A stretch of 33,339 bases of DNA from an uncultured Acidobacteriota bacterium. GTDB taxonomy: Bacteria > Acidobacteriota > Vicinamibacteria > Vicinamibacterales > SCN-69-37. The position numbers and the translations under genes are program-made. The stretch covers positions 1 to 33,339 of the forward strand of contig CALFMR010000324.1 of the NCBI GenBank assembly GCA_937880585.1. The letters run 5' to 3'. This document shows, in pieces, positions 1 through 33,339 of this stretch; within the stretch, counting starts at the first letter, position 1, and the number at the start of each line of letters is the position of its first letter. The notes beneath the pieces are model-generated. The model saw nothing but the letters and a program-made list of their open reading frames with translations. It was not told the DNA's origin and did no database searches.

Positions 1-278
1 TCGAGCAGCCGCGCCCGCACCGTCGCCTCGTCGACGCCCTCGATCGTCACGCGCTTCTGACGCCCGCGCGCGCCCGACGTGATGGACACCGCGCGTTTGG
101 GCACGTTCAGCGCCGCGGCGAGCACAGTGACCAGCTCGGCATTGGCCACGCCGTCGACCGGTGGGGCCTGGAGCCGCACGAGCAACGCGTCACCGCGCGT
201 GCCCGCCACGCCCGATCGGCCGGCGCGCGGGATGACGCGCACGATGAGATCGACGCCCCGCGCGGTGGCGTGAATCAT
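1..278 (-). CDS. DUF167/YggU-family protein (3' end runs off the left edge)
   Basis: ATG at 278-276. Hand translation is MIHATARGVDLIVRVIPRAGRSGVAGTRGDALLVRLQAPPVDGVANAELVTVLAAALNVPKRAVSITSGARGRQKRVTIEG. This fits the DUF167 pattern (ApPvdGkAN ... G..sR.K.v.i.G). It is absent from the ORF track because it is open at the window edge. Confidence 0.8.
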   Translation of the reverse strand, partial: MIHATARGVDLIVRVIPRAGRSGVAGTRGDALLVRLQAPPVDGVANAELVTVLAAALNVPKRAVSITSGARGRQKRVTIEGVDEATVRARLL

Positions 279-433
279 CGGCCGCGATTGTCGCACGCCG
301 CGGCGCCATGCGCGCGCGCGGGCGCCTGTGATGCCGCGTCTCCACGTCGCCAGCCGCGCCCTCGCCGCCCCCGGCCGGTCTCCATTGTGTCCGTCAAGTT
401 TGTGGCGGAAGGCGATGCGGATAAGCTTGGACG

Positions 434-1417
434 ATGGAAACCGGCGCCGTCGTCAAAGCCTGGGGCCTCATTCTGTCGGGCTATCGTCCGAATCTCTCCG
501 TCGAGATCACGCGCGAGTGCCCGCTCCGCTGCCCGGGTTGTTATGCCTATGGCGACGAACACCTCGGCGGCGACGTCGTCCTGCGGCAGCTCGCCGATTT
601 CAAGGGGCAGGAGCTCATCGACGGCATGATCGACGTCGTGAAGCGGCACAAGCCGCTGCACCTGTCGATCGTCGGCGGCGAGCCGCTCGTGCGATTCCGC
701 GAGCTGGAAGTGCTCGTGCCCAAGCTCACGGCGATGGGCGTGCACGTGCAGATCGTGACGAGCGCCGTGCGGCCGATTCCCGAGGCGTGGGCGGAGATGG
801 ACAAGGTGCAGGTGTGCGTGTCGATCGACGGCCTGCAACCGGAGCACGACGCGCGCCGCGCGCCGGCCACCTACGATCGCATCCTCAAGCACATCAAGGG
901 ACAGCACATCACGGTGCACTGCACGATCACGCGCCAGCAGTCGCGCGCCGGCTACGTCACCGAGTTCACCGAGTTCTGGGCGGGACTGCCCGACGTGAAG
1001 CGGATCTGGTTCAGCCTCTATACGCCGCAGATCGGCGAGGACTCGCCCGAGATGCTGCGTGCCGAGGATCGCGCGCGCGTCGTGGCCGAGATCACCGAGC
1101 TCTACGCGCGGCATCCGAAGCTGCACGACATGATTCCGTCGGTCGTGAAGGGCTACCTGCAGCCGCCCGGAAGCCCGGAGGCGTGCATCTTCGCGAAGAC
1201 GACCGCGTGCCTGTCGTCGGACCTGAAGCGCACGATCACGCCGTGCCAGTACGGCGGCACCCCCGACTGCACGCAGTGCGGCTGCATGGCGTCGGTCGGG
1301 CTGGGCGCGCTCGGCGACTACAAGCTCGGCGGCCTCATGCCGCTCCGATCCATCTTCAACGCCTCGTTCCGGATCGGCGACGGCATGCGGAAGCTCCGGG
1401 GCGAAGCCTCGCGCTAG
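434..1417 (+). CDS. radical SAM protein with Cys-rich C-terminal (auxiliary-cluster-like) region
   Basis: 327-aa ORF. CX3CX2C motif in EITRECPLRCPGCYAYG. Six Cys within ~40 residues near the C-terminus (ACIFAKTTACLSSDLKRTITPCQYGGTPDCTQCGC). High GC3 codon usage. Confidence 0.85.
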   Translation: METGAVVKAWGLILSGYRPNLSVEITRECPLRCPGCYAYGDEHLGGDVVLRQLADFKGQELIDGMIDVVKRHKPLHLSIVGGEPLVRFRELEVLVPKLTAMGVHVQIVTSAVRPIPEAWAEMDKVQVCVSIDGLQPEHDARRAPATYDRILKHIKGQHITVHCTITRQQSRAGYVTEFTEFWAGLPDVKRIWFSLYTPQIGEDSPEMLRAEDRARVVAEITELYARHPKLHDMIPSVVKGYLQPPGSPEACIFAKTTACLSSDLKRTITPCQYGGTPDCTQCGCMASVGLGALGDYKLGGLMPLRSIFNASFRIGDGMRKLRGEASR

Positions 1418-2757
1418 CCCTGCTTCTTCGGGATCACCACCCAGCTGCGGCTGCGGACGGTGACCTTGTCCTTGTCGACTTTGATCTTGAGCTGCCGGAG
1501 CCGGCCGTCGCGATCGGCGGCTTCCGGCTCGACGCCGAGCAGGTAGCTCGCCGACGTCTCGGTGAGCACGCGACGCAGCTGCAGATCGCCCGTACCCATC
1601 AGCACCGGGAAGAGCGCACCGCCTGAGGCGCCGGAAAACTGATCCAGCACGCGGCCGAGCAGCGCGCGTTCGCGGTTGCGGGACTCGGGCACGCGATCGG
1701 CCTTGCGCGTCTCGGCGGCATTCGCCGTCCAGTAGGCCGAGTCGACGTGCAACGCGTAGATCGCCGTATTGGCCTGCGCGGCTTCCTGACCCAGGAGCTT
1801 CGGCAAGTCGCCCACGTCCGGCCGGCCGCCGGGGCGATCGCTCACGACCATGCCGGCGCTGAACAGCACGACCGTCTTCCGGCCCGGATACTCGCCGAGG
1901 TTCTGGACGAGCGTCCGCAGGCCGTTGAGGCTTTCGGTCAACTCGCTCTCGAGCAGGAACGCGGACGTTGCCGCTTCGGTCTGAATGCCTTCGGCGCATT
2001 CCGTGTCGGTCGTGCCGCACTCGCGCATCTCCACGCGCCGCAGCGTGTCCGAGTCGTCGGGCGCGACCACTGGCGGCAGCACGCCGTCCGGCCCCGGCTG
2101 GCGTGTTGGCGTCACGACCACGCGTGACGCGATGCGCGACGTCTCGGCGACGATATCGATGATCTCGATCGGCGTCAGGTTGTACTGACCGTGCAGCGGC
2201 TCGCGATGACCGAGAACCGTGTCGACGCGCCGCGACGCGAGCGCGTGGTCGGTCGTCGGCGCGAGCTTCGGCCCGAGCGGGAACGCGTATACGCCCACCA
2301 TGTCATTCGGCTGCAGCTCGTGGATGAACCGCTCGGCGGCCTCGACGACGTTGCGCGAGTCGCCCACGCCGAAGCTGTCGACATCGAAGGCGAGCATGAA
2401 GACGCGGCCCGGCGTGTTGTACTGGTCCGCCTCGGGCGCGGCCGTCAGCGCGAGTGGCGCGTCGCCCGCGACGCGCGCGTCGGTGGCAGCCGTCGTGCTC
2501 TTGATGAACTCCGCCGAGACGACGTGCCGACGCTGTCCGTCGATGGACACCTCGAACTGGCTGGGATCGAGATTGGCCACCGGATGCCCGGTCTTGTCGA
2601 TGACCTGCACGTCAACGGCGATGAGATCGACAGACGATCGAAAGGTTGGCTGCTGTTGCGCGGTCGCCGTGGTCTCCATCCAGAAGGTGGCGGCCAGGAG
2701 ACTCGCGGCCGTGATCGCCGCGGACCAGAGGACGGAACGAAGTCTGGACCCTTTCAT
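1414..2757 (-). CDS. VWA domain protein (acidobacterial VWFA-related type), secreted
   Basis: 447-aa ORF with an N-terminal signal-like segment (AAITAASLLAATFW). TFRSSVDLIAVDVQVIDKTGHPVANLDPSQFEVSIDGQRRHVVSAEF is typical of the TIGR03436 N-terminal region. A VWA-like core follows (VFMLAFDVDSFG). Confidence 0.8.
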   Translation of the reverse strand: MKGSRLRSVLWSAAITAASLLAATFWMETTATAQQQPTFRSSVDLIAVDVQVIDKTGHPVANLDPSQFEVSIDGQRRHVVSAEFIKSTTAATDARVAGDAPLALTAAPEADQYNTPGRVFMLAFDVDSFGVGDSRNVVEAAERFIHELQPNDMVGVYAFPLGPKLAPTTDHALASRRVDTVLGHREPLHGQYNLTPIEIIDIVAETSRIASRVVVTPTRQPGPDGVLPPVVAPDDSDTLRRVEMRECGTTDTECAEGIQTEAATSAFLLESELTESLNGLRTLVQNLGEYPGRKTVVLFSAGMVVSDRPGGRPDVGDLPKLLGQEAAQANTAIYALHVDSAYWTANAAETRKADRVPESRNRERALLGRVLDQFSGASGGALFPVLMGTGDLQLRRVLTETSASYLLGVEPEAADRDGRLRQLKIKVDKDKVTVRSRSWVVIPKKQG

Positions 2758-3185
2758 CGCATGCTCCTCAGCGACGCGGCGAGAACCGGCGACGGCGGTT
2801 CGGGCGGCCGCGGCGCGTCAACCGCGTCGAGCCCTGTCGTCGGATCGCCGGCCGGCGCCAGACGCGCGGGGGAGCGCGCTTGGCGGCCGCGGGTCGATCC
2901 GGCCTGTGTGTGACGGAAACGTGATGTCGCGCCGGCGTCGTTCCCCGACCCGCCGGCAGGACACTACGCGCATCATACTCCCCTTGTCCCTGCACCGGAC
3001 CATTCGCCCCTCTCGGCCGTCAATACTCACGACGACCCGCGCGGTTGCCACGCGCGAGTGAAGGATGGCACGATGGATCGTCTGGATATGCCAGGCCGGT
3101 TTCCTGTCGACCACGACGTCGTACAGGGTCGTGTCGGCTCCGATGACAGATCACGTCGGCCGGCGCGTTGGAGGGTTCGTAGGAC

Positions 3186-3503
3186 ATGGCAAAGCGGGGA
3201 GCGACCACGGGTTCGAACGGCCTGCATGCGACGGCCGGGACATTGGGGACGGCACTGGGACGGCTGCAAGCGCGCGTCGCGTCACTGAAACAGGAACGCG
3301 CCGCCATCACGTCCGATCTCCAGCGTCTGCTGCAGTCCGCGCAGACGCTGCTGGCTGATCTCGGTCATGCCGGCTCGGTGGCCATTGCCGCGCCTCGACG
3401 AACCGGTGGGCGGCCGAAGGGGTACAAGATGTCCGACGAGACGAAGGCCAAGCTCCGCGCGGCTTGGAAGCGCCGCAAGGCCGCGGCCGCCAGAGCCAAC
3501 TGA
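3186..3503 (+). CDS. small basic protein, coiled-coil plus AT-hook-like/NUMOD3-like tail (hypothetical)
   Basis: 105-aa ORF with GGAGGG 10 nt upstream of the ATG. GGRPKGYKMSDETKAKLRAAWKRRKA forms the C-terminal tail. Confidence 0.5.
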   Translation: MAKRGATTGSNGLHATAGTLGTALGRLQARVASLKQERAAITSDLQRLLQSAQTLLADLGHAGSVAIAAPRRTGGRPKGYKMSDETKAKLRAAWKRRKAAAARAN

Positions 3504-3655
3504 CTCGACGGCTCGTGACGAGTACTACCGATCCGAAGTAGACGGCACGTTTCCATCCACCGCTCCACACGGCTCCTGCCAGCGCCTGACGAACGGTCCG
3601 CCTCTCCGGTGGGATGGCTGTGTATGGACACGGCCAGGACGGAAGGAGGACCCTC

Positions 3656-4246
3656 GTGAAAACTGCGTTGTTGGTGGCGGGCGTACTGATGGCGTCGGCG
3701 TGTGCCGCCACGCCCGCCACTCAGTTGCCCGCACCGCCGACCGGCTCGACGCTGCCGTCGAGCCTGACGAAGATCGTCGCGGCGCGCTGGAAGGGCGCGC
3801 ATATCGACGCGCCGCCGGCCCAGGCCGGCTGCGCGTCACCTGCCGGCGCCAGCGCGACCGCTGCGCCACTCTTGGTGACCGGCGACTTCGACGGCGATGG
3901 CTCGACTGACGTCGCGTTCTGGGCCGTCGCTCCCGACGGTCCGCACCTGGCCGTCGCGATTGCGCGCCTCGGCGGCTACGCCCTGCATGAGATCGCGCTC
4001 GCGAATCCGCCGACGATCGGCTCCATTTCCACCCGTCCGCGTGCCGCGCGCTATCGTCGCGCCGACTCGCCGATGGACTGGTACTTCGGCACCGACACGC
4101 TCGTCGTCACGCCCTGCGGCGCGGCGCCGGTCGCGTATCTCTGGACGGGTTTCGGCTTCGATCCCGTGGCGCTCGCGCCGACGACGCCGGCATCAGGACA
4201 GACCGCGAGCGAAGCCGCCAGCGGCGTCCGCGCCGCCATCCGGTAA
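3656..4246 (+). CDS. putative lipoprotein with FG-GAP/VCBS-like motif (hypothetical)
   Basis: GTG at 3656 lies 5 nt after GGAAGGAGGA. VKTALLVAGVLMASAC is a signal peptide with a lipobox-like end. GDFDGDGSTDVAF motif. The ORF track starts upstream at 3614 in the same frame. Confidence 0.6.
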   Translation: MKTALLVAGVLMASACAATPATQLPAPPTGSTLPSSLTKIVAARWKGAHIDAPPAQAGCASPAGASATAAPLLVTGDFDGDGSTDVAFWAVAPDGPHLAVAIARLGGYALHEIALANPPTIGSISTRPRAARYRRADSPMDWYFGTDTLVVTPCGAAPVAYLWTGFGFDPVALAPTTPASGQTASEAASGVRAAIR

Positions 4247-5095
4247 TCCCACCAACCGCGCGGCCTCGGCGATGACCGCCGCCGCCGTCCATCCGGCGGC
4301 GCGTAGTTCGCCGACGGCCGTGTCGCCGTCCGACTTGCTGAGTTTCTGCGCCGGCGTCTTCATGATGAGCGGATGATGCGCGTAGGCGGCCGGCGTTGCG
4401 CGGCCGAGGAGCCGCGCGATGACGATCTGCCGTCCCGTCGATTCGAGCAGGTCGCGTCCGCGGACGACGAGATCGATCCCCATCCTGAAGTCGTCGACCG
4501 CCGTGACGAACTGATACGTCCAGTTGCCGAGTCGATCGCGGATCGCGACGTCGCCCGACTGGATCGCCGGCCGCTGCACCTGTGGTCCGAGCAGGCCATC
4601 GTCGAACGTCTCGACCGTGTCGTCGATCGCGACACGCCAGACGACGCCGCGCGGCGCGAGCGGAAGCGCGCGGTGCCGGCACGTGCCGGGATAGAAATCC
4701 GGCGCGCGATCGGCCGGCCGCTGACGAGCGAGATCCTGCCGCGTACATGCGCACGCGTAGACGAGGCCGCTGCCGGCGAGCTGCCGCGCGGCGGCAGCGT
4801 AGATCGCGCCGCGGTCGCTTTGCCGGCCATCCGACCGCCCCGCGCGAAACGCGGATGTGGGGAAGACGTCGGCGGCGAACCCGAGCCAGTCCAGATCGTC
4901 GAGGAGTGCGCGCTCGTACGCGGGCTGGCACCGCTGCCGGTCGTGATCGTCGACGCGGAGCAGTACGCGCGCGCCGGCCGCGCGGCCGAGGCCCCAGACG
5001 TACAGCGCGCTCGCGACGTGGCCGAGGTGGAGATAGCCGGTCGGCGCCGGCGCGAAACGCGTGAGCGTCCGTCCGGCGGGGATCGACGCCTTCAC
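4193..5095 (-). CDS. gluQ: tRNA glutamyl-Q(34) synthetase (GluQRS)
   Basis: RFAPAPTGYLHLGH (HIGH motif), LLRVDDHD, KLSKSDG (KMSKS motif). About 300 aa, with no anticodon-binding domain. GTG at 5095 overlaps the ligD TGA (GTGA). Confidence 0.85.
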   Translation of the reverse strand: MKASIPAGRTLTRFAPAPTGYLHLGHVASALYVWGLGRAAGARVLLRVDDHDRQRCQPAYERALLDDLDWLGFAADVFPTSAFRAGRSDGRQSDRGAIYAAAARQLAGSGLVYACACTRQDLARQRPADRAPDFYPGTCRHRALPLAPRGVVWRVAIDDTVETFDDGLLGPQVQRPAIQSGDVAIRDRLGNWTYQFVTAVDDFRMGIDLVVRGRDLLESTGRQIVIARLLGRATPAAYAHHPLIMKTPAQKLSKSDGDTAVGELRAAGWTAAAVIAEAARLVGLPDGGADAAGGFARGLS

Positions 5096-7308
5096 CGCGC
5101 GGCCCGGCGCAGCACGGCGCGCAGGTCGACTGGACGACTCGTCCTGAGGCCCTGCCAGAGATCGCCGACCGCGGCGAAACGCGCCGGCGCGGTGCGGATC
5201 GTGAAGTCGCGCGGATCGACGCCCCGCGCGATCTCGTCCCACGTCAGCGGCGTCGACACGCCGGCGTAGTCGCTCGCGCGCGCGGAGTACGCGGTTGCGA
5301 GCGTCTTGCCGAGGATGTTCTGCAGATAGTCGATGTACACCGTCCCGCCCGGCCGCTTGCGGACGGCGCGTTCGATCGTCGCGACCTTCGGGTGCGCCGA
5401 CGCGACGAGGCTCGCGATGAAATGGCAGAGCAGTTGGCCCGTTTCGTACGACGTGTGCGGCGGCAGCGGAATATGAATGTGCAGGCCGCTCGCGCCCGAC
5501 GTCTTGGGCCACGCCGGGATGCCGTGTCGGTCGAGCTCGGCCTTGATCCACCGCGCGACATCGAGGACGCGGTCGAAGCTCGTGCCCTCGGTCGGATCGA
5601 GATCGAGCGCGGCCGAGTCCTCATCAAACGGCGAGTCAACCCGCGAGAACCACGGATCCTGCGAGATGGCGCCGAGCTGTGCCATGTAGAGGAGCGTCGT
5701 GAGCGATCCGCCGATCAGCCGATCGCGCGGACCCGCCTCGTCGACCGGATCCGCCTCGGGCGGGAGGACTTCGCGGCGCACGCCGGGCGGCACGGCCTCG
5801 GGATGCCGCTGCTGATAGAACGCCGGACCGCCGACGCCGTTGGGAAACCGCCGCATGACGAGCGGCCGGTCCTCGACGGCGGGAAGAATCAACGGCGCGA
5901 CCTCGACGTAGTAGCGCAGCAAGTCGCCCTTCGTGAGTCCGAGCGCCGGCCAGAACGGCTTCGTCAGATTCGTGACGTGCAGCGAGTCGCCGTTGGGCAG
6001 CGCAAGGTCGCCGTCCTTGCGCGCGCGTTCGAGCGCGCGGAGCGCGTCGATCATTTGTTTGCGGTCGCGCGTTGCTATCGTCGTCGTGCTGCCGCGCGGT
6101 TTGGCTGCGGTCTTCGCGGTCTTGTGAGGCTGCGCCGCTTTCGATCCCGACGTCCCGCGCGAGCGGGAAGCGGGCGCCGTCACTCTCGGCGCCTGCGGTC
6201 TGCGCGCCGCGACGCTGTCGTCGGACGGCGCCGGCGCGCGCCGGTTGCGTCGATAGCGTCCCGCGGATGGCAGCTTCGGCGTTTCGGCGCCGGCGGGCAT
6301 CTCACGATGCACGTCCTTCGGGGCCTTGTCCTCGCGAAGACCGAGATACACCGGCTGGCGCAGGAGCCCGTCGCTCGTCCACTCGGTGAACCTCACCTGG
6401 GCCACGAGCCGCGGCCGCACCCAGTGCGCGGGCTCCATCGTCTTGAAGGCGTCAGCGAACGGACTGCGCGATGTCGCGATCGCGTCGAGTTGCCGCGAGA
6501 CGCGTTCCAACTCGTGCTGGTCGAAGCCGGTCCCCACGCTGCCTGCCCACCGCAGCGCACCCTCGTCATCGTAGTAGCCGACGAGCAGTGCGCCGAAGTG
6601 CTGCCGCGTCTGGCGCGGCTCGGTCCAGCCGCCGATGACGAACTCCTGTTCGTGGAGCAGCTTCAGTTTGCGCCACGCGGGCGTCCGGCGTCCGCTCTCG
6701 TACACCGAATGGCCGTCCTTGACGATGAGCCCTTCCCAGCCTTCCTCGCGAGCTCGCGCGAGCAAGTCGCGGCCATCGTCGGCGGCGATCTCGCTGAGAC
6801 GCACGTGGCGGCGCAGTGCGCGCGTGGGGCGGACGCGATCCTGCAGCCGCAGCCGCCGCTCGGCGAGGGGGCGTCCGCGCAGGTCGTCGTCGCCATCGCG
6901 AAGGAGATCGAAGAGGATGATCGCGGCCGGCTGCGTCTTCTCGGCGAGCGCGATGTCGGCCGGCGAGATCAAATGGATGCGGCCCTGCACGTGCTGGAAG
7001 CCGAGCGGCCGGCCGCGCGCGTCGATCGCGACGATCTCGCCGTCGAGCAGGAGCGGATGCGGCGTGGTGGCGGCGAGCGCCGTGAGCGCCGAGACGATCG
7101 CCGGAAACTGCGCGTGCTTTTCGCGGCCGTTGCGCGAATAGATGGCGACCGATGCCGGCCGCCCGCGCGCGGCGGGCCGGAGATCGACCAGGGCGCGGAT
7201 GCCGTCGTACTTCGGCTCGTAGACCAGCCCGCGACCGGTGACGGGCGGGTCGGCCAGCGTGGCGAGCATCGGGCGAACATCGGCCGGGTTCTCGCGCCAC
7301 TCGGACAC
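5092..7308 (-). CDS. ligD: ATP-dependent DNA ligase LigD, ligase-polymerase two-domain form (start uncertain, 7269-7350)
   Basis: Ligase motifs: EPKYDGIRA (KxDG), EGLIVKD, AWRKLKLL. Polymerase/primase domain: HVTNLTKPFWP, FYQQRHPE, LDLDP, SGASGLHIHIPL. No phosphoesterase domain seen. The first codons of the track ORF (from 7431) are AT-rich and unlikely to be coding. Confidence 0.9.
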   Translation of the reverse strand: MSEWRENPADVRPMLATLADPPVTGRGLVYEPKYDGIRALVDLRPAARGRPASVAIYSRNGREKHAQFPAIVSALTALAATTPHPLLLDGEIVAIDARGRPLGFQHVQGRIHLISPADIALAEKTQPAAIILFDLLRDGDDDLRGRPLAERRLRLQDRVRPTRALRRHVRLSEIAADDGRDLLARAREEGWEGLIVKDGHSVYESGRRTPAWRKLKLLHEQEFVIGGWTEPRQTRQHFGALLVGYYDDEGALRWAGSVGTGFDQHELERVSRQLDAIATSRSPFADAFKTMEPAHWVRPRLVAQVRFTEWTSDGLLRQPVYLGLREDKAPKDVHREMPAGAETPKLPSAGRYRRNRRAPAPSDDSVAARRPQAPRVTAPASRSRGTSGSKAAQPHKTAKTAAKPRGSTTTIATRDRKQMIDALRALERARKDGDLALPNGDSLHVTNLTKPFWPALGLTKGDLLRYYVEVAPLILPAVEDRPLVMRRFPNGVGGPAFYQQRHPEAVPPGVRREVLPPEADPVDEAGPRDRLIGGSLTTLLYMAQLGAISQDPWFSRVDSPFDEDSAALDLDPTEGTSFDRVLDVARWIKAELDRHGIPAWPKTSGASGLHIHIPLPPHTSYETGQLLCHFIASLVASAHPKVATIERAVRKRPGGTVYIDYLQNILGKTLATAYSARASDYAGVSTPLTWDEIARGVDPRDFTIRTAPARFAAVGDLWQGLRTSRPVDLRAVLRRAAR

Positions 7309-7420
7309 GGCCTCATTGTAGAGTCCGGTGCGGTGCCGCGCTTCCGGCACCTGCCGTACGCGCCGGGACGGGCCGGATCGTGCAACGACGTGCACGATGG
7401 GGTGTCGGCGCGAAATGACC

Positions 7421-7426
7421 GATAAT
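7421..7426 (+). promoter_or_regulatory. candidate -10 box (GATAAT) for ku in an AT-rich patch
   Basis: GATAAT lies 18 nt upstream of the ku ATG, inside the only AT-rich patch of the ligD/ku divergent spacer (GAAATGACCGATAATTTC). No convincing -35. Confidence 0.25.
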
Positions 7427-7444
7427 TTCACGGCGAGGTCAATT

Positions 7445-8308
7445 ATGGCGGCGCGTCCGACCTGGAAGGGCTACCTCAAGATCAGCCTGGTCAACATCCC
7501 CGTCCGTGTGTTCCCAGCCACGGACGCGGCCGCGACCATCAGCTTCAATCAGCTCCACAAGGTGTGCCGGACGCGCATCCAGCAGAAGCGCTGGTGCCCG
7601 ACGTGCGAGACCGAGGTGCCCTCGTCTGACCTCGTCAAGGGCTTCGAGTTCGAGAAGGGCAAGTACGTCGTCGTCGACGAAGACGACCTGGCGAAGGTGC
7701 GTCCTGCGTCGACGCGCGTCATCGACGTCCAGCAGTTCGCCGAGGCGTCGGCCATCGATCCCGTCTACATCGAGCGGCCGTACTATCTCGCGCCCGACGG
7801 CCAGGTCGCCGCCGAGGCGTTCGCCGTCGTGCGCGAGGGCATGACGGGCAAGGCCGCCATCGGCAAGCTCGCGCTCTATGGCCGGGAATATCTGGTCGCG
7901 ATCCAACCGCGCGAGAACGGCCTCGTGATGTACACGCTGCGGCACGCGGCTGAAGTGCGTGCGATGTCGGCGATCGACGAGCTGAAAACGGTGCCGGCCA
8001 CCATCAAGCCCAGCGAGGCCAAGCTGGCGCGACAGGTCATCGACAGCTTCGAGTCGGTCGGCGATCTCACCCAGTACACCGACGACTACCAGACCGAGCT
8101 GCGGCGCGTCATCGACGCGAAGATCGCCGGCGACGAGGTCGTCGCCACCGCCGAGGAAGCGCCGCCGAAGGTCGTCAACCTGATGGACGCGCTCCGCCAG
8201 AGCCTCGATCGCGTGTCGGCGACCAAGAAGCGCACGGCCCGGATCGTGGGCGCGACGCCGCCCAAGGCCGCCGCGCGGCCGGCGGCCCGGAAGCGGGCCC
8301 GAGGGTGA
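7445..8308 (+). CDS. ku: Ku protein (NHEJ)
   Basis: MAARPTWKGYLKISLVNIPVRVFPAT, FEFEKGKYVVV and RPYYLAPDG are typical of bacterial Ku. GAGG 7 nt upstream of the ATG. Basic C-terminal tail. Divergent from ligD. Confidence 0.9.
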   Translation: MAARPTWKGYLKISLVNIPVRVFPATDAAATISFNQLHKVCRTRIQQKRWCPTCETEVPSSDLVKGFEFEKGKYVVVDEDDLAKVRPASTRVIDVQQFAEASAIDPVYIERPYYLAPDGQVAAEAFAVVREGMTGKAAIGKLALYGREYLVAIQPRENGLVMYTLRHAAEVRAMSAIDELKTVPATIKPSEAKLARQVIDSFESVGDLTQYTDDYQTELRRVIDAKIAGDEVVATAEEAPPKVVNLMDALRQSLDRVSATKKRTARIVGATPPKAAARPAARKRARG

Positions 8309-8341
8309 CAGCGGCCCACCGCCCGCACTAGCATCAAGGCG

Positions 8342-8851
8342 GTGGCTACCAACGACACATCACGGCTGGCGGGGCCGTCGAGGCCGCTTGGCGCGCCCGA
8401 AGTCCCGCAGTTCTATCTGCCCAGCCCAGGCCATCAGGGCATTTACACGCCGCATTTGTACGGAGCGGCGTCCATCCACTTCGCGGACCGGAAGCGAAAG
8501 ATCGACGAAACTCGGCGCGTCGCCTTCACCGTGCCGCTTCTGCCAGCCGCGCGCACGGTCGATTGGGACGCGGCCGTGCCGACGCCGGTCGCGCCGGCTG
8601 ATCTCGTCGCCGCCGAGCCGGCGCCCGGACAGTATCTGCCGCTGCCGGCCGGGGCGATGGACGTCGCCGCCGTGACGCGCTGGGCCAAGAAGTTCGATCG
8701 CTGGCTCGCGCGCACCCAGCGCCTCGACATCCCACAGAAACCGGACGCGAGCGAACCGGCGTCGGTCGGCCCCAAGCGCGGCGGCGTGTCGGTCGAGCTC
8801 GTCGCTATTGTCTGGGAGTTGACGCAGGCGGCTCAGCCGCCGGCGGCGTAG
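8342..8851 (+). CDS. hypothetical protein immediately downstream of ku
   Basis: 169-aa ORF with GTG start 34 nt after the ku stop, same strand. Strong GC3 bias in frame. No family recognised by eye. Confidence 0.5.
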   Translation: MATNDTSRLAGPSRPLGAPEVPQFYLPSPGHQGIYTPHLYGAASIHFADRKRKIDETRRVAFTVPLLPAARTVDWDAAVPTPVAPADLVAAEPAPGQYLPLPAGAMDVAAVTRWAKKFDRWLARTQRLDIPQKPDASEPASVGPKRGGVSVELVAIVWELTQAAQPPAA

Positions 8852-10295
8852 GTCCGTTCGCCGGCGCCGCTGACGACGGTCCGGTCGACCGCGACGGCGT
8901 CGTGGTCGAGGCGGGCGTCGATTGAGCCGCGGGTGCGGCCGGGCCGACGGGTGCCGCATTCGTACTCGCCGGCGGCGTCGCACCCGGTGTCGATCCCGCT
9001 TGGGCGCCATCGAGCGCGGGCGGCACCGGTCCCTGCGCGCGCGGCGTGGCGGTCTCCATCACTTTGGCAAACTCATCGGGCGGCGGCGTCGCGAGCGGGG
9101 GCGCAGGCTCGCCGAGATCGCGCGTCGGCGGCGTGGGCGCGTGCGCGGCCAATGCTGAGGATCGCTCACCGTGCGCGTAATACCCGTAACCGCCGCCGAC
9201 GGCTGCCGCGACGATGGCGAGGCCGGCCGCGGCGATCGCAAGCCGCCGGCGCGTGGGCGCGGGCGACGACGCGTCATCGGCCTCGCTCAGGTCGGTGAGG
9301 AACGACGGCGCGGCCGCGGCAATTGACGCAGGTGCGGCACTCGCGGCACTCGCGGCAGGCAGCGCGGATGGTGCCGGCGCGGGCACGGGCACCGGCTCGC
9401 TCGGCGCGACGAGCGTCGGATCGTGAGCGCCGGCGAGCGACCGCGCGGCGCGCTTGACGAGCTCCGGCGTGATGACGTTCACGCCCTCGATGCGTCCCTC
9501 CTGGAGCGCGCGATCGCACAGCACGTTCACGCGCCGCGGCAGGCCGTGCGCGAGGTTGAAGACGAGGCGCGCGGCCGCCGCGTCGAAGTGGACGGCATCG
9601 GCGCCGCCGGCGACCGCCAGCCGATGGTCGATGTAGGCGCGCACTTCCTCGGCCGGGAGCGGCGTCAGCGCGACGCGACGCGTGATGCGCTCGTTCAGCG
9701 CGTACATCGACTCGCTTTCGAGCGTCCGGAGGATCGTCGGCTGTCCGCAGAGCACGACCTGCACGAGCCGTTGGCCCTGCTGTTCGAGCGCGGTGAGCAG
9801 ACGGATCTGATCGAGCACGGGCGGCGAAAGCGACTGCGCTTCGTCGAGCACGATGACCGCGTGACTGCCGAGCGGGACGAGCGACTGCAGGAACCCTTCG
9901 AGCGTGTCGAGCAGCTGCGCGACGTCGGCCGTCGCGAGCGCGCCGCGCCGCAGCTCTTCGTGCGTGACGAGGCCGAAGTCACGCAGCACGATGCGCAGGA
10001 CTTCCGCGCCCGACATGTACGGATTGAGGATCAGCGCCGAAAACGTCCGCTCGCCCAGCGCCTCGAGCACCGCGCGGCACATCGTCGTCTTGCCCGATCC
10101 GGTTTCGCCCGTGAGGAGCAGCAGGCCTTCGCGGCGGCGCAGGCCGTTCAGGAGCTCGCTGAAGGCGCGCTGATGGGATGCGCTCAGAAAGAAGAATTTG
10201 GGATCGGTCGTGATGGCGAACGGCTGTTCGGTGAGGCCGTAGAACGCCTCGTAGATCGGATCGCCCAGGGCCTCGAGCGAAGCGGGCGGTTGCAC
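8805..10295 (-). CDS. ExeA/GspA-like AAA ATPase with TM segment and Pro/Ala/Thr-rich tail
   Basis: YEAFYGLTEQPFAITTDPKFFFLSASHQRAF followed by Walker A LLTGETGSGKTT and Walker B VIVLDEAQ. TM-like LAIAAAGLAIVAAAVGGGYGYY, then a ~140-aa low-complexity tail. Confidence 0.85.
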   Translation of the reverse strand: MQPPASLEALGDPIYEAFYGLTEQPFAITTDPKFFFLSASHQRAFSELLNGLRRREGLLLLTGETGSGKTTMCRAVLEALGERTFSALILNPYMSGAEVLRIVLRDFGLVTHEELRRGALATADVAQLLDTLEGFLQSLVPLGSHAVIVLDEAQSLSPPVLDQIRLLTALEQQGQRLVQVVLCGQPTILRTLESESMYALNERITRRVALTPLPAEEVRAYIDHRLAVAGGADAVHFDAAAARLVFNLAHGLPRRVNVLCDRALQEGRIEGVNVITPELVKRAARSLAGAHDPTLVAPSEPVPVPAPAPSALPAASAASAAPASIAAAAPSFLTDLSEADDASSPAPTRRRLAIAAAGLAIVAAAVGGGYGYYAHGERSSALAAHAPTPPTRDLGEPAPPLATPPPDEFAKVMETATPRAQGPVPPALDGAQAGSTPGATPPASTNAAPVGPAAPAAQSTPASTTTPSRSTGPSSAAPANGPTPPAAEPPASTPRQ

Positions 10296-10359
10296 GCGTC
10301 GATTATAGGGGATGGATTCGCCGTTCGGGCGACGGCCGCGCTATTTTGGTGGCGCACCG

Positions 10360-10653
10360 ATGACCCGCCCTCCGCGCCGTCCCTTGCTGCCGTTCATCGC
10401 CGCCAACACGGCGGTCTGGCTCGTCATGACGGCGATTCTCGTCGTCGTGCCCGACACGCTCGAGCGGTGGATGTCGCTCGAGATCGCGCGCGTTGTCGGA
10501 TGGGCCGTGGCGTGCGGCGTGTGGGTCGTCGCCGTCGAGCGAAGCTGGCAGGACCGCGCCGGACCGTTCACGCGGTTCGCCGTGCAGATCGTGTTGTGGG
10601 TGAGTGCAGCGGTCGTCGCGATCTGGGTGAGCGAGCACGCCCAGTGGAACTGA
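10360..10653 (+). CDS. small integral membrane protein (hypothetical)
   Basis: ATG at 10360 within track ORF 10312..10653. Three hydrophobic segments (AVWLVMTAILVVV, VVGWAVACGVWVVAV, IVLWVSAAVVAIWV). Confidence 0.45.
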   Translation: MTRPPRRPLLPFIAANTAVWLVMTAILVVVPDTLERWMSLEIARVVGWAVACGVWVVAVERSWQDRAGPFTRFAVQIVLWVSAAVVAIWVSEHAQWN

Positions 10654-10666
10654 TCGAATGGAAAAA

Positions 10667-10742
10667 TGGGGTGAGTGAGGGGAATCGAACCCCCAACGTC
10701 CGGAGCCACAGTCCGGTGCTCTGCCGTTGAGCTACACTCACC
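10667..10742 (-). tRNA. tRNA-His (GTG)
   Basis: The reverse complement folds by hand into a cloverleaf: G-1 plus GTGAGTG acceptor, anticodon arm CCGGA-CTGTGGC-TCCGG, T arm GGGGG-TTCGATT-CCCCT, C73, encoded CCA. 76 nt. Confidence 0.9.
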
Positions 10743-10757
10743 GCACGGCAACCATTG

Positions 10758-10786
10758 AGTCTATGACACCACACGCGATTTGCCCA
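10758..10786 (-). promoter_or_regulatory. candidate sigma-70-type promoter for tRNA-His
   Basis: Minus strand reads TGGGCA-N17-TAGACT. The -10 ends 15 nt before the tRNA 5' end. Confidence 0.3.
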
Positions 10787-10919
10787 GCGCGAATCGCGCG
10801 GGGACGCGTTGTGCCCAATGTGCGCGATGGCGTGGTCCGATCGGGCGGGTCGCTGCACACATTGTGCGCGAGACTTCCGACTGCCGCGGACGCGATGGTC
10901 GGCGCGTCCGCTTCCCGGC

Positions 10920-10935
10920 TGGCACCCGCCTTGCT
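10920..10935 (+). promoter_or_regulatory. sigma-54-like -24/-12 element
   Basis: TGGCAC-CCGCC-TTGCT matches TGGCAC-N5-TTGCW with GG-N10-GC spacing. Lies in non-coding DNA. Confidence 0.3.
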
Positions 10936-11094
10936 CCCTTATCCGGTGCCACGTCCCGGGCGCTGTCGGTGATGTGCTTTTGTTTTTTCACGCCGGCCCG
11001 CGGAGCACATCGGCAGAAGGCGTCAGGCAATGTCGCCAGACACTTCGAGACAGCGCCCGGAGACGACGTGGCATCCCAAAAATAAAAGTTGATA

Positions 11095-11171
11095 CCGCGA
11101 GCCCCCGAGCGCAGCGAGGGCGGCGAAGCGCCGTGGCGTTGGGGGTGGGGCCCCAACGCACTGCAAAAAAG
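11095..11171. repeat. REP-like intergenic element, copy A
   Basis: CCGCGAGCCCCCGAGCGCAGCGAGGGCGGCGAAGCGCCGTGGCGTTGGGGGTGGGGCCCCAACGCACTGCAAAAAAG. About 88% identical to 20927-21002. Contains the hairpin 11136-11159. Confidence 0.8.
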
Positions 11172-11202
11172 ACGACTCGCGGCGCTAATTGACTCGACTC
11201 GC

Positions 11203-11520
11203 TTACAGTCGACTTGCGCGAGCTTTGACGACGAGCGGGGGACCGGTGCGGACGAGTGAAGGATTGACGAGGCAGCCGTGTGTGGGTTCGCCAGGGGCGC
11301 CGAACAAACACTGCAGATAGGTCACCGCGGAGTTGAGCGCGAGGTTCTCACTTGTGGCGTGCACTTCCGCGCGACGTCCGTCGGCGAACACCAACTCGCG
11401 CACCACGTGTCCTTCGTCTTCCACGAACGACAGGTGCGCGGTGTAGCGCGGCATCTCGGGACGCTCTTCGACTTCAATCCGGAAAATCCCGTGCGCGAGC
11501 ATCAGCTCCTGACACATCAT
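11203..11520 (-). CDS. small hypothetical protein, paralog 1 (105 aa)
   Basis: ATG at 11520 lies 8 nt after AAGGAG. MMCQELMLAHGIFRIEVEERPEMPRYTAHLSFVEDEGHVVRELVFADGRRAEVHATSENLALNSAVTYLQCLFGA aligns with the neighbouring ORF. Confidence 0.65.
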   Translation of the reverse strand: MMCQELMLAHGIFRIEVEERPEMPRYTAHLSFVEDEGHVVRELVFADGRRAEVHATSENLALNSAVTYLQCLFGAPGEPTHGCLVNPSLVRTGPPLVVKARASRL

Positions 11521-11573
11521 GGTGTCCGCTCCTTGCTGCGCCGGAGCCGGCGGCACGAGCCTTCCGGGCGACG

Positions 11574-11879
11574 CTATTCAGCCACGGCCACTGGACGGCC
11601 GATTGTAGCGCGTCCGAGGGCGCACGGCGCATCGGATCCGCTCTTGGCCCCGAATCGGGATTCGAGGTAGCGAATCGCCGATTCGAGCGCGACCGGCTCG
11701 CTCGACGCGCGGATGCGGACGCGGTGCCCATCGCGGAGCACGAGCGGCCGGATCACCGTGCCGTTGTCTTCAACAAGCGACAGAAACGCCGTGAAATTGG
11801 ACGCAGATGGGGTGCCTGCCTCGGGCTGAATCTCGACCAGGCAGGTACCGTGCTCGAAACCGACAGTGCGGCAGCACAT
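11574..11879 (-). CDS. small hypothetical protein, paralog 2 (101 aa)
   Basis: ATG at 11879 lies 7 nt after AAAGAGGAG. MCCRTVGFEHGTCLVEIQPEAGTPSASNFTAFLSLVEDNGTVIRPLVLRDGHRVRIRASSEPVALESAIRYLESRFGA. The track ORF extends upstream to 11993, but the SD supports the internal ATG. Confidence 0.65.
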   Translation of the reverse strand: MCCRTVGFEHGTCLVEIQPEAGTPSASNFTAFLSLVEDNGTVIRPLVLRDGHRVRIRASSEPVALESAIRYLESRFGAKSGSDAPCALGRATIGRPVAVAE

Positions 11880-11939
11880 GGACGCAGGCTCCTCTTTACC
11901 AACTTTCACTATTGCAAGCCGTATGCCCGTGCCCGCAGA

Positions 11940-11965
11940 CCGCGCCCACGCAGGCCGCGCCCACG
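11940..11965. repeat. two exact 11-bp direct repeats (CCGCGCCCACG), 15-bp period
   Basis: CCGCGCCCACG at 11940-11950 and 11955-11965, which is 61-86 nt upstream of the paralog-2 start codon. Confidence 0.7.
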
Positions 11966-12102
11966 TTTCCGGCCCAGTTTTTCCAGTGACCATGCCGTTT
12001 TTGGCGGGCGGGGCCCTAACGTGACGACCCTGAAGGGGCGGGGCTCCACAAAAAACTCACAGAGAGAAATCAACGACAATACAGGCTTGGAGGGGATGCC
12101 TG

Positions 12103-12540
12103 ATGAGCGCGGTGGATGTCAGCGTAGAAATTCAGATTGATGCGTCGCCGGCCGAGATCGCGGCCGTGATGTTCGATCCCGAGCGCGAGCCGGACTGGAT
12201 GTCGGTCGTGACCGGCGTCGAGCTGCACGACCGGGCCCTCGCACCTGGCGCGCGTGTCACGCACCGGGGCTCGGTCCTCGGACACGACGCCGCGTGGACG
12301 ACCGAGGTCGACGCCGTGCACTTTCCTCACGTCCTCGCGCTGCGCGTGGTCGATGGTCCGTTCGACGGCACGCTGCGCTTCGACATTCAGCGCGCGGCCG
12401 TGGGGTCGCGCGTCCGCGTGCGGGGTGCAGGCTCAGCCGCCGCGCTCGACGGCCTGCCCGCCATGGTCATCGAAGGACCGATCCGCGCCGCGCTCTCCGG
12501 TGATCTCGCGCGGCTGAAGACGATCGTCGAAGCGCGCTGA
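12103..12540 (+). CDS. SRPBCC-family (polyketide cyclase/dehydrase-like) protein
   Basis: 145-aa ORF with GGAGGGG 6 nt upstream. VSVEIQIDASPAEIAAVMFDPEREPDW is typical of the SRPBCC N-terminus. Confidence 0.7.
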   Translation: MSAVDVSVEIQIDASPAEIAAVMFDPEREPDWMSVVTGVELHDRALAPGARVTHRGSVLGHDAAWTTEVDAVHFPHVLALRVVDGPFDGTLRFDIQRAAVGSRVRVRGAGSAAALDGLPAMVIEGPIRAALSGDLARLKTIVEAR

Positions 12541-12552
12541 CGCGCCTCGCGG

Positions 12553-13950
12553 CTACGGCTGCCAGCCACCGCCGAGCGCGCGGTACAGCTCGACGAACGC
12601 GTCGAGCTCCTGCAGCCGCGCGTTGGCCAGGCCGAGTTGCGCGGCGAACAGGCGCGTGTCGGCGTCGAGCACTTCGAGATAGCTCGTCGCGCCGCCCTGG
12701 TAGCGGATGTCCGCGAGTCGCCGTGCGTCGGCGGCCGCCTGTTCCAACTGCGTCTGCTGCTCACGAACGACGCGCAGCCGATCGTAGGAGACGAGCGCGT
12801 CGCTCACTTCGCGGAACGCGTCGCGCACGCGGCCTTCGTAGGTGAGCACGGCCTCCTGGCGCCGCGCGTCGGCCAGCACTTCCTGCGATCGCAGCTTTCC
12901 GCCGTTGAACACCGGCTGCAGCGCGTTCGCGGCCGCCGACCATAATCCCGCGCCACCCGTGAAGAGCGAGGTCAGCGCCGTGCTGGCCACGCCGCCCGCG
13001 CCAGTCAACGCGATCCGCGGAAAGAACGCCGCGCGCGCTGACGCGAGCTCCGCGTCAGCGGCCGTGACGAGCGCTTCCGCCTCGCGGACGTCCGGACGTC
13101 GTTCGAGCAGGTCGGATGGCAGGCCAGCCGGCACGGCCGGCATGACCTGCGCGTTGAGCGACACGCCGCGCTTTACCTGCAAATCCGGTTGGCCGACGAG
13201 CACGCCGAGGTTGTGCTCTTCGATCGCGATCTGGCGCTCGAGATCGGCCATGGTGCTCGTCGCATCGTAGACGAGCTGTTCGGCCTGGCGGACGTCGAGC
13301 ATCGACGCCGCGCCGCCTGCTTCGCGCGCCTGTGCGAGCTGCAGCGACGATTGCCGTGAATCGAGCGTGCGTTGCGCGATGTCCAGCTCGAGGTCGAGGG
13401 CACGCAGCGAGAAGTAGCTGTCGGCGACTTCGCTCACGAGCGTCGTGACGACGGCGCGTCGGCCCCAGTCGGCGGCGACCAGATCGGCGCGCGCCGCGGC
13501 CGACGCCGATCGCAGTTGTCCCCAGAAATCGAGATCCCACGACGCGGATCCTTCGAGAGCGATGGCACCGGCCGTGCGCGCCGGCGTATCGCCGAGCTCC
13601 GGCGTACGCTGGCCGCCGGCCGAGGCCGTCGCGGTCACGACGGGCCGTTGGTCCGCACGCACGACGCCCAGTTGCGCCTGCGCCTCGAGCACGCGCACGG
13701 CGGCCAGCCGGACGTCGGTGTTGGCCGTCAACGCGGATCGAACGAGCGATTGCAGCTCGGTGTCCTGAAAGACGCTCCACCACGCCTGATTGGCAATCGA
13801 CGTCAGGCCGGACGTAGTCGCCGGCGCATCGGCAAACGTCGACGGCAGATGGACGTTCGCGTGAACGTCAGATGCGGGCGGCGCGGACGCGCACGCCGCG
13901 GTGACGGCGGCCGCGGCCGCCAATGCGACGAACGACGCGCGCGGCGTCAC
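12553..13950 (-). CDS. RND efflux outer-membrane lipoprotein (NodT/TolC family)
   Basis: GTG at 13950 overlaps the RND TGA (GTGA). Lipobox AAVTAAC. WWSVFQDTELQSLV, two OEP-type repeats, C-terminal LYRALGGGW. Confidence 0.9.
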   Translation of the reverse strand: MTPRASFVALAAAAAVTAACASAPPASDVHANVHLPSTFADAPATTSGLTSIANQAWWSVFQDTELQSLVRSALTANTDVRLAAVRVLEAQAQLGVVRADQRPVVTATASAGGQRTPELGDTPARTAGAIALEGSASWDLDFWGQLRSASAAARADLVAADWGRRAVVTTLVSEVADSYFSLRALDLELDIAQRTLDSRQSSLQLAQAREAGGAASMLDVRQAEQLVYDATSTMADLERQIAIEEHNLGVLVGQPDLQVKRGVSLNAQVMPAVPAGLPSDLLERRPDVREAEALVTAADAELASARAAFFPRIALTGAGGVASTALTSLFTGGAGLWSAAANALQPVFNGGKLRSQEVLADARRQEAVLTYEGRVRDAFREVSDALVSYDRLRVVREQQTQLEQAAADARRLADIRYQGGATSYLEVLDADTRLFAAQLGLANARLQELDAFVELYRALGGGWQP

Positions 13951-16900
13951 GACGCACTCTCCGCGGGATCGGTGGGCGCCGCGGTCGGCTCGACCGCGCG
14001 GCGCGCGAACAGACGTTCGACGACGACGTACAGCATGGGGATGAAGAGAATGGCGACGACCGTCGCGAGCAGCATGCCGAAGACGACGGCCGTCCCGAGA
14101 ATTTGTCGCGAAGCCGCGCCCGCGCCTCGGGCCAGACAGAGCGGGAGGCAGCCGCAGATGAACGCGAACGACGTCATCAGGATCGGCCGCAACCGCACGC
14201 GCGCGCCTTCGAGCGCGGCATCCACGAGCCCGCGTCCGTGCTCGCGCCGTGCCTTGGCGAACTCGACGATGAGGATCGCGTTCTTGGCCGCGAGCCCGAC
14301 GAGCATGACGAGCCCGATCTGCGCGTAGACGTCGAGGTCGAAGTGCCTGAGCGCGAGGCCGCCGAACGCGCCGACGACCGCGATCGGCACCGAGAGCAGG
14401 ACCGAGAAGGGCAGCGACCAGCTTTCGTAGAGCGCCGCCAACACGAGGAACACGAAGAGCAGTGACAGCCCGAAGATGGGCGCGGCGCTGCCCGACGCAC
14501 GTTTCTCCTGATAGGACAGATCCGACCAGTCGTAGCCGATCTCGCGCGGCAGCACCTCCTGCGCGACCGACTCGAGCGCGTCGAGCGCCTGCCCCGAGCT
14601 GTAGCCGGCTGCCGCGGCGCCGGTGATCTGCACGGCACGATACACGTTGAAGCGATTCGTGTACTGCGGTCCGGCCGTCGGCCTCGTCGTCGCGAGCGAC
14701 GAGAGCGGTACCATCGCGCCCGCGCCGTTGCGCACGTAGAAGCGGCCGATGCGCGACGGGTCGTCGCGGTCGGCGCCCTCGGCCTGCAGGAACACGCGCC
14801 ACTGCCGGCCGAAGCGGTTGAACTGATTGACGAAGAGCCCGCCGAGATACGCCTGCAGCGTCTGGTAGATGTCCGGCAACTGCACGCCCTGCTTCAGCGC
14901 CTTGTCGCGATCGACGTCGAGGAACACCTGCGGCACGGCGGCGCTGAACGGCGACGTGACGTTCACGAGCTCCGGCCGCTTGCGCGCGGCGGCGAGGAAT
15001 CGCTGCAGGTTGTCGTTCAGGAAGTCGATCGACCCGCCGCTGCGATCCTGCAGCCACATCGAGAAGCCGCCCTGCGCGCCGAGGCCGGGGATCGACGGCG
15101 GCATGACCGCGATCGCGACGCCCTCGGACAGCTCGGCGGCGAACCGCGCGTTCAGCCGGTTGACGATCGTCCGCGCGTCGAGCCCAGCCGGCGTGCGCTC
15201 GCTCCACGGCCGCAGGCCGACGAAGTAGAAGCCGTTGTTGCTCGACGTCACGCGCGTGAGCAGGCTGAAGCCGACGATCGTGTTGTAGCCCTCGATGCCC
15301 GGCGTGGCGGCGAGGATGCCATCGATCTGGCGGCAGATCGCATCGGTACGCTCGAGCGACGCGGCCGGCGGCAGCGTGACGTTCAAGAGGAAGTAACCGT
15401 AGTCCTCCTCGGGCACGAAGCTCGTCGGCAGGCGGCGGCCGATGAAGCCGGCGGCGACCATGAAGAGCGCGATGGCGGCCACGCCGATCCACGCCTTGCG
15501 GATGATGAGCCGGCTCGCGCGGACGTAGCCGGTGGCCGTGCGATCGAACGCGCGGTTGAACGCGCCGAAGAACCGCGCCGACCAGCGCCGGTGCGTCCGC
15601 GGCCGGAGCAGGATGGCGGCGAGCGCCGGCGACAGCGTGAGCGCGTTGAATGCGGAGATGAGGACGGAGACCGCGATCGTGATCGCGAACTGCTCGTTCA
15701 GCCGGCCCTGGATGCCGTGCATCAGGCCGACGGGCACGAACACGCACGCGAGGATCAACGCGATGCTGACGACAGGTCCCGACACCTCGTCCATCGCGCG
15801 GATCGTCGCGTCGCGCGGCGACATCCCGTGCTCGATGTGATGCTCCACGGCTTCGACGACCACGATCGCGTCGTCGACGACGAGGCCGATCGCGAGCACC
15901 AAGCCGAAGAGCGACAGCGTGTTCACCGAGAAGCCGAGCAGCGGGAACACCGCGAACGTGCCGATGAGCGAGACGGGTACGGCGACCATCGGAATGATCG
16001 TCGCGCGCCAGCTCTGCAGGAAGAGGTAGACGACGATGATGACGAGCAGCATCGCCTCGCCGAGCGTCCAGACGATCTCGCGGATGCCTTCGGACACGGC
16101 GAGTGTCGTGTCCAGTGTGTAGGCGTAGTGCAAGTCGTCCGGGAAGCGGCTGCCGATGTCCGTCATCACGCGCTTGACGCCGTCGGCCACTTCGAGCGCG
16201 TTCGACCCGGGCGCCTGGAACACGCCGATGGCGCAGCCGGGCTGGCCGTTCATGCGGCCGATGAGCTGATAGTTCACCGCGCCGAGCTCCACGCGCGCGA
16301 CGTCGGACAGCCGCACGAGCGACCCGTCCGGATTGGCGCGCACGACGATGTGTCCGAACTCTTCCGCCGTCTCGAGCCGGCCCTGGGCGCGGACCGTGTA
16401 GGTCATCTCCTGGCCGGACGGCACCGGGTCGGCGCCGATCTGCCCGGACGGATTGACGGTGCTCTGCTGCTGCACCGCGCGAGCCACGTCGGGCACGGTC
16501 AGGCCGAGCCGCGACAGGTCGTCGGGCCGCAGCCAGATGCGCATCGCGTAGTCGCCCGCGCCGAAGACGCGTACTTCGCCGACGCCGGGCACGCGGTAGA
16601 GCGCGTCGATGATGTTGATGTTCGCGTAGTTGCTCTGGAAGACCGCGTTGTAGGTGTGCTTCGGTGACGAGAGGCCGATGATGAGCATCGGCAGTCCGGT
16701 CGACTTGCGCATCGTCAGGCCGTACTGGCTGACCGCGGTCGGCAGGTTCGGCTGCGCCTGCGCCATGCGGTTCTGGACGTTCACCTGATCGACGTTCGGA
16801 TCGGTCTCGACGTCGAACGTGACGGTGAGCGTCATCGTGCCGTCGTTCGAGTTGTTCGACTGCATGTAGAGCATGTTGTCGACGCCGTTCATCTGCTGCT

Positions 16901-17096
16901 CGAGCGGCGTGGCAACCGACTGCTCAATCGTGAGGGCATCGGCGCCCGTGTAGGTGCCGGTGACGAAGATCTGCGGTGGCACGATCTCCGGGAACTGCGC
17001 GATGGGCAGGCCCTCGAGCGCGATGATGCCGCCGAGGACCGTGACGATCGCGATGACGATGGCGACGATGGGTCGCCCGATGAAAAAGCGCGACAC
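13947..17096 (-). CDS. multidrug efflux RND permease (HAE1/AcrB family)
   Basis: 1049 aa. MSRFFIGRPIVAIVIAIV, LPIAQFPEI, AIGLVVDDAIVVVE and GLAAKNAILIVEFA are hallmark AcrB motifs. Confidence 0.95.
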   Translation of the reverse strand: MSRFFIGRPIVAIVIAIVTVLGGIIALEGLPIAQFPEIVPPQIFVTGTYTGADALTIEQSVATPLEQQMNGVDNMLYMQSNNSNDGTMTLTVTFDVETDPNVDQVNVQNRMAQAQPNLPTAVSQYGLTMRKSTGLPMLIIGLSSPKHTYNAVFQSNYANINIIDALYRVPGVGEVRVFGAGDYAMRIWLRPDDLSRLGLTVPDVARAVQQQSTVNPSGQIGADPVPSGQEMTYTVRAQGRLETAEEFGHIVVRANPDGSLVRLSDVARVELGAVNYQLIGRMNGQPGCAIGVFQAPGSNALEVADGVKRVMTDIGSRFPDDLHYAYTLDTTLAVSEGIREIVWTLGEAMLLVIIVVYLFLQSWRATIIPMVAVPVSLIGTFAVFPLLGFSVNTLSLFGLVLAIGLVVDDAIVVVEAVEHHIEHGMSPRDATIRAMDEVSGPVVSIALILACVFVPVGLMHGIQGRLNEQFAITIAVSVLISAFNALTLSPALAAILLRPRTHRRWSARFFGAFNRAFDRTATGYVRASRLIIRKAWIGVAAIALFMVAAGFIGRRLPTSFVPEEDYGYFLLNVTLPPAASLERTDAICRQIDGILAATPGIEGYNTIVGFSLLTRVTSSNNGFYFVGLRPWSERTPAGLDARTIVNRLNARFAAELSEGVAIAVMPPSIPGLGAQGGFSMWLQDRSGGSIDFLNDNLQRFLAAARKRPELVNVTSPFSAAVPQVFLDVDRDKALKQGVQLPDIYQTLQAYLGGLFVNQFNRFGRQWRVFLQAEGADRDDPSRIGRFYVRNGAGAMVPLSSLATTRPTAGPQYTNRFNVYRAVQITGAAAAGYSSGQALDALESVAQEVLPREIGYDWSDLSYQEKRASGSAAPIFGLSLLFVFLVLAALYESWSLPFSVLLSVPIAVVGAFGGLALRHFDLDVYAQIGLVMLVGLAAKNAILIVEFAKARREHGRGLVDAALEGARVRLRPILMTSFAFICGCLPLCLARGAGAASRQILGTAVVFGMLLATVVAILFIPMLYVVVERLFARRAVEPTAAPTDPAESAS

Positions 17097-17100
17097 GAGG

Positions 17101-18273
17101 TCAGCGCTCCGCGACGGCTGGCGCGTAGGGCGCCGTCGTGACCGCCGTGCCGTCGGGCACGTCCGGCCCTTCGACGACGACCGTTTCGCCGGCGGACAGG
17201 CCGCTCTGCACGATCCAGCGGCTGCCGACGCGATCGCCGACCGTGACCGCGCGGCGCCGGACCGTGCGATCGGATCCCACGACGCGTAGACGATAGAGGC
17301 CCTGCAGCTCGCTGACGGCGCGCTGCGGCACGAGGAGCGCGCCCGTGATGACGCGCGTCGCGGCGCGCACGCGCGCGAACTGGCCGGGACGCAGCGTGTC
17401 GTTCGGATTCGGGAACTCGGCGCTCACGCGGATCGTGCTCGTGCTCGCGTCGATGCTGCGGTCGGCGGCGAGGAAGCGGCCGCGCCGCGGGTAGACGCTG
17501 CCGTCCACGAGAATGAGCGTCAGCCCGTCGTCGTTGTTCCAGAGCCGGCCCGGCGTGCCACGGTTGAGGCGGCTCGCGAGCGGCAGATATTCGCGCTCGC
17601 TCAGCGGGAAATACGCCTTGATCGGATCGACCTGCGAGACCGTCGTCAACACCGTCGTTGGGCCGACGAGGTCGCCGATCTGCGCTGATGCGATGGCCGC
17701 GACGCCGTCGATGAGCGACGTGACTTTCGTGAAGGACACGTTCAGCGCCGCGGCATCGACCGCGGCCTGCGCCGATTGCACGGTCGCGGCGGCCGCCGCG
17801 CGGGCCTCGCGGTCGTCGTCGAGCTGGCTCTGCGCGATCGCGTGCTGCTCGGCGAGCGGCGTGTCGCGTGCGACGTCGCGGTCCGCCTTGCTGAGCTGCG
17901 CCTGCGATTCGCCAAGTTTCGCCTTCGCCTGCGCGAGCACGGCGTCGAACGGCCGCGGATCGATCTCGAAGAGCACGTCGCCTTTCTTCACGCGCGACCC
18001 TTCGCGATACAGACGTTTGACGAGGTAGCCGGTCACCTGCGGCCGGACTTCCGCGTTGACGTAGCCGTCGAGCGTGGCGAGCCAGTCGGTCGTGAGCGTG
18101 ACCGACTCCGGCTGCACCTGGACGACCGTCATGGTCGGCGGATGGCTCGGCGCGGCGGCGCGGCCTGGCGATCCGCGCTGGCACGCGGCGGTCAGTGCGA
18201 ACCCGGCGACCGCGGTGAAGAGAGCAAGACGATGAATGACGCCATGAATGCGAGGAGGAACGACGACGGTCAT
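17101..18273 (-). CDS. efflux RND periplasmic adaptor (MFP) lipoprotein
   Basis: ATG at 18273 overlaps the tetR TGA (ATGA). Lipobox ALTAAC. VKKGDVLFEIDPRPF lipoyl-like motif and a coiled-coil hairpin. Confidence 0.9.
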   Translation of the reverse strand: MTVVVPPRIHGVIHRLALFTAVAGFALTAACQRGSPGRAAAPSHPPTMTVVQVQPESVTLTTDWLATLDGYVNAEVRPQVTGYLVKRLYREGSRVKKGDVLFEIDPRPFDAVLAQAKAKLGESQAQLSKADRDVARDTPLAEQHAIAQSQLDDDREARAAAAATVQSAQAAVDAAALNVSFTKVTSLIDGVAAIASAQIGDLVGPTTVLTTVSQVDPIKAYFPLSEREYLPLASRLNRGTPGRLWNNDDGLTLILVDGSVYPRRGRFLAADRSIDASTSTIRVSAEFPNPNDTLRPGQFARVRAATRVITGALLVPQRAVSELQGLYRLRVVGSDRTVRRRAVTVGDRVGSRWIVQSGLSAGETVVVEGPDVPDGTAVTTAPYAPAVAER

Positions 18274-18938
18274 GAAACGGTGTCCGATCGAGTCCGATGC
18301 GTGCGGGGATGACGAGGCTGACGACTGGCCGATGATGACGCCGGCGCCGCGCCCGCGGCGGCCAGCGTGAAGTCGATGACGCGCACGAGCCACGCGCTGT
18401 CGAGCGGTCCGGGACGCTGGCGGATGCGCGTCAACACCGCGCCCGTCATGACGTCGAGGAGCAGGTCCAGGTCCGCCCCGGCGGGCAGTTGTCCGCGCGA
18501 GACGGCCCGCTCCAGAATGGCGTGCCGTGCGACGCGATAGCGCTCGCGGACGCTCCGCGACAGCCGGTCCACGGTCGGATCCGCGCGCTCGGTGGTCAGC
18601 ACGAGCACCAGGCCGCGGCCGCGTTCGGTGGCCCAGCCGCGCATGGCGGTCTTGAAGCTGGCGATGAGATCGGACCGCACGTCCCCGGTGTCGGGCACCT
18701 CGGGCGATCCGCCGACGGTCTTGAGCGCCGCGCAGACGAGCCCGGCCTTTTCCGGCCAGCGGCGGTAAATGGTCGTCTTGTTCACGCCCGATCGGGCCGC
18801 GACGTCGTCGACCCGCAGGCGCGCGTAGCCGACGCGGCCGAGCTCGGCGAGCGTCGCCCGCAGGACGGCGGCGACGACGCGCGCACTGCGGCCCCCCGGA
18901 CGCGGGTGCACGGTCGAACGGCGGGCGGCAGTGGGCAT
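18270..18938 (-). CDS. TetR/AcrR-family transcriptional regulator
   Basis: HTH motif VDDVAARSGVNKTTIYRRWPEK. 222 aa. First gene of the efflux operon. Confidence 0.9.
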   Translation of the reverse strand: MPTAARRSTVHPRPGGRSARVVAAVLRATLAELGRVGYARLRVDDVAARSGVNKTTIYRRWPEKAGLVCAALKTVGGSPEVPDTGDVRSDLIASFKTAMRGWATERGRGLVLVLTTERADPTVDRLSRSVRERYRVARHAILERAVSRGQLPAGADLDLLLDVMTGAVLTRIRQRPGPLDSAWLVRVIDFTLAAAGAAPASSSASRQPRHPRTHRTRSDTVS

Positions 18939-18986
18939 GACGAGCGGCGAACGGGCGGGCCGAGCCCCCACTCTATCGCAACCGCC

Positions 18987-19015
18987 GTCAAAAGCAACTT
19001 GGAGTTGCCTTTGAC
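18987..19015. promoter_or_regulatory. candidate TetR operator (13-bp inverted repeat, 3-bp spacer)
   Basis: GTCAAAAGCAACT-TGG-AGTTGCCTTTGAC has one mismatch between arms. It lies 49-77 nt upstream of the tetR ATG in a 104-bp spacer. Confidence 0.55.
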
Positions 19016-19042
19016 GCGTCCGCGCACCCGTGCCGCGGCGGG

Positions 19043-19810
19043 TCAGCGCATCAACTGGCCGCCGTTCACCTCCACCGTCTCGCCGACGATGTAGCTGGCC
19101 GCCGGGGAGGCAAGGAACGCGATGACGCGCGCGCATTCCATCGACGTGCCCAGCCGGCCGATCGGGATCTGCGCGATGAAGGCCTTGATCATCGCCGGCG
19201 TCGAGAACACCTCGTGAAACGGCGTGTCGATGACCCCCGGCGCGATGCCGTTGACGCGTACGCCGTGCGGCGCCAGCTCCTTCGCCATCGACTTCGTGTA
19301 CGCCGTGAGCGCGGCCTTGGCCGCCGCGTACGCGCCGGCGCCCGGGCCGCCGCCCGTGTGGCCGGCGATCGACACGACGTTGACGATGGCGCCCGCCTTC
19401 TTCGCGATCATCGACGGCGCCACGGCCTTGGCGGCGAGCACCGCGCTGTTCAAGTTCAGCGCGAAGATCTCGTCGAGCTTCGCCTCGGTCGCCTCGGCCA
19501 GCGCGAACCGTTCGACGAGCGATCCGGCGTTGTTGACCAGGATGTCGATCGAACCGAGCGCGGAGGTCGTCTCGCGGACCAGCCGGTCGATGTCGGCCGG
19601 CTGGCGCACGTCGGCTTCGATCGCGATGACCGTGCCGCCGGCCTTCGCGATGCGATCGCGCGTGGCCTCGGCGCCTTTCTTGTTCCGATGGTAGCCAATG
19701 GCCACCGGCGCGCCGAGCGATGCGAAGAGCTCCGCCGTGGCCGCGCCAATGCCCGACGAGGCGCCCGTGATGAGTGCGACCTTGCCGCTGAGATCGAGTG
19801 AGTCCGCCAT
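19043..19810 (-). CDS. SDR-family oxidoreductase (FabG-like)
   Basis: ATG at 19810 after AAGGAGA. TGASSGIG, NNAG, YAAAKAA (YxxxK). Confidence 0.9.
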   Translation of the reverse strand: MADSLDLSGKVALITGASSGIGAATAELFASLGAPVAIGYHRNKKGAEATRDRIAKAGGTVIAIEADVRQPADIDRLVRETTSALGSIDILVNNAGSLVERFALAEATEAKLDEIFALNLNSAVLAAKAVAPSMIAKKAGAIVNVVSIAGHTGGGPGAGAYAAAKAALTAYTKSMAKELAPHGVRVNGIAPGVIDTPFHEVFSTPAMIKAFIAQIPIGRLGTSMECARVIAFLASPAASYIVGETVEVNGGQLMR

Positions 19811-19943
19811 CTGTCTCCTTGTTCGTCCGTACGTGGCGCGCGCGAGCGGCGCCCGGGGATATCTTGCCACCACGCCGCGCCCGCGCGCTGCGTTGACGCC
19901 GCGCACGGCCGCCGCGCCAAAGGGCATGGCACGATAACAGACG

Positions 19944-20924
19944 ATGCCGCTCGCTTCGCTGCGCGACGCGCCGGGCCGCCTGATCGACGCCGGCGGCGTC
20001 CGTCTCTACCTGCATGCCGTCGGATCCGGCGGGCCGGTCGTCGTCCTCGACGCGGCGCTCGGGGCGACGTCGTTGAGTTGGCTGCTCGTGCAAGACGCGG
20101 TCGCGCGCTTCGCGCGCACGTGTTCGTACGACCGCGCCGGTCTCGGCTGGAGCGCGCGCGGACCGCTGCCGCGCACGGCCGGCCGCATCGCCGAGGAGCT
20201 GCGCGTGCTGCTCGAGAACGCTGGCGAGGCGCCGCCGTACCTGCTCGTCGGTCACTCGTTCGGCGGTCTCGTCATGCGCGTGTTCGCCGGCCGGTGGCCG
20301 GAGCTCACGGCCGGGCTCGTGCTCGTCGATCCCGCGCAGCCGGAGGATTGGGTCCGTCCGGCGCCGAAGGAACAGATGGCGATCGATCAGGGCGTCCGGT
20401 TGTGCCGGCGGGGATACGTCGCGGCGCGTCTCGGGATCGCGCGGCTTGTCGCCACGCTCGTCGGCATGGGCGCGCTCACGCCGGCGTGGCGGCTCGTGCG
20501 CCTCGTCTCGCGCGGTGCCGTCACGCGGCGCGACGGGCTGTGGGCGCCGATGCTCAAGCTGCCGGCCGGCACGCGCGGGCCGCTGCGGCGGTTCTGGTCG
20601 CAGGCGAAGTTCTACGAGGCGCTCGGCAGCCAGATCGAGAACATCTCGACGAGCGCCGCCGAGACGCTGGCCACCGCCGCCGGCGGTTACGGCGACCTGC
20701 CGCTCGTGACGATCTCGTCCACCGATCCCGGCGACTACCGGATCCGCCAGCAGGACGCGCTCGCGCGCCTCTCGACGCGCGGCCGCCACGTCGTCGCGTC
20801 GAACAGCGGGCATTGGATTCCACTCGACCAGCCCGATCTCGTCGTCGACGTCATCCGGAAGATGGAAATAGAGATCAGGGATCAGGGGGCAGGGATCAGG
20901 GGACAGAAACAAAACAAGAGATGA
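19944..20924 (+). CDS. alpha/beta hydrolase
   Basis: VVVLDAALGATSLSW, nucleophile elbow GHSFGG, C-terminal SGHW. The last ~17 codons are encoded by the heptamer repeat array. Confidence 0.85.
   Translation: MPLASLRDAPGRLIDAGGVRLYLHAVGSGGPVVVLDAALGATSLSWLLVQDAVARFARTCSYDRAGLGWSARGPLPRTAGRIAEELRVLLENAGEAPPYLLVGHSFGGLVMRVFAGRWPELTAGLVLVDPAQPEDWVRPAPKEQMAIDQGVRLCRRGYVAARLGIARLVATLVGMGALTPAWRLVRLVSRGAVTRRDGLWAPMLKLPAGTRGPLRRFWSQAKFYEALGSQIENISTSAAETLATAAGGYGDLPLVTISSTDPGDYRIRQQDALARLSTRGRHVVASNSGHWIPLDQPDLVVDVIRKMEIEIRDQGAGIRGQKQNKR
20873..20907. repeat. tandem heptanucleotide array (about 5 units, GATCAGG-like)
   Basis: GATCAGG GATCAGG GGGCAGG GATCAGG GGACAGA. The 7-nt period is not a multiple of 3, so this is a DNA-level repeat inside the hydrolase 3' end. 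Confidence 0.7.
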
Positions 20925-20926
20925 CG

Positions 20927-21002
20927 CCGCGAGCCCCCGAGCGGAGCGAGGGCGGCGAAGCGCGTAGCGCTGGGGGTGGGGCCCCAGCGCCCTGCAAATA
21001 AG
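20927..21002. repeat. REP-like intergenic element, copy B
   Basis: CCGCGAGCCCCCGAGCGGAGCGAGGGCGGCGAAGCGCGTAGCGCTGGGGGTGGGGCCCCAGCGCCCTGCAAATAAG, with hairpin at 20967-20990. Starts 3 nt after the hydrolase stop codon. Confidence 0.8.
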
Positions 21003-21030
21003 ATGACGTTTGCAGGTAGTATGCCGGCGT

Positions 21031-22296
21031 GTGACGCCGCCCGCTGTTTCCGCACGACCGACGCCACCGCGACTCCGCGCGCGGTGGATGATGATCGCGC
21101 TCGCGTTCTTCGCGACGCTCGTCAACTACCTCGATCGACAGACCCTGTCGGTGGTCGCGCCGGCCATCCGGGCCGAGTTCCACATGAGCAACGAGGCCTA
21201 CGGCTACGTGCTGGCCGCGTTCCTCCTGGCGTATGCGGTGTCGAACGGCGTGAGCGGCCCGATCATCGATCGGCTCGGCACGAAGGTCGGCTACGCGCTG
21301 TCGATGGCATGGTGGTCGACGGCCGCCCTGCTGCACACCTTCGCCGTCGGACCGTGGTCGCTCGCCTCGTATCGGTTCCTGCTCGGCATCGGCGAGGCGG
21401 GCAACTGGCCGGCGGGCGTGAAGGTAGCGACCGAGTGGTTTCCGGCGGAGGAACGCGCGCTCGCCGGCGGCATCTTCAATAGCGGCGCCGCGATTGGGGC
21501 CATTGCCGCGCCGCCGCTCGTCGCCTGGCTCGTCCTCCGTCACGGCTGGCCCGCGGCCTTTTTCCTCGTTGGCCTGACCGGCTACGTGTGGCTCTTCGTC
21601 TGGTGGCGTGTCTATCGCACGCCGCCTGGCCTCGAAGCCGAGGTCTCCGCTCCGCCCGCGCCGGCTTGGCGGCTGTTCCGCACGCGGTTCGTCAGCGTGT
21701 TCACGCTCGCGAAGGTGTTCGTCGATCCGGTCTGGTATTTCTACATTTTCTGGTTCCCGCAGTACCTCAGCAGCGTTTATCACTTCGATCTGGCGTCGAT
21801 CGGCATGACGGCGTGGATCCCGTTCGTCACCGCCGACGCGGGCAATATCATCGGCGGCTGGATCACGGGCCGGCTCGTTGCCGGTGGCATGCGGTCCGAG
21901 GTCGCGCGCAAGGGCATGGTCGCGGCGAGCTGCGTGCTGATGATGTCGGCGATTCCCGCCATCATGACGACGAACGTGTGGGTGTCGATTGCGTTCATCT
22001 CGATCGCGACGTTCGGCTACACGAGCTACAACGCCAATGCGCTCGCGTTTCCCGCCGACGTCGTGCCGAAGAACATGGTCGCGTCCGTGTGGGGCCTGGC
22101 GAGCATGGGCAGCGGCTTCGGCGGGATGCTGTTCAGTTGGCTGAGCGGGCTCTTGATCGATCGCTACGGCTACACGCCCGTCTTCATCGGCTACGGCATC
22201 ATTCCGCTCATCGTGGCGCTGCTGATCGTGTTCGGCATCGGCCCGCTGCGCCCGCTTCGCGGTTTCGAGAGCGCGATGGCAGCCGAACGCGGGTAG
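21031..22296 (+). CDS. MFS transporter (ACS/hexuronate ExuT-like)
   Basis: RWMMIALAFFATLVNYLDRQ, DRLGTKVG, GIGEAGNWPAG, 12 TM-like segments. Start uncertain: TTG 21010, GTG 21031 or ATG 21088. Confidence 0.85.
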   Translation: MTPPAVSARPTPPRLRARWMMIALAFFATLVNYLDRQTLSVVAPAIRAEFHMSNEAYGYVLAAFLLAYAVSNGVSGPIIDRLGTKVGYALSMAWWSTAALLHTFAVGPWSLASYRFLLGIGEAGNWPAGVKVATEWFPAEERALAGGIFNSGAAIGAIAAPPLVAWLVLRHGWPAAFFLVGLTGYVWLFVWWRVYRTPPGLEAEVSAPPAPAWRLFRTRFVSVFTLAKVFVDPVWYFYIFWFPQYLSSVYHFDLASIGMTAWIPFVTADAGNIIGGWITGRLVAGGMRSEVARKGMVAASCVLMMSAIPAIMTTNVWVSIAFISIATFGYTSYNANALAFPADVVPKNMVASVWGLASMGSGFGGMLFSWLSGLLIDRYGYTPVFIGYGIIPLIVALLIVFGIGPLRPLRGFESAMAAERG

Positions 22297-22326
22297 CGCG
22301 CTCCGCGTCCGCCGGCGCCGCGCGCG

Positions 22327-23163
22327 TCAGGATGACTGCGACGTCCGTCTCGGGATGACGATCACCTGTCCGGGATGGATCGTCGACGAGTGCAGGTCGT
22401 TCGCGCGGCGCAACGCCGCGGCCGACGTGTCGTATTCGTGCGCGATGCTCCAGAGCGTGTCGCCGTGCTGCACCGTGTGCGAGCGGCTGTCCGCCGCATC
22501 GGCCAGCACGTGCTCGGTCGGCCGCTTGGTCGTCGTCGCCACGTAGTTGACGTAGGACTCGGGGAAGATCGCGACGTGGAAGTGCGGCGGATAGTGTTCG
22601 AGCGTGGCTTCGAGCGTGTGCTGCCGTTCGAGGTACAGCAGCGTCGACGCCAGCCACGCGCGGCACGACCCATCGGCGGGCCGCCGCAGATCGATGGCCA
22701 TGCCGGTCGGATGGACCGATCGCGGCGAGGCATTGGCGGGCTGGAACGCGGTCGGGCGCGTGAGGCTCGTCACGACCAGCGGCTCGCCGCACGTGCTGCG
22801 ATATTCGCGCGATAGCCGCTCGATGAACAGCCGCACTTCCGGCCGTGCGACGGGAAACGACACGCCGTGCAGCTGGTAGTTGGCGTTGCCTTTGATCGGC
22901 ACGAGCAGGCCGGCGTCGACGAAACGGCCGAGCTGGCTGCGGCTGTGGAGATACGTGAAGTCGTTCATCCGTGCGTGACGATTCTGCTGATCGAGCGAGG
23001 CCGGGCTGCCGCGCAGGCTTTGCGCGGCCGCATCACCGCAAAGAGTGAGCGCGCCCGTGGCGGCCAGCGCCGCAATGAAGACGCCCGATCGGCGGAGACG
23101 CCAATGAGCACGAGATGAAGAGGGGTGAGTGGACGATCGGATGGTGGAGGTGTCGAACGGCAT
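22327..23163 (-). CDS. secreted LAS-type (VanY/DD-peptidase-fold, DUF5715-like) metallopeptidase with C-terminal LysM domain
   Basis: Signal-like VFIAALAATGALTLCG. SVHPTGMAIDL (HxxxxxxD) and HFHV (HxH). LysM: HTVQHGDTLWSIAHEYDTSAAALRRANDLHSSTIHPGQVIVIP. Confidence 0.75.
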   Translation of the reverse strand: MPFDTSTIRSSTHPSSSRAHWRLRRSGVFIAALAATGALTLCGDAAAQSLRGSPASLDQQNRHARMNDFTYLHSRSQLGRFVDAGLLVPIKGNANYQLHGVSFPVARPEVRLFIERLSREYRSTCGEPLVVTSLTRPTAFQPANASPRSVHPTGMAIDLRRPADGSCRAWLASTLLYLERQHTLEATLEHYPPHFHVAIFPESYVNYVATTTKRPTEHVLADAADSRSHTVQHGDTLWSIAHEYDTSAAALRRANDLHSSTIHPGQVIVIPRRTSQSS

Positions 23164-23252
23164 GACATCGTGCGTGTCGGGTCAGGCGCGCACTGGCAAT
23201 ATCGGGTCGAGACAGTATTTTCGTGAGGCCTGCGAAGCGACGGCTGCGGGAG

Positions 23253-23329
23253 TGGCGCGCCCGGCTGGACTCGAACCAGCTACCCCCGACTTAGAAGGTC
23301 GGTGCTCTATCCAGATGAGCTACGGGCGC
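23253..23329 (-). tRNA. tRNA-Arg (TCT)
   Basis: The reverse complement GCGCCCGTAGCTCATCTGGATAGAGCACCGACCTTCTAAGTCGGGGGTAGCTGGTTCGAGTCCAGCCGGGCGCGCCA folds as a cloverleaf. Anticodon loop CTTCTAA. 77 nt with encoded CCA. Confidence 0.9.
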
Positions 23330-23445
23330 GTCGGTCCGTATTGTACGTGCGCCTGCCGGCTCCCGGCGCGGCGCCCGCGGTCCGCCAGCGCGCAGCGTCG
23401 GATCGACTACAGTGTCGGCGTGCGGCCGCCCACGCGTCGTGTTTC

Positions 23446-24537
23446 ATGACCGCGGACGACATTCGCTTGGTCCTGCGCCTTGCCCGAGGCGATAGGGCCG
23501 CCGCCGTGCGGCTCGCTGAGGCGCGCACGGCGCCGTTCGACGATCTCGCCGATCGCGCGCTCGCTGAAGGCTTGGGCGTCGTCCTGTTCCGCGGGTGGTC
23601 CGCGTTGCCATCCGGCGCACCGTTCGTCCTTTCCGACTCGTACCTCGACGCGCTTCGCGCCCGCGCCGAACGTCAGGCCGTCCGCACGGCGGCGCAGATC
23701 GACGCGCTCGCGCACATCACGGACACCTTTGCTGCGGCGGGCCTGTCATTCATTCTGCTCAAGGGGCCGTATCTTGCCGCGCGCTTCTACGGCGATCCGG
23801 CGGGGCGTGAGTTCGTCGACCTCGATCTGCTCGTCCGCCGCGCCGATCGCGCCCGCGCGTCCGAACGGCTCACGTCGATCGGGTACGCGCGCCGATCACG
23901 CGTCCTCGGCAGCGAGGCGCTGACCGCATGGTTCGTTCATGCCTTCGATTACGCCGACGCGCGGACCTATCTCGACCTGCACTGGTGTCTGTCGCGTCAC
24001 CCGCCCGTGCAGGTCGACGAGCGGCGGCTCTGGTCCTCGCGTGGCGAATGGACGGTCGGCGGTCGCGGCTACGCCGTGCTCGACGCCGAGCACGACATCG
24101 TGTTCGGCGCGCTGTCCTTTCTACGCGATGTCGAACGCGGACGGCCGAAAGCCAAGAACGTCGTCGACCTCGTCCAACTCGTGGCCGCGGCCGACACCGA
24201 TCTCGATTGGGAGGCCGTCTTCGGTCGCGCACGCGGGGAAGGCACCCACGGGCCGCTCGTCGACGTGCTGTCGCTCTGTCTCGATGTGGCGGACGCGCGC
24301 GATCTCGCGCCGCGCCTCGATCGAGCATTGACCGCCAGCGGGCGTCGCGCAGCCGGCACGCCGACAGACGTGCCATTCGTCCTGCCACCGGTAATCGCGA
24401 ATTTCGGCAACAAGCGATGGGTGGCGCGCGCCTACGATGCTGGGTGGATCAGATGGCTACTCTGGTGGGCCGTGTCGCTGCCATTTCGCCTCGGTGTCCA
24501 TCGCGGCCCGCCGCCGGCGGCTCGTCGACGGATCTGA
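23446..24537 (+). CDS. PF14907-like (NTP_transf_5) uncharacterised nucleotidyltransferase
   Basis: ATG at 23446. FILLKGPYLAARFYGDPAGREFVDLDLLVRRADRARASERLTSIGY and YLDLHW match the family pattern as I remember it. 363 aa. Confidence 0.75.
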   Translation: MTADDIRLVLRLARGDRAAAVRLAEARTAPFDDLADRALAEGLGVVLFRGWSALPSGAPFVLSDSYLDALRARAERQAVRTAAQIDALAHITDTFAAAGLSFILLKGPYLAARFYGDPAGREFVDLDLLVRRADRARASERLTSIGYARRSRVLGSEALTAWFVHAFDYADARTYLDLHWCLSRHPPVQVDERRLWSSRGEWTVGGRGYAVLDAEHDIVFGALSFLRDVERGRPKAKNVVDLVQLVAAADTDLDWEAVFGRARGEGTHGPLVDVLSLCLDVADARDLAPRLDRALTASGRRAAGTPTDVPFVLPPVIANFGNKRWVARAYDAGWIRWLLWWAVSLPFRLGVHRGPPPAARRRI

Positions 24538-24599
24538 ATCGTCGCGCGACACGCGACGCGGACGGCGGGACGCTTGTCGCTCCGGCAGACTCGACGGGA

Positions 24600-25814
24600 T
24601 CATTTCGCCAGCGCGAGAACGCGGCGGATGACGGTCGGGCGCCCGCGAATCGTCTCTTCCTCCCACCCACGCGCGGCGTCGAGCGCCGCGTCCATCGACG
24701 CGCGCGTCGCGGCCACGCGATCGAGCGCGGCGAGAACGGCGTCGGGCGTGACGCGGCCGCGAGGCGAGTCGGCGAGCGGTACCGAGAGGCCCAGCTCGAT
24801 GCAGCGCGCGGCGAGCGCCGGCTGATCGAAAAAGAAGGGATAGGCCACCATCGGCACGCGGTGATAGATGGCTTCGTGCGTCGAGTTGAGGCCGTGGTGC
24901 GTGACGTAGACGGTCGCCTCGCTCAGCACCTGCCACTGGTCAACGTACGATTCGACGCGCACGTTCGGCGTCGAGAGCCACGCGGCCGCATCCGACGGAC
25001 CGGCGCCGCCGAGGCTGACGACCGCTTCGACATCCGGACGATGGGCGATTGCCGTCTTCAGGGCGATGAGCGCGTCGATAGCCGCGTCCGTGTAATAGCG
25101 CCAGATGATTGTCCCGAACGACGCGTAGATGCGCGTCGACACGCCGGGCCGGCCGCTGAAGCGCGTCGCCGCACGCGGTTCGCGCGCGACGCCGTCCGGC
25201 CAGAGCGATCCGATGAACGCCAGCGGCTCGAACGGACGTCGCTCGTCGGGCCGCAGGAATTGCGGCGGTTCGCAGTACAGGTTGAGGTCGGGACTGACGC
25301 CCGACACGTACGAGAACGGCGACGCATCGGCGAGGCCGTGCTCGTCGCGAAGGCGCCGCACGGCGGCAAAACATGCGTCCGACACGCGCACGCGCGGGTC
25401 GTGTTCGAGCGCCGCGATCGTCGGCTGCGGGGCGACGTTGTGGCCGGCGCAGACGTTCACGCGGGGGAGCCCGAGGCAGCGGGCGACGACCGTTCCGATC
25501 ACCGCGAACGTGTCGTGCAGGACGAGCGACGGCCCGAGCGCGCGGGCTTGATCGGCGATCTCGGCGCCGAAGCGCCCCGCAAACGTCACCGACCGCGAGG
25601 CCAAAGGAAGCGATGTCGCGTCGGCTTCGTCCAGCGTATGCCCGGCGAACAGATCAACGAAGCGTCCTCCGGCGCGTTCGATCTCGGTCTGACACGGCCG
25701 GCCGGTGAAGACGTACGGCGCGGCCCCGGCGCGCGCGAGGCCGTCGATGACGGGCAGCAGCCGCGCGAAATGTCCGCGTTCGCCCATCGTGAAAAGGACG
25801 ACGGGACCGGTCAT
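24600..25814 (-). CDS. GT1-family (UDP-glycosyltransferase, MGT/OleD-like) glycosyltransferase
   Basis: ATG at 25814 overlaps the upstream TGA (ATGA). C-terminal UDPGT signature THHGLNSTHEAIYHRVPMVAYPFFFDQP. About 404 aa. Confidence 0.8.
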   Translation of the reverse strand: MTGPVVLFTMGERGHFARLLPVIDGLARAGAAPYVFTGRPCQTEIERAGGRFVDLFAGHTLDEADATSLPLASRSVTFAGRFGAEIADQARALGPSLVLHDTFAVIGTVVARCLGLPRVNVCAGHNVAPQPTIAALEHDPRVRVSDACFAAVRRLRDEHGLADASPFSYVSGVSPDLNLYCEPPQFLRPDERRPFEPLAFIGSLWPDGVAREPRAATRFSGRPGVSTRIYASFGTIIWRYYTDAAIDALIALKTAIAHRPDVEAVVSLGGAGPSDAAAWLSTPNVRVESYVDQWQVLSEATVYVTHHGLNSTHEAIYHRVPMVAYPFFFDQPALAARCIELGLSVPLADSPRGRVTPDAVLAALDRVAATRASMDAALDAARGWEEETIRGRPTVIRRVLALAK

Positions 25815-26683
25815 GGGAGCGGGATGGCTTCGCCGTGAGCCAGTCGTCGAAGCCGATCGATCGGATGCGACACGCGCGGATGCGCCGCGTCCAGCCGCAG
25901 GCACGCGCTGTGGACGAGAACGACGACGGCCCAGAAGCCGAAGTTGGGCAGCGCGACGTCGGCGGGCACGTCTGGCGCGTAGGCTTGAACGAACGCCGAC
26001 CAGCCGTCGGACGGCAGGTCCCAGCGGTACCACGTTCGTGCGAGATCGAAACCGAGATGGTCGATGCCGACGCGCTCGTTGTCGAACACGCGCAGGCGGC
26101 CGGTGGCGTCGACGAGCATGTTCTCGCCGCAGAAGTCGAGGTGCGTCAGTCCGACGGGCGCCTCGTGGGGATCGGCGCGCGACACGGCGTCGGTCAGCCG
26201 CGCGGCCTCGTGTGCGTCGATGGCCGCCGCATTCGCGAGCCGTTCGAGGCCGCGTACCGCGGCTTCGCGGCGCGCGGTCGTGCTGGCCCGCCACGCCGAC
26301 GTGCCGGCGTCAGACCATCGCTTGGCGTGGACGCGCGCGAGCAGCCGTGCGGCTTCTACGACGCGCGCGTGAGGCGGCGGTGCCGATCCCAGGAGATCGC
26401 CCGCGATCCAACGCTCGAAGAGGACGGCTCCGTGTCGCGCGAACGCCGGCACGAACGCGTCGGGCAGACGCCGTCGCATCTCGAACACTCGACGCGCCAT
26501 CGCGTCGTCTTCGACGACGCGCGCTTTGATCGTCTCGCCGGACGCCAGGTCGAGGCGGTACGTCGCGCGGCGATGGTTTGGAAAGTGGGCAGTCGTGACG
26601 TTTTCGACGCGACGCACGTCCAGGCCGGCGTGCGCGATCGCCGCCGCGAGATCGGCGTCGGTCGAAAGGTTTGTCGGGTCCAC
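25811..26683 (-). CDS. APH/protein-kinase-like phosphotransferase
   Basis: Lys in TIKARV, Glu in VFEMRRRL, catalytic HLDFCGENMLVD (HxDxxxxN), metal-binding VFDNE. GTG at 26683 lies 6 nt after GAGG; alternative ATG at 26719. Confidence 0.75.
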   Translation of the reverse strand: MDPTNLSTDADLAAAIAHAGLDVRRVENVTTAHFPNHRRATYRLDLASGETIKARVVEDDAMARRVFEMRRRLPDAFVPAFARHGAVLFERWIAGDLLGSAPPPHARVVEAARLLARVHAKRWSDAGTSAWRASTTARREAAVRGLERLANAAAIDAHEAARLTDAVSRADPHEAPVGLTHLDFCGENMLVDATGRLRVFDNERVGIDHLGFDLARTWYRWDLPSDGWSAFVQAYAPDVPADVALPNFGFWAVVVLVHSACLRLDAAHPRVSHPIDRLRRLAHGEAIPLP

Positions 26684-26691
26684 GTCACGCC

Positions 26692-27924
26692 TCAGGCAGT
26701 CTCGATCGCGTCGAGCCACGCGCCGGCTGGCCGGTCGTAGGCGCGTCGTCCGAGGCGGAGGCGGACCAGTCGGGCGCTCGCCGCGAGGCGCGCGACGAAG
26801 CCGCGCGTCGGGTCGTCAGCGGGCGCCGCGTCGGGCGCGACGCCCCCTATGCTGGCGATGATCGTCCTCACTGCTTGATGTCTCGAGCCGTACACACATG
26901 CGGCCAGACGCGCGCGACCTTCGATCTCGGACACCGTGTCAGTCGTCCATGTCGACTCGTCGTCGACGATTTCTGGAAAGACGACGGCTGAAATCGGCAC
27001 GTGGGCGACGCACGGCGCGCCAAGCCGCGCGGCGAGCTGCCGCGGCGCCAGCGAGAAGTCTCGTCCGCTCGCTGGCACGTTGGCCGCGTCATCTTCAGCT
27101 TCGGTGGAGTGCCGCAGCGCTGGCCGCTCGTCCGGCGCGATCCGCAGCATCGGGAACGACGACAACGTGGCCGGCCGGATGGCAACGAGCGTCGGCACAC
27201 CGTGGGCGGTTGTCGCCTCGTCACCGTCCAGACGGACGACGACGCGATCATTCGCGATGAGACCCGTGCGGCCTGACGCCAGCGCGTGGCAGAGCAGCGA
27301 TGTCTTGCCCGCGCGCCGCGGACCGGCAACGATGACTGCGCGTCCGCCCACGTCGAACGCCGCGGCGTGCAGGTCGAGGCATGTCTCGATCGACGCGCTC
27401 ACCGACGTCAGCCGTTCGCGCACGACGCGCATGAGGCCGATACGTGCGCGCCGCGCGTCGGGTGGCGCGACGACGTCGATGCGATCGCGCGTCACGCGAT
27501 AACCGCAGTCGATCTCGTCGTCCGCAACGACGATCGCGTCGCCATCGTTCCATCCCGGCAGCGTGACGACGCGGCGATCGAGCGCGAAGCAAGGCACGAG
27601 GCGAGTTGGCGTCGTCGCACGTTGGAGCCGAAGGGCGGCGAAGGCGTCGAGTGACGAGTCGAAGCGCACGACGACATCGGCCGCTCCAGTGCGCGTTGTC
27701 GCCATCCACGGCGTGAGGAACTCCTCCAGCCATCGGCCGGCATCAGCCGAGCTCGATTCGACGTCGACACGCGCGGCGCCGAACGCATAGCAGGTCGCGT
27801 GCGACGCGCCCGGGCGGCGCGGCACCGCGCGCCTCGTTTGAACGGCGTTCACGCTCGCATCATGGCTCGACTCGCCGGCCTGCTCCAAGTCCGCCGTGCT
27901 AACGTAAGTGATATCGGAGGGCAT
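26692..27924 (-). CDS. HPr kinase (HprK) C-terminal-domain-like P-loop kinase with extended N-terminal region
   Basis: [31 protein letters not shown] (Walker A in an HprK-like context), then LIANDRVVV. 410 aa if ATG 27924 is used; alternative GTG starts at 27852 and 27825. Confidence 0.65.
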
Positions 27925-27926
27925 CA

Positions 27927-28901
27927 GTGACGAGGCGGATGGCGTTCGTCGATGGGCAGGAAGGCACCACGGGGCTGCGCATTCGCGACGTGCTCGCGGG
28001 GCGCGACGACATCGAGGTCCTCCGCATCGACCCGGACAAACGCAAGGACCCGGCTGAACGCGCGCGGCTGCTGAACGCGGCCGACGTCGCGTTTCTGTGT
28101 CTGCCCGACGCGGCCGCCCGCGAGGCGGCGGCGCTCGTCACGAATCCGAAGACGTGTCTCATCGACGCGAGCACCGCGCACCGGACGTCGCCTGACTGGG
28201 TGTTCGGGCTGCCGGAGCTTGCGCCCGATCAGCGCGCGCGCATCCGCGCGTCGACGCGCATCGCCAATCCCGGCTGTCACTCGACCGCGTTCATCCTGCT
28301 CGTACGGCCGCTCGTCGATGCGGGCCTGTTGCCGGCGTCGCATCCGGTGACGGCGACGTCGATCACCGGCTACTCGGGCGGCGGGCGGAAGATGATCGAG
28401 CAGTACGAGCAGAGCGGCGATCCGGTACTCACCGCGCCGCGTCCGTACGCGCTCACGCTCGCGCACAAGCATCTGCCCGAAATGACGATGCACGCGGGCC
28501 TCACGGTGCCGCCGGCGTTCCTGCCGGTCGTCAGCAACTACTACAAGGGGCTGGCGGTCACCGTCCCCCTGCACCTGTCGGCGTTCGCGCCGGGCACGAC
28601 CGCGCGCGACGTACACGCCGCGATCGAACGCCGCTACGCCGGCGAGCGCTTCGTGCGCGTGCAGGCGCTCGACGATCCCGACACGCTCGCGCGTGGTTTC
28701 GACGTGCAGGCGTCGAACGACACGAACGTCGTCGACCTCTTCGTCTTCGGCAACGCGTCGCAGGCGTTGCTCATCGGCCGGCTCGACAACCTCGGCAAAG
28801 GCGCGAGCGGTGCGGCCGTGCAGGCGATGAACGTGCACTTCGGGCTGGATGAAGGGCTCGGCCTCGAGTCGCGCGTGCCCGCGTTGTCGCACGCCCACTG
28901 A
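27927..28901 (+). CDS. argC: N-acetyl-gamma-glutamyl-phosphate reductase (short, type 2)
   Basis: [13 protein letters not shown], active-site [32 protein letters not shown] at 27927 lies 5 nt after GGAGGG; alternative ATG at 27939. Confidence 0.9.
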
Positions 28902-29008
28902 CGCGTCCCACGCGTCGAGTTGCGCCGCGCCCTTCGGATAGAATCCTCCGCCGGCATGATCCTGGCCCGCGACTGGATGAGCCTGACGCGCGCCGCGCCG
29001 CGCGACTC

Positions 29009-31207
29009 ATGACTGGTGGTCCCGCGCATACGGTCGGCGAGCGCGTCGGTCCGTACGAAATCCAGGCACTCGTCGGACGCGGCGGCATGGGCGAGGTCTA
29101 TCGCGCCGCCGACACCAGGCTTGGGCGGACCGTCGCGCTCAAGTTCGTTCACGGGGCCGACGCCGGACGTCTCGCGCGCGAGGCGCGCGCGGTCGCCGCG
29201 CTCAACCATCCGCACATCTGCACGCTCTACGACGCCGGGCCGGACTACCTCGTCATGGAGTACGTCGACGGACAGCCGCTCCGCGGGCCGATCGCACCGG
29301 CACTCGCCGTCCGCTACGCGCGTCAGACGGCATCTGCCCTCCAGGCCGCGCACGCGCGCGGCATCGTCCATCGCGACCTGAAGCCGGCGAATATCCTCGT
29401 GACCGACGCCGGCATCAAGCTGCTCGACTTCGGCGTGGCGCGGATGGTCGGGCCGGCGAGCGATGGCGCGGAGGCGCCGACGGCGACCGTGACGTCGGCC
29501 GGGACGATCGTGGGCACGGCAGCCTACATGGCTCCGGAACAAGCGTCGGGCGGGCCGGTCGACGCGCGATCGGATCTCTTTGCGCTTGGCGCGGTGCTGT
29601 ACGAGGTGCTCAGCGGCCGCTCCGCGTTCGAGCGGCCGACCTTCGTCGAAACCCTCGGCGCGATCCTGCACGACGAGCCGGATCCGATCGACGCGCCGCC
29701 TGGCCTGCGCGGCGTCGTGGTCCGGTGCCTGCGCAAGCGCCCCGCGGAACGGTACCAATCGGCGACGGATCTGATTGGTGCGCTCGATCGCGTCGACGCG
29801 GCTGGGGAGGCGCCGACCCGTCCGTCGATCGCGGTGCTGCCGTTCGCGAATTTCGGCGGCGACCGCGACGACGATTACTTCGGCGACGGACTGGCGGAAG
29901 AGATTCTCAACGCGTTGGCACGGACGCCCGGACTGCAGGTTACCGCGCGGACGTCGTCGTTCGCCTTTCGCGGCCGAGACGAAGACGTGCGCGCGATCGG
30001 CGAGACGCTCGGTGTCGGCCATGTACTCGAGGGCAGCGTCCGGCGCGCGGGCAGGCGGATTCGCGTCACGGCGCAGCTCATCAATGCCGCCGACGGCTAC
30101 CATCTGTGGTCCGAGCGCTTCGATCGCGAGCTCACCGACGTGTTCGCCGTGCAGGACGAGATCGCCGCGGCGATCTCGGACGCCCTTCGGCTGAAGCTCG
30201 TGCCGAAGCCGCCGGCCCCGGCGCGCTACCGTCCGGCGCTGCCCGCCTATGACGCCTTTCTGGAAGGCCGGCATCTGCTGCTCGAGATCCGCGACCGTCT
30301 GCCGCAGGCCGTCGACGCCTTCGCGCGATCGATCGCGCTCGATCCCGGCTACGCGGAGCCGCATCTGGAGCTCGCGAGCTGCCACGTGCTCCTTTGGTAC
30401 TTCGGCCTCGAGCGCAGCGGTGATGCTGCCGCGGTGGTGCGGGATGAAGTGCAGGCGGCGGCCGGGCTCGGGCGCGTGACGCCGCGAGGCGAGGCCCTGC
30501 GCGGCATTGTCTCGGCCGCCTTCGACTACGACTGGGCGCACGCGGAGCGTCAGTTCGCCGCGTCGCTCGCCGAGCGCCACGGCGCCGAAGCTGAAGCACG
30601 CTGGTGCTACGCGACGTTCTGGCTCGCGCCGTTCGGACGCTTTGCCGAGGCCATCGCGCTCGTCGGCGAGTCCGTGCAGGCCGATCCGCTGAACGTCGCG
30701 TGGCGCACGTCGCGCGCGCACCTGCACGGCCTGGCTGGCGATCACACGGCGGTCATCGATGAGACGCGCGAGATCCTCGCGCGCGATCCGTCCCAATGGA
30801 TCGGGCAACTGTACGGCGCGGAAGCCAATTGGGCAACCGGGCAGACGAGCAAGGCGCTGGCGCTCATCGAGGCCGGTCATCGGTTGGTTCCCTGGCATGC
30901 CCGAACGTCGGGCATGTTCGCGGCGCTCCTGGATCTGTCGGGGGAGCGCGTGCGCGCGGACGAGATCGTCGGCCGGCTGACGGCGACACCCGACGCGCCA
31001 GGCGCTGCCACCGGGCTCGTCGTCCACGCCGTGATGACCGGCGACATCGAAGCCGCGGCGCGCTGGTGGGCCCGCGCAATCGATCAGCGCGATCTGTGGG
31101 TGATTTTCAACGCGCGTGCCTGGTTCACGCGCGAGCTACGCGCGAGCCCACACTGGCCGGCGCTTGCCGCAAGGATGGGGCTGCCATCAGACGCGGCGTC
31201 CGCCTGA
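29009..31207 (+). CDS. Ser/Thr protein kinase with TolB-N-like and TPR-like C-terminal region
   Basis: GRGGMGEVY, VALK, HRDLKPANILV, DFGVAR, GTAAYMAPE. Then PSIAVLPFANFGGDRDDDYFGDGLAEEI and a helical-repeat tail. Confidence 0.9.
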   Translation: MTGGPAHTVGERVGPYEIQALVGRGGMGEVYRAADTRLGRTVALKFVHGADAGRLAREARAVAALNHPHICTLYDAGPDYLVMEYVDGQPLRGPIAPALAVRYARQTASALQAAHARGIVHRDLKPANILVTDAGIKLLDFGVARMVGPASDGAEAPTATVTSAGTIVGTAAYMAPEQASGGPVDARSDLFALGAVLYEVLSGRSAFERPTFVETLGAILHDEPDPIDAPPGLRGVVVRCLRKRPAERYQSATDLIGALDRVDAAGEAPTRPSIAVLPFANFGGDRDDDYFGDGLAEEILNALARTPGLQVTARTSSFAFRGRDEDVRAIGETLGVGHVLEGSVRRAGRRIRVTAQLINAADGYHLWSERFDRELTDVFAVQDEIAAAISDALRLKLVPKPPAPARYRPALPAYDAFLEGRHLLLEIRDRLPQAVDAFARSIALDPGYAEPHLELASCHVLLWYFGLERSGDAAAVVRDEVQAAAGLGRVTPRGEALRGIVSAAFDYDWAHAERQFAASLAERHGAEAEARWCYATFWLAPFGRFAEAIALVGESVQADPLNVAWRTSRAHLHGLAGDHTAVIDETREILARDPSQWIGQLYGAEANWATGQTSKALALIEAGHRLVPWHARTSGMFAALLDLSGERVRADEIVGRLTATPDAPGAATGLVVHAVMTGDIEAAARWWARAIDQRDLWVIFNARAWFTRELRASPHWPALAARMGLPSDAASA

Positions 31208-31270
31208 CGCACCGCGAGTCGGTCCCGTGCGTTTCACAGCGCGCACTTCGGCACCGTCGGGTTCATCGAC

Positions 31271-31305
31271 TTCTGGCTTCTGGCTTCAAACTTCTGACTT
31301 GTCAG
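31271..31305. repeat. tandem heptanucleotide array (5 units, TTCTGGC-like; reverse complement GCCAGAA)
   Basis: TTCTGGC TTCTGGC TTCAAAC TTCTGAC TTGTCAG sits in the convergent spacer between the kinase and the pspC-domain gene. The last unit overlaps the pspC-domain stop codon. Confidence 0.65.
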
Positions 31306-32483
31306 AGCGCTCTCAGCCGCAACCCCACACGCGTGCCAGCGTTGAGCAATGAGTCGGTCGATCGTTGCAGTCCGTGCCACACATCGGGCAGGTTCTGGAA
31401 GAAGCGGCGCAGGACGTCGCGGATCTCGGGACCGTGCGTCGACGCGATCCAGATCATTACACCGATGACGGCGAGCCACAGCAGGCCGTCCCACGCCGCG
31501 TACCAGCCGTAGGTCTGTCGTGCCGCATGACGCGCGGCGTGGAACGGCGCCATGACCATCAAGTAGAGAACGAACGCGCCGAGAAGCGCCGCCCACACCG
31601 GGATGTCCGGCGGCAGCGTCCAGCCGAGCACGGCGTGCGTGTTGACGAGCGAGACGACGACGAAGGCGAGCGCGAGGAGACCGACGACGCTCACGAGCAC
31701 GAAGAGTGGCATGAGCAGGCCGAGGCCCACGTGCGCCGCGTAGCCCATCGGTGGACGCGGTGGTGGCGTCCACCATTGATACTGGCGATCGCGCTCGGCC
31801 TGGCGCCAGCGGCGACGTTCACGCGCCCGCGCACGGCGCGCCTCGTGGCGGGCGCGGCTCTGCTGCCAGTGGCGTCGGCCCCACGTCTGTCCCTCCCTCA
31901 GGTTCTGGCGCGCGCGATCGATGAGCTCGCGCGCATTGAAGGGCAGTCCGTGCGCGGCGGCGCGCTCTTCGGACGTGTCCGCGTGGGGGATGACGAACAT
32001 CAGGATGAGGTAGACGAGCACCCAGATGCCCTGCGTCGCGATCGCCAGAATGACGAAGACGATGCGGACGATCGTGACGTCGATGTTGAAGTAGGCGGCG
32101 AGACCCGTGCAGACGCCGCTGAACATTGCGCCTTCGCGGATCTGGTACAGCCGCTTCGGCGCCGCGCCGGCGTGCGCGTCGTCACGCGAATTCGATGAGG
32201 CATCACCCGCGTCGGCCGCCTCGCCTGCGGGCGGATCGACCGGGCCCATCTCCTTCAGGACCTCGTCGATCTCCGCCGACGCGATGACGTTCTTGTGCGC
32301 GCCGAGATGCCGCTGGCACTTGTCGGCAATCGCCTGCTCGAGATCGGCCATGATCTCGGCGCGATCCGGGTTGTCGGCGAGCGTGGCCGACGCGCGGTCG
32401 AGGTAGGCGACGAGCGCGCCATAGGCGCTCTCCTCGAGTTGATAGGCGGCGCCGTTCAGGTTGACGGTGATGACCTTCTGCAT
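31302..32483 (-). CDS. PspC-domain membrane protein
   Basis: KRLYQIREGAMFSGVCTGLAAYFNIDVTIVRIVFVILAI is a PspC domain, with several further TM segments. Lies 3 nt downstream of padR. Confidence 0.85.
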   Translation of the reverse strand: MQKVITVNLNGAAYQLEESAYGALVAYLDRASATLADNPDRAEIMADLEQAIADKCQRHLGAHKNVIASAEIDEVLKEMGPVDPPAGEAADAGDASSNSRDDAHAGAAPKRLYQIREGAMFSGVCTGLAAYFNIDVTIVRIVFVILAIATQGIWVLVYLILMFVIPHADTSEERAAAHGLPFNARELIDRARQNLREGQTWGRRHWQQSRARHEARRARARERRRWRQAERDRQYQWWTPPPRPPMGYAAHVGLGLLMPLFVLVSVVGLLALAFVVVSLVNTHAVLGWTLPPDIPVWAALLGAFVLYLMVMAPFHAARHAARQTYGWYAAWDGLLWLAVIGVMIWIASTHGPEIRDVLRRFFQNLPDVWHGLQRSTDSLLNAGTRVGLRLRAL

Positions 32484-32486
32484 GGC

Positions 32487-32810
32487 TTAGCGCCCCAACT
32501 GACTGATCGTGGTGTTGATGGTCTTCCAGTACTCGTCGAGGTCCGCGAGCTGGGCCCGGCCCTTCGCGGTCAGGCCGTAGTACTTGCGCGGCGGGCCTGC
32601 GTCGGACTCGCGCCACTCGTAGTCGACGAGCCCTTCGCGGCGCATCTTGCTGAGGAGCGGATAGAGCGTGCCCTCCTGCGTCGCGAACTCGGTCGTGCTG
32701 AGCTTCTTGAGCATGTCGGCGACGTACACCTTCTCGCCTGCGACGATCTTGAGGATCAGGAACTCGAGCAGTCCCTTCCGGATCGCGGTGAACTTGTCGG
32801 CGTCGACCAT
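32487..32810 (-). CDS. PadR-family transcriptional regulator
   Basis: ATG at 32810. GLLEFLILKIVAGEKVYVADMLKKL, GTLYPLLSKMRREGLV, RKYYGLTAKG. The track ORF starts at TTG 32846, inside the palindrome. Confidence 0.85.
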   Translation of the reverse strand: MVDADKFTAIRKGLLEFLILKIVAGEKVYVADMLKKLSTTEFATQEGTLYPLLSKMRREGLVDYEWRESDAGPPRKYYGLTAKGRAQLADLDEYWKTINTTISQLGR

Positions 32811-32820
32811 GTCGTGGCTA

Positions 32821-32844
32821 GCTACCTTGTCATGACAAGGTAGC
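32821..32844. promoter_or_regulatory. perfect 24-bp palindrome, candidate PadR operator
   Basis: GCTACCTTGTCA|TGACAAGGTAGC lies 11-34 nt upstream of the padR ATG. Confidence 0.6.
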
Positions 32845-33025
32845 AATGGGCTGGAAGGTTGTCAACTCGCGTTGCCGAACGGCGAGTCTCGAGGGGGAGA
32901 GCCGTGTTCGGCAAGAGACGGACGGCGGTCCCGCCCGGACGCGTGCGCTCTGACGCGCACCATCCGCCGACCGCCGTTCGAGTAGCGCAGACGTACGACC
33001 ATGGCTCCCTGATAAGGTCTGTGGG

Positions 33026-33339
33026 ATGCCACGATTTCACCTTGACGCCGAGCTGTTGATCGACCGGCCACTCGACCAGGTGCGCGCCTTCTTCGCCGAT
33101 GCCGACAGCCCCGTGCGCTGGGATCGATCGGTGAGCAAGGTCATCTGCACGTCGCCGTTTGCGGTCGGCGCGAAATTCGTGACCATCGGTCCCTCCCGCC
33201 ACGGACGCGAAGGCAAGCGTTCGGAATATCAGGTGATCGCGGTCGGTGACGATGAGAGCCAGGTCCAGCTCGTGAATTCGCCGCTCTTCAAATCGGCTGT
33301 ATGGACCATGCGTCTCGCCGACAAGGGCAGCGGTACGAG
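33026..33339 (+). CDS. SRPBCC-family protein (3' end runs off the right edge)
   Basis: Hand translation from ATG 33026: MPRFHLDAELLIDRPLDQVRAFFADADSPVRWDRSVSKVICTSPFAVGAKFVTIG. No stop before the window end. Divergent from padR. Confidence 0.65.
   Translation, partial: MPRFHLDAELLIDRPLDQVRAFFADADSPVRWDRSVSKVICTSPFAVGAKFVTIGPSRHGREGKRSEYQVIAVGDDESQVQLVNSPLFKSAVWTMRLADKGSGT

Follow-up and report, generated by a model that had tools for sequence, protein, structure and literature searches.

Gene content and limits of the locus

The window analysed here is a 33,339-nt stretch of DNA on a contig of a MAG assigned to the Vicinamibacterales (Acidobacteriota). The four ORFs that the initial annotation had grouped as a transferase cassette are all present at the positions given there. 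Three of them form a minus-strand operon in the order HprK/PEPCK-fold P-loop protein (HprK-like; 26692..27924, maximal ORF 410 aa), APH-fold (eukaryotic-like) kinase (25811..26683, 290 aa) and, as the last gene, GT1 glycosyltransferase (24600..25814, 404 aa). The fourth, a PF14907 (NTP_transf_5) nucleotidyltransferase-like protein (NTase) of 363 aa, is encoded on the plus strand at 23446..24537, convergent with the operon. The proposed tight packing of the operon was verified: the TGA stop of the HprK-like gene (26694-26692) overlaps a GAGG motif (26693-26690), the APH gene starts with GTG at 26683 after an 8-nt gap, and the APH stop overlaps the GT1 start exactly in ATGA at 25814-25811. The 62-nt spacer between the NTase and GT1 stops (24538..24599) contains no terminator-like site and does not fold above shuffled controls. 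GC3 of 0.79-0.85 in the cassette's genes, together with hundreds of homologues for each protein, indicates a genuine coding signal.

The cassette lies, as annotated, between tRNA-Arg and argC. The tRNA gene (anticodon TCT; 23253..23329, minus strand) was found by ARAGORN and by the Rfam tRNA model (65.3 bits), and argC (N-acetyl-gamma-glutamyl-phosphate reductase; 27939..28901, plus strand) matches PF22698 and PF01118 and is likely to start with the ATG at 27939, which follows a GAGG. These genes are the left and right boundaries and neither belongs to the cassette. The first operon gene probably starts later than the maximal ORF, at GTG 27825 (GAGG 6 nt upstream, about 377 aa), because the model shows residues 1-40 as disordered and homologues lack them, and because DNA homology to a relative (L034) begins only at about 27806. 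Positions 27826..27938 are then a probable divergent intergenic or promoter region between the operon and argC; a search of it for a sigma-70 consensus found none. The same window also encodes an RND efflux pump and an MFS transporter.

Family assignments of the four proteins

Catalytic motifs are found in all four cassette proteins. The NTase call is borne out by Pfam, with a PF14907 match (8.3e-36, 124 bits) well over the cut-off of 31.2, and an identical 363-aa protein is also called in other assemblies. Gly107, Asp177 and His179 are invariant in the family alignment, and Asp125 and Asp127 are conserved in at least 90%. The AF2 model (pLDDT 92) retrieves MenT1, ANT(2'')-Ia and LnuA in Foldseek; the predicted structure is a minimal Pol-beta-type core with helical extensions. 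The kinase call likewise holds, as PF01636 is above its cut-off (E 8e-12, 45.9 bits vs 23.2). The translation of this gene contains an HLDFCGEN catalytic loop, and the weak NCBIfam matches are to small-molecule kinases only (GntI, APH(3'), homoserine kinase and thiamine kinase). The GT1 assignment agrees with UDPGT (5.6e-9), EryCIII-like_C (8.2e-8) and TIGR01426 MGT (1.5e-27), yet the last match scores 96.6 bits where the cut-off is 260. This GT-B protein of the UDP-sugar, MGT/YjiC-like type has an HHGLNS...DQ signature in translation, and its closest PDB sequences are 10zg, OleI/OleD, Kcn28, CalG2 and YjiC.

The HprK-like call holds on evidence other than Pfam, which gives only sub-threshold AAA matches and no HprK family call; the 410-aa length probably does not hold. 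In favour of the call are NCBIfam matches, although all are sub-threshold and at most 34 bits (HprK_rel_B 1.4e-8, FomB 2.8e-6, HprK_rel_A and ScmC), the scores against HprK_rel_A, HprK_rel_B and ScmC being 6-12 fold under cut-off. The family profile also matches HprK/P (1jb1) with E 0.0028 over the His, P-loop and DD-R motifs. The structure check gave the same answer: the confident AlphaFold (AF2) model (pLDDT 87) fits PEP carboxykinases over its full length (Foldseek 4e-7) and HprK/P in the C-domain (3e-5). The family is large (793 clusters at 50% identity, E<=1e-30); its homologues carry PF27840 'ScmC', and one has PF07475. H186, G201, G206-K207-T208, D226-R227, P244-T245 and R250 are invariant in the alignment, and the window protein has Asn where HprK has the leading Asp of its 'DD' pair. 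Characterised HprK-like kinases are only distant relatives of the window protein. Given this distance and the Asn, the protein may be no kinase at all; HprK/P itself is a phosphorylase as well as a kinase.

Conservation, fusions and neighbouring genes

The suggested test of co-occurrence and synteny was strongly positive. Of 20 close loci, 15 keep the order HprK-like–APH–GT1, one of them with a different gene arrangement; the loci belong to MAGs of Binatia, Acidobacteriota, Myxococcota and betaproteobacteria. Eleven of the 15 have a separate NTase gene, convergent or adjacent, and in a twelfth (L003) the NTase is fused to the HprK-like protein (P0341). GT1 orthologues are 53-57% identical in 14 of the 15 and 47% in L003. 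In L035 the same five genes form an island within a 7-Mb contig, with unrelated genes around them, and a few relatives (L007, L012) have an HprK-like gene with no detectable partners. Besides the NTase fusion, APH and HprK-like are joined in this order in five proteins and in the reverse order in one (P0090, P0299, P0349, P0351, P0413, P0409); single cases of ABC_tran–HprK-like and of APH–GT4 (L031) fusions also occur. Since natural fusions link the HprK-like protein to APH, NTase and ABC proteins, we infer that the cassette proteins serve one process.

This bears on the earlier alternative of an antibiotic or xenobiotic inactivation toolbox, in which independent MGT, APH/MPH, Lnu/ANT and FomB-like resistance enzymes share one locus. 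The top named NCBIfam neighbours do point that way (GT1 is nearest to MGT, OleI and Mgt, the kinase to APH(3') and the P-loop protein to FomB), as do the resemblance of the NTase model to ANT(2'')-Ia and LnuA and the RND and MFS transporters within the window. However, every curated resistance model scores far under its cut-off (MGT 96.6 vs 260 bits, Mgt 34 vs 700, OleI 47.5 vs 700, APH(3') 22 vs 205, FomB 26.6 vs 400), and the genes occur in environmental MAGs only, with no mobile-element context. The strictly kept order, translationally coupled starts and fusions across phyla argue for one pathway rather than independent enzymes. We consider inactivation very improbable.

The usual cassette adds an O-methyltransferase (OMT) and/or an uncharacterised 241-aa protein ('c3', found in 13 loci), and the window has neither. 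The OMT of relatives (PF00891+PF08100) is translationally coupled to the HprK-like gene. In Vicinamibacterales relatives, the only ones with adjacent argC, this gene is followed by a gap of 118-160 nt and then by an OMT overlapping the HprK-like start. A tblastn search for an OMT in the window was negative, and 27826..27938 shares no homology with the OMT of relatives. A Zn-dehydrogenase of the close clade has IolM as its best match. These accessory enzymes (PF00891 OMT, IolM-like Zn-dehydrogenase), like the MGT-like GT1, are of small-molecule types.

The wider family is located in glycan-type loci. Neighbours of distant relatives include GT2/GT4, Rhamno_transf, sulfotransferase, GDP-mannose dehydratase, sugar-1-P NTP_transferase, ABC and ABC-2 exporters and a Polysacc_synt flippase, and in betaproteobacterial loci TupA-like ATP-grasp and GT2 genes adjoin the cassette. 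It is known that the WbdD kinase/methyltransferase caps the E. coli O9a O-antigen with methyl-phosphate. In a similar way, the kinases, with the methyltransferase of relatives, could decorate or terminate a polysaccharide or glycolipid made elsewhere. The betaproteobacterial neighbours fit this, as do the GT2/GT4, ABC-2 (Wzm-like) permease and ATPase, flippase, PMT_2 and Rhamno_transf genes around distant relatives and the location of the same kinase/NTase pair inside capsule loci in Bacillota LPP clusters. Nevertheless, the window, L035 and the closest relatives have no polysaccharide genes nearby, GT1/MGT enzymes and PF00891 OMTs normally work on soluble small molecules, and no WbdD-like coiled-coil ruler is seen in any of the four proteins. 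Decoration or termination of a surface glycan seems quite improbable to us.

Possible pathways and acceptors

The nearest known analogues of the cassette are pairs of an HprK-like kinase and an NTP-transferase, which occur with pseudomycoidin lasso peptides and with linear polyphosphorylated peptides (LPPs). The lasso-peptide precedent put forward in the initial annotation agrees with the literature: an HprK-like kinase phosphorylates the C-terminal Ser (PMC8498205, PMC6993621), and in pseudomycoidin PsmK, of the HprK family, polyphosphorylates a Ser. Hexoses on the Ser phosphate depend on PsmN, an NTP transferase that is itself uncharacterised and whose DxD is required (PMC6993621). LppK and LppN are the same pair in LPP clusters embedded in capsule loci of Bacillota; LppN showed no activity when placed in a heterologous host (PMC13381572).

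By analogy with LPPs or with lasso peptides of the pseudomycoidin type, the HprK-like kinase could (poly)phosphorylate a Ser in a ribosomal peptide whose gene lies elsewhere in the genome, and the PF14907 protein and GT1 would glycosylate the phosphate. The sole characterised pairs of HprK-like and PF14907-type proteins are RiPP tailoring enzymes, and homologues fit the Pfam 'ScmC' family, whose name is taken from a radical-SAM peptide cassette. Some distant relatives (L023) have the order NTase–ABC exporter–HprK-like, which is the N-D-K order of Firmicutes lasso clusters; sulfotransferases occur nearby, as reported for those clusters, and the ABC exporter–HprK-like fusion is in line with the same idea. 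The cassette of the window nevertheless lacks the features that define the lasso and LPP families. As the description of an orphan cassette had implied, Pfam finds no PqqD, asparagine-synthase-like cyclase, transglutaminase-like protease or ABC exporter among 20 other ORFs of the window. Precomputed Pfam annotation of the called genes of L035-L038 shows no PqqD/RRE, lasso cyclase or lasso protease, and the scanned genes of the window and these four loci include no B2 protease, SpI peptidase or radical-SAM partner. Annotated or spot-checked neighbours in other related loci comprise no RRE, precursor, peptidase or cyclase. Other than shadow ORFs, no conserved small ORF came to light, and a search of all frames for the LPP leader motif was negative. 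The low HprK_rel_A, HprK_rel_B and ScmC scores also speak against peptide tailoring, and so do the MGT-type GT1 and PF00891 OMT, both usual in small-molecule pathways (most RiPP glycosyltransferases characterised belong to GT2), and the APH kinase, for which lasso and LPP clusters have no equivalent. Peptide tailoring in trans is unlikely. Of the multi-step module proposed earlier, the conserved enzyme set stands; its peptide link comes by analogy only.

A kinase, a nucleotidyltransferase and a glycosyltransferase also make up the canonical logic of sugar activation and use in established biochemistry. NahK and AmgK are anomeric sugar kinases; if the APH protein were one too, the PF14907 protein could make an NDP-sugar from the sugar-1-phosphate, GT1 would transfer this unusual sugar to an acceptor, and the HprK-like protein and OMT would modify sugar or acceptor. 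The APH–GT4 fusion in L031 and the abundance of sugar-nucleotide enzymes and GTs in distant loci are consistent with such salvage, and the pseudomycoidin authors propose that PsmN may 'produce a substrate used by a glycosyltransferase' (PMC6993621). On the other hand, the PF14907 fold is of the Pol-beta type (MenT, ANT(2''), LnuA) and not that of a Rossmann-like sugar-1-P nucleotidylyltransferase, L023 has a classical PF00483 enzyme as well, sugar kinase models give no signal on the APH protein, and the APH–HprK-like and NTase–HprK-like fusions are left unexplained. We regard NDP-sugar salvage as rather unlikely.

Our tentative preference, held at somewhat under even chances, is that the cassette is a self-contained pathway whose enzymes act successively on one acceptor that is not encoded nearby and give a phosphorylated, glycosylated product. 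The order of steps can be suggested only from analogous systems. The APH-fold kinase and the HprK/PEPCK-fold protein, as a pair, would add a phosphate, to which a second one might then be attached; HprK-like lasso and LPP kinases and FomB carry out reactions of a similar type. The PF14907 protein would act next on the phospho-intermediate, adding a nucleotidyl group or placing a hexose onto the phosphate, for which PsmN is the model, and GT1 would transfer a sugar from a UDP-sugar. For the acceptor, we judge a ribosomal peptide less likely than either a glycoconjugate of the cell envelope or a small metabolite with hydroxyl groups, such as a sugar, a cyclitol or a lipid-like compound, because the close clade has an MGT-type GT1, a PF00891 OMT and an IolM-like polyol dehydrogenase; this preference follows typical family behaviour.

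Taken as a whole, the four genes are a conserved module of many uncultured soil bacteria. In most relatives the OMT and/or the 241-aa protein would complete the product, and in the lineage of the window these steps were either lost or never present. The window copy is a reduced form of a 5-6-gene cassette; with two common genes absent, it may yield a different or truncated product.

The cassette, its borders and its first gene

All open reading frames named in the initial annotation are present in the window, which has a G+C content of about 70% over 33.3 kb. Several proteins encoded in it have identical counterparts in Vicinamibacterales (Acidobacteriota) MAGs. Three genes run on the minus strand in the order HprK-like P-loop protein (26692-27924), APH kinase (25811-26683) and GT1 glycosyltransferase (24600-25814), and the PF14907 nucleotidyltransferase gene (23446-24537, plus strand) is convergent with the GT1 gene across a 62-nt spacer. 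The 8-nt gap with a GAGG that had been described between the first two genes does exist: the TGA stop codon of the P-loop gene overlaps the GAGG and the APH start follows 8 nt past the stop. However, the APH start codon at 26683 is GTG and not ATG. The ATGA overlap was read correctly, the APH stop and the GT1 start being common at 25814-25811. The cassette is bordered on one side by tRNA-Arg(TCT) (23253-23329, minus strand) and on the other by argC (plus strand), whose likely start is the ATG at 27939, preceded by a GAGG. Folding of the convergent spacer and scans for promoters and terminators gave nothing exceeding shuffled controls. Rfam at the gathering threshold, run on the window and five related loci, returned tRNAs only and no riboswitch or regulatory RNA.

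A genomic island at tRNA-Arg, i.e. a recent acquisition, was considered and rejected. GC3 of the cassette genes (0.79-0.85) is merely slightly lower than that of the neighbouring genes (0.84-0.90), and relatives sharing merely 65-70% identity in the HprK-like protein have the cassette in the identical place (argC ... DUF5715/LysM, MFS).

The HprK-like gene is probably annotated too long: its 410-aa start would leave only 2 nt between it and the divergent argC. Homologues begin at about residues 30-46, residues 1-40 are disordered in the AlphaFold model, an alternative GTG start at 27825 is preceded by a GAGG at a distance of 6 nt, and DNA homology with the related locus L034 begins only at about 27806. 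On these grounds, 27826-27938 is regarded as the intergenic region between the divergent genes. These approximately 113 nt are unrelated to the DNA at the same place in L034 and in the loci of the two closest homologues, P0002 and P0003. No database record matches the exact 410-aa protein; a 99%-identical protein was found on a 7.5-kb contig that carries the same reduced four-gene version of the cassette.

Elsewhere in the window, LigD (ligase and primase-polymerase) is divergent from Ku at 5092-8308, the two making up a bacterial pair for non-homologous end joining. At 13947-18393 an AcrB-type RND pump is encoded together with its membrane-fusion protein. On the side of the cassette away from this pump, at 29009-32846, genes for a TPR-repeat Ser/Thr kinase, PspC and PadR follow one another, and these three are syntenic in the closest relatives. 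After tRNA-His, at 10667-12000, G+C dips to 0.64-0.66 compared to about 0.70, with short ORFs, weak codon bias and no Pfam matches; this may be a small integrated element. The only radical SAM protein of the window (434-1417, CPLRCPGC motif) is 22 kb away from the cassette and has no adjoining RiPP partner genes.

Family assignment of the four proteins

Pfam does not assign PF07475 to the P-loop protein of the window, and a single distant homologue carries this domain. NCBIfam matches are all sub-threshold: HprK-related kinase B (TIGR04355; 34.3 bits against a cut-off of 200, confined to the P-loop stretch 180-267), FomB (2.8e-6; 26.6 bits against 400), HprK-related kinase A (TIGR04352; 16.7 bits against 200) and ScmC (TIGR04249; 16 bits against 125). 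About one quarter of the homologues carry precomputed PF27840 (ScmC) hits, the one on P0002 (69% identical) being weak. A profile comparison with HprK/P (1jb1) aligned H186, GPxxxGKT and ND-R with an E value of 0.0028; the first Asp of the HprK DD pair is Asn in our protein. The AlphaFold model is confident (pLDDT 87, pTM 0.87). Foldseek aligned both of its domains to PEP carboxykinases (E about 4e-7, TM (TMq) about 0.4, about 400 columns) and the C-domain to HprK/P (E 3e-5). In place of the MurE/F-like N-terminal domain of HprK/P, the comparison gave an alignment of the whole model with PEP carboxykinase. The window was found to have no pts or hpr genes, which would indicate an HPr/CcpA carbon-catabolite context. 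Profile, NCBIfam and model evidence together thus make the protein a two-domain member of the PEPCK/HprK P-loop superfamily and probably not a bona fide HPr kinase. The label HprK-like of the initial annotation fails in Pfam for the window protein itself and is upheld by the sub-threshold NCBIfam matches, by PF27840 and PF07475 among the homologues, by the 1jb1 profile and by the structural comparison.

The remaining three assignments proved sound, with clear Pfam/NCBIfam matches to all three families. The APH protein matches PF01636 (E 8e-12; 45.9 bits, gathering threshold 23.2) and its catalytic loop HxDxxxxN reads HLDFCGEN in the translation. The nucleotidyltransferase matches PF14907 (E 8e-36; 124.3 bits, gathering threshold 31.2). 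Of the signature of Pol-beta-type nucleotidyltransferases (hG-x, DxD and a third carboxylate), G107 and D177 are invariant in the family alignment, and D125 and D127 are at least 90% conserved. Its model (pLDDT 92) has a minimal Pol-beta-type core as in MenT1, ANT(2'')-Ia and LnuA, with helical extensions. The GT1 protein has UDPGT and EryCIII-like Pfam matches, which place it in the general GT1/UDPGT family. TIGR01426 (MGT) matches it over nearly the full length with 1.5e-27, but the score of 96.6 bits against 260 puts it outside the MGT subfamily.

The nearest PDB/NCBIfam neighbours of the GT1 enzyme are MGT, OleD/OleI, YjiC, CalG and Kcn28, which have the GT-B fold, the UDP-sugar signature and a length of about 400 aa in common with it. 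Unlike these enzymes, the cassette GT1 sits in a conserved kinase/nucleotidyltransferase operon. It had been suggested as an alternative that the cassette is a resistance toolbox for antibiotic inactivation. This finds no support, as none of the four proteins reaches a curated resistance model under the NCBI AMR cut-offs (APH(3') 22.4 against 205, Mgt 34.4 against 700, OleI 47.5 against 700), and we consider it most improbable. A defence-system reading was also rejected, PADLOC giving no match to the four proteins at E<=0.01.

Conservation, fusions and accessory genes

The P-loop protein has 114 relatives by a word-indexed search, nearly all metagenomic, and an exhaustive profile search gave 793 full-length clusters (50% identity) at E<=1e-30 and 2,515 at E<=1e-10. 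GTDB representative genomes contain 32 loci with a P-loop relative, every one of them in a MAG. The locus search was run with an alignment of 13 closer sequences; in the 34-sequence alignment no stretch was conserved enough. Four neighbour clusters (c15, c18, c19 and c39) were set aside as high-GC shadow ORFs.

According to tblastn with the window proteins, the P-loop/APH/GT1 order is kept in 15 of 20 close loci, which belong to MAGs of Binatia, Acidobacteriota, Myxococcota or 'delta' and 'beta proteobacterium'. Of the other five, three are truncated by a contig end or lie close to one, and two (L007 and L012) have no detectable partners. Among the 15 order-keeping loci, 11 have the PF14907 gene in a convergent or adjacent position. 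The block is thus kept across phyla, which answers the call of the initial annotation for a test of co-occurrence and synteny. In L035, a locus on a 7.04-Mb contig, the genes for an O-methyltransferase (OMT), P-loop protein, APH and GT1 overlap one another and face a convergent PF14907 gene. Since this set stands among unrelated genes, the cassette is self-contained.

Natural fusions are the strongest evidence for joint action of the cassette enzymes. A 711-aa product joins PF14907 to the HprK-like protein (P0341, L003:8930-11065). The APH domain precedes the HprK-like domain in five examples, including P0299, and the opposite order, HprK-like–APH, was seen once (P0409). There is also an APH–GT4 fusion (L031:11125-13302). 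In P0393 (1036 aa) an ABC transporter ATPase is joined to the HprK-like protein, a hint that, in some lineages, modification and export are coupled.

Compared to its relatives, the window carries a reduced four-gene version of the cassette. The two closest ones (P0002 and P0003; 65-70% identity, synteny argC ... DUF5715/LysM, MFS) have a PF00891+PF08100 OMT between argC and the P-loop gene, overlapping the start of the latter, and the same OMT occurs in L008, L009, L014, L001, L019 and L035. A search of the window detected neither the OMT nor c3, a protein of about 241 aa found in relatives. At the OMT position the window has only the approximately 113 nt of unrelated DNA, so its lineage has cleanly lost, or never gained, the methylation step.

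Other additions were seen as well. A Zn-dehydrogenase gene is located directly upstream of the HprK-like gene, in the position of the OMT, in L004:8859-9965, L001:8859-9965 and L006:8877-9983, and L001 has both genes. Its best match is the scyllo-inosose 3-dehydrogenase IolM (193 bits against a cut-off of 450), a weak hint that the substrate may be a cyclitol or polyol. c3 accompanies the cassette in 13 loci, mostly between GT1 and the nucleotidyltransferase (L015:13136-13924, L013:4853-5641, L008:8159-8884 and 10 others). Its motifs VPxDDDDWFxP and CxTNNYA are invariant. It has no match in Pfam, NCBIfam or PDB sequences, and its 450 homologues are all unnamed; from the acidic motif it may be a metal-dependent transferase. 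Five Terriglobia-like loci share a highly conserved non-coding stretch of about 200 nt directly upstream of the HprK-like gene (L013:1480-1760, L015:9760-10100, L016:9750-10010, L017:9480-9730 and the more diverged L018:2400-2690). It has no Rfam match and could be a promoter/operator or a leader RNA.

Distant relatives (Gemmatimonadota, Planctomycetota, Rokubacteria, Chloroflexota and other MAGs) have the P-loop/APH/PF14907 trio amid glycan-type and export genes. Among the neighbours are GT2, GT4, a rhamnosyltransferase, sulfotransferases, a PMT_2 protein, GDP-mannose dehydratase, a classical sugar-1-P nucleotidyltransferase, ABC_membrane exporters, ABC-2 permeases and a Polysacc_synt flippase; the ABC_membrane exporters occur in distant relatives only. 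Two explanations can be weighed beside these loci. The cassette could cap a glycan in the manner of WbdD, which seems distinctly unlikely, or it could salvage an NDP-sugar and transfer it, which we regard as quite unlikely. The accessory enzymes of the close clade are of a small-molecule type and peptide machinery is absent. For these reasons we favour a small hydroxylated metabolite or an envelope glycoconjugate as the acceptor.

Relation to peptide pathways and a proposed reaction sequence

The initial annotation reported no RiPP core genes in the window, and this was borne out: a Pfam scan of the 20 other ORFs found no lasso cyclase, B1 RRE, B2 protease or ABC exporter. PqqD/RRE, lasso cyclase or protease and a radical SAM partner were absent among the scanned window genes (the 20 other ORFs for the lasso set) and among the genes called in L035-L038 and in the P0002/P0003 loci, for which Pfam hits were precomputed, other neighbours being spot-checked. 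Clustering of ORFs of 20-100 aa outside predicted genes, at most 4 kb from the cassette, gave no precursor peptide, only shadow ORFs or DNA conservation between close genomes. The leader motif YxxPxVLxHQxIxFETxxS of linear polyphosphorylated peptides (LPPs) was absent from all six frames of the window and all 38 loci, with both strict and relaxed expressions.

The lasso precedent cited in the initial annotation, i.e. phosphorylation of Ser followed by a sugar on the phosphate, is documented. In paeninodin-type lasso precursors the C-terminal Ser receives its phosphate from homologues of HPr kinase (PMC8498205, PMC6993621). In pseudomycoidin, PsmK polyphosphorylates Ser, and the NTP transferase PsmN, whose DxD is required, is needed for the appearance of one to two hexoses on the phosphate; according to the authors, PsmN could either be a novel type of glycosyltransferase or supply the substrate of one (PMC8498205, PMC6993621). 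The likeness of the cassette to PsmK/PsmN and PadeK consists of an HprK-fold P-loop kinase and a Pol-beta-type NTP transferase with DxD, and the chemistry, phosphate and then hexose, carries over by analogy. At the level of fold, this pair is present and co-conserved in our loci and fused in L003/P0341. The order nucleotidyltransferase–ABC–kinase of lasso clusters is also found in some distant relatives of the cassette. On the other hand, the window and the close clade lack cyclase, B1/B2, precursor and exporter, whereas the cassette adds an APH kinase, fusable to the HprK-like protein, a bona fide GT1 and, in relatives, the OMT or c3. Similarity to the HprK-related models is sub-threshold, and the phyla are soil Acidobacteriota, Binatia and others instead of Bacillota.

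LPPs were defined in a 2026 paper on Bacillota clusters, in which LppN was inactive heterologously and a partner encoded elsewhere was thought necessary (PMC13381572). The kinase/nucleotidyltransferase pair is common to LPP clusters and our cassette, and the exporter and glycan-rich setting to LPP clusters and the distant relatives only. In contrast, the SpI-type peptidase, the discrete RRE and precursors with YxxPxVLxHQxIxFETxxS are absent from the window, which has no exporter either, and the APH kinase and GT1 lie outside the LPP core. Tailoring of a RiPP in trans would agree with the shared pair; considering the absence of peptide machinery near the cassette, we judge it unlikely.

HprK_rel_A/B and ScmC belong to the same P-loop superfamily, HprK_rel_B being the best NCBIfam match and PF27840 being matched by homologues. 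The HPr-rel-A system has an adjacent PqqD-family protein, the GAK (HprK_rel_B) system has ATP-grasp, amphi-Trp and CofD-like partners, and ScmC occurs in the SynChlorMet radical-SAM cassette. None of these partners adjoins the cassette, and the ATP-grasp, amphi-Trp and CofD-like ones are absent from the window and the loci. The cassette lacks the defining features of lasso, LPP, HPr-rel-A and GAK systems, and probably those of a ScmC system. Literature searches returned no paper describing it, and PF14907 was mentioned only in a phosphonate survey. In fosfomycin producers FomA and FomB, two kinases unrelated to each other of which one is HprK-like, add successive phosphates to one small molecule. 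They provide a possible rationale for coupling two kinases, although the partner kinase here has the APH fold and not the amino-acid-kinase fold, and no phosphonate genes are nearby.

By analogy with polyphosphorylation by PsmK/LppK and with FomA/FomB, the two paired kinases may place phosphate on one acceptor, possibly twice. The PF14907 enzyme would then process the phospho-intermediate and the GT1 would add a sugar from a UDP-sugar; in the relatives the product would be methylated and modified further. As a whole, this model, with enzymes acting sequentially on one acceptor to give a phospho-glycosylated product, is plausible, and we propose it tentatively. It is possible, though on balance doubtful, that the cassette represents an undescribed RiPP-independent pathway, widespread in uncultured soil bacteria, in which an obligate APH/HprK double kinase, PF14907 and GT1, joined in relatives by the OMT and c3, produce small molecules or glycoconjugates of a new class, phospho-glycosylated and often methylated.

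The cassette is a real and non-trivial variation on the HprK-like kinase/PF14907 phospho-glycosylation theme, widespread among uncultured bacteria of soil, and it is a lead, not a discovery. Up to now, HprK-like and PF14907 pairs had been described only for the tailoring of lasso peptides and LPPs. Here the same pair stands in another setting, with a second kinase and a true glycosyltransferase, both translationally coupled, and with no peptide machinery, and its conservation extends over Acidobacteriota, Binatia, Myxococcota, Gemmatimonadota, Planctomycetota and other soil lineages. It thus offers a compact, expressible system of four to six genes. If the proposed pathway is true, its solution would also reveal the reaction of PF14907 enzymes, including PsmN and LppN. 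The system could be used to study PF14907 chemistry and possibly new phosphoglycosylated metabolites or envelope decorations of uncultured bacteria.
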